Virus record (IMG/VR): IMGVR_UViG_3300046501_000132
Location: 32,001 to 96,000 of that record
Direction: 5' to 3' (one strand)
Origin: a virus
Length of the DNA: 64,000 nt
Positions 1 to 64,000 of the stretch are shown piece by piece. A program made the position numbers and the translations under genes. The number at the start of each line of letters is the position of its first letter. Within the stretch, counting starts at the first letter, position 1. The notes beneath the pieces are model-generated. The model made no database searches and was not told the DNA's origin. It saw only the letters and a list, made by a program, of their open reading frames with translations.

Positions 1-1686
1 CCGTTCTTTGACGGTGTGAATATCTCTCAAGACTGCGCTCCGCAAGGAGGTAACTATGGGGATGCTCTATACACTAATGCGAATGGCGCATTGACTGGTT
101 ACTTCCTAGTGCCGTGTCGCGCTGACCGTAAGTTCAAGGTTGGTACTTCGGTATTGAAGCTTACGGATGACCCATCTAACACTGATGATCCGAATGTGTT
201 GACCTCTAGCGGTTCGACAACGTTCTCGTCTGGTGGCGTTTCCGAAACGCGTCAAGTAACGGTGACTAACACTACGGTGTTGACTGCCTCTACGACGCAA
301 ACTGGTGGAGTGAACTACATTGACCCGATTGCTCAGACGTTCTTGATGCCATCGACTGGCGGATCATTCGCCACTAAGGTTGCGGTTTACTTCTCTACGA
401 AGGATGCAAACGTTCCAGTGACTCTACAGTTGCGCACGGCTACTTCTGGCCTGCCTTCTTCTACTGTTATTGCGACGGTGACGCTAAACCCAAGTTCGGT
501 GAATGTATCGGCTGATGGTTCTGTGCCAACTTACTTCGTGTTTGAAGACCCGATCTATCTGCAACAAGGATCGGAATATGCGCTAGTGCTACTAGCAGAT
601 ACCCAATCGTATAACGTATATATCGCTCGTCAAGGACAAAACGTTATCGGTTCGAATATGGCTCTATCTAAGCAAGCATACACTGGTGTGTTCTTGACGT
701 CTTCGAATAGTTCTACTTGGAACCCGGATCAGACTGCGGATTTGAAGTTTGATATTTATCGTGCTAGCTTCGCAACCGGCACGAGCAGCGTAACGTTCGA
801 CAGTCTCGCTCCTGTGGCGATTCCGCTACCGTTCAACGCTGTTGCAACAACAAGCGGGTCTAATAACCTAGTGGTAACTTTAGAGTCCCACGGTTTGAAG
901 GCTGGTGATAAGGTAACTCTGAATGGTTTGGTGACCGGAAACGGCATCACTGCGGTTTCGATCAACGGAATCCAAAAGACTGTTCTGACGTCCGACATCG
1001 ACACGTTTACAATTCAAGGATCGGCAGCTGCTACTGCAACCGGAACCATCGGTGGTACTGCAATGACAGCTCTTGCGAACTATCCGTTTAACGTGTTTGT
1101 GGGTAACGTAACAACGTTTGTTCCGGATGGTTCGGAAATCACTTGGGAATATCAGTATGCTTCTCAAGCGACTCGCGTGAAGTCGGGTTGGATTAAGTTC
1201 AACCCTATGGCTGATAACTTCGTACCCGCTGAAGGTGTTGCAAGACAAGCTGGCGATGTTCAACTACGTGCTACTTTCAACGTGGTGGCCGATAACTTGG
1301 CTCCGTGTATCGAAAGCTCAGGTATCAACGCGATTCTAGTAACCAACCGAGTGGATACAACTAAGAAGGTATTCAACTATGTGTCTACGGACATTAAGTT
1401 CAATAACCCGACTACGCAGGCTCGTTTCTACATTGGTGCTAAACTACCTGGATCTGCTGGTATGAAGCTCTATTTGAAGGAAATCGACTCTGCCGACCAA
1501 GACGTTCAAGCGACGGCCTGGGTTGAGTTGAATCCGGTATCTCCGGTGACGAACAGCGAAAGCTTTATCGAGTATGAATATCACTTGAGTGGAAACTTCG
1601 TTGGTTATAAGATTAAGATTGAGTTGACTGGGGACAACAATAACCCACCTGCTCTGTCTGATATCCGGACGCTAGCATTTGCTTAA
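1..1686 (+). CDS. Large virion structural protein, C-terminal part (VrlC/DUF4815-like); 5'-truncated by window edge
   Basis: Frame is open from base 1 (PFFDGV...); DPIAQTF and DLKFDIYRASF motifs of T4-like VrlC-type proteins; upstream of neck genes. Confidence 0.7.
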   Translation, partial: PFFDGVNISQDCAPQGGNYGDALYTNANGALTGYFLVPCRADRKFKVGTSVLKLTDDPSNTDDPNVLTSSGSTTFSSGGVSETRQVTVTNTTVLTASTTQTGGVNYIDPIAQTFLMPSTGGSFATKVAVYFSTKDANVPVTLQLRTATSGLPSSTVIATVTLNPSSVNVSADGSVPTYFVFEDPIYLQQGSEYALVLLADTQSYNVYIARQGQNVIGSNMALSKQAYTGVFLTSSNSSTWNPDQTADLKFDIYRASFATGTSSVTFDSLAPVAIPLPFNAVATTSGSNNLVVTLESHGLKAGDKVTLNGLVTGNGITAVSINGIQKTVLTSDIDTFTIQGSAAATATGTIGGTAMTALANYPFNVFVGNVTTFVPDGSEITWEYQYASQATRVKSGWIKFNPMADNFVPAEGVARQAGDVQLRATFNVVADNLAPCIESSGINAILVTNRVDTTKKVFNYVSTDIKFNNPTTQARFYIGAKLPGSAGMKLYLKEIDSADQDVQATAWVELNPVSPVTNSESFIEYEYHLSGNFVGYKIKIELTGDNNNPPALSDIRTLAFA

Positions 1687-1699
1687 TAAGTAAGAAAGA

Positions 1700-1721
1700 G
1701 GGGCTGAGGAAACTCAGCCCC
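1700..1721 (+). terminator. GC-rich hairpin, possible terminator
   Basis: GGGGCTGAG-GAAA-CTCAGCCCC after stop; weak U tract. Confidence 0.5.
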
Positions 1722-1741
1722 AATTTCCACAGGAGATTTGA

Positions 1742-1960
1742 ATGCAACGAGTTAAAGACCAACCGCACCTAGTACGTACTGAAGCCAACGTTATCGAAAA
1801 TATTGATCAAGAGGCTTATCAGGCTTACATGGCCAGGCGCCGCGCGGTTAGTGACACGAAGACTAGGTTGGATAAACTAGAACAAGATACAACCGATATT
1901 AAGGAAACGCTTAATGCTATTCTTCAGTATCTAAAGAACAATAAGGACGATGGCAAATGA
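1742..1960 (+). CDS. Small conserved hypothetical protein upstream of gp13
   Basis: AGGAG RBS; coiled-coil C-terminus; position typical of T4-like phages. Confidence 0.7.
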   Translation: MQRVKDQPHLVRTEANVIENIDQEAYQAYMARRRAVSDTKTRLDKLEQDTTDIKETLNAILQYLKNNKDDGK

Positions 1961-2727
1961 AGAGAGTTCAATCACGTGCTGAACTAAAGCACAAAATTCT
2001 ATTGGAGCTGGGTCACCCATATATCAATGTAAACCTATCGGATGAACATCTTGATATGGCGATTGATACGGCCTTGCGTCACTTCTTCAAGTACAGCCCT
2101 TACGGCTCGTATGAGAATCACTACATCTACACTATCACCGCTCAAGACGTTACTCAAGGATTCATCAGCATTCCTCGGACGATTGATGCTGTGGTTGAGG
2201 TGCTGCCAAGCGGAACTTCTCTAAGTGATCTGAGCTTTGCTACTGCGGAATATCAGATGTCTCGTGAGACGTTTATGGCCGCTCAACGCTTCAACAACGT
2301 TTCCCTAGTGGATTTCGTTACGATGAAGCAACGTCTATATCACACACAACTGATCGTATCACCTCCGAAGAACTTTGAGTTTGTGAGATATCAACGTCGG
2401 TTGATTCCTTCGTTCGGTCTAATTGAAGGTCATGTTCTTGCACTACGCGTGTATGAGAATGTTGATCCTGAGGCGGCTGATGTAGGTATTGATCCATCTG
2501 ACGTGATTCCGGCTACTGATCTTTGGGATGATGAAGTCCTCAAGGAACTGGCTGTGGCTGAGTGTAAGGTTATCTGGGGTAATATTCTGAAGAAGTTTGG
2601 TCAGGTTGTTCTACCAGGCGGTGTTACGCTAGACGGACAGAAGATTTTTGATGAAGGCAAGGCTGAGTTCGATAGAATCACAGACCATATGTTATATCAA
2701 AATCCTGTTGACTTCTTCATGGGGTGA
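1957..2727 (+). CDS. gp13: Neck protein gp13
   Basis: LGHPYINVNL, WGNILKKFGQVVLPGGVTLDG and terminal DFFMG motifs. Confidence 0.92.
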   Translation: MKRVQSRAELKHKILLELGHPYINVNLSDEHLDMAIDTALRHFFKYSPYGSYENHYIYTITAQDVTQGFISIPRTIDAVVEVLPSGTSLSDLSFATAEYQMSRETFMAAQRFNNVSLVDFVTMKQRLYHTQLIVSPPKNFEFVRYQRRLIPSFGLIEGHVLALRVYENVDPEAADVGIDPSDVIPATDLWDDEVLKELAVAECKVIWGNILKKFGQVVLPGGVTLDGQKIFDEGKAEFDRITDHMLYQNPVDFFMG

Positions 2728-2729
2728 TT

Positions 2730-2978
2730 ATGAGTTATCGTTCAATTTTCAGCGGTCCTGAGATCGACCTGATCCTAGCTTCGATTAAGAACAAGTTGGA
2801 CAAGTCTGGTTCCTACACAGTGGCGAATCTACCGACTGACGCTTCAGAGGGCACGATTGCTTTCGCAACTAATGGTCGAAAGGTTGGTCAAGGTGCTGGA
2901 GCAGGAACCGGAGTTCCAGTGTATTTCAGCGCAGGCGCTTGGAGAGTATTCTCAACCGACTCCCCCGTGGCAGTCTAA
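2730..2978 (+). CDS. Small putative structural/fibre-like protein
   Basis: YTVANLP...GTIAFATNGRK...VYFSAGAW fibre-like motif; between gp13 and gp14. Confidence 0.6.
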   Translation: MSYRSIFSGPEIDLILASIKNKLDKSGSYTVANLPTDASEGTIAFATNGRKVGQGAGAGTGVPVYFSAGAWRVFSTDSPVAV

Positions 2979-2981
2979 ATA
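2975..2981 (+). promoter_or_regulatory. Late promoter (CTAAATA)
   Basis: Variant of T4 TATAAATA recurring upstream of structural genes. Confidence 0.65.
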
Positions 2982-3006
2982 ACTAATATATATTTGGAGA
3001 TTCAGC

Positions 3007-3657
3007 ATGGCGATGAATTTGATGGGCGATTTTAAGAGGCCCAATGAGCAAGACTTGATTGCTGACCTCGTGGAAGAGGCAATCGAGCAGCGCGGGGTTC
3101 CTGTCCGTTATATCCTACGCGATATGCTGAACCCGGATGAACTATTTGGTGAGTCGTCAATGTCCCAGTTCAAGGACGCATACGACTTGCCTATGTTCCT
3201 AGAGTCCGTGGAACACTTTAACGGAAACGGTGATGTGTTTGATGAATTCGGATTTGGGAAAGTCGATGCGACTATCTTCCAAGTTGGTTCACGTAGATTC
3301 CGTTTGGAACTTGCTGAGTCTGGAATTGACCGTCCTCGTGAAGGTGATTTGATCTATATGGGGATGTCTGATTCCCTATGGACTATCACTAAGGTGAAGA
3401 TGGATCTGAAGTATTACCAAGTCGGTAAGAACTATTCATATCGTTTGGTTTGTAAGCTATTCAACTACAGTCACGAGGAAATTGAGAATCCGGAAAGCGA
3501 TTTCAACGAACTCACCACTGTGGGTGATCTAGACGATGAAGGTATTAAGAAGCTGTTGGGTATTGCCCCAGCTCGTAAACAAGATGAATCGGAAGCGATC
3601 CAGGACGTTATTCAGTCCAGCATTCCGGTTCAAGACGATGAGACATTCGGTTTCTAA
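3007..3657 (+). CDS. gp14: Neck protein gp14
   Basis: EQDLIADLVEEAI, RPREGDLIY, YQVGKNY, CKLFNYSHE motifs. Confidence 0.92.
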   Translation: MAMNLMGDFKRPNEQDLIADLVEEAIEQRGVPVRYILRDMLNPDELFGESSMSQFKDAYDLPMFLESVEHFNGNGDVFDEFGFGKVDATIFQVGSRRFRLELAESGIDRPREGDLIYMGMSDSLWTITKVKMDLKYYQVGKNYSYRLVCKLFNYSHEEIENPESDFNELTTVGDLDDEGIKKLLGIAPARKQDESEAIQDVIQSSIPVQDDETFGF

Positions 3658-3665
3658 GGAACGAT

Positions 3666-4445
3666 ATGAGCGCACTATTTGGATTGGATAATTACTTCTA
3701 CCACGGCTCCATCCGCCGTTATGTCGCCCTGTTCGGTTCCTTATTCAAGGATGTATATATTCGTCGCGTCGCGGATGATGGTTCTAAAGAAGAATTCATC
3801 AAGGTGCCTATCCGCTACGGTAATGGTAATATGTACTTGAAGGCTCCACAGGATGCCTCCCGCGAGATTAAACAGATCGGCCGGATTCTCCCTGCGATGG
3901 CTTTCAAGCTAGATAATTTCTACAAGGACGTTAGCCGCAAGACTAACCCGATGAACCGTATCCAGAATCCGACTTTCAACGCGGCTGGAAAGCGAAACTA
4001 TCAGTTTAACAGGGTGCCTTACAGCTTTCTATTTGAACTAGAGATCAGAACAAAGAACACGGATGATATGACTCAAATCGTTGAGCAAATCGTCCCGGCA
4101 TTCGATGGCAACCTATCTGTGACTATCCAAGATACCACAGGTGTGGACGTAGAACAAGACATCATCATTTCTGTACAAGAAGTAACGATGGAAGACAACT
4201 TCGATGACGAACAGCAAGAACGTTTGATCGAATGGAAAATTGTATTTGAACTAAAGGGTTTCATCTATAAGCGAACCCTGACTGGTATTGTTGTTAACGA
4301 AGTGGATATCCAATGGGGTGATTCGTTCGATAACATTACTGACCAATTGTCGGTGACGGATCAAGGTACGATCACTGAAGAGCAAGGTGTACTTTCCAAA
4401 CTGACGGAGGTAGTGGATGGTATTGCATCCGCCCCTGCAGACTAA
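3666..4445 (+). CDS. gp15: Tail sheath stabiliser/terminator gp15
   Basis: YFYHGSIRRYVALFGSLF, KVPIRYG, QIVEQIVPAF motifs. Confidence 0.92.
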   Translation: MSALFGLDNYFYHGSIRRYVALFGSLFKDVYIRRVADDGSKEEFIKVPIRYGNGNMYLKAPQDASREIKQIGRILPAMAFKLDNFYKDVSRKTNPMNRIQNPTFNAAGKRNYQFNRVPYSFLFELEIRTKNTDDMTQIVEQIVPAFDGNLSVTIQDTTGVDVEQDIIISVQEVTMEDNFDDEQQERLIEWKIVFELKGFIYKRTLTGIVVNEVDIQWGDSFDNITDQLSVTDQGTITEEQGVLSKLTEVVDGIASAPAD

Positions 4446-4463
4446 CAATAATAAGGGAATAAA

Positions 4464-5030
4464 ATGAGTACAATGTCTGAAAGATTGAAAGAGACTCTAG
4501 GGATGCTAGAGAACAAGGGGATTGAGATTAAGAATGTCCCCTCATTTGAAGATGCGGAATCTGATGAAGTGGTTGGCGCTCGTGGCGGCGCCATTATTCC
4601 ATTCGTCCCCAAAGAGATCGCAACATCAATTCCTGAGACTGAAAACTCAGACATTCGTGATGACTATATTACTTCTCGTAATATCACCCACACGTTGATC
4701 GATATGGCCGGCAGCGCGCTACAGGGCGCCCTGGATGTAGCAATCGAAACGCAGCATCCGAAGGCTTACACAGTCTTCAATGAACTCGCTACGACGATGC
4801 GCGGACTATCCAAGGACTTACTTGAGATGCAGAAGATTTACAAAGAAATCTCTGCTGAGAAGAAAGCCGCTCAAGAGGCTGCAAAGAAGGTTGGTGGTGT
4901 GACTAACAACCTTAACATCACGACACACAGCGCCTCTCTGGCAGATGTGTTGAAGATGATTAAGGATGGTGTTGATCCTAACACGATTGATCTAAATTCA
5001 ATTCCAGCTGAGGTGATTGATAATGAGTAA
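4464..5030 (+). CDS. gp16: Terminase small subunit gp16
   Basis: DDYITSRN, HPKAYTVF, VTNNLNI motifs; upstream of gp17. Confidence 0.88.
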   Translation: MSTMSERLKETLGMLENKGIEIKNVPSFEDAESDEVVGARGGAIIPFVPKEIATSIPETENSDIRDDYITSRNITHTLIDMAGSALQGALDVAIETQHPKAYTVFNELATTMRGLSKDLLEMQKIYKEISAEKKAAQEAAKKVGGVTNNLNITTHSASLADVLKMIKDGVDPNTIDLNSIPAEVIDNE

Positions 5031-6840
5031 GAAAGACGTTCAATTTGCTCCATATAAAGATGGAGGCGGTCACACCTTTCCGCTCCCAGACATCTTCCTA
5101 CCTTATCGGGACACCTATAATGGCAACATTCTGATCAAGAAGGCTTTCGTGAAATCTGAACTAACTGTTCAGCACATTCTGGAAGCCGCTCGTTGCGAAG
5201 CCGATCCAATCTACTTCATCGAGAACTATTGCCGTATTATTTCTCTGGATGAGGGCATCATCCCATTCCGTCTGTTCAAGTATCAGAAGGAAATGATCAA
5301 GATGTACGCGGAAAACCGTTTTAGTCTAACGCTGACCGCGCGTCAGATGGGTAAGACGGCAGCGATGGCAGCGTTTATCTTATGGTTCGCCATCTTCCAT
5401 CCGACTAAGACAATTGCTGTGTTGGCTAATAAGGGTGAACAGGCTCAGGAAATCATGGACCGTATTCGGATGGCCTTTGAATACTTGCCTTTCTTCCTAC
5501 AACACGGTGTGAAGGTTTATAATAAGCGTCGTATTGAATTTGATAACGGATCGGTCATCTTCTCTGCCGCCACGTCTGCCTCTGGTATTCGTGGTCGCTC
5601 TGTTGACCTTTGTTACATCGATGAGGCTGCGTTTATTGAAAACGATTTGACTTTCTACGAATCCACATATCCGGTTATTACGTCTGGTAGCGCGTCGCGC
5701 GTTATTATGACCACGACGCCTCGTGGTGCTCGTGGGATGTTCTATATGCTTTGGCGGGATTCGTTAGCCAATCGCAACTTCTACACTCGATTGGAAGTCT
5801 TATGGGATGCACATCCAAAGCGGGATGAGAAGTGGAAGGAAGAAACGATTGCTAATATTGGTTACTCTCGTTTCGCACAGGAATTTGCTTGTAAGTTCCA
5901 AGGTTCGTCAGGCACCTTAATCCCAACCGAAGTTCTGGAACGGATGGAGTGGATGAATCCTCTTGAAGAAGATGAACACCTGAAGGTATATCTGAAATAT
6001 CAGCACAAGTATGTTCAAGTTGCTGATCCGGAAGATGAGAAGGGCGAACGGATGATCACCGTTCCAGTTCCGCTAACCGCTGAGGATAAACCAAGACGTT
6101 ATATTGCAATTGCTGACCCGGCCGCAGGTTTGGGTCTAGACTACTCTGTTTGTACCGTATTGGATGTTACCGAATATCCATATCGTATTGTAGCCAAGTA
6201 CAGAAACAACAATATTAGTCCGTTATTGTTCCCGCATACCATTCTAAATATATGTATGTCCTATGGTAATTGTCCAGCACTCGTTGAATCTAACAACGAC
6301 GTGGGTGGTCAGGTTACTTACATCTTGTATTACGAATTGGAATATGAGAATGTTATCTTGACGTCAAACTCTGAGCGCGCAATCGGCGGCTTGCGTGAAG
6401 GCGGTAAGGGTAATCAGGCACTACCTGGCGTGCGGACTACCAAGAAGGTTAAATCCATCGGTTGCTCTAACCTCAAGACTCTACTCGAAAATGAGTATTT
6501 GGTTATTGAGGACCAAGAGACCATCGAGGAATTGGGAACATTCATTGCTAAGGGCGCAAGCTACGAGGCGGATGAAGAGTGCCATGACGATACCGTTATG
6601 CCTTTGGTATTGTTCTCTTGGTTCATCAAATCTGAGCTATTCAATGAATACTGCGGTAGCGATATTGTTGTTGATCTATATCAGAGAAACGTCAATAAAG
6701 CGATGGAACAAATCCTGCCATTCGGCTTCATCGAAAGAGCAAACGAGGAAGTTCAAGAGTACCAAGATGTTGTGGGTGGATACTCTATGAACGTAACCGA
6801 GAATAAGGTGATGACGTTTGATGAATGGATGAACACGTAG
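5023..6840 (+). CDS. gp17: Terminase large subunit gp17 (ends in TAG)
   Basis: ARQMGKT Walker A, YIDEAAFI Walker B, HDDTVM nuclease motif. Confidence 0.97.
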   Translation: MSKKDVQFAPYKDGGGHTFPLPDIFLPYRDTYNGNILIKKAFVKSELTVQHILEAARCEADPIYFIENYCRIISLDEGIIPFRLFKYQKEMIKMYAENRFSLTLTARQMGKTAAMAAFILWFAIFHPTKTIAVLANKGEQAQEIMDRIRMAFEYLPFFLQHGVKVYNKRRIEFDNGSVIFSAATSASGIRGRSVDLCYIDEAAFIENDLTFYESTYPVITSGSASRVIMTTTPRGARGMFYMLWRDSLANRNFYTRLEVLWDAHPKRDEKWKEETIANIGYSRFAQEFACKFQGSSGTLIPTEVLERMEWMNPLEEDEHLKVYLKYQHKYVQVADPEDEKGERMITVPVPLTAEDKPRRYIAIADPAAGLGLDYSVCTVLDVTEYPYRIVAKYRNNNISPLLFPHTILNICMSYGNCPALVESNNDVGGQVTYILYYELEYENVILTSNSERAIGGLREGGKGNQALPGVRTTKKVKSIGCSNLKTLLENEYLVIEDQETIEELGTFIAKGASYEADEECHDDTVMPLVLFSWFIKSELFNEYCGSDIVVDLYQRNVNKAMEQILPFGFIERANEEVQEYQDVVGGYSMNVTENKVMTFDEWMNT

Positions 6841-6844
6841 TCAT

Positions 6845-6851
6845 CTAAATA
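6845..6851 (+). promoter_or_regulatory. Late promoter (CTAAATA)
   Basis: Intergenic, upstream of gp18. Confidence 0.7.
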
Positions 6852-6889
6852 TTACTAGGTTACACATTAACACTGATAAAGGAAAGATA

Positions 6890-8743
6890 ATGCTATTCTT
6901 GTCACCAGCCGTCCTTACTTCTGAGGACGATCAAACCCTATATACCCTGCAGGTGGCCAATAAAGTTGGCGCTATTGCAGGTGCTTTCCAATGGGGTCCG
7001 GTGGACACGCCGACCCTAATTACAAATGGCGAAAAGGAATTCACCACGAAGTTCGGTATTCCAGATAACGCAACATACAAGTATGTGATGCCGCTGCTTG
7101 ACTTCTTCAGCTACATGAACACTGCTTATGTAGTTCGTCAAGTTGGTACAACTGCGCGGAATGCTTTCCCCACTGGACAAACTGCTCAGCTAATCAAGAA
7201 CGACGATGCATTTGAACACGCTTCGCTAACTGGCGCTGACTTCATTGCTAAGTTCCCTGGTACGGCTGGTAACGGCCTATCGGTTGTTCTATTGAGCAAT
7301 TCCACGTTCGTTGGACACGAGCTAGCCAACCGCTTCACTTATGCTCCGCTAGCAGAAGAATATAACATCGCCGTTGTGGACACGACTGGTTATTGGACCG
7401 GAACTGCTGCTCGCAAGCAAAAGGAACGTCTAGTTGTTACTGGTACTGCCTCGGGTACGTCTTTGACTATCTTCGGCGTTCCTGTGACAGTTGCTGCTTC
7501 GGATACGGCTGCTCAAGTGGCTGCTAAGATCGGAGCAACTGCCGGTTTCCTAGCACTATTCGATACCGTGACCGTTTCTGGTAATATCGTTACCTACACA
7601 GAAAAGGTTGCTGGGTACTCTGCTGTCACCCCCGCCCCAGCAACGCAAGTTGGTTTGTCTTTCACGACCGACATCGTTGACCCAGGTAGCCTAGGCGGTG
7701 TGCTAGAAACGTATGAGTTGATGGAAGGCGTGACTACTGCTCGCTTTGCGGATGGCACTGTGAAATACTTTGCTGATGCGATCAACCAAGGTTCTAAGTA
7801 CATTCGCGTTGCTGATAAGAGTATTGCTCTATCTGCACGTACTGTGACTCTAACAGGCGGTGTGGATGACCAAACTGTTACGGTTTCTACTGGTTTCCAA
7901 CTATTGAGCAACCGTGAAGCCTACGACATTCAGTTCCTTATCGCTCCTGACGTAACCGAAGCCGAACAAAAGGCAATCATCGACGTGGCTGAAACCCGTG
8001 GTGACTGCATGCCGTTCGTGGCTCCGCGTATGGCTGACGTTGTGAACAACAAGGGTGGTGAAGTTGCTGCTGTTCGTGACTGGCGTCTGAATCGTCTAAA
8101 CAAGGATTCTAACTACGGTTTCGCAGTGGATAACTGGGGTTATATGTACGATAAGTACAACGATGTATACCGCTGGATTCCTGCAACGGGTGGCACGGCT
8201 GGTATCTTCGGTCGCACATTCGTTAACCAAGACCCGTGGATTTCTCCTGCCGGTCTGAATCGTGGTAAGTATAAGAACTACACTAAGATGGCTTGGTCTG
8301 CATCTGAAGAAGATCGCAATGCTTTGTACCCTTACGGTATCAATAGCATCGTTACCTTCCCTGCTGAGGGTATCGTTCTATTCGGTGATAAGACGCTAAC
8401 TCAACGTCCATCGGCATTCAGCCGCGTGAACGTGCGTTGGGCCTTCATCGTTGCGAAGCAATCTGTGGCTGCTATGGCTCGTTACTACTTGTTCGAAATT
8501 AACGATGAGCAAACTCGTTCGCAATTCGTGAACGCCGCTCGTCCGTTCCTTCGTAACATGATGAACCGCCGCGCCTTTGAGGACTTCCGCGTTATCTGTA
8601 ACGAGACGAACAACGATGGTGAAACACGACTACAGAACAAGATGGTGGTTCAGCTTCTATTGAAGCCGACATACTCTATCAACTGGGTGGTGCTAAACCT
8701 ATCTGCAATTCGTCCGGACGTGGCCTTCACCGAAAGCGAATAA
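6890..8743 (+). CDS. gp18: Tail sheath protein gp18
   Basis: LSPAV, FQWGPV, PWISPAGLNRG, FGDKT, YYLFEINDEQTR motifs. Confidence 0.96.
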   Translation: MLFLSPAVLTSEDDQTLYTLQVANKVGAIAGAFQWGPVDTPTLITNGEKEFTTKFGIPDNATYKYVMPLLDFFSYMNTAYVVRQVGTTARNAFPTGQTAQLIKNDDAFEHASLTGADFIAKFPGTAGNGLSVVLLSNSTFVGHELANRFTYAPLAEEYNIAVVDTTGYWTGTAARKQKERLVVTGTASGTSLTIFGVPVTVAASDTAAQVAAKIGATAGFLALFDTVTVSGNIVTYTEKVAGYSAVTPAPATQVGLSFTTDIVDPGSLGGVLETYELMEGVTTARFADGTVKYFADAINQGSKYIRVADKSIALSARTVTLTGGVDDQTVTVSTGFQLLSNREAYDIQFLIAPDVTEAEQKAIIDVAETRGDCMPFVAPRMADVVNNKGGEVAAVRDWRLNRLNKDSNYGFAVDNWGYMYDKYNDVYRWIPATGGTAGIFGRTFVNQDPWISPAGLNRGKYKNYTKMAWSASEEDRNALYPYGINSIVTFPAEGIVLFGDKTLTQRPSAFSRVNVRWAFIVAKQSVAAMARYYLFEINDEQTRSQFVNAARPFLRNMMNRRAFEDFRVICNETNNDGETRLQNKMVVQLLLKPTYSINWVVLNLSAIRPDVAFTESE

Positions 8744-8771
8744 TTGAACGAAGGGGAGAAATCCCCTTCAA

Positions 8772-8778
8772 CTAAATA
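8772..8778 (+). promoter_or_regulatory. Late promoter (CTAAATA)
   Basis: Intergenic, upstream of gp19. Confidence 0.6.
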
Positions 8779-8788
8779 AGGATTAAAC

Positions 8789-9316
8789 ATGCAGATTTCT
8801 CAATTGCGCCAAGCTGTAAAGTCTGGTCTAGTTCGTTCGAACCGTTGGCGTGTCACAGTCAACTTCCCTGGCTATGCCGGTTCGGGCGCTGACGGACAAC
8901 AAGCTTCTTTGCTAGCACGTACCACTAATACCCCTCCTTCTCAGGTCGGTGTTATTGATCTTACTTGGGGTGGTCGTAATCTACCGATCCCTGGGGATCG
9001 TACCTATGAAGAATTCACTGTGACGTTTATCGGCGTCAACGATATGAATGTGTACAACGCATTCCTACGTTGGTCTGAAAACATCAATGGTTCTGATTCT
9101 AACAAGGGTCTGACTGACCTTGATCTGATCATGAACGATATCCAACTTGAACTGTTGGACGTAAATGATACCGTGACGAAGACTTACCTGCTACACGACG
9201 CATGGCCCGCTACGGTCGGCCAGATGTCGATGGACTCTGGTGAAATGGATGGTTACTCGCAATACGATGTAACTTTCCGCTATGTGTCTTACACACAGCC
9301 GAACATCACGCTATAA
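8789..9316 (+). CDS. gp19: Tail tube protein gp19
   Basis: GGRNLPIPGDRTYEEFTVT, AWPATVG motifs; follows gp18. Confidence 0.93.
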   Translation: MQISQLRQAVKSGLVRSNRWRVTVNFPGYAGSGADGQQASLLARTTNTPPSQVGVIDLTWGGRNLPIPGDRTYEEFTVTFIGVNDMNVYNAFLRWSENINGSDSNKGLTDLDLIMNDIQLELLDVNDTVTKTYLLHDAWPATVGQMSMDSGEMDGYSQYDVTFRYVSYTQPNITL

Positions 9317-9352
9317 TGCATTAGTATGACGGGAGGGACTTTGTGGTCCCTC

Positions 9353-9359
9353 CTAAATA
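9353..9359 (+). promoter_or_regulatory. Late promoter (CTAAATA)
   Basis: Intergenic, upstream of gp20. Confidence 0.7.
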
Positions 9360-9386
9360 CTAGTAACAAGTTTAACAAGGGCAATT

Positions 9387-11054
9387 ATGGCTAAATCATC
9401 ATTTCGCAATTCATTCGCTCGTCTGTTCCTAGGGGCAGAAGTTGAGAATCCGGAACGCGAAGAAGAACAAAAAATCATCGAACGTCAGACACTGGTAGCG
9501 GTCGACAACGATGATGCAGCCGATCTTGTTGATGTAAGTCATTACTATGCTTCTGGTTACACCAACCAACTTGATCTACGGAATCAAGCAGAAGTCATTA
9601 ATGAATATCGCTCTATGTCCGTTCACTCTGAAGTGGACAAGGCAATTGACGATATCATCAACGAAGCTGTTATGTCCGATGCTGATGAGTATCCCGTAGA
9701 AATCAAAATTAAGGAATCTGAAAACGTTTCTGATGAGACGAAAGATAAGATCACCAAAGAGTTTGATTCTTTGATGCGGATGCTTAATTTTGATCTTCGC
9801 TCTTACGAAATTTACAAGCAATTCTATGTGGATGGTAGACTCTACTACCACAAGATCATCGACCCGGATAAGCCTAAGAAGGGTATCTTGAAGTTGGTGA
9901 ATCTCGATCCACGTGCTATCAAGAAGATTAAGGAAATTCAGACCGAGACTGATCCGGCAACTAAGATTGACCGCATTACTGCCTCGCGCTCTTACTTCCT
10001 ATATGACCCAACATTTGCTAACGCTTCCAGTTCTGGAAACGGGAACCGTCTGAGTCTCGGATCGCGCGTGCACCAAGCTCTCGAAATGAGCCTAGATTCG
10101 GTCGCATTCGTTCACAGCGGTATTATCTCGGGTGACTCTGGAAACGTTATCCTAGGCCATCTAGAAAAGGCTAGGAAGCCCCTTAATAACCTGCGTATGC
10201 TAGAGGATGCAGCGGTGATCTACCGGATTACACGCGCGCCTGAACGTCGTATTTTCTATGTGGACGTTGGCTCACTGCCTAAGAAGGGTGCTGAAGAATA
10301 CATGATGAGTCTGATCAATAAATATCGGACTAAATTGGTGTATGATGGTAACACAGGTAAAGTAAAGGGCAATTCTCATCAAGTGTCTATGATGGAAGAC
10401 TACTGGCTGCCTCGTCGTGAGGGCGGTCGTGGTACAGAAATCACCACTCTACCTGCCGGTGAGAACCTGAACCAAATTGAGGACTTGCGTTATTTCCAAA
10501 AGCGTCTTTTGGAAAGCCTGAATGTCCCTAAGTCAAGACTAGAAAATGAAGCGACCATTTCGATTGGTAACCGTGCTACGGAAATCAACCGGGATGAAAT
10601 CAAGTTCAATAAGTTTGTACAGCGCCTACGTCGCCGTTTCAACAACTTATTCATTGATCTACTTCGCACTCAGCTAATCTTGAAGGGCATCACAACTGCT
10701 GATGATTGGGATGAATTCGTTCTACCTCTGCTAACCTTCGAATATGCTTCTGACACATTTGTGAAGGAAGAACAAGAAGCCCAGATCATGGAGAACCGCC
10801 TAGCGGCTCTTGATCAGGCTGATCCGTATGTCGGCAAGTATTTCTCAAAGAAAACTGTTCAACGTAAGATTTTGCGTATGAGTGAGTCAGAAATTGAGGA
10901 TGAACAAAAGCTGATCGACAGTGAAGTGAAGGATGGACACTACATGGACCCCGAAGACCAACGCGACTTCGATGCAGGCATCCATGACAATCAAATCGAC
11001 GCTCAAGTGAAATTGGCCAAGGCGACTCGTCCGCCTGCGCCTCCACGGAAATAA
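9387..11054 (+). CDS. gp20: Portal vertex protein gp20
   Basis: YRITRAPERRIFYVDVG, EDYWLPRREGGRGTEITTLP motifs. Confidence 0.98.
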   Translation: MAKSSFRNSFARLFLGAEVENPEREEEQKIIERQTLVAVDNDDAADLVDVSHYYASGYTNQLDLRNQAEVINEYRSMSVHSEVDKAIDDIINEAVMSDADEYPVEIKIKESENVSDETKDKITKEFDSLMRMLNFDLRSYEIYKQFYVDGRLYYHKIIDPDKPKKGILKLVNLDPRAIKKIKEIQTETDPATKIDRITASRSYFLYDPTFANASSSGNGNRLSLGSRVHQALEMSLDSVAFVHSGIISGDSGNVILGHLEKARKPLNNLRMLEDAAVIYRITRAPERRIFYVDVGSLPKKGAEEYMMSLINKYRTKLVYDGNTGKVKGNSHQVSMMEDYWLPRREGGRGTEITTLPAGENLNQIEDLRYFQKRLLESLNVPKSRLENEATISIGNRATEINRDEIKFNKFVQRLRRRFNNLFIDLLRTQLILKGITTADDWDEFVLPLLTFEYASDTFVKEEQEAQIMENRLAALDQADPYVGKYFSKKTVQRKILRMSESEIEDEQKLIDSEVKDGHYMDPEDQRDFDAGIHDNQIDAQVKLAKATRPPAPPRK

Positions 11055-11062
11055 GGACTCAA

Positions 11063-11227
11063 ATGGAAAAGCAAGACATTATCAAATCGTTTCTCTCTAC
11101 AGAAACAACTAAGGTAGATGAAGCTAAGGCGGCGCTGCGCGCCCTGTTGGATGCTCGCGCTGCCCAGTTCCGCGCAGATACGACTAAGTTTGTAGCCAAT
11201 TCTCTCTTTGAATCAAAAGGGGAATAA
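11063..11227 (+). CDS. Small prohead core protein (gp67/68-like), 54 aa, below ORF-track cutoff
   Basis: AAGGA RBS; MEKQDIIKSF...ANSLFESKGE exactly fills gp20-gp21 gap. Confidence 0.65.
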   Translation: MEKQDIIKSFLSTETTKVDEAKAALRALLDARAAQFRADTTKFVANSLFESKGE

Positions 11228-11230
11228 GCC

Positions 11231-11848
11231 ATGATGCTACTGCGCGAATGGGCGCCTAATATGGAAACCTTGACCGAGAATACAGAGTCCGGAAAGGTTC
11301 TATATTTGGAAGGTCCGATGATCATGACCGAAGCGAAAAACCGCAATGGTCGTATCTATGAAAAGGCTATGATGGAAGCGTCTGTAGAATCTTACATGCG
11401 TGACTATGTACAAGCTAACCGTGCTGTGGGTGAATTGAACCACCCCACGTATCCGTTCCCTAATATCAAAGAAGCTGCTGTTTATATTGAATCTCTTCAA
11501 TGGCAGGGCAACAATGTTATTGGTAAAGCACGCGTACTAAATAATATTCACGGACAACAAATTAAATCGCTGGTCGAAGCCGGATTCAAGATGGGCATGT
11601 CGACACGCGGTCTTGGTAATGTAGTTGAACGTTCCGGGACTAAATTTGTTAAAGATTATATGCTGAACGCCATTGATGCGGTGGATATGCCTTCGGGACA
11701 AATCTGCTACATGAACGCTCTACGCGAATCCACAGAGTGGGTCCAAGAAGGCGGTATTTGGGTTGAGAAGGCAAATCAAGAAAAGGCTATGGCTGTGTTC
11801 TTGGAACTGTTCGAACAATACATCCACGATCTAAAGAAGGCTAAATAA
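11231..11848 (+). CDS. gp21: Prohead protease gp21
   Basis: NRNGRIY, AVGELNHP, GMSTRGLG motifs. Confidence 0.96.
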   Translation: MMLLREWAPNMETLTENTESGKVLYLEGPMIMTEAKNRNGRIYEKAMMEASVESYMRDYVQANRAVGELNHPTYPFPNIKEAAVYIESLQWQGNNVIGKARVLNNIHGQQIKSLVEAGFKMGMSTRGLGNVVERSGTKFVKDYMLNAIDAVDMPSGQICYMNALRESTEWVQEGGIWVEKANQEKAMAVFLELFEQYIHDLKKAK

Positions 11849-11849
11849 A

Positions 11850-12305
11850 ATGGGTACATTTGCTAATCTGATGCTGGAAAATGCTGATGAGAAAAAGCGT
11901 CTAGCCTATGCTCATGCGATGGCTCAACACACCAGCGAAAAAGAAGGTGTTGTTCAGCACGTCAACAAGCATAAAGAAACCGGGAAGCATTACGTCAGCG
12001 ATTGGTATGACCATGAAGAAACCGTTGCTAGTTATAGCAAGGGTAAGCTACGTGAATCCACCGAAGTCAATGATATTAGAGAGCGTTCTGAATACGCTGC
12101 TAATCAGCACCTAGCTGCGGCTGCTGGTAAGGCCCATGAACCTGCTAAGGTTGGTGACACAATTCACTACACTAACGATGCTGGACATAAGCAAAAGGAA
12201 ACTGTTGCTCGTGATCTAGGCAATAAGCGTTATGGGGTGATCACCAAGGACGGAAGCAAGTTTTCTGTTCATCACAACCAAATCCATCAGATCGACAGAA
12301 GCTGA
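11850..12305 (+). CDS. Hypothetical, probable internal head protein
   Basis: His/Lys-rich; N-terminal MLE and internal LRE candidate gp21 cleavage motifs; between gp21 and gp22. Confidence 0.55.
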   Translation: MGTFANLMLENADEKKRLAYAHAMAQHTSEKEGVVQHVNKHKETGKHYVSDWYDHEETVASYSKGKLRESTEVNDIRERSEYAANQHLAAAAGKAHEPAKVGDTIHYTNDAGHKQKETVARDLGNKRYGVITKDGSKFSVHHNQIHQIDRS

Positions 12306-12315
12306 TAGAGCCAAT

Positions 12316-12322
12316 CTAAATA
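12316..12322 (+). promoter_or_regulatory. Late promoter (CTAAATA)
   Basis: Intergenic, upstream of gp22. Confidence 0.7.
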
Positions 12323-12351
12323 GATATAACCGATATTAAGGAACCACTGAA

Positions 12352-13224
12352 ATGGAACTACTTAAAGCACTATTCGAAAACGCTGAACTACCTACCGACT
12401 TCAAGGAAAAGACAACTACTCTTTTCGAAGCCGCTGTGGATGAGCGTGTTAAGGTTGAACTAGCCACCCTACAAGAATCTTTCGATGTTAAGCTAACAGA
12501 AGCCAAGGAAACTTTCGCTGCTGAAGCTGTTGCTAAGATTGATGCTGTTGTGGAAGCCACCGTCCTAGAATGGGCCAAGGAAAATGCAGTTGCTCTTGAT
12601 TCTGAAGTCAAGGGTCAAATCGCTGAATCTTTCCTACAAGGTCTAAAGGGCGTGTTTGAAAAGGCTGATATTGAACTCAGCGGTGATACGGCGGGTAAGG
12701 AACTAGTTAAGCTACAAGAACAAAATGCTGAACTTGCTAAGCAAGCAGAAGCCGATAAGGCCGCTCTGGTTGAAGCACAGACTCAGCTAGTACAAATTAA
12801 GATCAAGGATATTATCGAACAAGTTACCGAAGGTCTTGCAGATACTCAGGCTCACCGCGTTGCTAAGCTATGCGAAGCCTTTGATTTCAAGTCTGAAGAT
12901 GACTTCCGCGCTAAGGCCGCTCTAGTGGTTGAAGCTGTTGGCGGCATCAAGGGTACTCAGAATGCTGATGGTACGACTATCGCTGTGACTTCTAGCACTG
13001 GTGTTGTTTCCGACAAGGTTACTCCTACCGGCACTGAGAATGAAGACGGCGAACTAGTAACCAAGCCAACAGGCGCGGCTGTTCCTTCTGCTGAAGGTGA
13101 CAATGGAACCCCGAAGGAAAACAAGGGTGACCCGGTACGCGAAGCCTATGAACTAAATCGTGATACGTATGCTCCGCATTTCGAATCCGATCTAGTGGCT
13201 GAAGCTCTGAAGCTGTTCAAGTAA
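12352..13224 (+). CDS. gp22: Prohead core scaffold gp22
   Basis: FKEKTTTLFEAAV, EWAKEN, AESFLQGLKGVF motifs; acidic coiled coil. Confidence 0.92.
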   Translation: MELLKALFENAELPTDFKEKTTTLFEAAVDERVKVELATLQESFDVKLTEAKETFAAEAVAKIDAVVEATVLEWAKENAVALDSEVKGQIAESFLQGLKGVFEKADIELSGDTAGKELVKLQEQNAELAKQAEADKAALVEAQTQLVQIKIKDIIEQVTEGLADTQAHRVAKLCEAFDFKSEDDFRAKAALVVEAVGGIKGTQNADGTTIAVTSSTGVVSDKVTPTGTENEDGELVTKPTGAAVPSAEGDNGTPKENKGDPVREAYELNRDTYAPHFESDLVAEALKLFK

Positions 13225-13234
13225 TATCTACAGT

Positions 13235-13430
13235 CTAAATAGTTTTGTAGCGAACGGGAAGTTAGGTTCGCACGGGGAGTGAACCTCCCCGCCTATTTGA
13301 GATTCAATCTAACTAAATAGATAGTAGATAGGAATCAAAAGGGAGCGCAAACCTCCCTTTCACAAATTCTTAATTGAGTAATGACTCGATTGGAACCAGA
13401 GGATGGCGTTTGCAAAACATCTTCTAAATA
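13235..13430 (+). promoter_or_regulatory. Three tandem late promoters (13235, 13313, 13424) with intervening hairpins upstream of gp23
   Basis: CTAAATA x3; hairpins GGGGAG/CTCCCC and AAAGGGAG/CTCCCTTT. Confidence 0.65.
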
Positions 13431-13462
13431 TAGTTGTTAGTTAAAACTTTAAGGAAATTCAA

Positions 13463-14758
13463 ATGGCAATCGTCACTGAAGAAATGCTAAACAAGTGGAA
13501 GCCTGTTCTTGAATCTAAGGATTCTCAGACTGCCGCCGAACTTAATCAAACCAAGATTCAAGCCCGTCTTTTGGAAAACCAAGAGAAGTGGTGCCGCGAT
13601 AACCAGCAATTCCTTTTGGAAACTGCTGCTTCTAGCAACGCTACCGGCGCTGCTGTTGCCACTTGGTCTCCGGTTCTAATCAAGATGGCCAAGCGTCTAC
13701 CTCCAATGCTAATCAGCATGGAGTTCTTCGGCGTGCAACCGCTACACACTCCTGACGGCCTAGTGTTCGCTATGCGTTCGCGCTATGGTTCGCAAACTGG
13801 TACTGAAGCTCTGTTCAACGAAGCTAACTCTGCATTCTCTGGTGCGGGTACGCAAGCTGGTACTGTTGCTGGTCTTCCGCAAGACTACGTGACTACTGGC
13901 GACCCGGCTGTTGCTTCTAGCGCTGGTACTGGTATGTCTACTGCTGAAGCTGAAGCTCTTGGTTCTACCAAGACTTGGGCTAAGATGGCTGTTAGCATCG
14001 AAAAGACGACTGTGTCTGCAAAGGCACGTGGTCTATACGCTGACTACACCCACGAACTACGTCAAGACATGCAAGCTGTTCACGGTCAAGACGTGGATTC
14101 GATCCTAAGCGAAATGCTAGTGACCGAAATCCAAGCTGAAATGAACCGCGAGTTCATCCGTACGATGCTTATCGCTGCCAAGTACGGCGCGACTGGCGCT
14201 ACCAAGGCTGGTGTGTTCGACGTTACCGCCGACACCGATGGCCGCTGGATGCTAGAGCGTTGGAAGGGTCTATTGTTCCAAATCGAACTAGACGCTAACG
14301 CTATCGCTATCGACACTAAGCGTGGTAAGGGTAATCGTCTGCTAGTTTCTCCGAACGTCGCTTCTGCCCTAGCTATGGCTGGTGTGCTAGAATACAACCC
14401 GAACCTAGCTACTTCGGTTAAGGTTGACCCGACTGCTTCTACCTTTGCTGGCGTGCTAGCAAACGGTATGCGCGTGCACATCGACCCGTATGCTGACCGT
14501 GAATTCTACTCGGTTGCTTACAAGGGTGCGAACGAAATGGACGCTGGTATTTTCTACAGCCCTTACACTCCGCTTGAAATGTACCGTACCGTTGGTGAAG
14601 ACAACTTCAACCCACGTATGGGCTTCAAGACCCGTTACGCTATCTCGGCTAACCCGTTCTACAAGCTAGACGCTGCTGGCACTCCTGCCACTGGTGGTGG
14701 TCTTGGTCAAGGCGAAAACGGCTTCTTCCGTAAGGCAGTTGTGAAGAACCTATACTAA
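13463..14758 (+). CDS. gp23: Major capsid protein gp23
   Basis: KWKPVL, LLENQE, FGVQP, DLRAVHG-like (DMQAVHG), DAGIFYSPY, GFKTRY motifs. Confidence 0.98.
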   Translation: MAIVTEEMLNKWKPVLESKDSQTAAELNQTKIQARLLENQEKWCRDNQQFLLETAASSNATGAAVATWSPVLIKMAKRLPPMLISMEFFGVQPLHTPDGLVFAMRSRYGSQTGTEALFNEANSAFSGAGTQAGTVAGLPQDYVTTGDPAVASSAGTGMSTAEAEALGSTKTWAKMAVSIEKTTVSAKARGLYADYTHELRQDMQAVHGQDVDSILSEMLVTEIQAEMNREFIRTMLIAAKYGATGATKAGVFDVTADTDGRWMLERWKGLLFQIELDANAIAIDTKRGKGNRLLVSPNVASALAMAGVLEYNPNLATSVKVDPTASTFAGVLANGMRVHIDPYADREFYSVAYKGANEMDAGIFYSPYTPLEMYRTVGEDNFNPRMGFKTRYAISANPFYKLDAAGTPATGGGLGQGENGFFRKAVVKNLY

Positions 14759-14792
14759 TCAAATGGGCTTCGGCCCTTTGATGTAAAGTATG

Positions 14793-14821
14793 AAAGCCTT
14801 GAGAGAAATCTCAAGGCTTTC
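14793..14821 (+). terminator. Intrinsic terminator after gp23
   Basis: AAAGCCTTGAGA-GAAA-TCTCAAGGCTTT. Confidence 0.75.
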
Positions 14822-14852
14822 TGTTTAATCGAATCTCACTAAAGGAACTAAA

Positions 14853-15164
14853 ATGTCTAAGAGACTCAATCCCCTACTACAAGCTGTTACTACTGTATCT
14901 GCTGGTGCCGGCCTAAGCGTTATTGGTCGTTTGAATGTTCGTACTTACCAAGGCGTTGTTGCTGGTACAGGTACTTTCACTGCGACTGTTAAGATTCAAG
15001 GTTCTAACGACAATGTTAACTGGATCGACCTAACCAGCCTATCTTTGAGCAACACTACATTGACTGCTGGATATACATCCACCGACTCGTATGCATATGT
15101 TCGCGGTAACGTGACTGCTGTAACGGGTACTATCACTGGTATTGATCTAACGTTCTGTGCCTAA
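14853..15164 (+). CDS. Small beta-rich protein, candidate capsid decoration
   Basis: AAGGA RBS; Thr/Val-rich beta strands (VKIQGSNDNVNWIDL); directly after gp23. Confidence 0.55.
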   Translation: MSKRLNPLLQAVTTVSAGAGLSVIGRLNVRTYQGVVAGTGTFTATVKIQGSNDNVNWIDLTSLSLSNTTLTAGYTSTDSYAYVRGNVTAVTGTITGIDLTFCA

Positions 15165-15167
15165 AGC

Positions 15168-15200
15168 AAAAAGCCTCCGGAGAAATCCGGAGGCTTTTTT
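15168..15200. terminator. Bidirectional terminator
   Basis: A-tract, GCCTCCGGA-GAAA-TCCGGAGGC, T-tract between convergent genes. Confidence 0.85.
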
Positions 15201-15243
15201 GTTACATCGATAGATAAAGATAGGAAGTAAAAGAACCTGCTTC

Positions 15244-16698
15244 CTAGGTACGGGCGCGGTTGCGAACTTCGTCAAACGTTGGGATATATTCCCGTTCGCC
15301 ATCACAGTAGTACATCTTCCATCCATCCGTATCGCGGAAGACGCTGAACCCGTTGCCCGCCACAGTTTCAATCTGACCGTTCACCAATGCAGTATGGGCC
15401 AGGCCGGACAGCGACTTCTTACTGGAGTCAGTCTTGGGTTCCTTCAGGAGATTTACCCAACCCAGTTCCTCATCGTAGCGGGCAGTTGCCTTCATCGAGA
15501 ATGAGAACTCATCGCGGCCAGGACCATGAGTCATACCACCGCCCATACCAAAGGTCAGGTTATCCATCGAGTAATCAGCAGCCAGCAGATTGTCGATGAT
15601 CTGGGGAATACTGATGTGGTTGATACCATCGCCTTGGATAACCCGGAACGAGGGATGCAGAACCTTATACCCTGCGTCGTTCTTGGTCGAACCAACCTTC
15701 TCATCGATCAGACGGATGATTTCAATCGGCTTGGTAAGCGGGTTGCCGGAATCCGGGCGAGCAACCATCACGCCGCCAGAGGCAATAATACGGTCCCTCA
15801 GCTTACCACACAGATATTCACCGACGAAACGCTCATCGTCATAGGTGTCAATCACCACAGACTGGAGAGGAATACCGATACCTCGCTTGGTACGCGCCAC
15901 AGCTTCTTCCAGACGTTCAACCGACATTACAGCAGCGCCCCAGTCATCCTTATTGGCCGCATCTGAGTGTGAGCACATCACACTATGTTCCGTAGCATCA
16001 ACCGAACTAAACACCGGCTTGAACGTCCGGTAGATAGCCTTGATATAGGCGTTGGCTTGCAGGCAGTCAGAACCGGAGAACAGGAATCCGTGGGCGATTG
16101 CCGCAATGATTGCCGAATCGTTACCATCCGCGCCGCGATCACCGAAGTTGTGCAGCTTATACTCCAGCATGCTCATATCGGCCCCAGATTCTTGCATTGC
16201 CGCTTGAATCTTCTTGTAGCAGTAGCGGCTCATCGTGGCTACTGTGGTCATCTTCCACATGATACGCTGCACGACGGTTTCCACGTAGGACACAAGCCAG
16301 AAGAAACGTTCATCCGAGTTTACGATACCCAGGATCGGAGTATTGGGTTTCACCACCGTGCCTTCTTCCACGCCGAACACCTCCAGCGGTAGACGGCCAT
16401 CATACTCATTGGTGATGATTTCCCAGTCAGCTCGGTTGAACTCATAACCATATTGGTTGACTTCAACTTCAGCTTCATCGATCATTTCCTGAGTGATACG
16501 CACGTTTGCCAGAACAGCGGCAACCAGGGAAGCGCCAGCAGACACGATGCGATCGGTATACGACGAAGCCTTGCGCGGCACCACAGTTGAATAGATGAGC
16601 TTCGTGCCCTCGGGATATTCTGCGAAGTGGTGCAATTTATAGCTATCACAAGCGAGGATAAAGTTGCCCGGAACCAGATCATTAACGGATACAGTCAT
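15244..16698 (-). CDS. nadV: Nicotinamide phosphoribosyltransferase (ends in TAG)
   Basis: DSYKLHH, LHNFGDRG, ATEHSV, VIDTYD, RPDSG, IQGDGI, FGMGGG motifs. Confidence 0.95.
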   Translation of the reverse strand: MTVSVNDLVPGNFILACDSYKLHHFAEYPEGTKLIYSTVVPRKASSYTDRIVSAGASLVAAVLANVRITQEMIDEAEVEVNQYGYEFNRADWEIITNEYDGRLPLEVFGVEEGTVVKPNTPILGIVNSDERFFWLVSYVETVVQRIMWKMTTVATMSRYCYKKIQAAMQESGADMSMLEYKLHNFGDRGADGNDSAIIAAIAHGFLFSGSDCLQANAYIKAIYRTFKPVFSSVDATEHSVMCSHSDAANKDDWGAAVMSVERLEEAVARTKRGIGIPLQSVVIDTYDDERFVGEYLCGKLRDRIIASGGVMVARPDSGNPLTKPIEIIRLIDEKVGSTKNDAGYKVLHPSFRVIQGDGINHISIPQIIDNLLAADYSMDNLTFGMGGGMTHGPGRDEFSFSMKATARYDEELGWVNLLKEPKTDSSKKSLSGLAHTALVNGQIETVAGNGFSVFRDTDGWKMYYCDGEREYIPTFDEVRNRART

Positions 16699-16723
16699 TT
16701 GTTTCTCTTTTCTCTTTGGTAGA

Positions 16724-17779
16724 TTACTTCAACATTTCCTTGACCATAAAAACGTGGTCATCGTAACTTTCGGTCTGGATATCATCCAGGGCATTGATCT
16801 TGACCCAACGGTGACCAACCGCATCATCAGCCGGGTAGACCTCCGGACGCTCATCGAACATCGCGGTAACATCATACAACACTGCAAGAGTCGCACGCGG
16901 AATACCCAACGAACGGCTAGGGTCATCAAACAGCTTCTCTTTGACTTTACACTTCGCCAGCACGTCAGGCGGAATGTTCAGTCGGGCTTCTTCGTACAAC
17001 TCGCGCTCGGCGGCTTGAGCAAATGTCTCGTTTCGATTCTTGAACCCACCTGCCAGCGCCAGACAACCCTTACCAGGAGCCGCGCCGCGAACGATGAACA
17101 GAATCTCATCTTGCCAACGGACAATTGCGTCACCGCAATTGAAGGTCAGGGTTTCCGGGAAAGGATAGTCCTTGAACCGTTCAGTTTCCCGTTGGTAGAA
17201 GTGCCATTCCTTCTGGAGATTACTATCAATCAACTGTCGATCCATGAAGTCGGCAGTTTCCCGACTGATGAAACCTTGTTCGATGAACCGCAGAAGGAAA
17301 ACATCCGTCTGAAGACCTTCAAACCAAGCTTCCCGCAACCGAGTCGCGCAGAAGTCGGATTCATCGACTTCGGTCAGCGATTGCTTCCACTCCGGGAACA
17401 ACTTGTAGTAGAATGTAGATGCGTCCTTGTCGCAACCATACACCGTCACATCACTCGGATGATCAACATACGGGTGCACCAGTTGCTTCGCACGATCAGC
17501 CCAAGCATCGTTGTCATATGGCTCATCAATCAGCGGGCGATACACGATTCGGACATCACTCAAAATCCGACCATCGACATACGCGGATTGGACATTCGCT
17601 TCGATCATATCCACCGTTTCGTAATACGTGAACGGATTCTTGATTGAAACGCGACGATTGCTCGAACCGATCAGGATCATCACCCGGTCATTCTCACTCG
17701 CGGCCCGGATGATATGATCCATGTGGAACTTGTGAAACCCACGGAACCGTCCGATCACAACACCAACTTTACTTCCCAT
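16724..17779 (-). CDS. Bifunctional NMN adenylyltransferase/Nudix hydrolase (NadM-Nudix, NatV-like)
   Basis: IGRFRGFHKFH (HxGH-like), KNPFT; Nudix box GGFKNRNETFAQAAERELYEEA. Confidence 0.92.
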   Translation of the reverse strand: MGSKVGVVIGRFRGFHKFHMDHIIRAASENDRVMILIGSSNRRVSIKNPFTYYETVDMIEANVQSAYVDGRILSDVRIVYRPLIDEPYDNDAWADRAKQLVHPYVDHPSDVTVYGCDKDASTFYYKLFPEWKQSLTEVDESDFCATRLREAWFEGLQTDVFLLRFIEQGFISRETADFMDRQLIDSNLQKEWHFYQRETERFKDYPFPETLTFNCGDAIVRWQDEILFIVRGAAPGKGCLALAGGFKNRNETFAQAAERELYEEARLNIPPDVLAKCKVKEKLFDDPSRSLGIPRATLAVLYDVTAMFDERPEVYPADDAVGHRWVKINALDDIQTESYDDHVFMVKEMLK

Positions 17780-17965
17780 TCACTTCTCCACCGGCAAGTG
17801 ATAATTACAAGCCAAGTTACCTTCTTTGTTAATCACACCCGGCACTACAGTGAAGTAAGTTTGCCGGTACGGATGGTCCTTCGCGGTGGTTCGATAGCAG
17901 TTGGAACAAACATCCTGCTTCTTACCTTGATGATACATTCCATCACACTTCGTTATGTCGGACAT
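17780..17965 (-). CDS. Small Cys-containing hypothetical protein
   Basis: GGAG RBS; MSDITKC...CSNCYR; under an early-type promoter. Confidence 0.65.
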   Translation of the reverse strand: MSDITKCDGMYHQGKKQDVCSNCYRTTAKDHPYRQTYFTVVPGVINKEGNLACNYHLPVEK

Positions 17966-17993
17966 TATTATTCTCCAGTCGCATAATACATCT

Positions 17994-18022
17994 ATTATAC
18001 CCGCATTTACATCGTAGGTAAA
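17994..18022 (-). promoter_or_regulatory. Sigma70/T4-early-type promoter
   Basis: TTTACC-N17-TATAAT on minus strand. Confidence 0.75.
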
Positions 18023-18023
18023 G

Positions 18024-18052
18024 AAAATGCCCCTCAGATTTCTCTGAGGGGC
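18024..18052 (-). terminator. Terminator at 3' end of the tRNA cluster
   Basis: GCCCCTCAGA-GAAA-TCTGAGGGGC followed by ATTTT on minus strand. Confidence 0.75.
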
Positions 18053-18068
18053 TATGAACTACTATGTA

Positions 18069-18161
18069 TGGCGGTATGAGGTAGGATTTGAACCCACGCG
18101 GGAGCTTTCACTCCGTTGGTTTTGGAGACCAATGCCATCGACCGGACTAGGCGACTCACCC
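18069..18161 (-). tRNA. tRNA with CCA (Trp) anticodon but long variable arm
   Basis: TTGGT-CTCCAAA-ACCAA anticodon arm; GGAG/CTCC variable stem; T-loop TTCAAAT; G73, CCA end. Confidence 0.8.
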
Positions 18162-18170
18162 TTTGAAACT

Positions 18171-18245
18171 TGGTACTGCGTGCGGGAATTGAACCCGCCT
18201 TACCGGGTTGAAAACCCGATGTCCTAACCGATAGACGAACGCAGT
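18171..18245 (-). tRNA. tRNA-Glu(UUC)
   Basis: Cloverleaf, loop TT-TTC-AA, CCA. Confidence 0.92.
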
Positions 18246-18250
18246 ATATT

Positions 18251-18346
18251 TGGCCCACATCCTAGGATTCGAACCTAGATTTAACCCAATCGGAATCGAA
18301 CCGATTAGCCTCCGCGCGCTGTGAGGCTGCCGTCCAGCTGATGTGG
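18251..18346 (-). ncRNA. tRNA-like RNA with two T-loop hairpins and no canonical anticodon arm
   Basis: Acceptor CCACATC/GATGTGG-GCCA; AATCGG-TTCGATT-CCGATT and CTAGG-TTCGAAT-CCTAG. Confidence 0.75.
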
Positions 18347-18355
18347 TATGAAATC

Positions 18356-18433
18356 TGGTGGACCAGGTCGGATTCGAACCGACAACCCTCTGCTTGCAAA
18401 GCAGTTGCTCTACCCAATTGGAGCTACAAGCCC
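18356..18433 (-). tRNA. tRNA-Ala(UGC)
   Basis: Anticodon TGC, G3:U70, CCA. Confidence 0.93.
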
Positions 18434-18472
18434 ATATCCCGTTTATTTAACGTGTACCGGGGAACACAAACT

Positions 18473-18566
18473 TGGCGGAGACTGTGAGGCTTGAACTCAC
18501 ACACCCATTTCTGAGCCTTCGACTTTCAAGGTCGCTGCCGCTAGGCCACACTCGGCTAAAGTCTCC
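18473..18566 (-). tRNA. tRNA-Ser(UGA)
   Basis: Anticodon TGA, long variable arm, GCCA. Confidence 0.9.
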
Positions 18567-18571
18567 ATATT

Positions 18572-18674
18572 ATTTGAAGGGTGGGAGCATACCCCACTTG
18601 CGCCTCTTATCGATTTACAGGCTCTGACGCACTCAACGCTGACTAGCCGTCTGCTTTCGGCATTTCCTTCAAAT
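18572..18674 (-). ncRNA. Candidate structured RNA with acceptor/T-arm-like domain
   Basis: Closing stem ATTTGAAGG/CCTTCAAAT; GTGGG-7nt-CCCAC stacked on it; TGCGTC/GGCGCA stem. Confidence 0.5.
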
Positions 18675-18675
18675 T

Positions 18676-18751
18676 TGGCAGCCCCACTAGGGATCGAACC
18701 TAGAATCCAGGAGTCAAAGTCCTGTGTTATAACCAGTTTAACTATAGAGCA
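18676..18751 (-). tRNA. tRNA-Gln(UUG)
   Basis: CAGGA-CT-TTG-AC-TCCTG, GCCA. Confidence 0.92.
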
Positions 18752-18762
18752 ATTGATCTTAC

Positions 18763-19011
18763 TTACATCTTTGCGAGAATCTCGTATTCCCGAATAAGAA
18801 ACACGGTTTCGCCATCCACCACTGTCCGCTTGGCCTCAGCCCAATTCGGAACAATTACATCATCAATCTCGATGAGTCCGGCGCTTACTTCATCACCAAC
18901 AGCGATTACCTTACCATAAGTGGCAGTGTTAGTGCTCGTGATGATAAGAGTGGTACTTTGCGCTTCAACCTTTACTTCGGTAAAGGCAACATTATCAAAA
19001 AGTGGCTTCAT
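18763..19011 (-). CDS. GroES-like co-chaperonin
   Basis: MKPLFDNV, GKVIAVG, LIREYEILA motifs. Confidence 0.85.
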   Translation of the reverse strand: MKPLFDNVAFTEVKVEAQSTTLIITSTNTATYGKVIAVGDEVSAGLIEIDDVIVPNWAEAKRTVVDGETVFLIREYEILAKM

Positions 19012-19032
19012 TTATGTTCCATTTAAAATTCT

Positions 19033-19109
19033 TGGTGCCCCCGGAGAGATTTGAACTCCCGACCCTCCGCTTACAAGGCGGACGCTCTGGCCAGCTGAGC
19101 TACAAGGGC
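19033..19109 (-). tRNA. tRNA-Thr(UGU)
   Basis: TCCGC-CT-TGT-AA-GCGGA, CCA. Confidence 0.94.
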
Positions 19110-19164
19110 ATAGACCGATTTTTAACGTTGCTACGGTCGTCAACGCTTCCCATCCCTGAGAATT

Positions 19165-19249
19165 TGGTGCGAGCGGAGAGACTTGAACTCTCAATCCCGA
19201 AGGCCACGGCTTCTAAGACCGTTGCGTATGCCAATTCCGCCACGCTCGC
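19165..19249 (-). tRNA. tRNA-Leu(UAG)
   Basis: Anticodon TAG, variable arm, A73, CCA. Confidence 0.94.
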
Positions 19250-19256
19250 AAATATA

Positions 19257-19344
19257 GGAGGGAACCAGTAACTTCGGGGAACTGGCGCCGCGATCATCCC
19301 TCTCAGCGGTCTTCATTTGCAAGTCCAATGGTGGCCAGGCAAAT
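19257..19344 (-). ncRNA. Candidate pseudoknotted RNA 3' of the HD gene
   Basis: Crossing stems CCGC/GCGG and GAGGGA/TCCCTC with nested CCAGT/ACTGG; upstream ATTTGC/GCAAAT hairpin. Confidence 0.5.
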
Positions 19345-19347
19345 TCT

Positions 19348-19905
19348 TTACAACGGGAATTTCTTCCCAGCGCTAATCAACGCTTTCTTCTTGATCTTGA
19401 AGCTCGTACTTTCTTGTCCACCAAACATCTTACAGTTGGCGATTATCTCAGCCCAAGCAGTAAAATATAAGGATGGAGCTAGAGGATGTTTCCAAAGATT
19501 AACAATATCATCACCCTTCAGTGTATGGAACTCCATATCCTTTAAGATGAGTATTGCCGTCTCAAGATCGTCCGGCCAGATCGTAAAGTATTGAGCACAA
19601 GAATACTTAGCGTGATCAGGAAAACGTTGCTTACCATCTTCTCCCACGACTCTAGCTAGATGCTTACCGCAATCGTGGTAAATATGATACTGCTTCAAAT
19701 CCTTAATGTAATGTTTAGTCCGTTCATATATCTCTCCGATCTACGGAGGAAGATCAATGATTTGCTCACCACCCTCAAGCTGATTAATCAACTCTTGGTA
19801 CGCCTCGTGAACCGCGTTTCCGTGATCCAACATATTCATCGTTTCGAACTGGTAGCAATTACTCATCGCTTCTTTCAGTTCGTATAGAGATTTAGCTAGC
19901 TGCAT
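19348..19905 (-). CDS. HD-domain phosphohydrolase, 185 aa if the in-frame TAG at 19741-19743 is read through
   Basis: MQLAK...LDHGNAV...IDLPP-TAG-IGEIYERTKHYIKDLKQYHIYHDCGK...FPDHA; the two tracked ORFs share a frame. Confidence 0.8.
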
Positions 19906-20239
19906 TTGGACCCTTCCAGAGTTTATACTTACTGAACGTCTTACGTTGCTCAGCCGTGATCGGTTCAGTTGCGAAAGAAGTGAATCCATAATCCCAATCA
20001 GGCTCATAGAAGGCTTCACATCGAATCCCACGATCAATAGTACGTTTCATTGCTACCTCCAACTTTTCCTTATTAGGAATTTGGAGCATAATCAACGAGG
20101 AAGGTTCATTTGACTTTCTATCAAATGAATGACCGGCTTCTAGCGCGGCGTGACAAGCCTGAACGATCTGCTGTTCAATCGGCAAGTCGGTACGGATGAA
20201 AACATACACCCAAGTCTTTTCAGCGTTCTACGATTTCAT
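19892..20239 (-). CDS. PTH2-like peptidyl-tRNA hydrolase, 115 aa if the in-frame TAG at 20228-20230 is read through
   Basis: ATG AAA TCG TAG AAC GCT GAA AAG ACT TGG GTG TAT...; YVFIRTDL...VQACHAALE PTH2 motif. Confidence 0.78.
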
Positions 20240-20279
20240 TTCTATCTCACTTTGTTTAACTACATTAAAACCAAATATA

Positions 20280-20355
20280 TGGTGGCTCGTACCGGGATCG
20301 AACCGGTGACCAGCGGATTTAGAATCCACCGCTCTACCAACTGAGCTAACGAGCC
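20280..20355 (-). tRNA. Amber suppressor tRNA (anticodon CUA)
   Basis: Canonical 76-nt cloverleaf: GGCTCGT/ACGAGCC-A-CCA; GTGGA-TT-CTA-AA-TCCGC. Confidence 0.93.
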
Positions 20356-20365
20356 ATTATATATT

Positions 20366-20451
20366 TGGTACCTCGGGTGGGATTCGAACCCACACTCCCT
20401 TTCGGGAAGGGGATTTTGAATCCCCCGCGTCTACCGTTCCGCCACCAAGGC
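20366..20451 (-). tRNA. tRNA-Leu(CAA)
   Basis: GGGGA-TT-CAA-AA-TCCCC, variable arm, CCA. Confidence 0.94.
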
Positions 20452-20453
20452 AA

Positions 20454-20532
20454 TGGTCTGGGTGGTAGGATTTGAACCTACGACCTCCTAGTTCCAAACC
20501 AGGCCGTCTGACCAGACTGACATTACACCCAG
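20454..20532 (-). tRNA. tRNA-Pro(UGG)
   Basis: Anticodon TGG, C1-G72, CCA. Confidence 0.92.
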
Positions 20533-20541
20533 ATAAAACTT

Positions 20542-20621
20542 TGATCCTCTTTGTGGGCATCGAACCCACGTCTCCAGCGCATCAACGCCCCGGTATGCTA
20601 TCCATCTACACCATCAGAGGA
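20542..20621 (-). pseudogene. Degenerate tRNA/tRNA-like element (GAT triplet in an irregular anticodon arm)
   Basis: Acceptor TCCTCT/AGAGGA, T-arm GTGGG-TTCGATG-CCCAC, bulged anticodon arm, no CCA. Confidence 0.55.
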
Positions 20622-20629
20622 TTAAAACT

Positions 20630-20705
20630 TGGCCCCGCCCTCAGGTTACGATCCTGACCCTCAAGCTTTTCAAGCATGCGCTTCCACCAGGTTAGCTTGA
20701 GCGGG
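20630..20705 (-). tRNA. tRNA-Phe(GAA), atypical T-loop
   Basis: Loop TT-GAA-AA; T-loop ATCGTAA; G73. Confidence 0.8.
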
Positions 20706-20712
20706 ATAAAAC

Positions 20713-20785
20713 TGGATGCGGGCGCAGGTAACGATCCTGCTTCCATCAAGGCTTATGAGACCTGAGTCCACCACTGGAACCCGCA
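20713..20785 (-). tRNA. tRNA-Met-type (CAU), short D-arm, atypical T-loop
   Basis: Loop CT-CAT-AA; D-arm TCC-AGTGGT-GGA; T-loop ATCGTTA; CCA. Confidence 0.7.
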
Positions 20786-20793
20786 TTTGAAAC

Positions 20794-20869
20794 TGGTACA
20801 GACTGTAGGGATCGAACCTACGACAGCCATCTTGTAAGGATGGAACTCTACCAACTGAGCTAAGTCTGC
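20794..20869 (-). tRNA. tRNA-Val(UAC)
   Basis: CCATC-CT-TAC-AA-GATGG, CCA. Confidence 0.94.
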
Positions 20870-20878
20870 ATTAAAACT

Positions 20879-20955
20879 TGGTGGATGTACTAGGACTTGA
20901 ACCTAGAACCTTCCGGGTAAGAGCCGGATACTCTATCCAATTGAGTTACACATCC
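20879..20955 (-). tRNA. tRNA-Lys(CUU)
   Basis: TCCGG-CT-CTT-AC-CCGGA, CCA. Confidence 0.92.
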
Positions 20956-20964
20956 ATATTACGA

Positions 20965-21057
20965 TTGAGACACCCAGGCCCTTGTTGTAGTGGTAGGGGC
21001 TTAACCTACCGGCAATAGAGTCCAGACTTTGCCGCAATACATTCTCGGGCATCTCAA
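20965..21057 (-). ncRNA. Candidate structured RNA with long terminal stem and distal T-arm-like hairpin
   Basis: TTGAGATGCCCG/TGGGTGTCTCAA closing stem; CGGCAA/TTGCCG; GGTAGG-TTAAGCC-CCTACC. Confidence 0.55.
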
Positions 21058-21170
21058 AACCTTAAATTCCTGGTTGATCTTGCGACTAAACGCCACTCCC
21101 ATCTTGAACCGGACCAACCACCGGTACAGAGTGTCATCATATCCTAGTCGTCACTAGGACAAAGAATCTT

Positions 21171-21407
21171 GCCAATAATTTTGCTAACTGCCTCAGACCG
21201 CCACAACATCGGTCTTCATTATCCGGAAATTTTCGCGCGTCCGGTGGTGCAATTGCTTGCTTTGATGTATGCTACTTGGGGCCTACTTATCGTCTCTCCA
21301 GAGATACGCGGGAATCGAACCCGTCAATTTTCTCAAATCTCTGACTCTGCAGAAGTCTCGGAAAAGGATTTGGTACCTTGCTAGTAACAGTTAGCAAAAT
21401 TATTGGC
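21171..21407 (-). ncRNA. 237-nt element closed by a perfect 20-bp inverted repeat
   Basis: GCCAATAATTTTGCTAACTG (21171-21190) / CAGTTAGCAAAATTATTGGC (21388-21407); internal CGGG-TTCGATT-CCCG T-loop. Confidence 0.65.
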
Positions 21408-21482
21408 TCCGCATCTGAGTAACGATCTCAGCTAATCTCTGATTAACAGTCAGGTCCGTGCACCATGCTCGAATTCTGCGGA
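21404..21482 (-). tRNA. tRNA-Asn(GUU), atypical T-loop and D-arm
   Basis: Loop CT-GTT-AA; CTGAG-ATCGTTA-CTCAG; GCCA. Confidence 0.8.
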
Positions 21483-21500
21483 ACAGCACAAAACTACTTA

Positions 21501-21576
21501 GGGGTGACTAGTCGGACTTGAACCGACACTTACCTGACTCACAATCAGGTTCTCTACCGATTGAGATATAGCCACA
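21501..21576 (-). tRNA. tRNA-His(GUG), U at -1, 3' end encoded as CCT
   Basis: GTGGCTA/TAGTCAC, C73, loop TT-GTG-AG. Confidence 0.88.
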
Positions 21577-21599
21577 CCTAAGCACTCTTGTAGAATTAC

Positions 21600-21716
21600 T
21601 TAGGGAACATCTTTTTCTTGTACTTCGCGCCTCAACAGCCACTCCACCAACCCACGACTGATAAAGGCAAACAACAACCAAATACCTAGGAACCAACAAG
21701 CTTCAGTCTTTTCCAT
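21600..21716 (-). CDS. 38-aa putative membrane peptide
   Basis: MEKTEACWFLGIWLLFAFISRGLVEWLLRREVQEKDVP; start overlaps the end of the upstream ORF. Confidence 0.5.
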   Translation of the reverse strand: MEKTEACWFLGIWLLFAFISRGLVEWLLRREVQEKDVP

Positions 21717-21891
21717 TCATTCGGTCAAACCACTCTTTCGTACACTGAGGATATTGTCTCAGAAACTCAGCGTTAGATTGTTTATACAACTTCTCAACTA
21801 GCTTGCTATCTTTCTTCTCAACCTTCGCGTCATAGACAGCGGTGCCTTTGGCAAACTCGATGTCTCTGACCCAAACCGACCTACTAGCCAT
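21703..21891 (-). CDS. Hypothetical protein (62 aa)
   Basis: AAGGA RBS, ATG at 21891 immediately after tRNA-Lys. Confidence 0.6.
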   Translation of the reverse strand: MASRSVWVRDIEFAKGTAVYDAKVEKKDSKLVEKLYKQSNAEFLRQYPQCTKEWFDRMNGKD

Positions 21892-21903
21892 CTTTCTAAT
21901 CCT

Positions 21904-21980
21904 TGGTTGGAGCACTGGGATTTGAACCCAGAACTTTCCGGGTAAAAGCCGGATACTCTATCCAGTTGAGTTATACTCCA
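21904..21980 (-). tRNA. tRNA-Lys(UUU)
   Basis: TCCGG-CT-TTT-AC-CCGGA; paralogous to the Lys(CUU) copy. Confidence 0.92.
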
Positions 21981-21986
21981 TTTAAC

Positions 21987-22063
21987 TGGAGCGGGTGACA
22001 GGATTCGAACCTGCGACGAACTGCTTGGAAGGCAGACACTCTACCGAGCTGAGTTACACCCGC
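21987..22063 (-). tRNA. tRNA-Gly(UCC)
   Basis: Anticodon TCC, U73, CCA. Confidence 0.94.
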
Positions 22064-22070
22064 ATAAAAC

Positions 22071-22148
22071 TGGCGTCCCCACCGGGGGTCAAACCCGGTT
22101 CTCGTCCTTGAAAGGGACGGGTTCTAATCTACCGTAAACTACAGGGAC
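22071..22148 (-). tRNA. tRNA-Glu(UUC), second copy
   Basis: CGTCC-CT-TTC-AA-GGACG; T-loop TTTGACC; GCCA. Confidence 0.85.
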
Positions 22149-22157
22149 TTAAAACTT

Positions 22158-22234
22158 TGGCGACACGTAGGGGATTCGAACCCCTGACCTTCGGATAGAC
22201 AATCCACTGCTCTACCAGCCTGAGCTAACGTGCC
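22158..22234 (-). tRNA. tRNA-Asp(GUC)
   Basis: Anticodon GTC, GCCA. Confidence 0.92.
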
Positions 22235-22277
22235 GTATTTCTTTCTCGCTTCGTATTACTACTTAGTCGATGTAATA

Positions 22278-22306
22278 ATTATAACCCCGACTATGTGATA
22301 AGTAAA
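22278..22306 (-). promoter_or_regulatory. Sigma70/early-type promoter inside the tRNA cluster
   Basis: TTTACT-N17-TATAAT; upstream of the sub-cluster containing the suppressor module. Confidence 0.75.
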
Positions 22307-22313
22307 ATGAATC

Positions 22314-22388
22314 TGGAGTGGGTAACTGGATTCTAACCAGTGTAGCAAGGTTTTGCAGACCTGCACCTAAACACTCGGACACACCCAC
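22314..22388 (-). tRNA. tRNA-Cys(GCA)
   Basis: Loop CT-GCA-AA, U73; T-loop TTAGAAT. Confidence 0.85.
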
Positions 22389-22491
22389 ATAAATGATAGG
22401 CCGGTGGGGTGTCAGCAATAACCCTTACCCAAGGGTCCGTGTTTCCCATCCTCCGTTTACTTTCCTTACCTATCGGGACTTGCATGCAACT

Positions 22492-22579
22492 TGGCGGAAG
22501 ATGAAGGATTCGAACCTTCGTGCCGTTTCCAACGCGCTCCTTAGCAGGGAGGCCCAATAAGCCACTCTGGCAATCTTCC
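22492..22579 (-). tRNA. tRNA-Ser(GCU)
   Basis: Anticodon GCT, long variable arm, GCCA. Confidence 0.92.
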
Positions 22580-22580
22580 T

Positions 22581-22745
22581 TTACTCACTATGAAACTTAT
22601 CAACCATTCGATTGAATTTCTTCTTGAATGATCGCATCACACGCTTGCGGGATTTCCTTGGAGGACAACAGCATCGGCAATGCCAACCACCGCCTCCAAT
22701 ACAAGCGTGTACCATTTTCATAAAACAGCCTTTCTCTTTCATCAT
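22581..22745 (-). CDS. 54-aa basic, Cys-rich peptide
   Basis: GGAG RBS; MMKEKGCFMKMVHACIGGGGWHCRCCCPPRKSRKRVMRSFKKKFNRMVDKFHSE. Confidence 0.6.
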   Translation of the reverse strand: MMKEKGCFMKMVHACIGGGGWHCRCCCPPRKSRKRVMRSFKKKFNRMVDKFHSE

Positions 22746-22794
22746 GATCTCCATTTGGTGTTATACCTAATGTCGCATCATAATCTCCTAATCT

Positions 22795-22882
22795 TGGAGG
22801 AAAGTCAGGGATTCGAACCCTGGAACCCTTTCGGGTTTCTTGCTTTCTAGACAAGTGCAATCGACCGCTCTGCCAACCTTCC
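22795..22882 (-). tRNA. tRNA-Ser(AGA)
   Basis: CTTGT-CT-AGA-AA-GCAAG; long variable arm; CCA. Confidence 0.88.
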
Positions 22883-22932
22883 AAAACCCAAACGCATCCT
22901 CTACCGCGAAGAATTGCCCAGGTGTTATAATC

Positions 22933-23007
22933 TGGTACCGGGTAGTGGATTCGAACCACTGACCTAACGATTATCGATCGTTTGCACTACCGCTGTGCTA
23001 ACCCGGT
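22933..23007 (-). tRNA. tRNA-Ile(GAU), C33
   Basis: AACGA-TC-GAT-AA-TCGTT, CCA. Confidence 0.9.
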
Positions 23008-23009
23008 AT

Positions 23010-23125
23010 TGGCGAATACGTATGGAATTGAACCAATCTGTGGAACGTGATCACCTGGAAGGACAGACGCCTGTTTTGTCACTTCCCCACATTTCTCTAT
23101 GATCCTAGACCCTCGTCACATATTC
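23010..23125 (-). ncRNA. ~116-nt tRNA-like RNA with extended body
   Basis: Acceptor GAATATG/CGTATTC-GCCA; T-loop TTCAATT; nested stems TGTGG/CCACA, GGAAG/CTTCC, GACA/TGTC. Confidence 0.7.
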
Positions 23126-23132
23126 GTAAAAC

Positions 23133-23208
23133 TGGTAGTAATGGACGGATTCGAACCGCCGACCAATTCCGTATGAAGGAACTGCTCTACCAACTGAGCT
23201 ACATTACC
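23133..23208 (-). tRNA. tRNA-Met(CAU), elongator-type
   Basis: GTTCC-TT-CAT-AC-GGAAT, G1:U72 pair, CCA. Confidence 0.9.
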
Positions 23209-23332
23209 ATAGAAGTGACCCAAGTTTTAGGATAATAGACACCGCTTCTACCATCGTCGTTCTATCATTTTATCTCCATAACAACAATAGACACTTTGGC
23301 GATGGTCAAGGCCAGTCACTTATATTTACATC

Positions 23333-23421
23333 TGGTGGGGACGGTAGGACTCGAACCTACAGCGTTTCTTATGTCACAGATTTACAGTCTGCTGCCTTCG
23401 ACCAATTCGGCACACATCCCC
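23333..23421 (-). tRNA. tRNA-Tyr(GUA)
   Basis: GCAGA-CT-GTA-AA-TCTGT, long variable arm, CCA. Confidence 0.92.
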
Positions 23422-23432
23422 AATAAAACTAC

Positions 23433-23621
23433 TTAGTTGCCCTTCCGAGCAACTGGAGCCTTGTCATCCGGACCACGACGCTTCGCGGTGTACAGACGCT
23501 TGGAAGCATCCTTACCGTGAAGAGGCTTGGTCTTTGCCGGACCACTACCACCGCCCTTACGAACAGCGGAGATTTGCTTTGCTGCTGCATTCTTCTTTGC
23601 AGCCTTGCTTTGACGAGACAT
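23433..23621 (-). CDS. Small highly basic protein (possible nucleic-acid binder)
   Basis: AAGG RBS; Lys/Arg/Ala-rich 62 aa. Confidence 0.7.
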   Translation of the reverse strand: MSRQSKAAKKNAAAKQISAVRKGGGSGPAKTKPLHGKDASKRLYTAKRRGPDDKAPVARKGN

Positions 23622-23694
23622 CCTTTAAATCCTTTTCAATGATTTTAACCGTTAGGCTTGAGAAGGAATCTGTTCACAAATTCCTTCCTCAGCC

Positions 23695-24018
23695 GAATTC
23701 CCAGCACGCCAGCCCAGAGCACACATCGGGGTCAATTCAATGATCACCCACTACACTATTATCTGGGATTTGAAGAATCTCTAAGACTTGATGATTTGAG
23801 TTTTGAAAATCTTAAACTTTAAACATCTGATCTTTCAACCTTCAGCTTTAACCTTTGAGCTTTGATGTCTGTTGCGGGCATCCTAGCCCGCAATATTGTC
23901 TTTTCGATAAGAATTCGAAATACAATGCACCTTAGCATGGTTTTGGCTCTCGCAGTTTTTACGTCCTAGCGAGAAGTGGACGCCGAAAGTTTTGACGCGT
24001 TCGACGTACCAGGAATTC
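23695..24018 (-). ncRNA. ~325-nt structured RNA with heptamer repeat array
   Basis: 17-bp closing stem with G:U pairs (24002-24018/23695-23711), H-type pseudoknot, hairpins, no ORF. Confidence 0.7.
23781..23866 (-). repeat. Imperfect ~7-nt tandem array (about 11 units, consensus approx. YAAAGYT)
   Basis: CAAAGCT CAAAGGT TAAAGCT GAAGGTT GAAAGAT CAGATGTT TAAAGTT TAAGATTTT CAAAACT CAAATCAT CAAGTCT. Confidence 0.75.
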
Positions 24019-24036
24019 AGATTACTACAAAACTAC

Positions 24037-24672
24037 TTAGTCGGCAATTTCGATCTCAGTGCGAGCATTCGACTCCGACAGAACAAAATCAACTTCCGTC
24101 ACGAAGTCCGAGAACTTCGTTTGTAGTTCCTTGATCTTGTCTGCAATCTTAACCGGATCCAGCAACTTCGCTTCCGACTCACCCTTAACCGCCTGAGCGA
24201 TCAGGTTGTATTGATCTTCGTTGACCTTGCCCTTGTCATTACCATAGGCGGCCATCACACGCTTTTCGATGTCAGCTTCAACACGAGTGTTTTGCTGGTT
24301 CACCGCATTCGTCGCCTGGTTGTAATGAGCAACCAGAGTGTTGATGAAGTGCTGGGTATAACCAATCGAACCCTTACGCTCGATAGCCTCAGCAACAGTC
24401 ATTTCCGTACCGCTGATGTTCACCTTGGTGGAACCGTTCGATACGATGATGGCTCGCTTAATGGCATCACGCCGAGCAATGAGAGCCTCAACTTGTTGGA
24501 ACGACGCTGTGATTGCCGATTCGATCTGTTCCTTGGTCACCGCCGAGTTCAGCGGGACTTCCTTCTTGCCGCGTACTGCAGCGACATACGTACCACCCAC
24601 GATAGCGGAGTTGATACGTGAATCCAGGGTCTTCAGTTCGGCCAGGCCGCGCGTTACCGTAATCTTTGTCAT
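24037..24672 (-). CDS. Conserved coiled-coil protein (DIP1984/DUF6847-like from memory)
   Basis: GLAELKTLDSRI, MTVAEAIERK, LLDPVK, EVDFVLSESNARTEIEI. Confidence 0.7.
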   Translation of the reverse strand: MTKITVTRGLAELKTLDSRINSAIVGGTYVAAVRGKKEVPLNSAVTKEQIESAITASFQQVEALIARRDAIKRAIIVSNGSTKVNISGTEMTVAEAIERKGSIGYTQHFINTLVAHYNQATNAVNQQNTRVEADIEKRVMAAYGNDKGKVNEDQYNLIAQAVKGESEAKLLDPVKIADKIKELQTKFSDFVTEVDFVLSESNARTEIEIAD

Positions 24673-24711
24673 ACTTTCCTTTCTCTCTTTTCGTAAAATT
24701 ACTTAGTCTGA

Positions 24712-25272
24712 TTATTTCCGGCGAGAAAATCCGCCGAAAGAAGAACTTTTGGAAGCTGAAGGCTTGTCCAACGACAGCTTCTTCGGGGTGGATGGTGCGA
24801 TCGGTGAAGGTGCTGCCGGAATAACCTTGGAAGCCGATACCGGAACAGACTTCATTTGTGTCGGAGCCGTGGCAACAACTGGTGCAGGTTTCGGCGTTTC
24901 CTTCACATACTGCTTGACGATCACAGTCTTGTTGACCACCGTCGGACGGTTGTAATACCGATCCTGACCATAACGACGATCATCATAGTAGCGCGGTTGG
25001 TTGTTGTTACTTGCCGATCCCAGGGCATAACCCAGGGCCGCACCAGCCAGGGCGCCGGTCATCGTATCGCCAGAATGGCTCTGGGCCGGGGCTTGATTGA
25101 TGATCACCGGAGCGGGTGTAGTAGCCACAGGGGCGGAAGCGACCTGGGTCTGAGCCTGAGCAGCTTGAGCTGCAAACACACCCGGAGGAACAGGGTTGGA
25201 TACCTGTTTATCCTCACCACAACCGGCCAGGAAAGCCAGCGATACCGCCACTACAAGCAGAGTCTTCTTCAT
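24712..25272 (-). CDS. Lipoprotein with glycine-zipper and Pro-rich linkers
   Basis: Signal peptide + LAGC lipobox; GALAGAALGYALG. Confidence 0.8.
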   Translation of the reverse strand: MKKTLLVVAVSLAFLAGCGEDKQVSNPVPPGVFAAQAAQAQTQVASAPVATTPAPVIINQAPAQSHSGDTMTGALAGAALGYALGSASNNNQPRYYDDRRYGQDRYYNRPTVVNKTVIVKQYVKETPKPAPVVATAPTQMKSVPVSASKVIPAAPSPIAPSTPKKLSLDKPSASKSSSFGGFSRRK

Positions 25273-25298
25273 TTTCTTACAAAGGTTGAGTTTTGAAA

Positions 25299-25529
25299 TT
25301 ACTTCTTAGTGTGTTCCACGATACCGATCAACACCGCCATACGTCCTTTAATGCCATGCAGATTCTTGATCGAGCCGGATTCAAACAACACACCATTACT
25401 ATAGAACGAGGCATCAACCATCTTGATAACATCCGCTGCGACAGATTCAATCAAACTCAGGACATCCAGACTAACATTAGTCGGAATATCTTTGTTCACA
25501 TTCAACATCACTTCTCCAAAAGCTATCAT
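25299..25529 (-). CDS. Hypothetical protein
   Basis: Co-oriented ORF filling operon gap. Confidence 0.55.
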   Translation of the reverse strand: MIAFGEVMLNVNKDIPTNVSLDVLSLIESVAADVIKMVDASFYSNGVLFESGSIKNLHGIKGRMAVLIGIVEHTKK

Positions 25530-25547
25530 ACATCATACATCATACCA

Positions 25548-26078
25548 TTAATTCGGTAGATTGAACTGTGCTGAAGCAATCAGCTTATTTAGACACACCA
25601 AGGTCTTGGGTGTGATGTAATGATCTGACGCAAATTCTTCAATGTCGAAGTCGATCATCCGTTCACGATCATACGAACGCTTGATGCGCATAATATATGC
25701 CAAATTCGGATTACTATCCGAAATGAACTTAACTTCGGACTGACTCCAATTAGGAATCCACTTACCGTAGTTGTCCTGATAGTATTCATCAGGCAATTCC
25801 TTCACCTTCTGAACATACCCACGAGCTTGCTTCAGGATTTCGAAGACGTCATCGCCAATAATCACTCCCTCTTTGGAGGCATCCAAGACCAGAGTTTGAT
25901 CAGACTGAGACATCCAGAACCAGAACTTGAATTCAAGAGAAGTCTGGTCAACTCGACTGATACCAAAGCTGCGACGCATTTCAATCCGAGGATTTTGTCC
26001 CTTGGCGTAAATCTTTGCCGCTTCGAAGGCCATCGTTCCGATGTATTCTCCGACCGATACTTTGAAATCTTCAAGCAC
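25548..26078 (-). CDS. Hypothetical protein
   Basis: 176-aa ORF, GGAG RBS, co-oriented. Confidence 0.7.
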   Translation of the reverse strand: MLEDFKVSVGEYIGTMAFEAAKIYAKGQNPRIEMRRSFGISRVDQTSLEFKFWFWMSQSDQTLVLDASKEGVIIGDDVFEILKQARGYVQKVKELPDEYYQDNYGKWIPNWSQSEVKFISDSNPNLAYIMRIKRSYDRERMIDFDIEEFASDHYITPKTLVCLNKLIASAQFNLPN

Positions 26079-26082
26079 GCTA

Positions 26083-26562
26083 TTACTCCCAGTTGACGTC
26101 TTGGGTCGACGCCATTGCTTCGATCTTCATCACGACAAACTTCTTCTGCTTGTCGATAGCAGCCAGGCGCGCCGCTTCAGCCTTTGCGCTATCCTTAGTC
26201 GGATGACGTGCCGGAGCAGACGACATCGAGAACATGCCACCAATCTTGGTAATCGAACCAACGATCCAATCACCAGTCTGAACAACACCACCAACGCTTG
26301 TCTTCATAGGACTATTCACTCTCACAGCGGCTTTTGCCCGCTCAACATTTACAATTCGCTTCAGCTCATCAACCGTGATGAACTTCGTTTTGCCGTTGTT
26401 ATACAACCTATAACCGATTCGGTATTGATCGTCAATATTGTGTTTCCGAATCTTACCAGCACGGGAGTAGTGATATGAAATCACCTCAATATCATCCAAA
26501 CTCTTACCAACGCTGATCTCATACTGAGGAAACCCGTAAATCGGGTACTTATCACTATCCAT
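26083..26562 (-). CDS. Hypothetical protein
   Basis: Start moved to ATG 26562 (AAGGA RBS) to avoid overlap with tRNA-Arg. Confidence 0.7.
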   Translation of the reverse strand: MDSDKYPIYGFPQYEISVGKSLDDIEVISYHYSRAGKIRKHNIDDQYRIGYRLYNNGKTKFITVDELKRIVNVERAKAAVRVNSPMKTSVGGVVQTGDWIVGSITKIGGMFSMSSAPARHPTKDSAKAEAARLAAIDKQKKFVVMKIEAMASTQDVNWE

Positions 26563-26574
26563 CAAATAATCCTT

Positions 26575-26650
26575 TGGCGCAACGAGAGGGATTCGAACCC
26601 CCGACAAACGGGGTAGAAGCCCGCTGCTCTATCCACTGAGCTACCGTCGC
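26575..26650 (-). tRNA. tRNA-Arg(UCU)
   Basis: GCGGG-CT-TCT-AC-CCCGT, GCCA. Confidence 0.92.
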
Positions 26651-26683
26651 ATTTCGATTCTTCTCTAACTCAGCATAACATCT

Positions 26684-26711
26684 ATTATACCGAGTCCTAT
26701 GTAAAAGTAAA
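26684..26711 (-). promoter_or_regulatory. Sigma70/early-type promoter upstream of tRNA-Arg
   Basis: TTTACT-N16-TATAAT. Confidence 0.65.
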
Positions 26712-26726
26712 GCGATGTACTATGAA

Positions 26727-26900
26727 TTATAATGTCGCTTCGAAATACAGATGATCAAAGTCCATCACTTGACCACAATCATCACGCACGGAAACAGTTG
26801 TATCGTCGGTGTGGATGATGATATATTGCCGACCACGAGTCAAATGCGGAGGATGATTAACTACGGGACTGACTTTGGTGCAACCTTCGAAAATCGCCAT
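26727..26900 (-). CDS. 57-aa hypothetical protein
   Basis: TGATG overlap with macro-domain gene; MAIFEGCTKV...YFEATL. Confidence 0.55.
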   Translation of the reverse strand: MAIFEGCTKVSPVVNHPPHLTRGRQYIIIHTDDTTVSVRDDCGQVMDFDHLYFEATL

Positions 26901-27364
26901 CACTCATACTCCACTAACGTTATTTGTATGCTTGGGCTAGCACTATTAATAATTCCTGCAATAGTTGCCCAATCGCCACGAGCAAGACCTGCACCGATTT
27001 TAGGAATTCCCAAAATGAAAGGTTCAGGACTAAATGTTCTAACATCTTCATTAATCTTTACGAAAGCACTTTTAATGGAATCGTAAAGACGCTTTCGATC
27101 TTCACGCCCAGGTCTGAATTGAGTGTAGGCGTTATAGATCCAACCGAAGTCGGTTTCACAAACTGAAAATTCTCCAAGCTTTCCGGCTTCGCCATAGGGA
27201 GACTTTTCATCCTCCCGAAGCGCCTCAGGAAACTCTTGTGCAATCGACGCTGCAACTCCAGCGCCCATCGTATGGAAGCAGTTACACCCGTGGGCAATCC
27301 CATGGAACTGTCCCTGCTTGAACATCGTGATCAGGTTTCCCTTGGTCGTCTTAACTATCGGCAT
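26900..27364 (-). CDS. Macro-domain (ADP-ribose processing) protein, T4 Tk.4-like
   Basis: HGCNCFHTMGAGVA, NAYTQF, IPKIGAGLARGDW. Confidence 0.9.
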   Translation of the reverse strand: MPIVKTTKGNLITMFKQGQFHGIAHGCNCFHTMGAGVAASIAQEFPEALREDEKSPYGEAGKLGEFSVCETDFGWIYNAYTQFRPGREDRKRLYDSIKSAFVKINEDVRTFSPEPFILGIPKIGAGLARGDWATIAGIINSASPSIQITLVEYE

Positions 27365-27415
27365 CTAAATCTCCATTACAGCTATTATACCGAAATACAT
27401 AGCTAATAGGAATGA

Positions 27416-28174
27416 TTAACAGAAGTCGAACACTGAAGATGTGGTGGACTTCTTCGCTTCATTCTTCGCTCGGAATTCTTTGATCTTATCGGCCAGCAAC
27501 TGCATATAATCTCTACGGTCACGCACGAATACCTGTGCATCCTTCGCATTCTCAACCGAGATAATGATTACCAACTTCTCTGCCTTCAGACCATATAGTT
27601 CCTCCAGCATAATGGAGTAACAGGTTGCCTGTAGGAAATAGTTTGTGATCCACTTCGCCAGCTTCTCTTTAGTCGCTGTCTTGAAGTCAATGATTGCCAG
27701 TTCGCCTTTATACTTCGCAATGCAGTCAACTCGCCCGGCTAACTGCATCACCTTAGACCACAACGGGAGTTCCAACGCGTGAATATCATCCACGTGCATT
27801 CTTAGAACCCGTTCGATCTGTCGGTACATAAATTTGTAATCACCAGCGTGTGCATCATCTGGGCGATTCTTCAATAGATATTCAAGTGCCAAGTGGACAC
27901 CAGTACCGCGATTCGCGCAACGCTCCGACTCAGCATTTGCCTTATCAACCCCACCCAACTTCTCAGCCCAACGTTCAAACCAATCGCTGTCTTCCTCGAA
28001 TGAGCCCAAGAAAGTGGTGACGGACGGATACCTACTTCCGTCCGGGGTTACATACAACCGTCCCGTTGGACTGTCGATGTTGTAACAATCGTACTCAGTC
28101 AAAAAACACTGCCGAAATGTCTTATCGGCAGTGTTTTTGCGTTGCTTTAGTATATCAAACGACGGCATTACCAC
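27416..28174 (-). CDS. PD-(D/E)XK exonuclease
   Basis: YPSVTT, RGTGVH, AGRVDCIA, IIDFKT, YFLQATCY. Confidence 0.88.
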   Translation of the reverse strand: MVMPSFDILKQRKNTADKTFRQCFLTEYDCYNIDSPTGRLYVTPDGSRYPSVTTFLGSFEEDSDWFERWAEKLGGVDKANAESERCANRGTGVHLALEYLLKNRPDDAHAGDYKFMYRQIERVLRMHVDDIHALELPLWSKVMQLAGRVDCIAKYKGELAIIDFKTATKEKLAKWITNYFLQATCYSIMLEELYGLKAEKLVIIISVENAKDAQVFVRDRRDYMQLLADKIKEFRAKNEAKKSTTSSVFDFC

Positions 28175-28718
28175 GTCGCTTTTGGATGATCTCCATCACT
28201 TCATCGAAGTGGAATGGCATCATATCCTTTTGCGGACGAGCATCAATTCCCACATCAACACGATTCTGGATAGTACGACACTCGTGGTGATCGTCCCCAT
28301 GAATGTGTCCATGCAGGTGAATCGTACCGCGATGCATTTGATCCCAACTTTCGATAGGATAGTGCATCATTACAATCCGGTGATCTCCTACCTTGATAGT
28401 TCCGTAGGTCTTGATCGAAGCAAAGTAGTAGGTCAGGCGACCTTCCATGATGTTTCGACCATCGTGATTGCCAGCCTTGAGGTGAATATCACCATTCAAC
28501 CGAGTTAGAACATTCTCAGTCTGAGTCGTGGTTCCGAAACTAAAATCGCCAAGGTGGTGAACCGTATCACCTGGCTTAATACGACTGTTCCAGTTTTCGA
28601 TCATCAGTTCCGTCATTTCAACCTCATCCTTCCCTTGGCGGGTGGTTGGGCAGAACTTCAGAATGTTCTTATGATAGAAGTGGGTATCACTAGTAAACCA
28701 AATATTAGGTTGACTCAT
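28155..28718 (-). CDS. Calcineurin-like metallophosphoesterase
   Basis: SDTHFYH, LGDF, GNHD, HYP, HGHIH. Confidence 0.9.
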   Translation of the reverse strand: MSQPNIWFTSDTHFYHKNILKFCPTTRQGKDEVEMTELMIENWNSRIKPGDTVHHLGDFSFGTTTQTENVLTRLNGDIHLKAGNHDGRNIMEGRLTYYFASIKTYGTIKVGDHRIVMMHYPIESWDQMHRGTIHLHGHIHGDDHHECRTIQNRVDVGIDARPQKDMMPFHFDEVMEIIQKRRGNAVV

Positions 28719-29637
28719 TCTCTTTTTCCAAATATGTTTTGATCTCACTGATCCTAGTCTGTTCATCCATCAGCAGGAACTTGTCCTTGATGGTGTATAG
28801 ATAATCAATCAGTGGATAGTATTCTTCTTCAAACTGTTGACGTGCAGTGTAGCGGTTGTCCGACAACACACCCTTCAATAGTTTAGTCTCCCCGGCACGA
28901 GCCAGGAACTTCGTCACCTTGTAATACGGCGACTTGATCTTGAGAGCCTTACCATCGCCATAGACCATATATCCTTCATGAGTGCACATCTGAGCCATCT
29001 TGACGATGTCAGAGAAACGCATATTATAGGTGGATTCTGGGCGCTTACAACCAAATACATTAGCTGCATGATCCAATACTGACTCAAAAGCTTCAGCGAT
29101 AAACCCATCTTCATGATAAGTGCATGCCCCGATCAACCAAGCCCCTAGTTCTTCCTCGATGATGTGAGGGTCGGTTTCATCACAGATCTCAAAGATGAAA
29201 GTACTGTTGGGGAAAGACTTGATCCAATTCTCATACTGAGCAACGTGCTTCTCGATCAGATCAACAAAATCGCTATCCAGACTTCCAGTGGTCGAATAGA
29301 TAATCTTGTCCGAGATTTCAGGACGATAGGTTGCGCAGCCCATGAAGCCATTGATCTTCCTAACAGCCAAACACAGCTCATCCCGGTCAATGATGGTTCC
29401 GTTCTCCATGTAATTAAACACCTTGGTGAAGGGCTTCACCACCACATTATAGTCCGCATCAACCACCAGACCGCGAGCATACTTGATCATATCATGCTCG
29501 TTCCACAACGCATCATAGAATACGTTTGCAGAATACTTCAGCACATACAACCCAGGCCAGCGTACCGACTCACGCCGTTTCACCAGCTTGGGATTTTCTT
29601 CAACGAACTTCTTCAGTTCAGTGGGGTTGATATGCAC
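28705..29637 (-). CDS. RNA ligase (Rnl1-like)
   Basis: KPFTKVFN, KINGFMG (motif I), FEI, EGYMV, LKIKSPYY. Confidence 0.85.
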   Translation of the reverse strand: MHINPTELKKFVEENPKLVKRRESVRWPGLYVLKYSANVFYDALWNEHDMIKYARGLVVDADYNVVVKPFTKVFNYMENGTIIDRDELCLAVRKINGFMGCATYRPEISDKIIYSTTGSLDSDFVDLIEKHVAQYENWIKSFPNSTFIFEICDETDPHIIEEELGAWLIGACTYHEDGFIAEAFESVLDHAANVFGCKRPESTYNMRFSDIVKMAQMCTHEGYMVYGDGKALKIKSPYYKVTKFLARAGETKLLKGVLSDNRYTARQQFEEEYYPLIDYLYTIKDKFLLMDEQTRISEIKTYLEKENEST

Positions 29638-30097
29638 GCAACTTCTCCATGAACGAGTCGTGAGACTCCATCTTATTATACATACGTTCCATCACTTCAG
29701 CAGGAACGTTGTGGATACTTCCGTAATTGACTTCCTTCAGAGTCGAATAAACAACGATGTTAGTCGTGCCCAGGCGCTTGGCGAAATCCACATAGGGCTT
29801 CGCATCTGCAAAAGTCAGGTTGGTATTAGCAACCACCACATCACGATCCTGAACCAAAAAGGCTTCAGCCGTTTGAAGACACCAACGATGAGCGCGAGAC
29901 AGATGCTCCATCTCAAAGTTATAGGTGCGCTCGGGGTTGCGATACCAATACATATCCGCTTCAATCAGCAGGGATTCATCTGCCTTGAAATCCCGAGCCA
30001 GCGTGGACTTGCCGGACCCAGGAAGTCCACGCACAATCACCAAGGTGTTTTTGACAACACGTGGCGCGCAAATACTCACTTCAAAACCGAGACTCAA
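29618..30097 (-). CDS. P-loop polynucleotide kinase-like protein
   Basis: VRGLPGSGKSTLA, VVVANTN, HNVP. Confidence 0.85.
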   Translation of the reverse strand: MSLGFEVSICAPRVVKNTLVIVRGLPGSGKSTLARDFKADESLLIEADMYWYRNPERTYNFEMEHLSRAHRWCLQTAEAFLVQDRDVVVANTNLTFADAKPYVDFAKRLGTTNIVVYSTLKEVNYGSIHNVPAEVMERMYNKMESHDSFMEKLRAYQPH

Positions 30098-30423
30098 AAT
30101 TTTACTTCCTTATAGATTTTGAAATCGTCCCGCAGTTCCTTCAGGATTTCCCTAATAGGAGTGTCGCAAGATTCATTCAGAGAAAACACACCCTGCGTAC
30201 AACGCCCATCAGAGGACTTGAACGCAAGCCATTTGTCTATTACCCCGCCGCTCAAACTTTCATGATGAAATTCTTCTACTCGCTTGGTAAGACGGTCATC
30301 ACGCCAGAATAGAACCAACCTTGGATCTTTATCCAGTTTGGCGTTTAGCCTGTCGATGAAAGCCTTGGCGGCTTCCCAACGGGCTAGTTCACGTTTAGTA
30401 TATGGCTTGTGCTCGTAGATCAT
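30094..30423 (-). CDS. Hypothetical protein
   Basis: ATG at 30423; stop overlaps the kinase start. Confidence 0.65.
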   Translation of the reverse strand: MIYEHKPYTKRELARWEAAKAFIDRLNAKLDKDPRLVLFWRDDRLTKRVEEFHHESLSGGVIDKWLAFKSSDGRCTQGVFSLNESCDTPIREILKELRDDFKIYKEVKF

Positions 30424-30424
30424 T

Positions 30425-30636
30425 TTATTGTTTAAATCGAGTACCGCATTGAGGGCATTCACAAATACGTCTAGACAACCTACCGGCACGACGAATGTGC
30501 AACGGCGTATCTCTTAGATAACTAAGGGCTTTATCGAAGTCGCCTCAAACTCAGTCAAAACTATCTTACAGTCCATTATACTTTCGTTGGTCTCCGCCCG
30601 TAGGCGGTAAACCATTTCAGCAGTAATTGCAGGCAT
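30425..30636 (-). pseudogene. EF-Ts N-terminal-domain-like small gene with a 1-nt frameshift near 30545
   Basis: MPAITAEMVYRLRAETNESIMDCKIVLTEF / GDFDKALSYLR...CECPQCG in two frames; fills the gap exactly. Confidence 0.7.
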
Positions 30637-31080
30637 TTATAGACCCAGCATCATCTTCCGATAGTCGATCGCATTCTTGATATCGAAACCGCGTTGACGG
30701 AGTTGACCCTTAGCATCCTCAAGGAACTTCACCGTGCGCTCGGTTTCCTTCACAATAGTTCGCATCTCAACCACAAGCGGGTCGATGTTCATATGGCTGG
30801 GAATATCGGTCTTCAGAATCGCCTCGGTTAGAGGCTCTTTCTTGTAGACTTCTGACGACTCTTTACCTGCGTAGTAACGCTGACGCTTGTGTTCGAGCTT
30901 GTGAAGCGCTGTGTATAATTCACCGAGCTTCCGAGACTTGAGGATGTAAATTCGGTTAATACTCGTGAAGATTTTCGAGTTTCGAAGGGCTTCCCCGTCA
31001 AGATCATCAGGGTTGATAGCCAGAAGGCGATCAACTTCGCCCTCAATTTCTTCATACGTTGCTTCCTTGTGGTCCATCAT
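30637..31080 (-). CDS. uvsY: Recombination mediator UvsY
   Basis: RYYAGK, RGFDIKNAIDYRKMMLG; near uvsW. Confidence 0.88.
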   Translation of the reverse strand: MMDHKEATYEEIEGEVDRLLAINPDDLDGEALRNSKIFTSINRIYILKSRKLGELYTALHKLEHKRQRYYAGKESSEVYKKEPLTEAILKTDIPSHMNIDPLVVEMRTIVKETERTVKFLEDAKGQLRQRGFDIKNAIDYRKMMLGL

Positions 31081-31963
31081 TTTCCTTCAGTTTCACCTGG
31101 GCGATGATACTCTTGATCTTCGCGTTCAGGTCTTGGTTATCGAGTTCATAGTGAGTCCGGTGATCACCCAGAATCCCGGTGTAGCGGCGATAGCTGACAT
31201 GTGGTAGGAAAGTTTGGATGATCAGGTCATCCAGTTCCTTCTCCAGCTTCTCGCGCTCAGTCGCACCCTTCTTGGCGAAAGACAGTACGTTGGTCTCACG
31301 CTCCGATTCCAGACGCGCCTTGACGAATTCTAGACCCTTGGTTGTCAGCTTCGCAACGTTCGATTCACGCACACCCCTGTTATCGCTGATAACCGGGCGA
31401 GTACCATAGCATTGTTCCTTGAACCACTTCTTCCAGAACAGAGCGTTGTTGCTGACATAGCGCCCGGCATAGCCTTGTGCTACCAGCCAATCCGAAAGAG
31501 CACCAGCTGTCATATTCAGAGTCTTGGCTGCTTCCTTGATGCCAAGTAGAGTCGGAAGCGCAGCCGGCACATCCATATTTCGGAATACGGGAACGGCAGT
31601 ATTTTGCTTTGCAGACTTCACTGATTTCTTACGCGGCGTGGTCTTCTTCGAATGGTGTGCTGTCGGCTGGGATTGAGCGAGAGCAAGTACTTGATCAGTG
31701 ACTTGCTTTGCCCAGTTAGCAAACGGGGTCACGTTGATGTTGGATGCGTCACGACCAATCTTACCAAGCGTCTTCGCGCTAAGATAGATACCATCGAACA
31801 GATTAACCTCACGGTTCTTGCCCTTGGTGTGGTGACGAAGCGAGGCGGTGCGCGAATAGCCAGTGGCCGGCACACAGTCGATCAGGTTGAAAAGCACTTG
31901 ACCATTTTCGTAGGCACCACGAATCGTATGGCCGTTGTAGGTACGTTGGAAACGATTGCTCAT
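31052..31963 (-). CDS. Antirepressor-like DNA-binding protein (Bro-N/ANT-like)
   Basis: N-terminal FNLIDCVPATGY; IKEAAKTL and KLTTKGLEFV motifs. Confidence 0.6.
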   Translation of the reverse strand: MSNRFQRTYNGHTIRGAYENGQVLFNLIDCVPATGYSRTASLRHHTKGKNREVNLFDGIYLSAKTLGKIGRDASNINVTPFANWAKQVTDQVLALAQSQPTAHHSKKTTPRKKSVKSAKQNTAVPVFRNMDVPAALPTLLGIKEAAKTLNMTAGALSDWLVAQGYAGRYVSNNALFWKKWFKEQCYGTRPVISDNRGVRESNVAKLTTKGLEFVKARLESERETNVLSFAKKGATEREKLEKELDDLIIQTFLPHVSYRRYTGILGDHRTHYELDNQDLNAKIKSIIAQVKLKENDGPQGSNV

Positions 31964-32071
31964 TTAGAAATTTCCATTCTATGTTAGGAAAGTCGTATTC
32001 TATCCTGTCTAATATGTAAAGTCTAATGATAGATATGAATAATGCCCCAGAGTTTCCCCTGAGGCTTGCTA

Positions 32072-32335
32072 TCAAAAGTTATTTACTTGTCTATCAAATT
32101 CATCATGAAATCTATTATAGTCTTCAACGCTTAATGGTAGCCATATTGGTCCTGTTAGATACTTCTCAGGATTGCGTTGGTACATAGATTTCAAATTATT
32201 CCCTGAAGGACACCAGTGTAGCTTGCCTCTACTATCCAATATGATATAGACACCCTGACCTTGCCCGCCTACATACTTTGGGTGATTATATGATTGTAGA
32301 ATATCCAGACTATCTCTAGGTATGAACTGACTCAT
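32072..32335 (-). CDS. Hypothetical protein
   Basis: AGGA RBS; 87 aa. Confidence 0.55.
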   Translation of the reverse strand: MSQFIPRDSLDILQSYNHPKYVGGQGQGVYIILDSRGKLHWCPSGNNLKSMYQRNPEKYLTGPIWLPLSVEDYNRFHDEFDRQVNNF

Positions 32336-32735
32336 TATTTCTTCCTACTATTCTTAATTCCCTTATTCCTCGGGAAGGTGAAATTCAGGATAAGATGGCC
32401 CAAGCCACTAGGGCTCAGATCCATAACGGAATCCTACCTAGCGGTTGAACCATTATCCCAGTGAACTCGTAAACGGAGCCAACACAGGCCGGAGGTTGGA
32501 CTGCTCCCCTCCAGTAGTCATATCCTCTTGCGCTGTCTAAACAGTTAAACAGTCGAACCCCCAGGATTACACCGGCCTAAAGCCTAGATTGCGGGGTGTG
32601 GCTAGTTCGATACACAGTAACCACGAACGAAATCAGCGTGCTGCCGTCTGCATACCGACCACGCTGATAGTAATACTTAGGTGCCGATTCTAACCTATTC
32701 GGCTATGGAAGTCTACCAGTCCTAAGTAACTTTAT

Positions 32736-33014
32736 ATGAACCCTACTGAGAAAGCTATGAACCGCGAAACCCGCAAGGTCATGAAGGAACTGAAACAACG
32801 CCTGACCGATTTCTTCTTCATCTACTATGATCATAAGACTTCGCGTCACATATACAACCATCCTGAGAACGCAGTTCCGATGATTCGTGAAGCTATCTCT
32901 ACCGGAATCACCTCAAGGTCGCGTCTAGCCATCTACGGCACTGCTCTACGCGATTCTCTGGAGTACCAGCGCCTACTCCTGGAGGAAAACCAGCGGAAGG
33001 CTCTAGTGAGCTAA
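32736..33014 (+). CDS. Hypothetical protein
   Basis: 92-aa ORF upstream of uvsW. Confidence 0.6.
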   Translation: MNPTEKAMNRETRKVMKELKQRLTDFFFIYYDHKTSRHIYNHPENAVPMIREAISTGITSRSRLAIYGTALRDSLEYQRLLLEENQRKALVS

Positions 33015-33052
33015 AAAGCGCATCTGCGCTCAACATATAATAAGGATAAGAA

Positions 33053-34567
33053 ATGACGGACATCGTTATCGAGCGTGCAAATGCTGCATTCATCAGAATC
33101 TACACGGAAGACAACGGCATCCGTCAGGATATTGATGATCACTTTTCTTACATGGAGCCGGGATTCGTTAAAAATCGCTGGACGAAGTGGAACGGTCAGG
33201 TAAGATTATTCAAGAGACGAGGTAACACCCTACCATATGGGTGCTTGTCGATGCTCTTGGAACTTGCGAAAGAACGAGGATGGAAGTTTGAGTTGGATAC
33301 TGCTTTCCGGAACGACATCACTAATGTCACCAGAGAACAGTTGGCCGATTGGGTGAATACTCTAGACCTACATACTGGTGGAATGTCCATTGATCCATAT
33401 CACTACCAGATGGATGCGTTGTATGAGGGAATTAAGTATAGTCGGCGCGTGATTCTTGCAGCTACCTCTGCTGGTAAGTCGTTGATCGCTTATATGCTGA
33501 CTCGGTACTACGAAATGATTAGCAATGAGGACGGAAAGAAGATTCTGATCTTGGTTCCATCACAGATGCTGGTTGATCAGATGTACGCGGACTTCCAGGA
33601 CTATTCAAGCCACAACGGATGGAAGGTTCACGAGAACGTTCACACCATTATGGAAGGTCGTCCGAAGAATGCTAATAAGATGGTCTACATCTCAACTTGG
33701 CAGTCGATCTTTGAAGAGGATGAAGAATACTTCAAGCAGTTCGGACGGATCATCAACGATGAAACCCACCTAGCCAGCGGGAAGTCGATCACCACTATCA
33801 TGAACCACGCCACCAACGCATATCAGCGTGTGGGTATGACTGGTACTCTGAAGGCCGAAAAGATCCACCCAATTTTGGTGATGAGCCTGTTTGGTCCCAT
33901 CAAGAGAGTGGTCACGACGAAACAGTTGATTGATGGCGGGCAGGCCACTGAGGTCGATATTAAGATGTTCCAGTTGGATTATCCGTCTGAGGAACGTCAG
34001 TATGTTGCCAAGTGTAATTACCAGAAGGAAATTGAATTCCTTGTTGCACACGAATATCGTAATCGCATTCTGGCCAATCTGGCTGCATCGGTAAAGGGTA
34101 ACACTCTAGTTATGTTTGATCGACTAGAGCATATTGAACACGTAAGGAGATTACTAGAAAAGATTGATCACGGTAAATCAGTCTACGTGATCACCGGTGA
34201 TGTTAACAAGGATGAGCGCGGAGCCATTAAGGCTATCGCTGAGCGGGAAGATGGTGTAATCGTGCTAGGCACGTCAGGATGCGTTTCGACGGGCCTATCC
34301 ATTAAGAAGCTACGAAACCTGATCTTCGCTCATCCTAGCAAGTCTATCATTAAGATTCTACAGGCTGTTGGTCGTATCCTCCGTCTGCATAACGAAAAGG
34401 GCGATGCTCACGTGTATGATCTTATTGATAACTTGTCATACGATGATAAACCAAACTATGCGCTGAAACACGCGATGGAGCGTTGGGGTATCTATAAGGA
34501 AAGTGAGTTCCCAGTTTCATTCAAGAAGATTGAAATGAAGTCTCACGCCTCGTTATTCAAGGATTAA
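33053..34567 (+). CDS. uvsW: UvsW helicase
   Basis: ATSAGKSLI, STWQS, DETH, GMTGT, LQAVGRILR. Confidence 0.96.
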   Translation: MTDIVIERANAAFIRIYTEDNGIRQDIDDHFSYMEPGFVKNRWTKWNGQVRLFKRRGNTLPYGCLSMLLELAKERGWKFELDTAFRNDITNVTREQLADWVNTLDLHTGGMSIDPYHYQMDALYEGIKYSRRVILAATSAGKSLIAYMLTRYYEMISNEDGKKILILVPSQMLVDQMYADFQDYSSHNGWKVHENVHTIMEGRPKNANKMVYISTWQSIFEEDEEYFKQFGRIINDETHLASGKSITTIMNHATNAYQRVGMTGTLKAEKIHPILVMSLFGPIKRVVTTKQLIDGGQATEVDIKMFQLDYPSEERQYVAKCNYQKEIEFLVAHEYRNRILANLAASVKGNTLVMFDRLEHIEHVRRLLEKIDHGKSVYVITGDVNKDERGAIKAIAEREDGVIVLGTSGCVSTGLSIKKLRNLIFAHPSKSIIKILQAVGRILRLHNEKGDAHVYDLIDNLSYDDKPNYALKHAMERWGIYKESEFPVSFKKIEMKSHASLFKD

Positions 34568-34568
34568 G

Positions 34569-34787
34569 ATGATTGAAGTTGAAGTGAAGGTAATAGGTCC
34601 GGGCGGTTGTGTCAACTTTCCGTATGAGCTCATTATGCGAGCACTACAGGCGGTTAATGCAGACGTGGAATATGTCAACGAGTATTACAAACCCAACATC
34701 TTCAGTCCCAACGAAGTGAAGACGGAAGACCTGTTGAAGAACTATAAGATCAAACTTGTAGCAGATCACCGCCCTTGGGGCGGATAA
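34569..34787 (+). CDS. Hypothetical protein
   Basis: AAGGA RBS; directly after uvsW. Confidence 0.65.
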   Translation: MIEVEVKVIGPGGCVNFPYELIMRALQAVNADVEYVNEYYKPNIFSPNEVKTEDLLKNYKIKLVADHRPWGG

Positions 34788-34789
34788 GC

Positions 34790-34828
34790 AAAAAGCCCTC
34801 AGGATTTCTCCTGAGGGCTTTTCTTTTG
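34790..34828. terminator. Bidirectional terminator
   Basis: AAAAGCCCTCAGG...CCTGAGGGCTTTT between convergent genes. Confidence 0.85.
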
Positions 34829-34839
34829 ATAATATAGAA

Positions 34840-35025
34840 TCACATACCACCGAGTTGTTCAATATTACTCTTCTGCTTCTTGAGACGCTCTGCTTGCTCG
34901 TCTAGGTCGCGCTGGATGAAGAGTAGTTTGATGTCTAACTGCCAAGGGGTCATATTCATAATCTCGGCCAGGCTCATCTGGTGGTCGCGAACTAGCACGT
35001 GTTGTACCTCCAGTCGGTCAATCAC
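34840..35025 (-). CDS. Baseplate hub assembly protein gp51-like
   Basis: HQMSLAEIMNMTPWQLDI; follows gp26. Confidence 0.75.
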   Translation of the reverse strand: MIDRLEVQHVLVRDHQMSLAEIMNMTPWQLDIKLLFIQRDLDEQAERLKKQKSNIEQLGGM

Positions 35026-35039
35026 AGTGCCGCCAATGA

Positions 35040-35771
35040 TTATTGAAAAACCTCTTGAACAGAGTTAAATTCAATCTCGTGTATAGTTCCACACTTGGGA
35101 CAAGTCACGGTCTGTGAGTAGAATAGATGAGGCATACCTGTGAAGAACTTATCATATACGTCCTTCTTTTGCATCAACGTAAGCTGATCCCAGAATTCCT
35201 TCAATTGATCTCTCGTATAATCGTCTGATGAGTAAACATTCTCCGCATCGAAGATGGTGTCAATGCAGCTGATAATCGTTTCGATTTCATTTGTAGTGTC
35301 CGTATCAGCAGCCTCAAATAGCGCGATAGAAGGATAGCGGAACTTAATACCAATAGGATCGGCAATAATGATCGTATTAGTATGTCCTTCCTCTTCAACA
35401 ATCTTAAACTCTCGTAGGTCGATCTGAATAGGGATCGTCTGTCCGCACTTTTTCTCATCTTCATCATTTACGGTTTGACATAGATAAGTCTGGTCAATAA
35501 GTTCGCCAATCGAATTTTGACGCAAGCGTAGGAAAATTTCTTCCACAAGGAACAGCGGGAGGGTTTCCACATCTAGACCAGGAGTTTGATTACAGGCTTG
35601 AACTACCTGCTTAATTGCTTGCATCTTTTCTCGGTCGTCTTCCGCATCCTTAACTTGAATCAAGATGTCTTCCAGACCTACAGTGAACGGCGTGAGCGTG
35701 ATCTTTCCTTTTGGAAGAAATTTGCTTTTTACATCAAATGTCTTCTTAGGGATGATTGGTAGAGCGTTCAT
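35040..35771 (-). CDS. gp26: Baseplate hub subunit gp26
   Basis: ALPII, PFTV, IFLRLRQNSIGE, IKFRYPS, CPKCG. Confidence 0.9.
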   Translation of the reverse strand: MNALPIIPKKTFDVKSKFLPKGKITLTPFTVGLEDILIQVKDAEDDREKMQAIKQVVQACNQTPGLDVETLPLFLVEEIFLRLRQNSIGELIDQTYLCQTVNDEDEKKCGQTIPIQIDLREFKIVEEEGHTNTIIIADPIGIKFRYPSIALFEAADTDTTNEIETIISCIDTIFDAENVYSSDDYTRDQLKEFWDQLTLMQKKDVYDKFFTGMPHLFYSQTVTCPKCGTIHEIEFNSVQEVFQ

Positions 35772-35815
35772 TAGAGTTTCTCATAGTGTTGTATATGAAT
35801 AATTTAGCCTTTCAG

Positions 35816-35898
35816 TTTACCGATCTCATAGGACGAGCTATACTAGAAAACGTTATCGAACACCAGGAAGTGCTTTTGCCTAGTATGGGGTCTAAATA
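35816..35898 (+). promoter_or_regulatory. Early-type (TTTACC-N17-TATACT) plus late (CTAAATA, 35892) promoters for the nrd operon
   Basis: Both motifs upstream of nrdB. Confidence 0.6.
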
Positions 35899-35943
35899 CT
35901 AGGCTAACAGCATTTCCAAAAACGTTTCAAGGTATGGTATGAA

Positions 35944-36951
35944 ATGATTATCACGAACACTCCAAAAATTAAAACTCCAACGGAGTCGTACACTAATAAG
36001 GATTACCCAGAGGCATTAGACTTTGCGGAAAAACAGAATAGTGTTTTCTGGCTCCATGGTGAAGTAAAAGTTGAGAAAGACAAGCAGGACTTGCTTGTAA
36101 ATGTGACCCCCTCTGAAAAGCATGGGGTCACAACTGTTTCTAAGTTGTTTACCCGTTACGAACTATTCATTGGTGAAGAGTATTGGGGCGAGATTGTAGC
36201 GAAGCGTTACCCGCGTCCTGAGATTGTCCGGATGGCTAATGCGTTTTCGTTCTTTGAACTTAACGTTCATGCTCCGTTTTACGCCAAGCTGAATGAAGAA
36301 CTCGGTATTGCAACTGACGAATTCTACACATCTTATGCGAATGACCCGGTCCTAGCTGACCGTATGGCCTTTATTGATGAGATGCTAAATAGCGACGACG
36401 AATTGTTGTCTCTTGCTGCATTCTCAATGATTGAAGGTGCTGTTCTTTATTCATCGTTTGCGTTTCTCAAGCATTTCCAGAGCAACGGTAAGAACAAGAT
36501 GATGAACCTGGTTCGCGGGATTAACTTCTCAGTCCGCGACGAAAACCTGCACGCTATGGCTGGAGCCTGGCTCTTCAAGAAGGTACTTGAGGAACTTGGA
36601 CTGACTACTCCACAGAAACATAAGCTATTTGAGAAAATTAAGAAGGTTGCTCAGCGAGTATATGAGCACGAATGTCGTATTGTAGACATGATCTTCGAAA
36701 AGGGCGAGATTCCCGGTATTAATGCGGAGGACTTGAAGGCATTCGTCCGTAGTCGCATTAATATCTGCCTGAGCAACCTAGGTGTGGATACGATCTTCAC
36801 TCTGGCTGAAACTCAAAATACGATTGACGCGTGGTTCTACCGCAGCATCAACAATTTCCAGTTCAATGACTTCTTCAGCGGTATGGGGAATCAATACAAT
36901 CGTAATTGGGAGAAAACTGGTTTTATCTGGCGTGGGAAGGATAAGAAATGA
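35944..36951 (+). CDS. nrdB: Ribonucleotide reductase class I beta subunit
   Basis: ELNVHAPFY, EGAVLYSSF, RDENLH, DFF. Confidence 0.93.
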   Translation: MIITNTPKIKTPTESYTNKDYPEALDFAEKQNSVFWLHGEVKVEKDKQDLLVNVTPSEKHGVTTVSKLFTRYELFIGEEYWGEIVAKRYPRPEIVRMANAFSFFELNVHAPFYAKLNEELGIATDEFYTSYANDPVLADRMAFIDEMLNSDDELLSLAAFSMIEGAVLYSSFAFLKHFQSNGKNKMMNLVRGINFSVRDENLHAMAGAWLFKKVLEELGLTTPQKHKLFEKIKKVAQRVYEHECRIVDMIFEKGEIPGINAEDLKAFVRSRINICLSNLGVDTIFTLAETQNTIDAWFYRSINNFQFNDFFSGMGNQYNRNWEKTGFIWRGKDKK

Positions 36952-37106
36952 TTTCTAATAGGGTTGAGGCATCGGCCCTATACTCCGATACCAAATATAT
37001 CAGATGGTATCGGAGTATCTGCGAAAGGTATGATGTTTCAGGACAGAAAGGGTCGCATAGACATCTAGGTCATAGTGATAAATGTAGAGAATTTTATGGC
37101 AAGTAA
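36948..37106 (+). pseudogene. Probable internally deleted HNH homing endonuclease remnant (52 aa)
   Basis: TKYIRWYRSICER...HRH...HSDKCR; overlaps nrdB stop and nrdA start. Confidence 0.5.
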
Positions 37107-38796
37107 ACAACTTTCAAAATATGAAGAACTTTCTCAGCTTCGCAAAAAGATGCAAGCTGAAGGTGTTCTACCTGAGTGGTATACAACCGGCGGCCTTCAA
37201 ATGTTTTTGGACCGCTATCAATATGATGCAGCTACGCCTCGTGATCAATATGTGCGTATCGCTCGGACGGCTGCTCAACATACTAATAACCCAGCTCTTT
37301 GGAAAGAACGATTCTTTGAGCTATTGTGGAAAGGCTGGTTGAGTCCTTCGACTCCTGTTCTTGCTAACATGGGTACGAATCGCGGCATGCCGGTTAGTTG
37401 CTCGGGACAAAAGGTAGATGACTCTATCTACGGATTCAAGGCCGCTGAGCTGGAAACATGTGTTCTGACTCAAGAAGGTTTCGGCACATCCGGTTACCTT
37501 GGGGATATTCGTCCTCGCGGTTCAAAAATTTCTCGTGGAGGTAAGGCAAGTGGCATTCTTCCGGTCTATAAAGATTTCGTTCAATCGATGCGTGATGTGG
37601 CACAGGGAACTGCCCGTCGCGGCGCTTGGGCTGGATACCTTGAGCCGACCCATGGAGATTTTTATGAACTCATCGAGTTTATCAAGAATAACCCTGATGA
37701 TGCTAATATCGGCTGGTGTATTACTGATGACTTCATTGAAGGTCTCGATAGACAAGACGCAGACTACATCGACCGATATCAGACAATGATGTTGGTCAAG
37801 ATGATCACCGGGAAGGGATATTTCTTCTTCAATGATAAGGTGAATCGTCTTCGTCCTCCTGCCTACGTAAAGCACGATCTGTACGTCAAGGCAAGTAACC
37901 TGTGTTCTGAGATCGCGCTGTTCAGCGACGCGAATCACACCTTCACATGCGTATTGTCTTCGATGAACGCAGCGAAGTTTGATGAATGGAAGGATACTGA
38001 AGCAGCTTACTGGGCAACTGTGTTCCTGGATTGCGTCTGCTCCGAGTTTCTGGAGAAGGCTCGCACCATCCGTGGTCTGGAAAACGCTGTTCGCTTCACT
38101 GAGAAGGGACGTGCTCTGGGACTAGGCGTTGCCGGGTTCCACACGTATCTGCAATCCCATTCGATGCCGTTCGATAGTTTCGAAGCGATGCAGTTCAACG
38201 ATCAACTGTTCAGCCACATCCGTGGACAAGCAGATCGTGCGACTCGTGACCTAGCGATTGAATATGGTGAACCGGAATGGTGCGTTGGGCTGGGAGTTCG
38301 TAACACCCACCTGATGGCGATTGCTCCGACAAAGTCTACTGCTCTGATCATGGGCGGTATCTCTGAAGGTATCAATCCTGATCCGGCGATGACCTTCACG
38401 CAGATGACTGCTGCCGGTGAGGTTGATCGTGCGAATCCGATTCTTTTGGAGATCATGAAGTCTCGCGGCGTATACGACGACGCTCATATGCAACAACTGA
38501 CCGACTCGCAAGGCTCGGTACAGATGGTTGACTGGCTGACAGATCACGAAAAGGAAGTGTTCCGCAATGCCTTTGAGATCAACCAGAAGGCGATCATTCT
38601 GATGGCATCGGCTCGTCAGATGTATATTGACCAGAGCCAGTCGGTGAATCTGTTCTTCGATGCTAATGAGCTTGAAGCGTATATCTCTGAAATCCATGAG
38701 ATGGCCTTCAACGACCCGTTCATCTGCTCGCTATACTACAATTATTCTAAGGCTGGTATTACCGCTGCTAAAGGGGAATGCGAAAGTTGCATGTGA
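37096..38796 (+). CDS. nrdA: Ribonucleotide reductase class I alpha subunit (short, no ATP cone evident)
   Basis: SPSTPVLAN, SNLCSEI, AIAPTKS, DQSQSVNLF, terminal CESC. Confidence 0.95.
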   Translation: MASKQLSKYEELSQLRKKMQAEGVLPEWYTTGGLQMFLDRYQYDAATPRDQYVRIARTAAQHTNNPALWKERFFELLWKGWLSPSTPVLANMGTNRGMPVSCSGQKVDDSIYGFKAAELETCVLTQEGFGTSGYLGDIRPRGSKISRGGKASGILPVYKDFVQSMRDVAQGTARRGAWAGYLEPTHGDFYELIEFIKNNPDDANIGWCITDDFIEGLDRQDADYIDRYQTMMLVKMITGKGYFFFNDKVNRLRPPAYVKHDLYVKASNLCSEIALFSDANHTFTCVLSSMNAAKFDEWKDTEAAYWATVFLDCVCSEFLEKARTIRGLENAVRFTEKGRALGLGVAGFHTYLQSHSMPFDSFEAMQFNDQLFSHIRGQADRATRDLAIEYGEPEWCVGLGVRNTHLMAIAPTKSTALIMGGISEGINPDPAMTFTQMTAAGEVDRANPILLEIMKSRGVYDDAHMQQLTDSQGSVQMVDWLTDHEKEVFRNAFEINQKAIILMASARQMYIDQSQSVNLFFDANELEAYISEIHEMAFNDPFICSLYYNYSKAGITAAKGECESCM

Positions 38797-38942
38797 GATA
38801 AATGGGAGGCAATAGCCTCCCATTATCAATCTGATGGTCGATAGTATTTAACGTGACGCCCGTGAGTAACCGCGCCTGCATGTAAACTAAATCATAGTAT
38901 ACGGGGTTAGCAACCGCTAACCCCTAATTAACTGAATAAGTA

Positions 38943-39365
38943 ATGAGTGATATTTCGATTCTGGACGCTAAGGTCCAACAACTGAAGGATGCTTTCCATA
39001 GTATTGACCCGAACCAAGATTTGGTGGTTGATGATAATGGTAATGGCGGCAAGCTGGTATATGGTCCATTTCCTTCGTTCATCGTATTGGTTGAGGAAGT
39101 GGGTCCGCTACGAGCACTGGTTCATGTAAATGCTGATGCTCCAAATATGGTGTTGTGTTTCCAGAAGTTCTTCAAAGAACTTGATATTGAATTTGACGGT
39201 CCCTTCGCTGTTGACAGCGACACCGGTGAATTGATTCAAGGTCAGGAAGCGTATGCGAAAAAGGAAGAAAATATTTTGATGTTTGCGGCTGATATCATCC
39301 AACGTCGTAAGGCATCAGAGCAGCAAGGTATAGTCGTGCCGGATAAAAAGATCATTCTTGCTTAA
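38943..39365 (+). CDS. Hypothetical protein
   Basis: 140-aa ORF in operon context. Confidence 0.7.
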   Translation: MSDISILDAKVQQLKDAFHSIDPNQDLVVDDNGNGGKLVYGPFPSFIVLVEEVGPLRALVHVNADAPNMVLCFQKFFKELDIEFDGPFAVDSDTGELIQGQEAYAKKEENILMFAADIIQRRKASEQQGIVVPDKKIILA

Positions 39366-39374
39366 AGGAAACCT

Positions 39375-39620
39375 ATGCTAACCCTATATTCGAAAGATAA
39401 TTGCCCCCAGTGCCTACAACTAGAAAGCCTGCTGAAAGTTAAGGGCAAGACCTTTGAGGTCAAGAAGCTGGACAAAGACTATACCCGCGAAGACCTAGAC
39501 GCTGTTTTTGAACAGGCCGGTCTACCAGTCCCTCGATCATTCCCCATGCTGTTCAATGGATCGACCTTTGTTGGTACTTTGAATGAAGCTAAAATGGCGA
39601 TTGCTACCGGCAAGCTATGA
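39375..39620 (+). CDS. Glutaredoxin
   Basis: YSKDNCPQC, RSFP. Confidence 0.9.
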   Translation: MLTLYSKDNCPQCLQLESLLKVKGKTFEVKKLDKDYTREDLDAVFEQAGLPVPRSFPMLFNGSTFVGTLNEAKMAIATGKL

Positions 39621-39769
39621 GTCTATTAAAATACAAGATGACCTGCGAGAGCGAAGATTGTGGTAAGTCCGTGATCATTCTCGTGGATCCGGAGGAAGAC
39701 AAAGCCCCGAATATCTGTCCGTTCTGTGGATCGGAGTCGTCAGAGAATCCAACTAAGTCGGAGGAATAA
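39617..39769 (+). CDS. 50-aa zinc-ribbon protein
   Basis: CESEDC...CPFCG; ATGA overlap with glutaredoxin. Confidence 0.7.
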   Translation: MSLLKYKMTCESEDCGKSVIILVDPEEDKAPNICPFCGSESSENPTKSEE

Positions 39770-39806
39770 TCAAGCTAAGTTCTCTATATCAACTAGAGAA
39801 CTGAAT

Positions 39807-40364
39807 ATGATTATCGCTGGAATCGACTATAGCTACACAAGCCCTGCCATCTGCGTCTATGATACGAAAAAGGAATTGATTTTTGAGAATCTATATTTCT
39901 TCAATATCAATGATAAGAAGAAACTCGCTGGACGGTATGGAAACATCGACATTGCGACCTTCCCTGAGTATAAGACTCAAGAGGAACGGTTCAGAAATAT
40001 TAGCATTTGGGCTAGTAATATCCTGAATATGTTCAAGGTTGAAGAGGCTTGTATCGAAGGATATAATTTTGGGGCTAGTTCAGGACTCGTTTTTAACATT
40101 GCTGAAAATGCGAGTCTGATTAAGCAGTATATGGACGTGAGTGGAATACCGTTTACAACGCCGACTCCATCTCAAGTCAAGAAGAATCATACAGGCAAAG
40201 GAAACGCTAAGAAAGATGTAATGGTGGATAAATTCCACGAAATCTTCCCGGTGAAGCTGCATGAGATTCTCGGTATTAAAGAAATGGCAAAGCCTATTGA
40301 TGACTTAGTGGACTCCTTCGCAGTCCTCAAGTGTCATGGCTCTTTTAGTGAGGTTAAACAATGA
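39807..40364 (+). CDS. RuvC-like Holliday junction resolvase
   Basis: IAGIDYS, IEGY, KKNHTGKGNAKK, DLVDS. Confidence 0.88.
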   Translation: MIIAGIDYSYTSPAICVYDTKKELIFENLYFFNINDKKKLAGRYGNIDIATFPEYKTQEERFRNISIWASNILNMFKVEEACIEGYNFGASSGLVFNIAENASLIKQYMDVSGIPFTTPTPSQVKKNHTGKGNAKKDVMVDKFHEIFPVKLHEILGIKEMAKPIDDLVDSFAVLKCHGSFSEVKQ

Positions 40365-40870
40365 GTGGATCGTCTTCAGCATTTCTGAATGGCTATCTGA
40401 GTGATAGAGAGGCAGCTTTGGTTAAGAAGCGTGACTTGGACCTAAGCGAACTGATTGAGCTTTGTGCTCAGCCGGCAAGCATTGATGATCGTGTGGCGGC
40501 AGTTAAGCGTTACAGCGCCATCTACCCTGAACTGAAGTATTTCCTGATTGTGGCGTATTTCTGTAAGGATGCTTTCAGTCAAGTCAACGAGCTGGGTCCG
40601 CTGGATTGGGCACCGTCAAGTGTTCCGAAGGGCGGAAGCGTAGAGACTCTACAGAGTATGTGGACTCAAGTTACGCGAATGTATGATACATTCCCATCTG
40701 GTCCTCGGATTAAGAGAGGTATTGCACATCAATTGCTTCCGACTCTACACGCGGATGATGCAGAACTAATCGCTCAAATTATTGCTGGTAAATACTATAG
40801 GAAGGAATTGAACGAAGTTGTTGTACAACGGGCCTTCCCGAAGGAAACCCCGCAGGACCCAAAAGCATAA
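40361..40870 (+). CDS. Hypothetical protein
   Basis: 169-aa ORF coupled to the resolvase. Confidence 0.7.
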   Translation: MSGSSSAFLNGYLSDREAALVKKRDLDLSELIELCAQPASIDDRVAAVKRYSAIYPELKYFLIVAYFCKDAFSQVNELGPLDWAPSSVPKGGSVETLQSMWTQVTRMYDTFPSGPRIKRGIAHQLLPTLHADDAELIAQIIAGKYYRKELNEVVVQRAFPKETPQDPKA

Positions 40871-41002
40871 AGCCTGCTCTGAGAACTAGACATTTCGAGT
40901 TTTGGAGAAAGGTCAAGTTGCGTCTGTTTAGGGCAGGCCGAAATAAATAATGAATTAATGAACAGGGAAACTTCGGTTTCCCTGTTTTCCATTTTACGGG
41001 TA

Positions 41003-41031
41003 TTTACTTTACATATTAAGTCGGGTATAAT
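41003..41031 (+). promoter_or_regulatory. Sigma70/early-type promoter
   Basis: TTTACT-N17-TATAAT. Confidence 0.7.
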
Positions 41032-41108
41032 ACCGTAATACTCAGCAACATTATCACCTAGGAAATACACTATAGCACCGCCCATCAATTATTACAAGGA
41101 GAATACAA

Positions 41109-41594
41109 ATGTTGGCTCAATTCAAAGCCCTAATAGTATCCATGTTCATGGCAGTTAATACGGGAATGTCCCAACCAGCCATTAACCTGGGTAGCGTAGA
41201 TGATCTGAAAGAAGTGGCTTGTCTATCTCAAGCTGTACACGGAGAAGCGGGTAATCAATCCATGCAAGGAAAGATCGCCGTGGCTCATGTGATCATCAAC
41301 CGTACAAAATCAGATAAGTTTCCCGCAGACGATGTTTGCGGAGTTGTAAAGCAAAAAGGTCAATTCGACTTCCTAAAGAAAGTTCGATGGATCAAAGAAA
41401 ACAAGCCTGAAGAGCGTAAGCAAATGGAGGAATCCATCACCGCTGCCTTTAAGGCGTTGCATGAGCCCGATCCAACCAACGGCGCTCTATATTTCGTAAA
41501 CCCACACCTCGCGGATATGAGTTGGTTGCGAGGGTTGAAGAAGACAGTGAAGATTGATGACCACGTCTTCTATAAACCGCGTCGAGACATGTGA
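41109..41594 (+). CDS. SleB-like cell wall hydrolase with signal/anchor peptide
   Basis: CLSQAVHGEAG, VAHVIINR, GQF, DPTNGALYF, IDDHVFY. Confidence 0.92.
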   Translation: MLAQFKALIVSMFMAVNTGMSQPAINLGSVDDLKEVACLSQAVHGEAGNQSMQGKIAVAHVIINRTKSDKFPADDVCGVVKQKGQFDFLKKVRWIKENKPEERKQMEESITAAFKALHEPDPTNGALYFVNPHLADMSWLRGLKKTVKIDDHVFYKPRRDM

Positions 41595-41599
41595 TTCAG

Positions 41600-41628
41600 T
41601 TTACTTCTTCATCGTATGTAAGTATAAT
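41600..41628 (+). promoter_or_regulatory. Sigma70/early-type promoter
   Basis: TTTACT-N17-TATAAT. Confidence 0.75.
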
Positions 41629-41666
41629 CTGTAACTGTAGTCGATACTTACTAACGATGGAGAAAG

Positions 41667-42599
41667 ATGTCGGAATACGGTTTTAAGAGCAAGACAATCC
41701 GTAAGGTACTGCGTACTAAGTTGTCGGATTGGATTAGTTCGATTGATGATGTTGTGCTGAAGCGCCTCCTGGCCCGCGATGTTTTGGTCACAGGAGGCTC
41801 AATTACTTCCATGTTGATGGGGGATGATATCAAGGACTTTGATGTCTACTTCAAGACGGAAGAAACTACAAAGGCGGTGGCTGAATACTACTGCAAGAAG
41901 TTCCTGGAACTGAATCCGGATTATCACGTTACCCCAGAAGTGGTTGTTGATGAAGGCCGTGTGACTATCAAGGTTAGAGGCGACGGCGTTGCTGAGGCGT
42001 TTGATGCTAAAACCACTGATGAATTCACCTACGAGAATGATTTGGGTGAAGGTGGCTCAGATAAGGTTGCTGACTATATTCTGAAGCCACAAGCGACGGA
42101 TGAGGTCAAGAAACAGAAATATCGCCCGGTATTTCTGAGCATGAATGCGATTACCCTATCGGACAAAATCCAGCTGGTGATTCGCTTCTACGGTTCTGCT
42201 GAAGAAATCCACAAGAATTACGACTTCGAACACTGCAAGAACGTCTATGAGTTCTGCGGCGATAAGCTCACGCTGAACGCCAAGGCGATGGAAAGCATCC
42301 TGAGCAAGACTCTGCATTATACGGGTTCGCTCTATCCGATTTGCAGTCTATTCCGTGTTCGCAAGTTCATTGCTCGCGGTTGGCGTATTACGGCGGGAGA
42401 AATCCTGAAGATGGCTTGGCAGGTTAATGATCTTGACCTGAATGATATGAAGGTTGTGAAAGAGCAGCTGACCGGTTGTGATCAACTCTATATGCAGATG
42501 TTGATTGCCACAATGAATAATTCTCTGAAGCTTGAGCCGGATCGTAAGATCGACTCTCTTTATATCGTTGAACTTGTTGATAAGGTGTTTAACGAATGA
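41667..42599 (+). CDS. Conserved phage protein with nucleotidyltransferase-like motif
   Basis: VTGGSITS...IKDFDVYF; NYDFEHC; RVRKFIARGW. Confidence 0.6.
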   Translation: MSEYGFKSKTIRKVLRTKLSDWISSIDDVVLKRLLARDVLVTGGSITSMLMGDDIKDFDVYFKTEETTKAVAEYYCKKFLELNPDYHVTPEVVVDEGRVTIKVRGDGVAEAFDAKTTDEFTYENDLGEGGSDKVADYILKPQATDEVKKQKYRPVFLSMNAITLSDKIQLVIRFYGSAEEIHKNYDFEHCKNVYEFCGDKLTLNAKAMESILSKTLHYTGSLYPICSLFRVRKFIARGWRITAGEILKMAWQVNDLDLNDMKVVKEQLTGCDQLYMQMLIATMNNSLKLEPDRKIDSLYIVELVDKVFNE

Positions 42600-42820
42600 A
42601 CCAAGTATGGATCATCGTCTATCCCGGTGGGGATATGACTAAGCTAACTCTTGCGCTGGCTTGGGATTATGAGTTCGACGAATATTGTCGAGCCTCCCGC
42701 AAGGAATGGAGTTACGAACAAGAGGATGAAGCCATCCGCTATGGTCGTGATCTCGCTAAGGAAAATCGTCTGGAGGCTGTGGGGAAACTCTATAGTCAAG
42801 AAGACAAGTTTTTGGATTGA
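42596..42820 (+). CDS. Hypothetical protein
   Basis: ATGA-coupled ORF. Confidence 0.6.
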   Translation: MNQVWIIVYPGGDMTKLTLALAWDYEFDEYCRASRKEWSYEQEDEAIRYGRDLAKENRLEAVGKLYSQEDKFLD

Positions 42821-42821
42821 T

Positions 42822-43076
42822 ATGCCGCTGTATGGATTTCAATGCGCAAAATGCGATCATTCTTTCAGTGATGTTTTGAAGGTTGATGATCGCAACAAAC
42901 CGCTAGATGAGCCTTGCCCTAACTGCAAGGAATCGGGAGGCGTTACCAAGACTATTGGAGCGCCTCTCATTGTTTCTGGAGTGGGTGATTTCCGGAAGAA
43001 TGTACCTGATGTTTTCAAGGATCGTTTGCGAGAGATCAAGAAGACATCAGGTAGAGGTTGTACCATCGACGTATGA
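42822..43076 (+). CDS. FmdB-like zinc-ribbon regulatory protein
   Basis: MPLYGFQCAKC...PCPNC. Confidence 0.85.
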   Translation: MPLYGFQCAKCDHSFSDVLKVDDRNKPLDEPCPNCKESGGVTKTIGAPLIVSGVGDFRKNVPDVFKDRLREIKKTSGRGCTIDV

Positions 43077-43396
43077 TGGATTGTGAAGTTTACTCGGACC
43101 TGAGACCGATGATTATTGCTCTAGATTACGACGACACTTACACCCGCGATCCTGAATTTTGGGATCAAGTGGTGGCCCTTGCCAAGTCGCGCGGCCATAT
43201 GGTTGTATGCGCAACAATGCGTTCTAAAGCTGAAGGCACACAGGTTGTCCGTGATCTGTATAGTAAGGTGGATCAAATCTACTTTACTGACCGTAAGGCG
43301 AAGTGGGACTATGTCACCAAGAAGTTGGGGGTGACTCCGAGTGTTTGGATTGACGACAATCCATATCTTATTCTGATGGATGCGAGGAAAGACTGA
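43073..43396 (+). CDS. Small HAD-fold hydrolase-like protein
   Basis: IALDYDDTYT, WIDDNP. Confidence 0.7.
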   Translation: MMDCEVYSDLRPMIIALDYDDTYTRDPEFWDQVVALAKSRGHMVVCATMRSKAEGTQVVRDLYSKVDQIYFTDRKAKWDYVTKKLGVTPSVWIDDNPYLILMDARKD

Positions 43397-43397
43397 A

Positions 43398-43655
43398 ATG
43401 GAAGAACAAATTGTAGAAGTGGTTATTCCCACCGCTGAGGAATTCTCGCTTGAAGTGGAGAATCGCGTGTGGTCGGATAAGGATGAGGATTCGTACATCT
43501 TCCATACGTCCGCGTATCTGGAAGAACTTGGGCTTGATGCTCAAGAAGGTAAGAAGCTGATTAGTCCGTCTCTGCTTGATAAGATTAAGGTTGAGGCTAT
43601 GAATATGAAGCTGCTGAAAGAGCGGAATACCACTAGTTCAGTTCTGGGTTTCTAA
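43398..43655 (+). CDS. gp33: Late transcription coactivator gp33
   Basis: FSLEVE...ISPSLLDKIKVEAMNMKLLK; upstream of gp32. Confidence 0.8.
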   Translation: MEEQIVEVVIPTAEEFSLEVENRVWSDKDEDSYIFHTSAYLEELGLDAQEGKKLISPSLLDKIKVEAMNMKLLKERNTTSSVLGF

Positions 43656-43803
43656 CACTCCGGTATAATTATGGGTCCGATGTAAAATCGGCGCTCTAAA
43701 TAAAGGTATGCAACGGGAGAAGGTCAGAAGCTCACTAGTTGTTTTGATATCAAGAAAGAATGACGGAAACCTAAATGAAAACATATTTTGAAAGAGTAAT
43801 AAA

Positions 43804-44838
43804 ATGGCAATCGACTTTAACGCACTACGCGCTCGTAAGGGTACCAACTTCCAGTCTCTACAAACAAAGCTAGAAAAGACTGGTCAATCAGGCGGATTCA
43901 AGAAGGATGAACGTCTGTGGAAGCCTACGCGCAATGCAAAGGATAACAAGTCTGTAAACATCATCCGTTTCCTACCTATCGCATACGTTGATGAAGTTGG
44001 CGTGGAAGAAGGTAAGTACAAGGGTGAAGACCTGACCCCTATGGCTAAGATTCTCAAGCATGCCTTCCAAGGTCCCAAGGGATGGTATATCGAGAACAGT
44101 CTACAAACCTTCGGTGAAGATTGTCCTGTTCGTGCCTTCGATGGTCCTCTATGGGGAACTGCGAAGAAGAACAACGACGAAATCCTGAAGAACACTCTCA
44201 AGAAGCGTCTACCGAATACGACTTATTACGCCAACGTTCTGATTATCAAGGATGGTACTAATCCTGAGAACAACGGTAAGGTCATGATCTATGAGTTCGG
44301 TGAGACCGTGCGCAAGCTGCTTGAAAAGTGTAACAAGCCTGAATTTGACACCGATCCGATCTTCGACCCGTTTGATATGTTCGAAGGTGCTGATCTCTTG
44401 CTGAACCTTACTTACACCAAGAAGAAGATTGGTGAGAAGGAATTCGACGTTGCGAACTTTGACAGCGTCCGCTGGGCACCTCCTGCCCCGCTCGCCGGTG
44501 GCGATGAGCAAGAAATGGAACGTATTTGGAAGGCGGAACACTCTATCGCTGACTTCTATGACCGTAAGCACTTCAAGTCTTACGATGATCTGAAGGCCAA
44601 GTATGAAAAGGTTATGGGCCTGACCGACGGTGGTTCTAGCGCGCCTGCTGATACGGGTAAGCCGAAGACCGCTGAGCAAATGCTTAACGAAATGACCGGT
44701 GGTGGTAAGTCTACCGCTGAACCTGCAGAAGCAAAATCTGCGCCGGAACCGTCTGCTGGTAATACGGCAGAACCGGCAAAGCTGGCTGGCGATGACGACA
44801 GCATGGCTGAATTTGAAGCGTTGCTGAAGGGTATGTAA
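43804..44838 (+). CDS. gp32: Single-stranded DNA-binding protein gp32
   Basis: DERLWKP, IRFLP, WYIENSLQT, FKSYDDLK, acidic tail. Confidence 0.95.
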   Translation: MAIDFNALRARKGTNFQSLQTKLEKTGQSGGFKKDERLWKPTRNAKDNKSVNIIRFLPIAYVDEVGVEEGKYKGEDLTPMAKILKHAFQGPKGWYIENSLQTFGEDCPVRAFDGPLWGTAKKNNDEILKNTLKKRLPNTTYYANVLIIKDGTNPENNGKVMIYEFGETVRKLLEKCNKPEFDTDPIFDPFDMFEGADLLLNLTYTKKKIGEKEFDVANFDSVRWAPPAPLAGGDEQEMERIWKAEHSIADFYDRKHFKSYDDLKAKYEKVMGLTDGGSSAPADTGKPKTAEQMLNEMTGGGKSTAEPAEAKSAPEPSAGNTAEPAKLAGDDDSMAEFEALLKGM

Positions 44839-44841
44839 TCA

Positions 44842-44873
44842 GAAAGGGTCGCCTGAAAGGGTGGCCCTTTTTT
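44842..44873 (+). terminator. Intrinsic terminator after gp32
   Basis: AAGGGTCGCC...GGTGGCCCTT + T tract. Confidence 0.75.
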
Positions 44874-44914
44874 ACGTTTCCATAGTATAATAAAGACATC
44901 GTTATGGAGAATAT

Positions 44915-45523
44915 ATGTTTACCCTTGCAGTGGATGTTGATTTGACGGTTGTCGATACGCTGACTCCGTGGATGGAATGGTTTAAGCAATATACAGATGA
45001 GCCTGTGAAGAATGAGGACAAGGCTTATAATCTTGATCCGGAAATGCGTGTGATTCTGGCTCGTGCCGGTCGTTCCGATGTTGATCCAGTTGCATATTGG
45101 AAGAAGCCTGACCTATATGATAATCTGGATCCGATTCCAGGAGCGGTGGAGAATCTCAAGTATATCAGCGATAACTACAACGTAGCTGTAGTATTCGCCA
45201 GTACCTGCTTCCCGGAACATACCGCTTCCAAAGAACGCTTGATCAAGCGTTGCTTTCCTTTCGCAGATGGGTTTATCGCCACCCACGATAAGCATTTTAT
45301 CGGTTACGATGCTCTGATCGACGATAAGTTGCATCATATGCAGATGGGTCGTTTTTTCCGACCGAAAGCTCAGCATATTATCTTCACTGGAGTCCGCGCA
45401 GATGGGACGGACATCGACAGGTTGCCTTTGACCAAGATGAAAGATTGGAACAAGTTGGAACGAATTCTGGATCATACACGTCCCGCCAGCCGCTTTACTC
45501 CTGCCTTCGCATACGCTACTTGA
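44915..45523 (+). CDS. 5'(3')-deoxyribonucleotidase (HAD)
   Basis: AVDVDLT, LDPIPGA, LIDD. Confidence 0.8.
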   Translation: MFTLAVDVDLTVVDTLTPWMEWFKQYTDEPVKNEDKAYNLDPEMRVILARAGRSDVDPVAYWKKPDLYDNLDPIPGAVENLKYISDNYNVAVVFASTCFPEHTASKERLIKRCFPFADGFIATHDKHFIGYDALIDDKLHHMQMGRFFRPKAQHIIFTGVRADGTDIDRLPLTKMKDWNKLERILDHTRPASRFTPAFAYAT

Positions 45524-45574
45524 TATGAATGCTGTTAGGCTAAATTTAGTTTTCTAGCCTACAAGGGATTATAA

Positions 45575-46642
45575 ATGAAGAACCGAGCAAAAGACGTATT
45601 GTATTGTGGTGTGGATATGCACCGAATCCTCAACGCGAAGCCGACTCTGAACACTGAAGTCTTGGCGAGTCTGTATGAGTTCGTCAAGGATCGATATGAA
45701 ATTCACAAGAAGAAGGATGTGGAGAAGCTGCCAGCTCCATGGACGACCAATCCTATCTTCCTTCAGGTGAAGTTCACGAACGTCCGCCGCGAGCATGATC
45801 GTGAGTCGCGTAACGTGATTGAGAACATTTGTTCCAAGACTGGGTATAGTCTGAAGGATCGATTCTTCAATATCATCCTGATGCGCTTCTGGAACAAATT
45901 TGAATCATATCGCCTAGCCACTGGCGGTCAGATGCTAAAGTTCCCGTTGAGCGATGAGGACTTCGCTGCTTGTAATAAGCGCATCGAAGACAATCCTGAC
46001 CATACCTGGTGGAGCGGCGCGTACTATACCTGCCCGGTGCGCAGCTGGATGGAACGGATTCATTTCAAGAAGGAAGTCCCGACTGACGAACTGAACTTCA
46101 GCCAGTCGCCAATCTATTTTGCTAAGTATGCGCTTACCGACGAACTGTGGGCGGATATGGAAGCCGCGAAGTCTCCACTAGAGTTGTTCGAGCGTCTGAC
46201 GTCGATTCCTTGGATGGGCAAGTTCCTGGTTTATCAGTGGTTCGTGGACTTCACATACTGCGAGGATTACTGGTTCAGCGAGAATGAGTTCACAATCTCC
46301 GGTCCTGGATGTACGAAGGGTATCAACCTGTTGTTCGAGGATCGGGATGGAATGACGCACGAGGAATGTCTATTCTGGATGCGAAATAACCAGATGGATA
46401 TGTTCGGTCGATTCGGTTACAATCCGAATGAGCTGTTCAACGATCTTCCGGATCACGATCGTTTCATCAATATCATGTCTTTCGAGAACTTGATGTGTGA
46501 ACTTCAGAAGTATATGAAGGGCGTTGAGGCCGTCAAGACTGGAAAGAAGCCGCGCGGAAAAAGCTCTTATGATGGAAGTGGGGCAAAGGTCGCTAAGAAA
46601 GCGAAGAAGGTTGAACCAGTTGTGAACCTGTTTGATATCTAA
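45575..46642 (+). CDS. aGPT-PPlase/amino acid:DNA transferase-like (thymine hypermodification) protein
   Basis: PWTTNPIF, KFTNVRREHDRES, GPGCTKG, ENLMCELQKY. Confidence 0.75.
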   Translation: MKNRAKDVLYCGVDMHRILNAKPTLNTEVLASLYEFVKDRYEIHKKKDVEKLPAPWTTNPIFLQVKFTNVRREHDRESRNVIENICSKTGYSLKDRFFNIILMRFWNKFESYRLATGGQMLKFPLSDEDFAACNKRIEDNPDHTWWSGAYYTCPVRSWMERIHFKKEVPTDELNFSQSPIYFAKYALTDELWADMEAAKSPLELFERLTSIPWMGKFLVYQWFVDFTYCEDYWFSENEFTISGPGCTKGINLLFEDRDGMTHEECLFWMRNNQMDMFGRFGYNPNELFNDLPDHDRFINIMSFENLMCELQKYMKGVEAVKTGKKPRGKSSYDGSGAKVAKKAKKVEPVVNLFDI

Positions 46643-46643
46643 T

Positions 46644-46814
46644 ATGAAAAAACTTCTGCTTGCTTTTGTAATGATCGCCGCTATGGGATCAATTAGTGGT
46701 TGCGTTGTAGCCCCGGCTCCTGCGTACCGTCCTGCCTACGTGACACAACCTTATTACTATCCGCACCAACGACCACCGGTGTACTACCATCACCGTCACC
46801 ACTATCGTTGGTAA
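46644..46814 (+). CDS. Small lipoprotein
   Basis: MKKLL...ISGC lipobox; Pro/Tyr/His-rich tail. Confidence 0.7.
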   Translation: MKKLLLAFVMIAAMGSISGCVVAPAPAYRPAYVTQPYYYPHQRPPVYYHHRHHYRW

Positions 46815-46836
46815 TCATTAACTAGGAATTGATTAA

Positions 46837-47436
46837 TTGAGTAAATCGCCATTTCAAGATCACTTTGCAGTGATCGATCTAGAAACCCTGGCAGCAGGAA
46901 GTGACGCCCCCATTCTGTCTCTAGGGTTGACAGTTGGTCGTTACGACGACACGGATCAGTCGTTCGACACGCTTATCGCGGGTGGACTATACCTGAAGTT
47001 CAATCTGAAGGAACAACTGGAGAAAGGTCGCAAACCTTCTGAGCGGGTAGTTAACTGGTGGTATCAGCAAGACGCCACGGCAAAGAAAGTTCTGGGTCCG
47101 GACCCGGCTAATGAAGTCTCGCTGTATGACATCAAAAGTCATCTGCTGAACTTCTTCCAATCTAAAGGATTGGATATCAAGCAGATCGATCTATATGACC
47201 GTAACTGCTTCGATATTTCCAAACTTCAGTATCTGGTTGAAGAGGAACTGAAGGAAGATGTGTTTTGGAATTATCATCAAACCTTCGACATCCCCACTGC
47301 TTTCCGATTCCTGGGTTTTGATCGTTACGGGGGTGTGCGTGTCTCGGACATCACTGGCGCGGTATACCACAATGCTCTTCACGACGCAGCCGTTGATCAA
47401 CTGCGTATCTATAAATGTCTACATTCTGAAGTATAA
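46837..47436 (+). CDS. DEDDh 3'-5' exonuclease (DexA-like)
   Basis: IDLETL, FDI, HNALHDA. Confidence 0.85.
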   Translation: MSKSPFQDHFAVIDLETLAAGSDAPILSLGLTVGRYDDTDQSFDTLIAGGLYLKFNLKEQLEKGRKPSERVVNWWYQQDATAKKVLGPDPANEVSLYDIKSHLLNFFQSKGLDIKQIDLYDRNCFDISKLQYLVEEELKEDVFWNYHQTFDIPTAFRFLGFDRYGGVRVSDITGAVYHNALHDAAVDQLRIYKCLHSEV

Positions 47437-47721
47437 ATGAATAGGAAACATCTTGGATCAATCAATCGTCTTGCCAATATGCATCGGGATCGCCTTCCTG
47501 GTAATGGTGCTAGGAGCGTATATCCAACTGCGGATTCTGGAGAAACACAAAGACAAATATTGGAGAGACGTGCAAAAGCATGTATGGGCGATGAAGAATA
47601 TGAGAGGCGGCAAACTGCGGCGAAGGAAGTGAAGCACTGCATCATGCCGCTACCTAAGTCAAATTACATCGTCGTGACAGACGCTAGTATGATTAAGCAG
47701 ATGGGAAAGAAAGTGGTGTGA
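47437..47721 (+). CDS. Hypothetical protein
   Basis: Abuts the exonuclease; basic 94 aa. Confidence 0.65.
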   Translation: MNRKHLGSINRLANMHRDRLPGNGARSVYPTADSGETQRQILERRAKACMGDEEYERRQTAAKEVKHCIMPLPKSNYIVVTDASMIKQMGKKVV

Positions 47722-47789
47722 CCCGTTCTCCGGTCTAAATTAATATAGGGAGTAAGAAAAGCCCTAGACAATTTAACCGGAGAATTGTA

Positions 47790-48413
47790 ATGAAGTACAC
47801 CAAAGAAGTTAAACCAGCAAGAGCGTCGGTGCCGGTGGTGTTGGCATCCCCAGACGTCAAATCATATTCTCCGATTGGGTATGAATCCCCATCGGTCCCG
47901 CCTGTCGTAATGTATATCTACGATGAGATTGGACCCGAAGTTGATTATGTAGATTTCGTGCACTCCCTGCGTTATGCTCCGGCCGGCCAGGATATCACCA
48001 TCCACATCAACTCCCCAGGCGGTAATCTAAATTCTTGCCTCTCCATTATCAATGCGATCGCAGCCTCTGAGGCTAACATCACAACGGTTGTGGATGGCGA
48101 AGCGGCCAGCGCAGCGGCTATGATTTGGCTAGCAGGTCATGCGAAACTGATCGCCTCTAGACATACGTTGGTTATGCTCCACGGGGCAAGCGTAGGCTAC
48201 AACCCTTCTAAAACTTCGGACATCGTGAATAGCACTAGCGCCACAAACAAGATTGTTGAGGCTTTACTAGATGAACTAACCGTTGATGTCCTGACGGAAC
48301 AAGAACGCGGAGACATCCGCAAGGGCGTGGACATCTACCTCACCGGTGGAGAACTAATCGACCGACTGTCTCTTGGCGAACAAGAGGAATATCCACAAGT
48401 TGACAATACTTAA
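47790..48413 (+). CDS. ClpP-like protease
   Basis: IHINSPGG, AASAA, MLH. Confidence 0.85.
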   Translation: MKYTKEVKPARASVPVVLASPDVKSYSPIGYESPSVPPVVMYIYDEIGPEVDYVDFVHSLRYAPAGQDITIHINSPGGNLNSCLSIINAIAASEANITTVVDGEAASAAAMIWLAGHAKLIASRHTLVMLHGASVGYNPSKTSDIVNSTSATNKIVEALLDELTVDVLTEQERGDIRKGVDIYLTGGELIDRLSLGEQEEYPQVDNT

Positions 48414-48894
48414 AGCAAAGTTTGCTTTCGCGCACGCGAAAGCAGCACGTAACTACGCAGATGAACTATCATATTGCGTACGCCGAAAGGTAGGCGCTGT
48501 TATTGTAAAAGATGACAGCATCATTTCTTTCGGCTACAACGGTATGCCATCAGGCGAACCGAACGTTTGTGAATTGGCAGACGGTTCAACAAATCCTAGA
48601 GTCAGACATGCAGAGATTAATGCTTTGCGTAAACTGATCCGGTCTAGTGAATCATCAATTGGTTCCATAATGTTTGTTACAGATTCCCCATGTCCCAACT
48701 GTGCTATTGAGATTGCGGAATCCGGAGTTGCGGCAGTTGTTTTTGAGCGCGAATACAGCGATGTTTCAGGTATCATACACCTATTGAACAAAGAAGTCAA
48801 AGTATATCGTGTTGATACGGAAGAACGGATTATTTGTAGGGTGATGGGCCACAACCTCACCGGCTCATATGAAGTCGATAGTATCATGTGTTAA
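48373..48894 (+). CDS. dCMP deaminase (start uncertain)
   Basis: KVGAVIV, GYNG, HAEINAL, PCPNC. Confidence 0.92.
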   Translation: MANKRNIHKLTILKAKFAFAHAKAARNYADELSYCVRRKVGAVIVKDDSIISFGYNGMPSGEPNVCELADGSTNPRVRHAEINALRKLIRSSESSIGSIMFVTDSPCPNCAIEIAESGVAAVVFEREYSDVSGIIHLLNKEVKVYRVDTEERIICRVMGHNLTGSYEVDSIMC

Positions 48895-48932
48895 TTAAGG
48901 TCGAATTTGACCTCCCATTTTAAGGATTGGAT

Positions 48933-49721
48933 ATGGGAAAGAAGACTCGTGCCCCGCGTGCTGCTGCTCGTCGGGGAGGCAGGGAAGAATATGATCCACG
49001 CGGTTTGATCCGGGATAAACGAGGCGCGTTGCTAACGCCTGAAGAAATCCAGGATGCTCACAGACCGCAACCACGCACCCGGAATTTCCATTTGGAACCG
49101 AAGAATGATCGCCAAGATGCTATGATCAATGCGATTAACAACAGCGAAATCGTTGTTGCTGAGGCTCCTGCCGGTTGTGGTAAGACTTATATCTCAGGCG
49201 GTATGGCCGCCAAATTCCTGGCCGAAGGGCTTGTTGATAGAATCATCCTAACGCGTGCAAACGTCCATGTAGGTAAAACTCTTGGTATGTTGCCCGGCTC
49301 CGTCACCGATAAGATGGAACCTCTGCTAGCTCCAATCCTGGCAGTCCTACGTGAACGGATGGGTGATGGCGCATATGCTTACAATCTAGCTAAAGGCAAG
49401 ATTGTGATGCAGCCGCTGGAGTATATTCGGGGTAACTCGTTCAAGGATAGCTTCATTATTATTGATGAAGCCCAGAACTTGACGGTTGATGAAGTACAAG
49501 CATTGATTACACGTTATGAATCAGGGCGTATTCTGTTCCTTGGTGATAATTTCCAGACCGATATCAAGGGACAGAATGGACTTGATTGGCTTGAGAAGTT
49601 TGCTCAACGACATAACTTGAACTATCCGGTTATCAAGTTTGGTCTAGAGCATATCGTGCGTAGTTCGCTTGTGCGTGAATTTCTCGTCGCACTATACAAA
49701 GAAAAGGGCATGACGACCTAA
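48933..49721 (+). CDS. phoH: PhoH-family ATPase
   Basis: APAGCGKT, LGMLPG, YIRG, IIDEAQN, IVRS. Confidence 0.93.
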   Translation: MGKKTRAPRAAARRGGREEYDPRGLIRDKRGALLTPEEIQDAHRPQPRTRNFHLEPKNDRQDAMINAINNSEIVVAEAPAGCGKTYISGGMAAKFLAEGLVDRIILTRANVHVGKTLGMLPGSVTDKMEPLLAPILAVLRERMGDGAYAYNLAKGKIVMQPLEYIRGNSFKDSFIIIDEAQNLTVDEVQALITRYESGRILFLGDNFQTDIKGQNGLDWLEKFAQRHNLNYPVIKFGLEHIVRSSLVREFLVALYKEKGMTT

Positions 49722-49724
49722 AAG

Positions 49725-49751
49725 AAAATGCCTCCCAAAGGGAGGCATTTG
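49725..49751. terminator. Bidirectional terminator
   Basis: AAATGCCTCCC-AAA-GGGAGGCATTT between convergent genes. Confidence 0.75.
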
Positions 49752-49752
49752 A

Positions 49753-50364
49753 TTATCTAGATTTGCATTTGTCTCCGTGCCACCGATTGAACATACCTGG
49801 TGCGGCAGTCTTACCGCAGTGGGGACATTCAATCCTGACTCTGTTTTTAGCAGCTTCAGACATTTCTTTGCGTCGTTCTTCAGAGAAGGTTTTACCGAAG
49901 TTGGGATTGTTCACTCCCTTTAAACTATCGCTGATCTTCTGTTTGGTGTTTTCGCTTTGGGTAGTTCCTTTGCGATATTCCGACATCTTAGCTTTTGATT
50001 CTTCTGTATGTTTGGGTTTGCGCATTTTCTGTTTAGCTTCCTCTGTATGGCAGTCGATTTTGAAGCGAGCCTTGCCGTGATAACAGCTACGGTTCAAGCA
50101 TAGCGGACTATCGAAATCCTCAGATATTAGTTTTTGTTCAAAATCATATGCGTCATTTCCGGCTTTTGTTCTATCGGGATCAGTAAATTCTGAGATAACA
50201 GCCCAATCGAAATTTTCGAAGCCGAGTTCAATAACGTCTCTAGATGAGGTAAAATATTTGTGACCTAAGTCTTTATGAGCAGGATCAATATTCTTTTTCC
50301 TGAAGCCTATGTAGAATTCTCCGGTATCGCGGTGGATTCCTTTATATACGTATGGGTAGTTCAT
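49753..50364 (-). mobile_element. Free-standing GIY-YIG/NUMOD3 (Seg-like) homing endonuclease
   Basis: YVY...FYIG.R, YFTSS, repeated HTEE.K.KM, NPNFGK, CPHCGK; AT-rich, opposite strand. Confidence 0.85.
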
Positions 50365-50440
50365 TATTATCTCCTTCTAATATATTTAGAAGTTGACTGA
50401 GCTGTATAACAAGAAGTAAGAAACATCTTAGGGGAACATC

Positions 50441-50530
50441 ATGAGCAGCACACAGGCTTTCTTTTATCTTGGATATTGGGTGGTATTGATTGTTGCAGTA
50501 TGGGCTGGAGTTTACTTGTATGAGAAATAA
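50441..50530 (+). CDS. 29-aa putative membrane peptide
   Basis: AGGGG RBS; MSSTQAFFYLGYWVVLIVAVWAGVYLYEK. Confidence 0.45.
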   Translation: MSSTQAFFYLGYWVVLIVAVWAGVYLYEK

Positions 50531-50578
50531 CAAAGACCTTCGACCCTATCATTGATGTGATCTACAAAGTAAAACTGA

Positions 50579-50603
50579 GCCGCCCTTCGGGGCGGCTTTT
50601 TTT
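50579..50603 (+). terminator. Intrinsic terminator
   Basis: GCCGCCC-TTCG-GGGCGGC + T7. Confidence 0.9.
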
Positions 50604-50645
50604 GCGTTTAAATACTAAGTATATGATTACCACTGTGAGGATATT

Positions 50646-50996
50646 ATGAAAGATTTACGCGACAAGAACCTGGACATCATTATCATGCACCGTGGTACTG
50701 ATGCTACGCACGAATTCCACTATACACTAGACAGCGGCTCAACTTTCGTACCGAGCCTATATACTATTCGGTGTGAAGGTCGTCTAGCCTATGCAAATGA
50801 GACCAAAGACTTTGAGTTTCCTGTGACAGAAGTCCTTGATGAAGATGACGTTAGTACGTTAGTGATTACTTTCCCAGCGTCGATTGTAACATCTAACATT
50901 CGAGAACAAAAGATTTACTACAAGGTATTCGCTACCCGTAACGTTGAAGGCGGTGAAACTATTGTTGTGAACTACGGCGAAGTGTGGCTTAAATAA
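50646..50996 (+). CDS. Hypothetical, probably baseplate-associated
   Basis: Late-like TTAAATA upstream; coupled to gp5-N. Confidence 0.6.
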   Translation: MKDLRDKNLDIIIMHRGTDATHEFHYTLDSGSTFVPSLYTIRCEGRLAYANETKDFEFPVTEVLDEDDVSTLVITFPASIVTSNIREQKIYYKVFATRNVEGGETIVVNYGEVWLK

Positions 50997-51955
50997 TGAT
51001 TCCAATGAACAGCGTATTCCTCTACGGTATTGTAGAGGACGTTATGGACCCTGTACAGCTAGGGCGTTTGAGAGTGCGCTGGCTAGGGGTACACACGGAC
51101 GATAAAACAAAGTTACCCACAGATAAGCTACCGTGGAGTAACGTGCTTGGTACAATCTATTCCGCCTTTATTTCCGGCGTGGGTTCGTCTCCGGTTGGAG
51201 TTGTTCCAGGCACTATGGTGTTCGGGATTCCGGCTGATGACGGAAAGCAAGAGTTCATCGTCTTCGGAACGATGGGTGGTAATCGTTCCGTTTACGGCAA
51301 TGGTACTCAAGGTTTCAATGACCCAAGCGGCCTATATCCTCGTGCTGATGTAGCAGGCGATATTAACAAGAAAGCGGGTGGTAATGGGGACACTGGATCA
51401 TCATACAACGTAACGGCTGATGTGATTCAATCTAGTATTCCCGGCGCTAAGGATCCAACTGTGCCCGATAAGGTTGAAGACCCGAAAGCCTATGGTGATG
51501 CTCCTTGGATGCCGGTAGCACAATCTCAGATCGGCATCAACGAGAAAGATAATCCTGATGTTGTGAAGACCTATCATCAGATCGGCGGCGGTCTAATGCG
51601 CGAGCCTACGGTTGCCTGGTGTGCTGCTTTCGTAGGTTGGTGTCTGGATAAGGTAGGAATCAAGGGCACTCGCAGCGCCTCAGCCCGGTCATATTTGAGC
51701 TATGGTAAGTCGGTCGGTAAGACCAACGTGCCATTTGGCGCTATCGCAGTATTTGGCGTGCCTAATTCCGGGTCTGGTCACGTTGCGTTTGTGGCTGAGG
51801 ATAAGGGCGATAAGCTCATTTGCATTGGGGGCAATCAATCTGATAAGTCGCTCCGCTCGGGTGGTATTGTGTCTAGAACAACCATTCCCAAGAACGGATC
51901 TAGCTTAGTCCTGTTGGACTGCGTATTCCCGACTAATTTGTCGGCTAAGGGGTAA
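50996..51955 (+). CDS. gp5 N-terminal OB domain fused to NlpC/P60-CHAP-like peptidase
   Basis: GIVEDVMDPVQLGRLRVRWLGVH...LPW; AWCAAFVGWCL...SARSY...GHVAFV...GGNQ. Confidence 0.88.
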   Translation: MIPMNSVFLYGIVEDVMDPVQLGRLRVRWLGVHTDDKTKLPTDKLPWSNVLGTIYSAFISGVGSSPVGVVPGTMVFGIPADDGKQEFIVFGTMGGNRSVYGNGTQGFNDPSGLYPRADVAGDINKKAGGNGDTGSSYNVTADVIQSSIPGAKDPTVPDKVEDPKAYGDAPWMPVAQSQIGINEKDNPDVVKTYHQIGGGLMREPTVAWCAAFVGWCLDKVGIKGTRSASARSYLSYGKSVGKTNVPFGAIAVFGVPNSGSGHVAFVAEDKGDKLICIGGNQSDKSLRSGGIVSRTTIPKNGSSLVLLDCVFPTNLSAKG

Positions 51956-51959
51956 GTAA

Positions 51960-52349
51960 GTGGCTACTAACTACACATATAGAGATTTTGATCTCAGCTT
52001 CAGCACCCACCCTGTGACGGGTGATCTGGTAATGAAGACTGATATTTCCGCAATCATTCAGTCGGTAAAGAATTTGGTGGTGACCTCGGCGGGAGAAATC
52101 ATCTGGGAACCGACGATGGGTGGTGGGGTTGGACGTCTATTATTCGAACCCAACGACGCGATGATGCGGATGCAGTTGTATGATAAGATCGAAACAACTA
52201 TCAAACGATTTGAACCCAGGGTGGAACTTGTAGCTCTGGATATTCAGCGATTTGAAAATGGGTATGGTATCTATATCAATATTCAATTCTACGCTTTAAA
52301 TTATCCAGACGTTATTTCTGAAACAATTCCTGTAAAGAGGATTCGATAA
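51960..52349 (+). CDS. gp25: Baseplate wedge subunit gp25
   Basis: YRDFDLSF..HPVTGD, SVKNLV, LLFEP, FEPRV. Confidence 0.93.
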   Translation: MATNYTYRDFDLSFSTHPVTGDLVMKTDISAIIQSVKNLVVTSAGEIIWEPTMGGGVGRLLFEPNDAMMRMQLYDKIETTIKRFEPRVELVALDIQRFENGYGIYINIQFYALNYPDVISETIPVKRIR

Positions 52350-55069
52350 TGCAATTCAAACAAGGCCATTTGGTCAAAATCCTAGGTTGCTCTTCAGCAA
52401 CTGAAGCGAAGTGGCTAGACGCGATCAACGCGGCTTGCGCGAAGTACCAGATCAACACAAAGTTGCGCCTAGCAGCTTTTATTGCTCAAGTAGGACATGA
52501 GTCTGGTCGTCTAGCGGCTGTGACCGAAAACTTGAACTACTCTGCTGCGGGACTACAGGCCACGTGGCCTAACCGATTCGATGCTGCTAAGGCAGCGGCT
52601 TGCGCACGTAACCCAGAGAAGATTGCTAACGTAGTTTATAGCAACCGTATGGGCAACGGGTCTGAGGCTTCTGGCGAAGGCTGGAAGTATCGCGGTCGTG
52701 GATTGATCCAGTGCACTGGTAAGTCTAACTATCAAGCATTCTCTCAGTCGGCTGGCGTAGATGCAGTTAGCAATCCTGACGCTCTAGCCCAGCCCGCACT
52801 AGCGGCTTTGAGTGCTGGTTGGTTCTGGGATTCTAAAGGCTTGAACAGTTACGCAGATCGCAGCGACTTCCTGACTATCACCAAGCGTATTAACGGTGGT
52901 ACGAACGGTCAAGATGACCGTGAGATGCTTTACAAGAAGGCTATCATTGTTCTATCGGATGAACCAACGCCCACTGACGAGGAAGCAGCAAAAAAAGCTG
53001 ATCCGACACCGGACACGACAGCACCGGTGTCGGAGGAAAAGACCCCCGCTGCACAAAACACCTCTATTGTTGAACCTAAAGCCGCTTCTGGAGATACCGC
53101 AAAATATCCCTGGAACTTCGTTACTGAGTCGCGTTCTGGCCATTATACAGAAGTTGACGACACGCCGGGTAGCGAACGGTTGAATATGACCCACCGTACC
53201 GGGTCATACTGGGAAATCGGCCCAACTGGAACATTCACTTATAAAGCGGTTCTGGACGCATATAAGTTGACCAAGGGCGATTCCTACGATTACACCGGCG
53301 GAAACTATACACAACAAGTACAAGGACAGTCCTACCGTCAGTCTTCTGGGGATATGATCTTCAAGACCGGTGGTAACTATTTCGTCAATGCCTCTAAGGT
53401 TCAAATGAATACGGGTATGTTGTCGGTGTCGGGAGAAATCAACTCCCCATCGATCAACTCTCCCATGTTTGGAGGAATGTCTGGTGGAGCGTCTTTTGGT
53501 AATCTAGTGGCCAGGGAATCTTTGGTTGCCTATGATCTGGTGGATGGCGGCGCACCGATGGTTGGGGGTGCAATCGGCTTCACAGGCGGATCAGATGGAA
53601 GTGGTAGTGCGGATAACCTACTATCCAACAAACTATCTAAGCAGTCTCCGAACGGAACCCCGTGGGTAACTAATGGCGTTGCTCCAGGGTCTAGCAGCTC
53701 ATCTAACGGTGGATCTGGTAATGGTAGTGGTTCGGGTAGCTCTGGGTCAGGATCAGGCTCTAGCAGCTCATCTACGCTGGGAGGCAACGGCAACGATTAT
53801 GATGTTCCTCCGGAAGCCGGAAGTTCATTCAAGGTATCTGATCTGGTGAAGGTTGGGGTGGGTGCTGCTGCGGCTGCCGGTGCGGTTATGGGGATCATTC
53901 AGGCAACTGACCCTGATCCTGTGGTTGCTAACTCTATGGCATCAGCCGTAGGAAATTTGAACAGCAACACTTCAGCGAAAGATAGTCAGACACCTGTGTT
54001 CTTGAAGCATGTATCGTTCGATAAGCCTACGTTGTTCAGCCAGTCTACGGTTATTGATACTCCTGATCCTGCGTTGTATATGAATAACTATCACACCATC
54101 GTTGATAATGACGGTATTGGTCGTTTGTATATCAGTAATGGGCAAGAATGGGTTCTAGCGGCTGAAAATAAGGAACTCAAAGACTATATTGATGAGAAGA
54201 CCGATGGTCTTGCTGAGGATATCATCAACAACGCTGCGGCTCAAACCCAAGCGATTCTTGATGAAGCTGAGGCTAGACAACAAGCCATTGAGGCTGGTCT
54301 ATTGGCTGAAGCGACTGCACGTGGTGCGGCTGTAACGGCGGAAGCCACTGCCCGTCAAAACGAAGATGAATCATTGTCTAATCGTATTTTGACTCTGACA
54401 GCTTCTGTGGATGATAATGCTGCGGCGATTCAAGAGGAACAATCGGCAAGGGCAGATGCCATTACGGCGGAAGCGAATGCTAGATTGACTCTAGCAGCTA
54501 AAGTTGATGACAACACAGCGTCCATCATCACGGAGCAGACAACAAGAGCGAATGCTGATGAGGCGATCTCAACTCTATTGACTGAAGTCACGTCAACAAC
54601 CAATGGTAACACAGCGGCTATCTCGTCTGAAATTACCGCTCGTACAACGGCTGACTCTGCGTTGTCGAGTCGGATTGATGCGGTTGTTGCTACGGCTGGG
54701 GATAATACAGCGGCGATCATCACTGAACAAAATGCTCGGATTACAGATACCAATAATATCAAGGCCCAATGGGCCATCAAGACGAATGTTAATGGTCACG
54801 TATCTGGTATTGCTTTGGTGAACGATCTGATCAACGGCAATCCAACATCTTCGTTCACGGTATCAGCGGATGTGTTTAAGTTGGTTAAACCAGGCGCCCC
54901 AACTACGGTGGCGACTCCGTTTAGTGTTGATTCTAGTGGTAATGCAGTTTTTGGTGGGATGCTTACAGTCAAGTCTGCCGCGTCTGGACAGAGAACTGAG
55001 ATCGACAATAGTAGCATTCGAGTCTATGACTCTGCTGGTACTTTGCGAGTTAGATTGGGAGTTTGGTGA
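52349..55069 (+). CDS. Chimeric tail spike: GH19 lysozyme + gp5 C-terminal region + coiled coil + J-like tip
   Basis: AQVGHES, YRGRGLIQ, TKRINGG; ESRSGHYTEVDDTPGSERL..HRTGS; EATAR repeats; NGHVSGI...RVRLGVW. Confidence 0.85.
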   Translation: MQFKQGHLVKILGCSSATEAKWLDAINAACAKYQINTKLRLAAFIAQVGHESGRLAAVTENLNYSAAGLQATWPNRFDAAKAAACARNPEKIANVVYSNRMGNGSEASGEGWKYRGRGLIQCTGKSNYQAFSQSAGVDAVSNPDALAQPALAALSAGWFWDSKGLNSYADRSDFLTITKRINGGTNGQDDREMLYKKAIIVLSDEPTPTDEEAAKKADPTPDTTAPVSEEKTPAAQNTSIVEPKAASGDTAKYPWNFVTESRSGHYTEVDDTPGSERLNMTHRTGSYWEIGPTGTFTYKAVLDAYKLTKGDSYDYTGGNYTQQVQGQSYRQSSGDMIFKTGGNYFVNASKVQMNTGMLSVSGEINSPSINSPMFGGMSGGASFGNLVARESLVAYDLVDGGAPMVGGAIGFTGGSDGSGSADNLLSNKLSKQSPNGTPWVTNGVAPGSSSSSNGGSGNGSGSGSSGSGSGSSSSSTLGGNGNDYDVPPEAGSSFKVSDLVKVGVGAAAAAGAVMGIIQATDPDPVVANSMASAVGNLNSNTSAKDSQTPVFLKHVSFDKPTLFSQSTVIDTPDPALYMNNYHTIVDNDGIGRLYISNGQEWVLAAENKELKDYIDEKTDGLAEDIINNAAAQTQAILDEAEARQQAIEAGLLAEATARGAAVTAEATARQNEDESLSNRILTLTASVDDNAAAIQEEQSARADAITAEANARLTLAAKVDDNTASIITEQTTRANADEAISTLLTEVTSTTNGNTAAISSEITARTTADSALSSRIDAVVATAGDNTAAIITEQNARITDTNNIKAQWAIKTNVNGHVSGIALVNDLINGNPTSSFTVSADVFKLVKPGAPTTVATPFSVDSSGNAVFGGMLTVKSAASGQRTEIDNSSIRVYDSAGTLRVRLGVW

Positions 55070-55377
55070 TGGGAATTGGTTTGGAGGTATATAACGCCAG
55101 CGGTCAAAGAACTTTGGCTACTGGCGACTACCTTCCTCGTTTTTTGGGGAAGTTCTTTATTAACAGTACGCCAGGGTCAGTTGTTGATGGTAACTTATCT
55201 ACCCCCGGCACGGTTCCATTTTTTATGTTCTTCCCTGGTAACTCAGCAGGATTCAAAACCAATGCAATCAATTGTCCATATATTACCATATCTGGAAATA
55301 CGATTAGTTGGAATTGGGCTGATGATGGCAATACTGCTTATCATATGGGTGGGATCGTGATTTATGGATTACGGTAA
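55069..55377 (+). CDS. Tail-tip accessory protein
   Basis: GLEVYNASG N-terminus typical of genes following J-like fibres. Confidence 0.65.
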   Translation: MGIGLEVYNASGQRTLATGDYLPRFLGKFFINSTPGSVVDGNLSTPGTVPFFMFFPGNSAGFKTNAINCPYITISGNTISWNWADDGNTAYHMGGIVIYGLR

Positions 55378-56130
55378 GTAGACATTGGTTACATCAACTG
55401 CAAATAGATTGCCGCCGACTGGCTGTTGTCGATTAATAGAAGTTGATGTGGCGGCCCAAGTGGGATCATACGCACCGGTTGCCACTCCGGGAACCGAAGC
55501 GGCGTTGTTAATGTAGATAGTTTGCATCCACTGTCTACCATCAACACCTGTGTATGGGTCAGCGGTGACGTATGATTTAGGATTATCAAATGCCGCGGCT
55601 AATTTCTGTCCAGCAAATGTTCCGTCGATATTATATGTACCAACTCCATATCCATCAACTGGAGTACCATACGGAATACTAGCAAAACCGATGATTCTCA
55701 TCGGTTCGTAGTCCGAACTGAATGTGACCCGCCCTGTAGCATCGTAAGTGACCAACCCATATGCCGGAGCAATATTTGGTTGGACGTCATACACGTAATA
55801 GGATACGGCAGCGCCCCACCCAGCTGGCGTTTGAGAAGAAACCCAGAACTCATGAAGATAACGACCTGGATTTTCAATATCATCACCTTCGCTTCTTGAG
55901 ATAACTGAACACGCCCCATTTTGGTATCCGTAATAACCATTCGAATACGCAACTACCATGATTGGAGCAGTCCAGCCAGTATTGGTGAATGTGACTTTGC
56001 GGATATTCACCGGAGGTGTTGCTGAAGCTGGGAAGTTAATATATCCACGAGAGACTAGAACGTAATTTGTAAATTGTGAGTCGATCTGGATCGTTCCATT
56101 ACTGTTATAAACCTGTAGTGCTGCTGGCAT
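55369..56130 (-). CDS. Putative receptor-binding/tail-tip protein on the opposite strand
   Basis: ALQVYNSNGTIQIDS, YGLVTYDATGRVTFSS motifs. Confidence 0.65.
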   Translation of the reverse strand: MPAALQVYNSNGTIQIDSQFTNYVLVSRGYINFPASATPPVNIRKVTFTNTGWTAPIMVVAYSNGYYGYQNGACSVISRSEGDDIENPGRYLHEFWVSSQTPAGWGAAVSYYVYDVQPNIAPAYGLVTYDATGRVTFSSDYEPMRIIGFASIPYGTPVDGYGVGTYNIDGTFAGQKLAAAFDNPKSYVTADPYTGVDGRQWMQTIYINNAASVPGVATGAYDPTWAATSTSINRQQPVGGNLFAVDVTNVYLP

Positions 56131-56201
56131 TCAAATGCTCCGATAAATAATAGTGTTACCAATGAAGTATTTAATATCTATAACACGAGGTTGGAGGCGA
56201 T

Positions 56202-56648
56202 ATGGTTACGGTTGCTTTTTATAAAGGGCGTGGCTCAGCCTGGGATAACTTTTGGGCTGATTTGATCAGATGGTGGACCGGTGGTCCATATTCCCACGTT
56301 GAGGTAATTACAAAGACTAATGCGGAAGGTCAATCATTCTGCTACTCGTCTGTCTTCAAAGAGAAGGGCATTCGAGGTAAGTGGAGAGATTTGGCTGTTG
56401 GTGATTGGGACTTCGTTGATGTGGATGTAGATCCACTGCAGGTAGAAGCCTGGTTCGTTGCACACGCTGGGGCTAAATACGATTTGCTTGGTCTTCTTGG
56501 CTTTGTCTTCCGACGCGAAGAATATGACCACAATAAATACTTTTGTTCCGAGGCAGTAGCAGATGCTATTGGACTTGGGGAGGGTTGGAGATACGATCCT
56601 AATGCCCTCAAACCTATTGTTGATTTTCTTTCAAAATACAAGGATTAA
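56202..56648 (+). CDS. Permuted NlpC/P60 papain-like protein
   Basis: GPYSHVE, GAKYD, YFCSE (His before Cys). Confidence 0.8.
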   Translation: MVTVAFYKGRGSAWDNFWADLIRWWTGGPYSHVEVITKTNAEGQSFCYSSVFKEKGIRGKWRDLAVGDWDFVDVDVDPLQVEAWFVAHAGAKYDLLGLLGFVFRREEYDHNKYFCSEAVADAIGLGEGWRYDPNALKPIVDFLSKYKD

Positions 56649-56650
56649 AA

Positions 56651-57022
56651 ATGGCACGTTTTGAACCCACTGACCTAGCCCATAAAGAGGCACTAAAGGC
56701 TCGCGCAGAAAAGCTGAAACCCAATGCTTTCAATCTAGTGGCTACGGCACGCGGCTGGGAACAGTCTCGCCCCAATGGCACTCTAGAACTATTGGTTTGT
56801 TTCGCAGGTCTAGATGAACTGCTAGGCGATAATGCCCCGGCTGAAGTTGTGGGTGAGCCTGTTGAGGTTGTAGTTCCTACTGTGGTTGAGGAAACCGCTA
56901 AAGAGACGGTAGTTGACGCCACCCCTCCGGTAGAAACCAAGCCTGCTGAAGTAGTGAAGGCTCCGGCTAAGAAGACTGGCGGGCGTCCAAAGAAGGTTGT
57001 TGAAGATAAGGCGGCTGAATAA
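56651..57022 (+). CDS. Hypothetical protein
   Basis: AAGGA RBS; VATARGW...ELLV motif, Val/Glu/Pro-rich tail. Confidence 0.65.
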   Translation: MARFEPTDLAHKEALKARAEKLKPNAFNLVATARGWEQSRPNGTLELLVCFAGLDELLGDNAPAEVVGEPVEVVVPTVVEETAKETVVDATPPVETKPAEVVKAPAKKTGGRPKKVVEDKAAE

Positions 57023-57300
57023 TGAAGACCGTATCTGACTACATCAAGCTTGTTGAAAGTGAAGGCGCTGTAAACACGGTTAGTTCTGGCGCTATTGCAG
57101 GTAAGGACGTACCTTTGGGTAAGGTTCAAAAGCGCAAGGTTCAGGAATCGGATGCTTATGAGGGTGAGAATCCTTTGGCTGACGCAGCAGGTGATATTCC
57201 GTTGCTGACGGTGTATGCCCCTGAGTCTCCTACTACTCAATGTGATCCACATCGCTTCCATCAGAAGCAACAATACAATAACGACTCCATGTCGTCTTGA
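57022..57300 (+). CDS. Hypothetical, possible internal head protein
   Basis: TAATG coupling; N-terminal YIKLVE motif. Confidence 0.55.
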   Translation: MKTVSDYIKLVESEGAVNTVSSGAIAGKDVPLGKVQKRKVQESDAYEGENPLADAAGDIPLLTVYAPESPTTQCDPHRFHQKQQYNNDSMSS

Positions 57301-57345
57301 TCAAAATCCCTCAGAGAAATCTGGGGGATTTTTCATTTACCATGG

Positions 57346-57374
57346 TTTACTTTCCATACTAAACATACTATAAT
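57346..57374 (+). promoter_or_regulatory. Sigma70/early-type promoter for gp43
   Basis: TTTACT-N17-TATAAT just after a terminator hairpin (57304-57333). Confidence 0.75.
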
Positions 57375-57421
57375 TATCCCCTTAGATAATGGTTGGACCG
57401 GACAATATTTGGAGTTAGCGG

Positions 57422-60163
57422 ATGAGTGATAGCTGGTACACGAACGTAGATGTTCGTGGTAATAAGGTTTTTCTGCGGTACGTTGAAGGCGACCAACACA
57501 AGATGGAAGTCGTTGAATTCGGCCCTGAGCTGTATATTCGTACAAACGATGCTTCTAAAGCCGACGCAATGTCGATGCATGATGAACCCCTAGAAGCCGT
57601 ACAATTCCAAGATCACCGTGAGATGCGGAAGTTCATTGAGTCATATAAGGACGTTGATGGATTCTCTGTTTATGGTACTGAGAGTATCATGAACCAATTC
57701 GTGTCTAGGGCTTATGCAGGTGAAATCAAATATGACGGTCAAAAGATTCGCGGCGCGATTCTGGATATTGAAACTTTCTCGGGTGATATCGAAGTTGATG
57801 AATATGGGACGGTAAATCCTGTTGATGGTCCCTTCCCCGATCCGTATGAGGCGAGTCATCCGATCAACTTGATCACCGTTTATTCTACTGTTGAGAAGAA
57901 GTTCTATTCTTGGGGTCTGGAGTATTTCAAGGATCAATTCATAGGAACCTACGTACATAATCCTGAGCATGACCGCGTGGGTAAACTGAATGTGACCTAC
58001 AAGGGCTTCAAGGATGAGTACGCGATGTTGAATGACTTCGTGGCTTGGTGGCAAGTACAAGGATTCAACTATTGGTCCGGCTGGCACATTGAGGGCTTCG
58101 ATAATCCGTATCTAACGAATCGTATTGAGAAGGTTTGTGGAGAAGCAGCAAAGAAGAAACTTAGTGTCTGGAACATGATCAGCAAGCATACCTTCACCAA
58201 CGACTTCGGTGAAGAAATGACTGTGTTTGAATGGTTTGGTACTCAGATGCTGGACTATAAGCAATTGTTCGAGAAACACGGGTTTATGAACCCTGAGGAC
58301 AAGAAGCTAGACACGGTGGCGAGGCTGATCCTGGGTGAAGGTAAGGTTGACTATAAGGCTGAAGGTAATCTCAACACTTTGTATATCCGCAACTATCAAA
58401 AGTCTGTGGAATATAACATCGTTGACGTTGATCTGATCGTCCGGATGAACAACAAGAAACGCTTCTTTGAACTCACATTCATTCTAGCGTATCTATGTAA
58501 GGCCAACTATGTTGATACGCTTGGAACGGTAAAGCCCTGGTCGGCTCTGACGTATTCGATGCTTTGTGAGAAGGGACAGCGTCCTAAGATCAAGTCTGTG
58601 TATGAAGGTGACGTTCAGTTCGGCGGTGGCTTTGTTCGTGAAATGAAGGGCGGTCGGTTTCGTTGGGTTGTATCTTGTGACTTGAACTCTCTTTATCCTC
58701 ACTTGATCCAACAATACAACCTCGGTGCTGAGACGATTATCGAGCCTGAGGATTTGCCTGCTGAGGTTAGAGCACTTCCTGCCTTCACGATGGATGATCT
58801 TGTTAACCAACGAGTCGATCTATCTGTGTTGAAGAAGTATAACATTTGTATGACTGCAAACCGAGCATTCTTCAAGCGCGGTAAGAAGTCTATCTTCAAC
58901 GAAAAGACGCGGGAGATTTACGACACGCGGAAGAAGGTGAAGAAGCAGATGTTGGTCTTTGAACAGCAAGAGGTCGATCTTCAGGCTAAGATTGGGGACC
59001 GTGAACCGACTGCCGAAGAACAAGCGACACTGGATGACTTGGCAATCAAGATTTCGACATACGATGTCCATCAGCACTCGCTGAAGATTCTGATGAACTC
59101 GCTGTTTGGTGCAATCGGAAACAAGTGGTTCAAGGAATGTTTTGATGTTCGAGTCGCTGAAGGGATTACACTATCTGGTAAGCTGTCGATTCTGTGGATT
59201 GCTCGTAAGCTAGATGAGTATCTGAACAAGATTCTCGGTACTGGTGAGACGAAACACAAGATTCATCACGTATCGAAACCTGCATCGACGAAGCTAGAAG
59301 TATTGGGCGGTAAGAACTACGCGATTTATCAGGACACTGACTCGTGTTATCTGGATATGTCTGGTCTTGTGGACAAGATGTTCACCGCAGAGCAGCAGAA
59401 GGAAGACCCTGAGAAGATTGTTAATTTCTTGGATAAGCTGTTCAACGATAAGATCGAACCGTTCATCAACAAGTGCTATGAGGAACTGGCCGACTACGTG
59501 AACGCTGATGACCAGCGTATGTTCATGAAGCGAGAAGTTATTGCTACGGATGCAATCTGGGCAGCCAAGAAGCGTTACACGATGCTTGTTGCTGACTCGG
59601 AAGGCGTGCGGTATTGGCCGAAGATGTATCACAAGACGGTGGGTCTGGATGCGGTGAAAACCGAAGCCCCGAAACTGTGTCGTGAGTGGATGCTAGATTG
59701 TTACAAGATTGCTCTGAGTGGGACCGAACAGGAACTACAAGACTATTGCGCTGAGCGTAAGAAAGAGTATTTCGCTTTGCCTATTGAAAAGATGGCTAAG
59801 GTGTCCGGCGTGAACGGGATTGAAAAATATTCAGACCCTAACACGATGTACATCAAGGGTACGCCAAAGCACGTGAAGGCGGCGATCTGGCATAATCACT
59901 TGGTCGATAAGTTGGGTATCAAGGGTCTGTCTAAGGTTCAATCCGGAGACAAGATTATGTATGTTGACTTGAAGATGCCCAATCCTTATATGTGCGAGAC
60001 CATCGCCTTCCAAGGTAAGATTCCGCCCGATTTTAAGTTGGATAAGTATGTAAACTACGAAGCGAACTATGAGAAGTTGTTCATTGGTTATCTGAACAAC
60101 CTTATCAACGTAGTCAACTGGTCTGCGGTTCGTCGCGCATCGGTCATGGACTGGTTCGCGTAA
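57422..60163 (+). CDS. gp43: Family B DNA polymerase gp43
   Basis: DIET, YNIVDV, DLNSLYP, KILMNSLFG, YQDTDS, KKRY. Confidence 0.98.
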   Translation: MSDSWYTNVDVRGNKVFLRYVEGDQHKMEVVEFGPELYIRTNDASKADAMSMHDEPLEAVQFQDHREMRKFIESYKDVDGFSVYGTESIMNQFVSRAYAGEIKYDGQKIRGAILDIETFSGDIEVDEYGTVNPVDGPFPDPYEASHPINLITVYSTVEKKFYSWGLEYFKDQFIGTYVHNPEHDRVGKLNVTYKGFKDEYAMLNDFVAWWQVQGFNYWSGWHIEGFDNPYLTNRIEKVCGEAAKKKLSVWNMISKHTFTNDFGEEMTVFEWFGTQMLDYKQLFEKHGFMNPEDKKLDTVARLILGEGKVDYKAEGNLNTLYIRNYQKSVEYNIVDVDLIVRMNNKKRFFELTFILAYLCKANYVDTLGTVKPWSALTYSMLCEKGQRPKIKSVYEGDVQFGGGFVREMKGGRFRWVVSCDLNSLYPHLIQQYNLGAETIIEPEDLPAEVRALPAFTMDDLVNQRVDLSVLKKYNICMTANRAFFKRGKKSIFNEKTREIYDTRKKVKKQMLVFEQQEVDLQAKIGDREPTAEEQATLDDLAIKISTYDVHQHSLKILMNSLFGAIGNKWFKECFDVRVAEGITLSGKLSILWIARKLDEYLNKILGTGETKHKIHHVSKPASTKLEVLGGKNYAIYQDTDSCYLDMSGLVDKMFTAEQQKEDPEKIVNFLDKLFNDKIEPFINKCYEELADYVNADDQRMFMKREVIATDAIWAAKKRYTMLVADSEGVRYWPKMYHKTVGLDAVKTEAPKLCREWMLDCYKIALSGTEQELQDYCAERKKEYFALPIEKMAKVSGVNGIEKYSDPNTMYIKGTPKHVKAAIWHNHLVDKLGIKGLSKVQSGDKIMYVDLKMPNPYMCETIAFQGKIPPDFKLDKYVNYEANYEKLFIGYLNNLINVVNWSAVRRASVMDWFA

Positions 60164-60199
60164 ATCATAGAGAAGCCCGGAGATTCATAGTCTCCGGGC

Positions 60200-60228
60200 T
60201 TTACCGTTTACATTTACATAGGTATAAT
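60200..60228 (+). promoter_or_regulatory. Sigma70/early-type promoter
   Basis: TTTACC-N17-TATAAT. Confidence 0.7.
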
Positions 60229-60270
60229 GTAGCCTTACCCGATAACCTTAAAAGAGTAAAGGTGTAGAGA

Positions 60271-60867
60271 ATGGAAGACGTGTTGGTTTTGGAAGATACT
60301 GAAGTAAATGCTCGTGAGCGTCTGCTGAGCCTGTTCGATTTGTCTGACGAAGTCAAGGAAAATATTCTGCGAGTGAATGACGAATATGGTCCTTTCGGTG
60401 ATTGGTATCTTCGCGGCGCGTCCTTCCGCGAGATCAATACGCTTGAAGAGTTCAAGCGTCAGTTCGAAGCCGGTGAGGTGGAAAATTTCGTGTACTTCCG
60501 CCCCGGCGATCTGGTCTTCAATTCTCTGCACTACGGCAACCACCAAACTTTCATGGGTGGACTGTATATTCTGTATCGCCTGAGCACCGGTTGGATTCCT
60601 ACCGAAGCCGATATGAAGTGCACTGATGGTGCGATGAAGTATATGGAGAACTGGGGTTTGTGTTCCAGCGGCGAGCAAGACTGGAATAACTACGGGAATC
60701 AGGATGACTACCTGAAATCGGCTCTGGGTATCTATCAATCTGGTTGTGGTCGGACGTTTTATCGTCACAAGAACTTCGAAATGAACGCTCGGGAATATAA
60801 CACGTTCCAGAGCCTGGCGAAAGTTGGCGGCACGCACAGCAATGGTTGGGATATTGCTACCCACTGA
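60271..60867 (+). CDS. Hypothetical protein
   Basis: 198-aa ORF after promoter. Confidence 0.7.
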   Translation: MEDVLVLEDTEVNARERLLSLFDLSDEVKENILRVNDEYGPFGDWYLRGASFREINTLEEFKRQFEAGEVENFVYFRPGDLVFNSLHYGNHQTFMGGLYILYRLSTGWIPTEADMKCTDGAMKYMENWGLCSSGEQDWNNYGNQDDYLKSALGIYQSGCGRTFYRHKNFEMNAREYNTFQSLAKVGGTHSNGWDIATH

Positions 60868-60881
60868 ATAAGAAGGAAAGA

Positions 60882-62732
60882 ATGAGCAGTACGGATTTGA
60901 GTAAATACGTCCTCCTGGACGAACTTGATATGATTCTGCTCCGCCCCGACACTTTCGTCGGGGCGTTGGAAAGCAAGACTATCAATTCATATATCTTCGA
61001 GGACAACGGCGCGGTGCCGGAGTATCGGGATATCACCTACAACCCAGCGCTTCTGAAGATTTTCGATGAGGTGCTTCAAAACTGTTACGATCATTCGAAG
61101 CGGCCTGAAGGTAAGGCGCTGACGCGGATTGACGTAACTGCAGACCCGATTACTGGGACAATCTCCGTAGCAGACAATGCAGGCATTCCGGTGGCAAAGC
61201 ACCCGGAGCTTGGTATTTATATTCCTTGTCTGATTTTCGGAATGTTGCGATCCAGTAGCAACTACAACGACGACGATCAACGCGAAGGCGGCGGGCGTAA
61301 TGGTCTTGGTTCTAAGCTGACGAATATCTTTTCTACCTATTTCAAGGTTGAGACGTGCGACGGTAAGAACAAGTATGAGAAGACCTACGAGAACAACCGT
61401 CGCACCGAGTCGGAACCGAAGGTCAGCCCTGGTAAGACGAAGGGCACTCGCATTACGTTTGTTCCCGATTATGATCGCCTGGGTTGCTCTCTGAACGAGG
61501 ACAATTATGGTATGATCGTGACTCGGGTTTACGAGATTGCGGCTTGCGCTCCTGGGATTGATGTATATCTGAACGGTAAGAAAGTTGACGTAAAGGGGTT
61601 CAAGCCTTTCGTCAATAAGTTCGGTGATGGTCTATACATCGAGAATAATCACTGGCGTATCGGTCTGCATCAAAGTGCTGTGGGATTCCGACACATTAGC
61701 TTCTGTAACGCGACGCATACCTGGCTCGGTGGAACTCACGTAGACTACCTAGCTGATCAACTGGTTGTCGGCGTCCGCGACTATATCAAGAAGAAGACGA
61801 AGCAGGACATAAAGCCTGCTGATATCAAGAATCATTTCTTCCTGATGGTGGACTGTACGGTCTATAATCCCAAGTTCTCGTCTCAGACGAAGGAACATAT
61901 GAACTTGGCAGTTAAGGACTACGGTACATCATTCCGGTTCGATGATGCGTTCTTTAAGAAGTTGGTGAAGTCTCCGATCATCCAAGAGATCATCGAGTGG
62001 GCCATCAACCGTAAGAAGTTGCAGGACATGGCCGATGAGCGTAGGCTCGGTAAGGCTGCGGCTAGGGCTTCGGTCAAGACCATCGAGAAGTATGAGCCTG
62101 CGTCGCAACGAACGAATCGTGAAGAGTGTATCCTGTTCATCTGCGAAGGGGACTCTGCCGCGAATCCGCTGATTAGCGCGCGTGATCCGAAGAAGCACGG
62201 CGTATTTGCTCTGAAGGGTAAGCCTCTGAATCTGGGGAATGCTAAGATTGAGCAGGTCAAGAAGAATGTCGAGATTCAGAATCTGATGGCTGCATTGGGT
62301 CTGGAGTTCGGCAAGCCAGCTGAGAATCTGCGTTATGGTAAGATCGTTCTGGCTACCGACGCGGATATGGATGGTATGCACATCCGGGCGCTGATCCTGA
62401 ACAACTTCTATCACAAGTGGCCGAATATGCTGAGCGAGGGTAAGGTATATTTCCTGAACTCGCCTATCGTTCGTGCAACTAAGGGGAAGGATAAATTTGA
62501 ATTCTTCAATGAAGAGGAATTCGAGGAATGGATTGCGAAGCCTGGTAACTCCAAGGCTTCGGTGAAGTACCTGAAGGGTCTGGGTGGTAACTCTACAGCG
62601 GACTTCAAGAAATTCATGTTTGACGAACAATTCATGGTCCCGCTTACGTGGGAAGATGACCGAGACATCGAATTGCTGAATCTGGCGTTCGGTAACGCGG
62701 ATGATAAAAAGGTGTGGTTGGATCTTGAATAA
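60882..62732 (+). CDS. gp39: Topoisomerase II large subunit (gp39+gp60 fused)
   Basis: LRPDTFVG, GGRNGLGSKL, EGDSA, LKGK, DADMDG, YLKGLG. Confidence 0.96.
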   Translation: MSSTDLSKYVLLDELDMILLRPDTFVGALESKTINSYIFEDNGAVPEYRDITYNPALLKIFDEVLQNCYDHSKRPEGKALTRIDVTADPITGTISVADNAGIPVAKHPELGIYIPCLIFGMLRSSSNYNDDDQREGGGRNGLGSKLTNIFSTYFKVETCDGKNKYEKTYENNRRTESEPKVSPGKTKGTRITFVPDYDRLGCSLNEDNYGMIVTRVYEIAACAPGIDVYLNGKKVDVKGFKPFVNKFGDGLYIENNHWRIGLHQSAVGFRHISFCNATHTWLGGTHVDYLADQLVVGVRDYIKKKTKQDIKPADIKNHFFLMVDCTVYNPKFSSQTKEHMNLAVKDYGTSFRFDDAFFKKLVKSPIIQEIIEWAINRKKLQDMADERRLGKAAARASVKTIEKYEPASQRTNREECILFICEGDSAANPLISARDPKKHGVFALKGKPLNLGNAKIEQVKKNVEIQNLMAALGLEFGKPAENLRYGKIVLATDADMDGMHIRALILNNFYHKWPNMLSEGKVYFLNSPIVRATKGKDKFEFFNEEEFEEWIAKPGNSKASVKYLKGLGGNSTADFKKFMFDEQFMVPLTWEDDRDIELLNLAFGNADDKKVWLDLE

Positions 62733-62946
62733 TCAACTCGCAGCAATTAGAGCCATTCGTAAGCAGATCATGGTCCTCAACGGAATGATCACTAAGATTC
62801 AAGACGAATGTAAGCACGAGAACGTTACCAAGGTCGCGGGTTCCGATACCGGAAACTGGGACAGGGGAACCGATTCATATTGGGATGACTGCAAGTGTGA
62901 AGATTGCGGTAAGACCTGGCGCGATTGGAAAGAGGTTAGCTGGTAA
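62701..62946 (+). CDS. Small Cys-containing hypothetical protein (start uncertain)
   Basis: IQDECKH...CEDCGKTW; stop coupled to gp52 start. Confidence 0.6.
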   Translation: MIKRCGWILNNQLAAIRAIRKQIMVLNGMITKIQDECKHENVTKVAGSDTGNWDRGTDSYWDDCKCEDCGKTWRDWKEVSW

Positions 62947-64000
62947 TGAAGATCGGTGACTTTATCAATATGGGTTTCCGTGAGTATGCCAACTACGACA
63001 ACAAGCGTAGTATCCCGCATCTCATGGACGGTCTGAAGATCACTGAGCGTAAGGTGTTGTTTGCGTTTGTGGATAATATCGGCTATCAATCCATTGTGGT
63101 GGATAAGGCTGGTATGCGTGCTGCGGATTTGAGCTACTATCAGCACGGCGCAACTTCGATGATCGGGGTTCTGACCAATATGAACCAGGACTTCCCTGGC
63201 ACGAACAATATGCCATTGTTCGAGAAGGATGGTCAGTTCGGGACACGCCTAAATCATAAGGCTTCGTCGGAGCGTTATATTTCCACGAAGCTGGGTGATA
63301 CGTACAAGAAGCTGTTCGATCCGGCCGACAACGACATTCTGGTGGATTTATACTTCCGGGGCGATAAGATCGAACCGTTGTACTATCTGCCCAAACTTCC
63401 GATGCTTCTGATCAACGGGAGTCTCGGAACGGGCAACGGTTACGCATCACACGTCTTGCAATATGATCCTGTCGAAGTCCAACAGGCCGTCCAGGAAGTT
63501 CTGAAGACAGGTTTGGTTCAGACTAAGCTGACTCCGTTTATGAACAACTACTACGGAGCGATAAGCAAAAATCACGAAACGGGTCAGGTAACGTTCGAAG
63601 GCGAGATTGAGCGGAAAGGTGCTAATACGCTCATTATCACCGAGTTAACGCCAGATCGCCAGCTAGACGACTATAAAGAAATTCTCAACGCTCTAATGAG
63701 TGATAAGACTGGTCCTAATAAGGATGCGCCCCCACTCATTAAGGATTACGACAACGAGTCTACCGAAGAAGGCTGGCGATTCGTATTAGATGTCCCGCGT
63801 AGTACGATGCAGCTGGATGATGCGGAGTTGCGAGTTAAGCTGAAGCTGATCCAGCGGGAAACTGAAAATCTGACGGTGTGGTTGCCGAATGGTAAATTGA
63901 AGCGTTTCAAGACGGTAGAAGCGCTGATTGAGGAATGGGTAAGGCTACGGCTGGATTACTACGAGATTCGCCGCCTAGACCAGATTGAGCAGATCGCCGC
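62946..64000 (+). CDS. gp52: Topoisomerase II medium subunit gp52, 3'-truncated by window edge
   Basis: RSIPHLMDGLK..ERK, YQHG, GQFG, SERYI (catalytic Tyr); absent from ORF track because no stop in window. Confidence 0.95.
   Translation, partial: MKIGDFINMGFREYANYDNKRSIPHLMDGLKITERKVLFAFVDNIGYQSIVVDKAGMRAADLSYYQHGATSMIGVLTNMNQDFPGTNNMPLFEKDGQFGTRLNHKASSERYISTKLGDTYKKLFDPADNDILVDLYFRGDKIEPLYYLPKLPMLLINGSLGTGNGYASHVLQYDPVEVQQAVQEVLKTGLVQTKLTPFMNNYYGAISKNHETGQVTFEGEIERKGANTLIITELTPDRQLDDYKEILNALMSDKTGPNKDAPPLIKDYDNESTEEGWRFVLDVPRSTMQLDDAELRVKLKLIQRETENLTVWLPNGKLKRFKTVEALIEEWVRLRLDYYEIRRLDQIEQIA

Follow-up and report, generated by a model that had tools for sequence, protein, structure and literature searches.

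How does a phage that uses the standard genetic code come to carry two adjoining genes, each interrupted by one in-frame amber codon, immediately downstream of a tRNA that could read it? The question is raised by a locus in a 64,000-nt stretch of viral DNA (hereafter the window), which comprises bases 32001–96000 of the IMG/VR phage record IMGVR_UViG_3300046501_000132; the record is 170,684 bp long and rated 100% complete by IMG/VR. Here, a gene for a CUA-anticodon tRNA is followed on the same strand by a gene for a PTH2-like protein (gene A) and by one for an HD-fold protein (gene B) (Table 1). From a comparison of this locus with its relatives, we consider it probable, at roughly 0.8, that the arrangement constitutes a tRNA-keyed translational lock, in which the phage tRNA(CUA) would be paired with a two-gene operon that depends on it. 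The original prediction, made from the window alone, had held that full-length A and B proteins arise only when the phage suppressor reads the two TAGs, a claim that is supported here by comparison.

Table 1. Positions of the features discussed, counted from the first nucleotide of the window.
Feature	Position	Strand	Remarks
T4-type terminase large subunit	5023-6840	+	TAG as ordinary stop
NadV/NAMPT	15244-16698	-	TAG as ordinary stop
Gene B, HD-fold	19348-19905	-	185 codons including TAG at codon 55; ends with TAA at 19348-19350
Gene B TAG (codon 55)	19741-19743	-	next codon ATC, +4 base A
Gene A, PTH2-fold	19892-20239	-	115 codons including TAG at codon 4; ends with TAA at 19892-19894
Gene A leader	20228-20239	-	ATG-AAA-TCG-TAG (M-K-S-amber), from sequence
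Gene A TAG (codon 4)	20228-20230	-	next codon AAC, so +4 base A
Spacer, tRNA 3' end to gene A ATG	20240-20279	-	40 nt
SD-like GTGAGA	20245-20250	-	5 nt ahead of gene A ATG
Amber-suppressor tRNA(CUA)	20280-20355	-	ARAGORN, 76 nt

The tRNA forms a canonical cloverleaf, with a 7-bp acceptor stem, a T-loop, A73 and an encoded CCA, and its fold has a z-score of -3.4; ARAGORN and the sequence itself agree with the original description of a canonical CUA-anticodon tRNA just upstream of gene A. The anticodon loop, UUCUAAA, is 7 nt long with U33, A37 and A38, and in 44 of 52 distinct tRNA(CUA) genes of related loci the loop reads CUCUAAA. Among E. coli genomes searched with blastn, the closest full-length gene is tRNA-Lys, at 79–80% identity. 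Given this match, we rejected a derivation of the suppressor from tRNA-Trp; the only near-identity matches in phages proved to be true tRNA-Trp(CCA) genes from Klebsiella and Kosakonia phages, and the resemblance is one of generic arm similarity. From the Lys-like body with A73, together with the conserved TAGs of its clients, we infer that the tRNA would be charged and would read the gene A and gene B TAGs, probably inserting Lys or Gln. It is one of 25 tRNA genes detected by ARAGORN in the window, every one of which lies on the minus strand. A promoter scan of the 40-nt spacer ahead of gene A found no sigma-70-like promoter, so that the operon is likely to be co-transcribed with the tRNA cluster.

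The terminase and NadV genes end in TAG, which shows that the genome is not recoded. Genome-wide, ORFs of 150 codons or more stop at TAA in 76 cases, at TGA in 46 and at TAG in 10. Two screens covered the whole genome for further genes of this kind. In the first, which sought TAG codons flanked on both sides by 40 open codons and by coding potential, the best candidate was the gene B TAG, and the remaining TAG candidates resemble antisense shadow ORFs, with no convincing interrupted gene among them. In the second, which sought an SD, an ATG, a short leader and a TAG followed by a long ORF, gene A alone passed, the other candidates having an ATG directly after the stop. Across the 170.7-kb genome the screens thus uphold what had been proposed for the window, that no other gene is split by TAG, and the terminase (gp17) and nadV ORFs agree with the earlier statement that both use TAG as a stop under a standard code. 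Whole-genome recoding (code 15) was ruled out on both counts, by the two TAG-terminated genes and by screens without further interrupted genes. Judged by predicted coding frames, amber read-through is needed by exactly two genes, A and B, which adjoin the amber tRNA. PADLOC returned no match to known defence-system families.

Gene A is open from its TAG to its TAA, as had been predicted. The translated product matches phrog_34073 (E 1e-22) and reaches the Pfam PTH2 model (PF01981) with an E value of 3.8e-4 and 21.1 bits, under the gathering cut-off of 23. An AlphaFold model built on an alignment of 16 homologues has a pLDDT of 79, and its best 14 Foldseek matches in the PDB are all members of the Pth2 family (TM ~0.7, E down to 8e-5, probability 1.0), including 2zv3, 1q7s, 1xty, 3erj and 1wn2. 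On this model gene A is predicted to have the Pth2 alpha/beta fold, and the PTH2-like assignment of the original prediction is confirmed by the Foldseek matches. In S. solfataricus Pth2, a G-K loop after the RTDL motif supplies the catalytic Lys. In a weak profile match to PDB 24bt_A (E 0.31), a 2-residue gap in gene A falls opposite the 'tgK' of the chain. Thus, the fold matches that of Pth2, but gene A stays below the Pfam cut-off and its subfamily appears to be without the G-K loop of canonical Pth2; given this apparent gap, its chemistry may be altered. For the same reason, the earlier label 'tRNA-rescue enzymes' is not established. G-K is present in the more distant locked PTH2 homologues L136 and L139.

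Gene B shares a 14-nt overlap with gene A and, with its TAG at codon 55, runs on continuously to a TAA, again in line with the prediction. It matches phrog_14850 (E 3e-59); searched against Pfam it gave no match, including no HD model at E <=1, and against PDB sequences noise only. The read-through protein is nonetheless modelled by AlphaFold as a single compact domain, with a pLDDT of 93 across the TAG. By VIA-align, the closest structure is 3wfo_A (residues 250–445, Z 14.1), from a PDB entry titled 'tRNA processing enzyme', which we take to be a class II CCA-adding enzyme (tRNA nucleotidyltransferase). The HD domain of bacterial GlyRS-beta scored Z 11.3 (Z 8.8 for a tRNA complex), and many HD hydrolases scored Z 7–10, with PPX/GppA, PgpH, PhnZ and DatZ at Z 8–10. 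Across 16 HD sequences, H28, H77, D78, H98, D123 and H127 are invariant, so that the H...HD...D metal-ligand motif is present. These alignments and invariant metal ligands confirm the HD fold that had been assigned to gene B, and from the fold its product is predicted to be a metal phosphohydrolase. The modelled domain comes closest to the C-terminal, tRNA-binding portion of class II tRNA nucleotidyltransferases and to the GlyRS-beta HD domain; the difference is that gene B encodes a stand-alone 185-residue domain without a nucleotidyltransferase head. We considered whether gene B might supply the C-terminal portion missing from a split CCA-adding enzyme of the phage and rejected this, as the genome holds no PolyA_pol head domain. 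The TAG falls in a variable loop, with the first His (H28) before it and the HD dyad (H77-D78) after it, so that a truncated product cannot be active.

Searches with tblastn locate A and B next to each other in numerous large phages. Among cultured isolates, the phages Arash, CBB, BF, ME3, RsoM2USA, Xoo-sp13 and XacN1 share the TAG pattern, the gene starting as MAQ-TAG-NEKTW in CBB, MTH-TAG-NDKTW in Serratia phage BF, ML-TAG-NKHW in Arash, MT-TAG-IHENKK in ME3 and ML-TAG-ISDKTY in RsoM2USA; an SD stands ahead of the pre-TAG ATG in the source phage, CBB, BF and Arash. In the five cultured phages whose starts are given here, translation could not begin after the TAG, as no start codon follows it. 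In an alignment scan of IMG/VR for the PTH2-like gene, all 18 loci read M-x(1-2)-TAG behind an SD, and all 18 have a tRNA(CUA) within 10 kb, 17 of them by ARAGORN and the last with a loop, CCCUAAA, that ARAGORN missed. The tRNA(CUA) lies 1–4 kb from the gene pair in Arash, CBB and BF and elsewhere in the genome in RsoM2USA and Xoo-sp13; XacN1 has two (PMC5852040). In the Xanthomonas phages Xoo-sp13 and XacN1 both domains are encoded by a single ORF in the order HD-PTH2, which argues that the two proteins work together. The fused gene starts SD-ATG-AAG-(AAG)-TAG, so that the TAG, now codon 3–4 of the fusion, has moved with the 5' end.

A second survey was centred on the HD gene. Alignment scans gave 54 viral and 14 'genome' loci, the latter mostly MAG contigs, and 61 distinct loci were tallied, which share phylogeny, so that the counts overstate independence. 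TAGs in the start region or within the HD gene were found at 55 of the 61, and a tRNA(CUA) accompanies 50 of these 55; four of the 50 lay elsewhere in the genome and were recovered with a covariance model from 52 suppressor tRNAs, and the five TAG-bearing loci at which no tRNA(CUA) was found are on contigs that are short, incomplete or unchecked. Only one of the six HD loci without such a TAG (L130) has a tRNA(CUA). With all 18 PTH2-like loci and 50 of 55 HD loci, homologues thus keep the TAG together with the tRNA, the co-occurrence that the original prediction had proposed to score. At dozens of diverged loci, both genes open with an SD-ATG, a few codons and a TAG (MK-TAG-V and MT-TAG-V at L099; M-TAG-N and MS-TAG-N at L103), and canonical Pth2 genes beside HD start with the same TAG leader at L136, L139, L142, L147 and L162. 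Eight Obscuribacterales/Melainabacteria MAG contigs carry a lone HD gene that starts MT-TAG-V, with a tRNA(CUA) ~150 nt downstream as the sole tRNA of the locus. As a side observation, L130 has two tRNA(CUA), an HD gene without a TAG and a PTH2-like gene that looks frameshifted; the locus is degenerate and uninformative.

At two loci the stop and the tRNA seem to have changed together. The HD gene of L137 starts SD-ATG-TTG-TGA-GTG, and its record (53% complete) holds a canonical tRNA(UCA), with no tRNA(CUA) among 40 of its 51 tRNA matches; we regard this pairing of a TGA leader with a tRNA(UCA) as a solid opal case. At L109, the PTH2-like frame is reached only by a +1 shift or four-base reading of ATG...CAG-TAGG-TGC, and the loop of a tRNA just upstream, CGCCUAA, is unusual in containing CCUA, which is complementary to UAGG; the genome is complete, and in the 19 of its 20 tRNA matches that were inspected there is no stop anticodon. 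We treat L109 as a lead towards a putative four-base or +1 lock.

The placement of the leader TAGs is strongly patterned. Among 65 distinct leaders, 34 have the TAG as codon 3, 19 as codon 4 and three as codon 2 (56/65 at codons 2–4); in eight it lies at codons 5–12, and one has no ATG within 12 upstream codons. In 64/65 the base that follows is a purine (A in 43, G in 21), the one exception being a C, with no T at all; ordinary TAG stops at these loci are followed by T in 58 cases, A in 49, G in 48 and C in 52 (47% purine). A 3' purine reportedly favours amber suppression, a finding ascribed to Bossi and to Miller and Albertini, both in 1983. Around the HD gene, leaders of this pattern contain TAG 69 times, TAA 5 times and TGA 13 times, against a background of 60, 43 and 77. 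Such short leaders could also be read as regulatory mini-ORFs: M-K-S-stop would be translated without read-through, and gene A would be re-initiated downstream, in the source phage from an in-frame GTG at codon 11 (20209), which has no SD and could start a shortened protein. There is precedent in the lambda bar minigenes, mini-ORFs of 2–3 codons that provoke drop-off of peptidyl-tRNA, which is then cleared by Pth. We hold this alternative to be very improbable, since in most relatives the stretch from the TAG to the first beta-strand contains no start codon (the GTG position is ATT or ATC in most of them) and the residues right after the TAG are conserved in frame; a mini-ORF can account neither for the codon-55 TAG within the HD domain nor for the co-occurrence of the tRNA and the co-variation of its anticodon.

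The TAGs inside the HD gene bear on two further alternatives. They occupy three different sites: 'DLPP#I' in the source phage, L042–L044 and L102, 'ELDTG#G' in GAP32-like phages, and codon 4 in L045. The HD genes of Arash-like phages and of ME3 have no internal TAG. All of these sites are variable loops, in which homologues have V, K, I, E or T, and the distribution suggests that the HD TAG was gained repeatedly in different clades. Eight close pairs give dN/dS values of 0.04–0.18 on either side of the HD TAG, which persists at dS up to ~0.9; the dN/dS comparison proposed with the original prediction, run here at the HD TAG, therefore returned purifying selection on both sides. Were the TAGs products of decay or sequencing mistakes, as might be thought from GenBank annotations of relatives that split or omit the genes, neither this selection nor a confident AlphaFold model spanning the TAG would be expected; the pattern recurs in more than 60 independent assemblies, cultured isolates included, and conservation and selection together refute the idea, leaving it the slightest of chances. 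The earlier judgement that the TAGs are unlikely to be random decay stands on the same recurrence. Tolerated drift, in which a suppressor present for some other reason leaves TAGs near-neutral in dispensable genes, would fit the location of HD TAGs in variable loops and the clades that have none. It would leave unexplained a leader TAG at codons 2–4 in most cases, the near-universal purine that follows, the restriction to two gene families, the retention of TAGs over long divergence, their repeated gain at different sites and the one switch to TGA with tRNA(UCA), and we judge it highly unlikely. Comparison of these predicted genes has shown TAGs that are conserved, selected and start-proximal, in a context that would favour suppression, confined to two families and accompanied by the matching tRNA.

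On the reading that we prefer, a tRNA-keyed lock, ribosomes would start at the ATG and reach the UAG after one to three sense codons. There, either host RF1 would release a tiny peptide or the charged tRNA(CUA) would win and translation would continue. The overlap of A and B suggests translational coupling, so that gene B would be coupled to gene A, with a second lock of its own in the source phage, and the output of both enzymes would depend on how much charged suppressor there is relative to RF1. From their modelled folds, we infer that both products may act on tRNA 3' ends.

What such a lock is for can be answered only tentatively. The purpose that we favour, while counting it as doubtful, is that of a meter or fuse, by which potentially harmful tRNA-end enzymes would be made in proportion to working phage tRNA; it is favoured because only tRNA-end enzymes are locked and because minimal HD-tRNA pairs travel together. 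A counterpoint is that a repair enzyme gated by a vulnerable tRNA would have feedback in the wrong direction. It is possible, if unlikely, that the suppressor tRNA is both key and substrate proxy, the unlocked enzymes acting on tRNA 3' ends, that of their own key among them, in an autoregulatory 'fuse' that would meter tRNA against RF1. If that reading is true, these loci would represent a portable class of tRNA-keyed genes, whose lock may be amber, opal or even four-base and would change with the tRNA. The original prediction had suggested other purposes, a sensor of termination failure or tRNA integrity or a means of confining toxic proteins to infection, which are likewise conjectural. Alternatively, the lock might be a timer only, delaying enzyme synthesis till phage tRNAs accumulate, with no tie to enzyme function. 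In favour of this are the position of the tRNA just ahead of the operon, with which it is probably co-transcribed, and the argument of Borges et al. (bioRxiv 10.1101/2021.08.26.457843) that late genes are timed by phage suppressor tRNAs. A timer would be expected to act on other late genes too, whereas in standard-code genomes the PTH2 and HD families alone are locked; moreover, the minimal pairs of HD gene and tRNA(CUA) on MAG contigs without any other tRNA point to a specific tie between enzyme and tRNA. We consider the timer, though it is the main alternative to the fuse, rather unlikely.

Elements of this lock have counterparts in known systems. In prfB, which encodes RF2, an in-frame UGA at codon 26 and a +1 frameshift sense the level of release factor. 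The loci described here would be alike in using an early in-frame stop as a meter of a translation component, with termination competing against alternative decoding; they differ in that a dedicated suppressor tRNA would decode the stop, so that the meter would set tRNA against RF1. At L109, either a +1 event, as in prfB, or a quadruplet event at UAGG is possible. Recoded crAss-like and Lak phages (code 15, TAG = Gln) have phage suppressor tRNAs, for which timing of late and lysis genes has been proposed (bioRxiv 10.1101/2021.08.26.457843). Like them, the phages studied here would use a phage tRNA(CUA) to read in-frame TAG in a standard-code host, and expression is proposed to be suppressor-dependent. 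In recoded phages, however, in-frame TAGs are spread across many structural and lysis genes and TAG is avoided as a stop, whereas here the code is standard, two genes are locked, the stop is usually codon 2–4 and the clients are tRNA-end enzymes. In synthetic circuits, an early amber codon and a suppressor tRNA form an AND gate within a feedforward loop (PMC7969014); the logic is the same, but here it is natural and conserved.

The closest precedent for the tRNA itself is in phage XacN1, whose authors extended genes past their terminal amber stops without being able to identify targets for its suppressors (PMC5852040). These orphan suppressors are of the same tRNA(CUA) kind, in a standard-code genome, and XacN1 carries the fused HD-PTH2 gene; the target proposed here differs in being the TAG at codon 3 of that gene, upstream of its annotated start. 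We found no paper that describes the tRNA(CUA)-PTH2-HD module. Suppressor-dependent expression is already known in principle, from recoded phages and synthetic circuits.

The orphan suppressor tRNAs of standard-code phages would thereby gain a concrete, conserved target, and a single stop at codon 2–4 with a dedicated tRNA would amount to a natural, gene-specific lock outside whole-genome recoding. The tRNA-3'-end folds of the clients suggest an unexplored form of control, or of counter-defence, over the tRNA pool during infection. Cultured carriers of the module are CBB, GAP32, ME3, Arash, XacN1 and RsoM2USA. The comparison also flags a systematic mis-annotation: locked genes are truncated, split or missing in GenBank, where the records of relatives treat both genes in this way, and the tRNA(CUA) of Arash is annotated there as tRNA-Phe.

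The lock, an in-frame stop close to the gene start, appears not always to be amber. In one relative (L137), the HD gene begins SD-ATG-TTG-TGA-GTG, a start that, judged from its sequence, reads as an opal (TGA) lock, and a tRNA(UCA) is present in the same phage record. Within this record, which is 53% complete, tRNA(CUA) was not found among the 40 inspected of its 51 tRNA matches.

The PTH2-like gene of L109 is a close homologue, and its SD-ATG gives no in-frame route to the coding frame; from the start ATG...CAG-TAGG-TGC, this frame is reached only if the ribosome shifts by +1 or reads four bases as one codon. Immediately upstream lies a tRNA that ARAGORN calls Arg(CCU); it has G33 and a CGCCUAA loop, within which CCUA is the complement of UAGG. 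A stop anticodon was seen in none of the 19 tRNA matches inspected (20 in total) from this complete genome. On the megaplasmid contig L161, the HD frame is accessible from SD-ATG-TTG only if TAGC is taken as one step. A tRNA-Ser(GCU)-like gene sits 1.1 kb upstream; its anticodon plus A37 spells GCUA, which may be trivial, and an A.C mismatch closes its anticodon stem.

The layout of the module varies as well. On Obscuribacterales/Melainabacteria MAG contigs (L151-L159), the HD gene starts MT-TAG-V and is followed about 150 nt on by a tRNA(CUA), the sole tRNA there. Loci of this kind form a minimal two-part module in which a PTH2 gene was not seen. Xoo-sp13 and XacN1 carry a single ORF joining the two domains in the order HD-PTH2, with the true start, SD-ATG-AAG-(AAG)-TAG, upstream of the annotated one. 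The HD/PTH2-like locus of L144 lacks a TAG lock, and beside it is a tRNA to which ARAGORN assigns a four-base anticodon (GAUG). In many phages (L099, L100, L101, L103, L105, L130, L146 and L149) tRNA(CUA) is encoded by two distinct genes; often base 73 is A in one and G in the other, and the two may insert different amino acids.

GenBank annotation of relatives contains errors: the Arash tRNA(CUA) is mislabelled, the PTH2-like gene is cut short in the records of CBB (L002) and Arash and missing from those of Serratia BF (L004) and the Erwinia SNUABM phages, and the HD gene is broken into two.

In the window itself, an active suppressor would extend the TAG-ending terminase large subunit by 5 residues and NadV by 13 before the next in-frame stop. 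The window's tRNA-Trp(CCA), as called by ARAGORN, far exceeds normal class I tRNA-Trp length, and a Cpn10/GroES-like gene is located within the tRNA cluster.

Coordinates of features in the window and its relatives
Feature	Location	Strand	Remark
Opal-locked HD gene; tRNA(UCA) of same record	L137 about 9980-10010; L208 c[1498,1574]		
Upstream tRNA and PTH2-like leader	L109:9075-9152 and about 9630-9700		
tRNA-Ser(GCU)-like gene (90 nt) and HD start	L161:4775-4864 and about 5940-6000		Pseudomonas serbica megaplasmid contig
Fused HD-PTH2 ORF	L062:11413-12309		Xoo-sp13
Fused HD-PTH2 ORF	L064:2443-3303		XacN1
tRNA(GAUG)	L144:11304-11379		ARAGORN
tRNA(CUA)	L005:9174-9248		Salmonella phage Arash; GenBank label tRNA-Phe
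Terminase large subunit TAG stop	window 6838-6840	+	
NadV TAG stop	window 15244-15246	-	
tRNA-Trp(CCA), 89 nt	window 18073-18161	-	ARAGORN
Cpn10/GroES-like gene	window 18766-19011	-	Pfam E 3e-6

What the first reader, a model, noticed from the sequence alone, without database searches (positions are those of the whole stretch)
19892..20239. PTH2-like gene starts with an M-K-S-amber minigene
Seen: ATG AAA TCG TAG is in frame with ...NAEKTWVYVFIRTDL. The GTG start used by the ORF track (20209) has no evident RBS; the ATG has only a weak one (GTGAG). Known: very short minigenes (lambda bar type) provoke peptidyl-tRNA drop-off, the substrate of Pth. Inference: termination gives a tripeptide/drop-off signal while read-through gives the hydrolase, which could be an autoregulatory loop.
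Basis: partly seen in the sequence, partly recalled or inferred. Interest (0 to 1): 0.8.

Follow-up and report, generated by a model that had tools for sequence, protein, structure and literature searches.

The report
Suppressor-tRNA-gated phage Pth2-like gene
A 170-kb phage with the normal genetic code encodes a UAG-reading tRNA 40 bases upstream of a small tRNA-hydrolase-like gene that has UAG as its 4th codon. Most relatives keep this early stop, and where it is UGA the neighbouring tRNA reads UGA, so the enzyme is probably made only when that tRNA overrides the stop.

Summary
On the minus strand, ATG-AAA-TCG-TAG (20239-20228) is in frame with a 111-codon PTH2-fold body. In one genome this pattern is not beyond chance. 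Its conservation is: 42 of 58 non-redundant homologues in viral contigs, and eight cultured or GenBank phages, have start codon, 1-12 codons and TAG directly before the first beta-strand, mostly with no other usable start.

A canonical tRNA(CUA) lies 40 nt upstream on the same strand. 31 of the 42 TAG loci have a tRNA(CUA) within 10 kb. Two independent TGA variants each have a tRNA(UCA) instead.

The next gene (HD-like, 19348-19866) also carries an in-frame TAG, at codon 42. In phage XacN1 the HD-like and PTH2-like domains are fused behind ATG-AAG-TAG.

Best reading (about 0.8): a translational gate opened by the phage's own suppressor tRNA. Its purpose is not known; timing or feedback on the suppressor are guesses. 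The lambda-bar-type drop-off loop is unsupported.

I found no paper that describes this. The scan has already reported the same cassette on other DNA (49 notes, at least 37 genomes), so it is new to the literature I could search, not to this scan.

The parts
20280..20355 (-). Amber-suppressor tRNA, anticodon CUA, class I, A73, encoded CCA, tRNA-Lys-like body
   Evidence: ARAGORN finds it. It scores 69.2 bits against Rfam tRNA, above its neighbours at about 55. Its best E. coli match is tRNA-Lys, 79-80% over the full length. It is the only suppressor tRNA in the 170-kb genome.
20240..20279 (-). 40-nt spacer between the tRNA 3' end and the ATG, holding a weak Shine-Dalgarno-like GTGAGA
   Evidence: Read from the sequence. 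No promoter-like or terminator-like site was found between the tRNA and the gene, so co-transcription is likely. That is an inference.
20231..20239 (-). Leader ATG-AAA-TCG (M-K-S)
   Evidence: The equivalent leaders in relatives have a good Shine-Dalgarno sequence (AGAGGA, GAGGA, AAGGAG) but no conserved peptide.
20228..20230 (-). In-frame amber codon, codon 4, followed by A
   Evidence: TAG is conserved in 42 of 58 non-redundant relatives. The next base across those 42 loci is A in 22, G in 17, C in 3 and T in none.
19892..20227 (-). PTH2-fold body (111 codons plus TAA)
   Evidence: Pfam PTH2 matches 12 of 15 members, best E 3e-11; the window's own copy scores 21.2 bits, below the 23-bit cut-off. 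AlphaFold2 gives pLDDT 92.1. Foldseek top matches are Bit1 1q7s, MJ0051 2zv3, AF2095 3erj and Pth2 1xty, TM 0.67-0.77.
20207..20209 (-). GTG, the alternative start used by ORF callers, 5 residues before the conserved Arg
   Evidence: Relatives mostly have ATT, ATA, ATC, AAT or TAC at this position.
19348..19866 (-). Downstream HD-like gene, 172 codons when read through; ATG at 19866
   Evidence: The orthologues ME3_194 and Arash gp83c are uninterrupted. Invariant H, HD, H, D, H residues. AlphaFold2 pLDDT 92.9. The best fold match is tRNA nucleotidyltransferase 3wfo-3wfs, TMq about 0.6.
19741..19743 (-). Second in-frame amber codon (codon 42 of the HD-like gene, TAG-A)
   Evidence: L039 has a TAG at the same position. 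Other relatives have it elsewhere: CBB and fHe-Yen9-04 at codon 47, L042 at codon 4.

Best explanation
This is a translational gate. Ribosomes start at ATG 20239 and meet UAG as the fourth codon. They make the PTH2-fold protein only if the phage's own tRNA(CUA), encoded 40 nt upstream and probably on the same transcript, decodes that UAG before release factor 1 acts.

The next gene, an HD-type hydrolase related to a tRNA nucleotidyltransferase domain, needs the same event at its codon 42. Both putative tRNA-3'-end enzymes are therefore tied to the amount of charged suppressor tRNA.

Shown here: the anatomy, its conservation, the linkage to the tRNA, and the covariation of stop codon with anticodon.

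Inferred:
- Suppression actually occurs.
- The residue inserted is Lys or Gln.
- The very early position and the purine after TAG favour the tRNA over RF1 and avoid truncated protein.
- The purpose is timing or dosage coupling, or feedback on the suppressor.
For: 1. Conservation. 42 of 58 non-redundant relatives have a start codon, 1-12 codons and TAG directly before beta-strand 1, with no canonical in-frame start at least 6 codons before the conserved Arg. AlphaFold2 places strand 1 at residues 10-16. Cultured phages show the same design: CBB and GAP32 MAQ*, fHe-Yen9-04 MSH*, BF MTH*, ME3 MT*, RsoM2USA and Arash ML*.
2. Translation in this frame. The residues just after TAG (N/I-x-K-T-W) are conserved as protein, with synonymous changes.
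3. Linkage to the tRNA. A tRNA(CUA) lies within 10 kb, always on the same strand, in 31 of the 42 TAG loci. It is also present near the gene in all eight named phages.
4. Covariation. The two early-TGA loci, L053 and L088, carry tRNA(UCA) and no tRNA(CUA). On the protein tree they are nested separately inside TAG clades.
5. Context. The base after TAG in the 42 loci is A 22, G 17, C 3, T 0.
6. Standard code. The genome's long ORFs are intact, and reading TAG as sense gives no TAG-specific gain. TAG ends only 3-7 of about 190 likely genes.
7. The tRNA is canonical: 69.2 bits against Rfam tRNA.
8. A second amber gene lies in the same operon.
9. In XacN1 the HD-like and PTH2-like domains are fused behind a Shine-Dalgarno sequence plus ATG-AAG-TAG.
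Against: - There are no expression, proteomic or ribosome-profiling data, so read-through is inferred only from comparison.
- In this window GTG 20209 could start a protein that keeps most of strand 1. One relative may use a Met at that same position (MYTFIRKD in L067).
- 11 of the 42 TAG loci show no tRNA(CUA) within the DNA held. Some of those contigs are short, and in RsoM2USA the tRNA is 13 kb away.
- About 11 of the 58 relatives have an ordinary start, so the gate is not obligatory. Several of these still sit next to a tRNA(CUA), as do five more distant ones.
- L053 is ambiguous, because a GTG directly follows its TGA.
- The purpose of the gate is unknown.
Confidence: 0.8

Rival explanations
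1. First reader's model. ATG-AAA-TCG-TAG is a lambda-bar-type minigene. Termination or drop-off there yields peptidyl-tRNA, the substrate of the hydrolase, and occasional read-through yields the hydrolase, which closes an autoregulatory loop.
For: Most leaders are very short, 2-3 codons. From my own knowledge, not tested here, that is the length range in which minigenes provoke drop-off. The product has the PTH2 fold.
Against: - Any stop codon would serve a drop-off minigene, yet the stop is TAG with tRNA(CUA) and TGA with tRNA(UCA).
- Leaders reach 8-12 codons in some lineages.
- No step links the peptidyl-tRNA level to read-through.
- The second amber codon, at codon 42 of the HD-like gene, cannot be a minigene.
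Confidence: 0.06
2. In this phage the protein starts at GTG 20209. The upstream ATG-AAA-TCG-TAG is a separate upstream mini-ORF, either neutral or a simple translational damper.
For: A GTG is in frame 5 residues before the conserved Arg. L042 has the same GTG. The Shine-Dalgarno sequence of the ATG is weak in this window.
Against: - Most relatives have no start codon there: ATT, ATA, ATC, AAT or TAC.
- The residues between TAG and GTG are conserved as protein.
- The GTG has no better ribosome-binding site.
- This model does not explain TAG-only conservation or the anticodon covariation.
Confidence: 0.1
3. The TAG is a sequencing error, a recent nonsense mutation (pseudogene), or evidence of general TAG reassignment (code 15).
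For: Annotators truncated or skipped the gene in CBB, GAP32, fHe-Yen9-04, BF and Arash.
Against: - The same codon is kept across proteins that have diverged to 35% identity.
- The body is intact and folds confidently.
- The genome's long ORFs are open under code 11, and reading TAG as sense gives no TAG-specific gain.
Confidence: 0.02

Closest known systems
Stop-codon-recoded phages with suppressor tRNAs (TAG read as Gln, code 15; crAss-like and Lak phages)
   Same: A phage-encoded tRNA(CUA) decodes in-frame UAG in phage genes. Expression of those genes would depend on the tRNA (PMC11210395, PMC10879173).
   Different: This genome uses the standard code. Only one small operon carries in-frame TAGs, at codon 4 and codon 42. 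The target is a tRNA-related enzyme pair physically linked to the tRNA, not late structural or lysis genes.
prfB (release factor 2) autoregulation through an early in-frame UGA
   Same: An early in-frame stop in a translation-factor gene makes synthesis depend on the competition at that stop codon. This rests on my own knowledge of prfB and is offered as an analogy.
   Different: prfB escapes by a +1 frameshift, and its sensor is its own product. Here the frame is unchanged, and escape needs a dedicated suppressor tRNA. Feedback by the product is only a hypothesis.
Lambda bar minigenes and peptidyl-tRNA drop-off
   Same: A very short ORF of 2-4 codons behind a Shine-Dalgarno sequence, in a phage, with a conceptual link to peptidyl-tRNA hydrolase.
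   Different: The stop is in frame with a conserved 111-codon body. The stop type covaries with a neighbouring suppressor tRNA. Leader length varies up to about 12 codons.
Archaeal and eukaryotic peptidyl-tRNA hydrolase Pth2 (Pfam PF01981; 1xty, 2zv3, 3erj, Bit1 1q7s)
   Same: Same fold, TM 0.67-0.77. The V-R-x-D-L and Q-x-x-H-A motifs are shared, and an acidic residue (invariant E79) sits at the position of the Asp of the D-A-G-x-T motif.
   Different: Identity is 13-20%. The G-K-G-K loop is deleted. The window's copy scores below Pfam's cut-off. Activity and substrate are untested.

Membership tests
Pth2 (PF01981) peptidyl-tRNA hydrolase | Pfam PF01981 match above the gathering score | tested here: inconclusive
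   The window's protein scores 21.2-21.3 bits against a cut-off of 23, E 3e-4. 12 of 15 family members match, best E 3e-11.
Pth2 (PF01981) peptidyl-tRNA hydrolase | PTH2 alpha/beta fold | tested here: met
   AlphaFold2 pLDDT 92.1 and pTM 0.86. The 15 best Foldseek PDB matches are all Pth2 or Bit1 chains or PTH2-like proteins of unknown function, probability 0.99-1.0, TM 0.54-0.77.
Pth2 (PF01981) peptidyl-tRNA hydrolase | Catalytic residues: the Lys of the G-K-G-K loop and the Asp of D-A-G-x-T. I recall Lys18 and Asp86 of S. solfataricus Pth2 from memory and could not confirm them in the papers I read. | tested here: not met
   In the profile alignment to 2zv3 the family has a 2-residue deletion at G-K-G-K and no conserved Lys there. 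An invariant Glu (E79) aligns with the Asp.
Pth2 (PF01981) peptidyl-tRNA hydrolase | Hydrolysis of peptidyl-tRNA or N-acetyl-aminoacyl-tRNA | not testable with these tools
   Needs an enzyme assay or complementation of a pth(ts) strain.
Suppressor-tRNA-dependent (read-through) gene | An in-frame stop conserved between a real start and the conserved body, with no alternative start | tested here: met
   42 of 58 non-redundant relatives plus eight named phages. In this window itself a GTG alternative exists.
Suppressor-tRNA-dependent (read-through) gene | A cognate suppressor tRNA is encoded by the same genome, and the stop type covaries with its anticodon | tested here: met
   tRNA(CUA) lies 40 nt upstream. 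31 of 42 TAG loci have CUA, and 2 of 2 TGA loci have UCA, from two independent switches.
Suppressor-tRNA-dependent (read-through) gene | Full-length product demonstrated | not testable with these tools
   No proteomic or ribosome-profiling data were examined.
Lambda bar-type minigene | A 2-3 codon ORF whose effect does not depend on what follows the stop; any stop codon serves | tested here: not met
   The stop is in frame with a conserved body, it is TAG or TGA according to the neighbouring tRNA, and leaders run from 1 to 12 codons.
HD-domain phosphohydrolase (downstream gene) | H...HD...D metal-ligand motif, and Pfam PF01966 | tested here: inconclusive
   H15, H64-D65, H85, D110 and H114 are invariant. 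Pfam HD matches only ME3_194, at E 0.016. The best fold matches are 3wfo-3wfs, at E 6e-3.

The most novel reading that the evidence does not exclude
The cassette is a homeostat for nonsense suppression. The early UAG measures charged tRNA(CUA) against RF1, and the PTH2-like enzyme it releases, together with the HD enzyme, acts on the 3' end of that same tRNA by deacylating it or recycling its peptidyl form. Read-through of host and phage stop codons would then be held at a set level. This would be a tRNA-based analogue of prfB autoregulation, and it would explain why standard-code phages keep 'orphan' suppressor tRNAs. The gene stays linked to tRNA(CUA) even where the gate is absent, which fits an enzyme that works on this tRNA.
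Probability: 0.2. Interest if true: 0.9.

Novelty: new variant of a known kind. Interest (0 to 1): 0.75.

Why it matters
Many large phages that use the standard code carry suppressor tRNAs with no known target. The XacN1 authors looked for targets and found none (PMC5852040). This cassette supplies a conserved natural target, and in XacN1 itself an SD-ATG-AAG-TAG leader precedes an HD-PTH2 fusion gene.

It is also a natural gate of the kind built in synthetic biology, where a gene is read only when a given tRNA is present.

It exposes a systematic annotation error. The gene is truncated or missing in CBB, GAP32, fHe-Yen9-04, BF and Arash, and PHROG 34073 is built from the truncated form.

It is directly testable in cultured phages (CBB, GAP32, ME3, Arash).

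Tried and rejected
- General TAG recoding was rejected. ORF cover under code 11 is 0.86, against 0.90, 0.88 and 0.89 with TAG, TGA or TAA read as sense, so there is no TAG-specific gain. TAG junctions with coding potential on both sides are not in excess.
- Termination followed by reinitiation was rejected. Most relatives have no start codon after the TAG.
- A conserved arrest peptide was rejected. Leader residues vary: ML, MT, MS, MAQ, MKS, MTH and others.
- A single ancestry for the suppressor tRNAs is not supported. The 56 suppressor tRNAs are diverse class I tRNAs. The window's tRNA is 79% identical to the phage's own tRNA-Asp and 79-80% to E. coli tRNA-Lys, so the inserted residue stays open.
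- The search for related loci with the 15-sequence alignment failed because it had no conserved stretch. An 8-sequence alignment worked.
- The search for more TGA-type relatives gave only the two loci already known, plus distant members with a normal start.
- Promoter and terminator scans gave nothing above shuffled expectation.
- I could not confirm the Pth2 catalytic residues in the paper I read.
- Six literature searches found no description of the cassette. Subscription journals are not covered.

Full report
**Observation**

The gene lies on the minus strand. ATG 20239-20237, AAA, TCG and TAG 20230-20228 are in frame with N-A-E-K-T-W-V-Y-V-F-I-R-T-D-L and the rest of the body, down to TAA at 19894-19892. 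ORF callers start at the GTG at 20209. Neither start has a strong Shine-Dalgarno sequence.

Taken alone, the pattern is not remarkable. An ATG within four codons before a stop that is followed by at least 70 open codons occurs 37 times in the 170,684-bp genome, 12 of them with TAG.

ARAGORN finds 25 tRNA genes in the window. One has the anticodon CUA and lies at 20280-20355 on the same strand, 40 nt upstream of the ATG.
- It is a canonical cloverleaf: Rfam tRNA 69.2 bits, against about 55 for its neighbours.
- It has an encoded CCA and A73.
- Its closest E. coli relative is tRNA-Lys, 79-80% over the full length.
- It is the only suppressor tRNA in the genome.
- I found no promoter-like or terminator-like site between it and the gene.

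**The genome uses the standard code**
- Long ORFs of 500-900 codons are open under table 11.
- Reading TAG as sense gains no more ORF cover than reading TGA or TAA as sense.
- TAG junctions with coding potential on both sides are not in excess.
- TAG is rare as a terminator: 3-7 of about 190 likely genes.

**Conservation in named phages**

tblastn finds the protein in Rak2-like and other large phages, and the match begins upstream of the GTG. Each of these phages has a Shine-Dalgarno sequence, an ATG, one or two codons, and then TAG:

| Phage | Leader |
|---|---|
| CBB, GAP32 | MAQ* |
| fHe-Yen9-04 | MSH* |
| Serratia BF | MTH* |
| Acinetobacter ME3 | MT* |
| Ralstonia RsoM2USA | ML* |
| Salmonella Arash | ML* |
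| uncultured LR756511 | MTH* |

Annotators either truncated the gene (CBB_406, GAP32_397, ME3_195, Arash gp84c) or left it out (fHe-Yen9-04, BF). PHROG 34073 is a 77-residue profile of the truncated form. The residues right after TAG (N/I-x-K-T-W) are conserved as protein, with synonymous changes, and in these phages there is no in-frame start after the TAG.

**Survey of viral contigs**

An 8-sequence profile recovered 153 relatives in IMG/VR. The best 80 were fetched with 10-kb flanks. At 90% identity they reduce to 58.

| Class | Loci |
|---|---|
| Start codon, 1-12 codons, TAG directly before the conserved Y-x-F-x-R-x-D strand, no canonical start at least 6 codons before the Arg | 42 |
| Same design with TGA (L053, L088) | 2 |
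| Ordinary start | about 11 |
| Ambiguous (L044, L077, L115) | 3 |

- The base after TAG in the 42 loci is A in 22, G in 17, C in 3 and T in none.
- The leader peptide is not conserved.
- 31 of the 42 TAG loci hold a tRNA(CUA) within the flank, always on the gene's strand. None of them has only a UCA or UUA tRNA.
- Both TGA loci hold a tRNA(UCA) and no CUA.
- Among early-stop loci with a suppressor tRNA in the flank, the split is 31 TAG with CUA, 2 TGA with UCA, and none mismatched. By my hand calculation the exact probability of that split is 1 in 528.
- All eight named phages also carry a tRNA(CUA) near the gene. In ME3 it is 0.45 kb away. In CBB, GAP32, fHe-Yen9-04 and BF it is 3-4 kb away. 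In Arash it is 1 kb away and is annotated as tRNA-Phe. In RsoM2USA it is 13 kb away, and in LR756511 8 kb.

On a maximum-likelihood tree the early TAG is spread over the whole family. Ordinary starts are nested within TAG clades, which needs at least 2-4 changes. The two TGA cases are nested separately: L053 is sister to L052, and L088 is sister to L116. These are therefore two independent co-switches of stop codon and anticodon.

More distant relatives (L125-L129) have an ordinary ATG but still have a tRNA(CUA) 330-980 nt downstream of the point where the gene's frame opens, on the same strand. The link between the gene and the tRNA is therefore wider than the gate itself.

**The protein**
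- Pfam PTH2 matches 12 of 15 members, best E 3e-11. The window's copy scores just under the cut-off.
- AlphaFold2 on a 54-row alignment gives pLDDT 92.1, with strand 1 at residues 10-16 of the read-through protein.
- Foldseek returns Pth2 and Bit1 structures at the top, TM 0.67-0.77.
- In the profile alignment to MJ0051 (2zv3) the G-K-G-K loop is deleted, and an invariant Glu stands at the position of the Asp of D-A-G-x-T.
- The fold is PTH2, but the chemistry and the substrate are open.

**A second amber gene**

25 nt downstream of the PTH2-like stop, an ATG at 19866 opens a frame that reaches a TAG at 19743-19741 (codon 42, followed by A). The frame continues into the ORF that callers start at TTG 19698.
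- The orthologues ME3_194 and Arash gp83c are uninterrupted.
- CBB and fHe-Yen9-04 have GGA-TAG-GGC at codon 47. L039 has a TAG at the window's position. L042 has one at codon 4.
- The protein has invariant H, HD, H, D, H residues and a confident model.
- Its best, though weak, fold matches are the tRNA nucleotidyltransferase entries 3wfo-3wfs.
- In XacN1 this domain and the PTH2-like domain are one ORF. It is preceded by GAGGA, ATG-AAG-TAG-ACC, and the annotated start is an ATG four codons after the TAG.
- The XacN1 paper reported that no target of its CUA tRNAs could be found (PMC5852040).

**Mechanism**

The best-supported account is a gate. The PTH2-like and HD-like proteins are made only when the phage tRNA(CUA) decodes the in-frame UAGs.

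Comparison shows the anatomy, the conservation, the linkage and the covariation. Three points are inferred from established knowledge of nonsense suppression and minigenes:
- a purine after the stop favours suppression;
- a stop at codons 3-4 costs only a di- or tripeptide when it is not suppressed;
- termination on very short nascent chains is poor.

The purpose of the gate is unknown. Coupling in time or dose to tRNA expression is the modest reading. Feedback on the suppressor itself is the bolder one.

**Rivals**
- The lambda-bar drop-off loop does not explain why the stop type follows the anticodon, and it does not explain the codon-42 TAG.
- A GTG start is possible in this window only, and that codon is not conserved.
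- Error, pseudogene and recoding are excluded by the conservation and by the intact standard-code ORFs.

**Novelty**

Six searches of the paper library found nothing on such a cassette. The scan's own notebook holds 49 notes from at least 37 other genomes that describe the same design, and other readers flagged it in this genome too. These are unchecked AI notes. My survey was run independently before I read them, and it agrees. The finding is therefore apparently new to the searchable literature, but it is a repeat within this scan.

Noticed in passing
L044:9950-10040 (IMGVR_UViG_3300046457_000084): This is a 57%-identical relative on a 165-kb contig. It has AGGAG, then ATG AAA TCC CAA ... 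CAG TAG (codon 11), but the PTH2 body lies in the +1 frame relative to that ATG. No suppressor tRNA is present among the 20 tRNAs in the 20-kb stretch. It could be a frameshifted copy, an assembly error, or a different recoding.
   Followed up: partly
window 22761-22790, minus strand: A strong Shine-Dalgarno sequence (TAGGAG) precedes ATG ATG CGA CAT TAG GTA TAA. This is a 4-codon amber mini-ORF inside the tRNA cluster, backed by TAA two codons later. Another reader of this genome also flagged it.
   Followed up: partly
whole genome G000 (window = 32001-96000): TAG is strongly avoided as a terminator: 3-7 of about 190 likely genes, against TAA 85-116 and TGA 46-69. Where TAG is used, another in-frame stop mostly follows within 3-14 codons. 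This fits a genome adapted to carrying an amber suppressor.
   Followed up: partly
L037:21307-21381 (Salmonella phage Arash, OQ632216.1): The tRNA annotated as tRNA-Phe 1 kb downstream of the PTH2-like gene has the anticodon CTA according to ARAGORN. The 'peptidyl-tRNA hydrolase' CDS gp84c covers only the last 50 residues of the gene.
   Followed up: yes
L010:130-1003 (Xanthomonas phage XacN1 ORF364): The HD-like and PTH2-like domains are fused in one 283-codon frame behind GAGGA plus ATG AAG TAG ACC. The annotated start is an ATG four codons after the TAG.
   Followed up: partly
window 20231-20233; L042 and L053 leaders: Three lineages share TCG (Ser) as the codon directly before the early stop: TCG-TAG in the window and L042, TCG-TGA in L053. 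The phage encodes a tRNA-Ser(CGA) at 18251-18329. Whether the P-site tRNA matters is untested.
   Followed up: no
window 52349-55069: A 906-residue baseplate-hub/lysozyme-like protein is most similar (38-44% over its first 360 residues) to those of Ralstonia phage RSP15 and Delftia phage PhiW-14. This places the phage among distant T4-like myoviruses.
   Followed up: no

What the first reader, a model, noticed from the sequence alone, without database searches (positions are those of the whole stretch)
19348..19905. HD-domain motif residues are split across an amber codon
Seen: tracked ORFs 19741-20037 and 19348-19698 share a frame, with 14 sense codons between them. The first His (LDHGNAV) lies before the TAG; HDCGK and FPDHA lie after it. 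Known: HD enzymes need the H...HD...D metal ligands together, and this spacing recalls the HD domain attached to CCA-adding enzymes. Inference: neither fragment alone is functional, so activity requires read-through; a role in tRNA end healing or nucleotide-signal degradation is possible.
Basis: partly seen in the sequence, partly recalled or inferred. Interest (0 to 1): 0.8.

Follow-up and report, generated by a model that had tools for sequence, protein, structure and literature searches.

The report
Suppressor-tRNA-gated phage HD enzyme gene
A large phage that otherwise uses the normal genetic code keeps a UAG stop inside an HD-type tRNA-enzyme gene and in the gene before it. It also carries its own UAG-reading tRNA just upstream, so these enzymes are probably made only when that tRNA works, which gives such puzzling phage tRNAs a target.

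Summary
On the minus strand, an ATG at 19905 opens a 185-codon frame with one TAG (19743-19741). H28 lies before the TAG; H77-D78, H98, D123 and H127 lie after it.

**The joined protein**
- It aligns end-to-end with over 100 single-ORF homologues (phrog_14850, E 3e-59).
- It folds as one domain (pLDDT 97).
- Its closest solved match is the HD-bearing body/tail of a CC-adding tRNA nucleotidyltransferase (Z 14.3).

**What this note left out**
- A canonical, tRNA-Lys-like tRNA(CUA) lies 375 nt upstream on the same strand.
- The Pth2-fold gene between the tRNA and the HD gene also has a TAG, at codon 4.

**Evidence that the TAG is programmed**
- Four independent relatives keep it at the same column, although synonymous sites are saturated.
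- TAG still ends other genes, so the phage uses the standard code.
- No other convincing in-frame TAG was found in the 170-kb genome.
- Of 80 distinct phage loci, 55 have an early or internal TAG in the HD gene, followed by a purine in 54.
- 46 of the 80 have a same-strand tRNA(CUA) within 3.6 kb.
- The Pth2-like and HD genes are adjacent, or fused in either order.

My reading is suppressor-dependent synthesis of a pair of tRNA-3'-end enzymes; their chemistry is inferred. The XacN1 paper found no target for such tRNAs. This scan has already reported the same module on other DNA.

The parts
20280..20355 (-). Amber suppressor tRNA, anticodon CUA. It is 76 nt with A73, an encoded CCA and an A31-U39 pair, on a tRNA-Lys-like body.
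   Evidence: ARAGORN calls it. Rfam tRNA scores 69.2 bits, the best tRNA score in window 18000-21000. The best E. coli match is tRNA-Lys at 79-80% over all 76 nt. The sequence is read.
19892..20239 (-). Pth2-fold (peptidyl-tRNA-hydrolase-2-like) gene. ATG at 20239-20237, then AAA TCG, then an in-frame TAG as codon 4, then 111 sense codons, then TAA at 19894-19892. Its end overlaps the HD start by 14 nt.
   Evidence: The sequence is. Relatives keep the same M-x-x-TAG leader, and the residues after it are conserved. Pfam PTH2 scores 22.9 bits against a cut-off of 23. A PDB profile search hits Pth2 2zv3 at E 1.4e-4. The model has pLDDT 92.7, and the top 15 Foldseek matches are all Pth2/Bit1 or close structural-genomics relatives, TM by the model 0.56-0.81.
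20228..20230 (-). Leader TAG of the Pth2-like gene (codon 4), followed by A.
   Evidence: Of 58 distinct Pth2-like genes in related loci, 40 start with M-x(0-7)-TAG followed by a purine.
19348..19905 (-). HD-superfamily gene of 185 codons (phrog_14850), with ATG at 19905-19903 and TAA at 19350-19348. It resembles the body/tail part of a class II tRNA nucleotidyltransferase.
   Evidence: Translation and family match. Homologues. Alignments. Sequence and fold matches.
19741..19743 (-). Programmed in-frame TAG (codon 55) in the context CCT CCG TAG A (Pro-Pro-UAG-A). It sits at the start of helix 54-66, in a column that varies among homologues (Q, L, E, I and others).
   Evidence: Sequence and alignment. 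Helix position. The TAG/TAG column is kept in L016, L017, L024 and L030 while synonymous sites are saturated.
18073..26650 (-). Array of 25 tRNA genes, all on the minus strand, in which the suppressor tRNA and the two gated genes are embedded.
   Evidence: one search shows the whole genome has no other tRNAs. The consensus scan finds no terminator-like site on the minus strand in window 19000-20700; its only minus-strand promoter-like match lies inside the HD gene at 19712-19684.

Best explanation
The TAG at codon 55 of the HD gene is a programmed read-through site, not a break. It is decoded by the phage's own amber suppressor tRNA (anticodon CUA), encoded 375 nt upstream on the same strand inside the tRNA array.

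**Inferred order of events**
1. The array is transcribed and the tRNA(CUA) is processed. Its CCA is encoded.
2. A host synthetase charges it. This is most likely LysRS, given the tRNA-Lys-like body, U35, A73 and A31-U39.
3. Ribosomes start the Pth2-like gene at AUG-AAA-UCG and must read UAG at codon 4.
4. The HD gene starts 14 nt before the Pth2-like stop, so the two are probably translationally coupled. It needs a second UAG reading at codon 55.
5. Without the tRNA, the products are a tripeptide and a 54-residue N-terminal piece that lacks HD, H98, D123 and H127.

Both UAGs sit in contexts that favour suppression. Each is followed by A, and the HD one is preceded by Pro-Pro.

**What the two proteins are.** They form a conserved pair, adjacent in most loci and fused in either order in some phages. 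One has the Pth2 peptidyl-tRNA hydrolase fold. The other is an HD phosphohydrolase domain most like the tRNA-binding body/tail of CC/CCA-adding enzymes.

**Proposed role.** I propose that both act on tRNA 3' ends: ester hydrolysis by the Pth2-like protein, and removal of a phosphate or cyclic phosphate by the HD protein. Their amount would then follow the activity of the suppressor tRNA. This could serve as a checkpoint or feedback on the phage tRNA pool, or as clean-up scaled to the level of read-through.

**Shown versus inferred.**
- Shown here: the sequence features, their conservation, the linkage to the tRNA, and the folds.
- Inferred: charging of the tRNA, read-through itself, translational coupling, substrates, and the purpose of the gating.
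For: **In this genome**
- A single TAG splits one conserved domain.
- A cognate, canonical tRNA(CUA) lies upstream on the same strand.
- The genome uses the standard code. Crude ORFs of at least 150 aa end in TAA 77, TGA 45 and TAG 9 times, and coding density is 91% under table 11.
- This TAG ranks first in a genome-wide screen. The Pth2-like leader is the only convincing early TAG.

**Selection**
- Relatives L016, L017, L024-26 and L030 keep TAG at the same column.
- Between the window and L016, Ka is 0.064 in the N-half and 0.151 in the C-half. Ks is about 1.7 in the C-half and saturated in the N-half.

**Across the family**
- Of 80 distinct loci, 38 have an M-x(1-12)-TAG leader in the HD gene and 17 have an internal TAG.
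- The base after the TAG is a purine in 54 of 55 cases. After ordinary TAG terminators in the same loci it is a purine in 43%.
- 27 of the 38 leader forms have no alternative start after the TAG.
- An ATG-plus-TAG leader occurs in 3.1% of 900 neighbouring ORFs.
- A tRNA(CUA) lies within 3.6 kb in 46 of 80 loci. All 55 such tRNAs are on the gene's strand. CUA is the commonest anticodon among 426 tRNAs.
- The tree needs at least 4 separate origins of internal TAGs.
- An opal version exists: L065 has a TGA leader and the only tRNA(UCA) in the set.

**The enzyme pair**
- A Pth2-like domain lies next to the HD gene, or is fused to it, in 66 of 91 loci.
- Folds are given.
Against: - There is no experimental evidence here for charging of the tRNA, for read-through, or for the full-length protein.
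- In 34 of the 80 loci no tRNA(CUA) lies within 6 kb. It may lie elsewhere, as in XacN1, where the tRNAs sit in the terminal repeats (PMC5852040), but I did not check these genomes.
- Some clades have an uninterrupted HD gene (Arash-like phages, ME3), so the HD lock itself is dispensable. In those phages the upstream Pth2-like gene still has the leader TAG.
- In this window a GTG seven codons after the Pth2-like TAG could serve as a suppressor-independent start.
- The loci are related, so the raw counts overstate the number of independent events.
- No Pfam HD model matches. The enzyme chemistry rests on motif and fold only.
Confidence: 0.8

Rival explanations
1. **Dual output.** The UAG is leaky by design. 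Both the 54-residue N-terminal peptide (from termination) and the full-length HD protein (from read-through) are functional, and the suppressor tRNA sets their ratio. The coat-extension protein of RNA phage Qbeta is the model (my own knowledge).
For: The N-terminal 54 codons are under strong purifying selection (Ka 0.064 against L016). TAG competes with RF1 in a standard-code host, so termination products must exist. Internal TAGs fall after the first long helix in two clades (columns about 47 and 55).
Against: Most family members carry the TAG at codons 2-8, where the termination product is only a di- to heptapeptide. A functional short product therefore cannot be the general reason for the lock. 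In the model, the N-terminal piece is an integral part of the single domain.
Confidence: 0.1
2. **Split protein.** TAG is a true stop, the C-terminal part is started afresh (for example at the TTG at 19698), and the two polypeptides assemble into an HD enzyme. The tRNA(CUA) nearby would be incidental.
For: The ORF track finds a TTG 14 codons after the TAG. Several deposited genomes annotate the two parts as separate CDSs: CBB_407/408, GAP32_398/399 and g411/g412.
Against: The 14 codons between the TAG and the TTG are conserved as protein and form the start of helix 54-66 at pLDDT 98. The annotated restart points differ between close relatives. The purine after the TAG, the same-strand tRNA(CUA) linkage and the leader forms without any later start (27 of 38) do not fit this reading.
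Confidence: 0.05
3. **Whole-genome or block-wise TAG reassignment (code 15).** TAG would be a sense codon throughout this phage, as in recoded crAss-like and Lak phages.
For: A phage-encoded tRNA(CUA) is the hallmark of such phages (bioRxiv 10.1101/2021.08.26.457843).
Against: Table 11 gives 91% coding density with long ORFs. TAG ends 9 of 131 ORFs of at least 150 aa. Only two genes show a convincing in-frame TAG. TAG also ends 12.6% of 900 neighbouring ORFs in related loci.
Confidence: 0.03
4. **Dead gene or error.** This would be a recent nonsense mutation (pseudogene) or an assembly mistake.
For: A single-base change from CAG (Q) or TTG (L), the residues found at this column in the closest uninterrupted homologues, gives TAG.
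Against: The same TAG column is present in independent assemblies from ENA, NCBI and JGI/IMG-VR. Both halves are under purifying selection while synonymous sites are saturated. All invariant residues are intact.
Confidence: 0.02

Closest known systems
Stop-codon-recoded phages with phage-encoded suppressor tRNAs (TAG read as Gln, 'code 15'; crAss-like, Lak and others; bioRxiv 10.1101/2021.08.26.457843, PMC9523058)
   Same: A phage brings its own tRNA(CUA) into a standard-code host and has in-frame TAG codons that need it. That work also proposed that the dependence regulates when genes are translated.
   Different: - Here the genome keeps TAG as a working stop, and only two small adjacent genes are locked.
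- The locked genes are tRNA-end enzymes, not structural or lysis genes.
- The lock is often at codons 2-8.
- This window's tRNA is Lys-like, not Gln-like.
- That preprint does not mention hydrolase or HD-domain genes.
'Orphan' suppressor tRNAs of cultured jumbo phages (XacN1, PMC5852040; RsoM2USA, PMC8504454; GAP32, CBB, Serratia BF and others)
   Same: These are the same kind of tRNA(CUA) in standard-code phages, and these very phages carry homologues of the HD gene.
   Different: The XacN1 authors read through 18 annotated amber stops, found nothing, and state that they could not identify target genes. The target proposed here escapes that test. In XacN1 the lock is an unannotated two-codon leader, M-K-TAG, before ORF364.
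HD region of class II tRNA nucleotidyltransferases (CC-adding enzyme 3WFO-3WFS; the E. coli CCA-adding enzyme's HD domain has 2',3'-cyclic phosphodiesterase and phosphatase activities, from my own knowledge of Yakunin et al. 2004)
   Same: They share the HDxGKP...H sequence signature (E 0.002). This is the best structural match: Z 14.3 over 157 of 185 residues, about 4 Z units above other HD families. The matched part includes the tail that contacts the tRNA elbow (PMC4810234).
   Different: There is no nucleotidyltransferase head or neck. The protein is only 185 aa, and the whole genome has no PolyA_pol (PF01743) match. It is a stand-alone domain, paired with a Pth2-fold protein instead.
Synthetic amber-suppressor gene switches (for example the suppressor-tRNA feedforward loop, PMC7969014)
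   Same: The logic is the same: a gene with an early UAG is expressed only when a suppressor tRNA is present, which gives tight and non-linear control.
   Different: This one is natural, conserved across many phage lineages, and is tied to one particular pair of enzymes.

Membership tests
phrog_14850 (phage protein family, unknown function) | Significant match to the family profile over most of the protein | tested here: met
   The joined protein scores E 2.9e-59, residues 9-183 against profile positions 85-262 of 270. The halves match positions 85-123 and 149-262.
HD-domain metal-dependent phosphohydrolase superfamily | H...HD...D metal-ligand motif conserved | tested here: met
   H28, D78, H98, D123 and H127 are invariant, and H77 is at least 90% conserved, in 102 sequences.
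HD-domain metal-dependent phosphohydrolase superfamily | All-helical HD fold | tested here: met
   The model has pLDDT 97. VIA-align gives Z 8-10 to PhnZ, PgpH, PPX/GppA C-domains and YfbR, and Z 14.3 to the CC-adding enzyme HD region. Note that helical folds reach middling Z easily.
HD-domain metal-dependent phosphohydrolase superfamily | Match to a curated Pfam HD model | tested here: not met
   No Pfam HD family appears at E <= 1 for the joined protein or for either half. I therefore file it as a divergent superfamily member on motif and fold, not as a member of a curated HD family.
Class II tRNA nucleotidyltransferase (CCA/CC-adding enzymes) | N-terminal Pol-beta nucleotidyltransferase head domain | tested here: not met
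   The protein aligns only to chain residues 250-445. PF01743 has no match anywhere in the 170-kb genome. It is not a member; it only resembles the C-terminal part.
Pth2 peptidyl-tRNA hydrolase family (the neighbouring gene) | Pth2 alpha/beta fold | tested here: met
   The model has pLDDT 92.7. The top 15 Foldseek matches are all Pth2/Bit1 or close structural-genomics relatives, TM by the model 0.56-0.81.
Pth2 peptidyl-tRNA hydrolase family (the neighbouring gene) | Score above Pfam PTH2 gathering cut-off | tested here: inconclusive
   It scores 22.9 bits against a cut-off of 23. A profile of 41 homologues hits Pth2 2zv3 at E 1.4e-4. Catalytic residues were not compared.
Stop-codon-recoded (code 15) phages | TAG used as a sense codon in many genes and not as a regular stop | tested here: not met
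   TAG ends 9 of 131 long ORFs, and only two genes carry a convincing in-frame TAG.
Programmed stop-codon read-through by a dedicated suppressor tRNA | In-frame stop conserved under selection, with a cognate tRNA encoded by the same element | tested here: met
Programmed stop-codon read-through by a dedicated suppressor tRNA | Full-length read-through product made in infected cells | not testable with these tools
   This needs proteomics or reporter assays.

The most novel reading that the evidence does not exclude
A natural tRNA-operated translational lock. Large standard-code phages would carry a dedicated 'key' (a suppressor tRNA) whose only conserved 'locks' are stop codons in a Pth2-like/HD pair of tRNA-3'-end enzymes. 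The lock moves within the genes (leader, or internal at several columns), exists in amber and opal versions, and is tuned by context (purine after the stop, Pro-Pro before it). The circuit would couple synthesis of tRNA-end-processing enzymes to the working state of the phage's own tRNA supply. That coupling could be feedback on the suppressor, a checkpoint before the host tRNA pool is altered, or clean-up scaled to read-through.
Probability: 0.6. Interest if true: 0.85.

Novelty: new variant of a known kind. Interest (0 to 1): 0.8.

Why it matters
- **An open question gets an answer.** Suppressor tRNAs in cultured, standard-code jumbo phages have been reported repeatedly without any known target. 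The XacN1 paper says so explicitly (PMC5852040). This locus and its relatives name a specific, conserved target that automatic annotation splits or truncates.
- **It is directly testable.** GAP32, CBB, Serratia BF, Yersinia fHe-Yen9, XacN1, RsoM2USA, ME3 and Arash are laboratory phages that carry the module.
- **It shows a different use of stop-codon read-through.** Here phages use it as gene-specific control, not as a change of genetic code.
- **It points to an undescribed enzyme pair.** The Pth2-fold protein and the CCA-enzyme-like HD protein probably act on tRNA 3' ends during infection.
- **It matters for annotation.** Gene callers mis-start or split these genes in many deposited genomes.

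Tried and rejected
- **Close-relative scan:** The search for related loci with the single protein found nothing. It worked with the alignment.
- **DNA search:** the near-identity search of the phage collection matched only tRNA genes.
- **Pfam:** the joined protein and the halves gave no HD family, only chance-level hits.
- **First codon-usage screen:** it returned nothing because my threshold was too strict. I relaxed it.
- **Brute list of frames with internal TAG:** too noisy to use.
- **Complex prediction (Pth2-like with HD):** I did not try another route, so there is no binding result.
- **Code 15, pseudogene or assembly error, and split protein:** considered and rejected as set out under the rival explanations.
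- **T4-type end healing:** PNK3P (PF08645) has no match in the genome. So the Rnl1-like ligase at 28705-29637 has no detected Pnkp-type phosphatase partner. That the HD protein fills this role is only a guess.

Full report
**1. The observation.**

Reading the minus strand:
- An ATG at 19905-19903 opens a frame of 185 codons.
- The frame has one internal stop, TAG at 19743-19741 (codon 55), and ends at TAA 19350-19348.
- LDHGNAV (H28) precedes the TAG. HDCGK (H77-D78) and FPDHA (H98) follow it.

**2. One gene, not two.**

- The joined translation matches phrog_14850 at E 2.9e-59. The halves match complementary parts of the same profile.
- tblastn finds 29 phage records that align to residues 1-183 or 9-183 in a single piece.
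- A search of 5.8 billion proteins finds 116 clusters. Most are uninterrupted proteins of about 185 aa, at up to 66% identity.
- In alignments of 37 and 102 sequences, H28, D78, G80, K81, H98, D123, H127, E153, N157, K170 and K172 are invariant, and H77 is at least 90% conserved.
- AlphaFold2 on that alignment gives one compact helical domain (pLDDT 97, pTM 0.92). Residue 55 sits at the start of helix 54-66, after a loop.
- The column that holds the TAG is variable: Q or L in the closest uninterrupted homologues. Any inserted residue should therefore be tolerated.

**3. What the protein resembles.**

- No Pfam model matches.
- A profile search of PDB sequences gives, as its only hits below E 0.01, 3wfo-3wfs (E 0.002) across the HDxGKP...F.H stretch.
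- Foldseek ranks the same entries first (TM by the model 0.6).
- VIA-align gives Z 14.3, rmsd 3.0, with 157 of 185 residues aligned to chain residues 250-445. The next families are PhnZ (Z 10.0), PgpH, PPX/GppA C-domains and YfbR.
- 3WFR is the CC-adding tRNA nucleotidyltransferase, whose tail domain contacts the tRNA elbow (PMC4810234).
- The phage protein has no nucleotidyltransferase head, and the genome has no PF01743 match.

It is therefore a stand-alone, divergent HD domain most like the tRNA-binding body/tail of CC/CCA-adding enzymes. Membership in that enzyme family does not.

**4.

- ARAGORN finds 25 tRNA genes in the window, all on the minus strand (18073-26650). The genome has no others.
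- One of them, at 20280-20355 and 375 nt upstream of the HD start, has anticodon CUA.
- It is a canonical tRNA: Rfam 69.2 bits, the best in its neighbourhood. It has A73 and an encoded CCA.
- Its best E. coli match is tRNA-Lys, 79-80% over all 76 nt.
- It has an A31-U39 pair. Changing that pair to C31-G39 lowered lysine acceptance of E. coli tRNA-Lys 100-fold (PMC1483225).

I infer charging by host LysRS, with Gln as the alternative.

**5. A second locked gene.**

I took this lead from earlier first-reader notes and then tested it.
- The gene between the tRNA and the HD gene reads ATG AAA TCG TAG AAC..., followed by 111 sense codons to TAA at 19894-19892. Its end overlaps the HD start by 14 nt.
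- Relatives have the same leader, and the residues after it are conserved: MKS-TAG-NAEKTW, MKS-TAG-IAEKTW, MKL-TAG-IDEHVW, MT-TAG-ISEHTY.
- Pfam PTH2 scores 22.9 bits against a cut-off of 23.
- A 41-sequence profile hits archaeal Pth2 2zv3 at E 1.4e-4.
- The model (pLDDT 92.7) matches only Pth2/Bit1-type structures at the top (TM by the model 0.56-0.81).

**6. Standard code, and no other locks.**

- A crude gene call covers 91% of the 170,684-bp genome under table 11.
- ORFs of at least 150 aa end in TAA 77, TGA 45 and TAG 9 times.
- A codon-usage log-odds screen of every in-frame TAG with at least 40 codons on each side ranks the HD TAG first. The runners-up are weak.
- A screen for ATG-x(0-6)-stop leaders before coding-like frames finds only the Pth2-like gene as a TAG leader followed by a purine.

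This is not a recoded genome. The two adjacent genes are the only convincing targets of the tRNA.

**7. The TAG is under selection.**

- Contigs from ENA (L016), an NCBI assembly (L017) and JGI/IMG-VR (L018, L024-26, L030) have '...LPP-TAG-(I/V/M)...' at the same column. Each has a tRNA(CUA) 0.5-1.4 kb upstream.
- Against L016, Ka is 0.064 in the N-half. In the C-half Ka is 0.151 and Ks about 1.7. For the other pairs Ks is saturated. The TAG codon is unchanged in all four comparisons.
- This excludes a pseudogene or an assembly error.

**8. The pattern across phages.**

The family profile retrieved 154 IMG/VR loci, of which 80 were kept. With the GenBank phages this gives 91 loci and 80 distinct HD sequences.

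HD gene lock:
- 38 begin with a short leader, M-x(1-12)-TAG, directly before the conserved N-terminus.
- 17 have an internal TAG. These fall at window-type column 55; at GAP32-type column 47 in GAP32, CBB, Serratia BF, Yersinia fHe-Yen9, XbC2 and Kaldavass; and at single cases at columns 4, 20 and 113.
- 2 have a TGA leader.
- 27 of the 38 leader forms have no ATG, GTG or TTG between the TAG and the conserved region.
- The base after the TAG is a purine in 54 of 55 cases.

Controls from 900 neighbouring ORFs in the same loci:
- 20% have TAG as the upstream bounding stop.
- 3.1% have a TAG preceded by a nearby ATG.
- TAG terminators are followed by a purine in 43% of cases.
- A purine, above all A, after UAG is the classic context for efficient amber suppression (Bossi; Miller and Albertini, 1983). 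Pro-Pro before a stop slows release (Hayes, Bose and Sauer, 2002). Both statements come from my own knowledge.

Linkage to the tRNA:
- A tRNA(CUA) lies within 3.6 kb (median 1.1 kb) in 46 of 80 loci.
- All 55 such tRNAs are on the gene's strand.
- CUA is the commonest anticodon among the 426 tRNAs predicted in these loci.
- In 11 loci the CUA tRNAs are the only tRNAs.

Other points:
- A FastTree needs at least four origins of internal TAGs, even counting only well-supported branches.
- 'Uninterrupted-HD' phages (Arash-like, ME3, L029) still carry the leader TAG on the Pth2-like gene, which ends 11-30 nt before the HD gene.
- L065 has a TGA leader on the Pth2-like gene and the only tRNA(UCA) in the set.
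- The loci are related, so these counts are descriptive, not independent trials.

**9. The two enzymes belong together.**

- A Pth2-like domain is detected in 66 of 91 loci, always on the HD strand and mostly directly upstream.
- It is fused N-terminally to HD in pT24, L095 and L103.
- It is fused C-terminally in XacN1, Xoo-sp13, RAS14, L086, L091, L096/98 and L099.
- Fusion in both orders argues for a joint function.

**10. How it most likely works.**

Read-through by the phage tRNA(CUA) is needed to make the Pth2-like protein (codon 4). A second reading at codon 55 is needed to make the HD protein. If the two ORFs are translationally coupled through the 14-nt overlap, HD output would depend steeply on suppressor activity. 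This is inference.

The folds point to chemistry at tRNA 3' ends: ester hydrolysis by the Pth2-like protein, and phosphate or cyclic-phosphate removal by the HD protein. The HD domain of the E. coli CCA-adding enzyme has such activities (my own knowledge).

I cannot decide why the pair is locked. I see three readings:
- a checkpoint, so the enzymes appear only when phage tRNAs are made and charged;
- negative feedback on the suppressor tRNA itself;
- clean-up of peptidyl-tRNA and damaged ends, scaled to the level of read-through.

Nearby genes fit a translation and anti-defence neighbourhood: NAMPT, NMNAT-NUDIX, a Macro domain, a PD-(D/E)XK nuclease and an Rnl1-type RNA ligase. No PNK3P phosphatase domain is detected in the genome.

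**11. Literature.**

- The XacN1 paper reports two tRNA(CUA) genes. [quoted passage not shown]
- XacN1 ORF364 is an HD-Pth2-like fusion preceded by an unannotated M-K-TAG leader.
- The RsoM2USA paper likewise names no target (PMC8504454). Its homologue starts M-K-S-TAG.
- The recoding survey of Borges et al. mentions neither hydrolase nor HD genes.
- Full-text searches for suppressor tRNA together with peptidyl-tRNA hydrolase and phage gave no description of this module.

**12. Earlier notes of this scan.**

Other agents have reported the same suppressor-gated Pth2/HD module in at least 15 other genomes. This window's own first-reader notes also mention the Pth2-like TAG and the Lys-like tRNA. 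I re-derived the pattern from my own searches.

New in this window:
- the internal, Pro-Pro-flanked lock at codon 55;
- a Lys-type key embedded in a 25-tRNA array;
- a 170-kb phage with a Gp23-like capsid gene in a relative and a gp5-type baseplate-hub lysozyme.

**13. Verdict.**

- It is a real, conserved, suppressor-dependent gene.
- The closest known kind is stop-codon recoding by phage suppressor tRNAs. This is a gene-specific variant in a standard-code genome.
- Read-through and the enzyme chemistry remain to be shown at the bench.

Noticed in passing
L015:3490-4350 (Xanthomonas phage XacN1, ORF364): The published XacN1 genome has an unannotated M-K-TAG leader directly before ORF364, which is an HD-Pth2-like fusion. 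The paper states that no target of its two suppressor tRNAs could be found.
   Followed up: partly
L065:5396-5980: This is an opal version of the module. The Pth2-like gene starts M-E-S-TGA-V, and a tRNA with anticodon UCA lies about 200 nt upstream. It is the only UCA tRNA among 426 tRNAs in the related loci.
   Followed up: partly
L072 and L074, just upstream of 6001: The HD genes start M-L-TGA-V and M-S-TGA-V, but no suppressor tRNA lies within 6 kb. I did not check whether one lies elsewhere in these genomes.
   Followed up: no
L012 (pT24), L095, L103; L013-L015, L086, L091, L096, L098, L099: The Pth2-like and HD domains are fused into one ORF in both orders: Pth2-HD in the first group and HD-Pth2 in the second.
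   Followed up: partly
L027, L028, L029, L031, L033, L053, L058, L071, L077, L092, L094, L102: Two tRNA(CUA) genes lie near the module, in several loci as the only tRNAs within 6 kb. The suppressor tRNA bodies differ widely between phage lineages (alignment A2).
   Followed up: no
window 18073-18161 (-): This tRNA has anticodon CCA (Trp) but is 89 nt long with a long variable arm. Its Rfam score is only 40 bits, against 54-69 for most of its neighbours.
   Followed up: no
window 18763-19011 (-): A small GroES/Cpn10-like ORF (Pfam E 3e-6; PHROG co-chaperonin GroES) sits inside the tRNA array.
   Followed up: no
window 15244-17779 (-) and 26900-29637 (-): Flanking the tRNA array are NAMPT, NMNAT-NUDIX (NAD salvage), a Macro-domain protein, a PD-(D/E)XK nuclease and an Rnl1-type RNA ligase. 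The genome shows no PNK3P-type phosphatase domain, so the ligase has no detected T4-type end-healing partner.
   Followed up: partly
L071:5442-5777: This Pth2-like gene has a leader TAG (M-T-TAG-V) and a second in-frame TAG about 37 codons in.
   Followed up: no
L001, L004, L005, L006, L008, L009 (CBB, GAP32, fHe-Yen9-03, XbC2, Kaldavass, Serratia BF): Deposited annotations split the HD gene into two or three 'hypothetical proteins', with different arbitrary restart points. GAP32 even lists an overlapping 'putative membrane protein' across the gap.
   Followed up: partly
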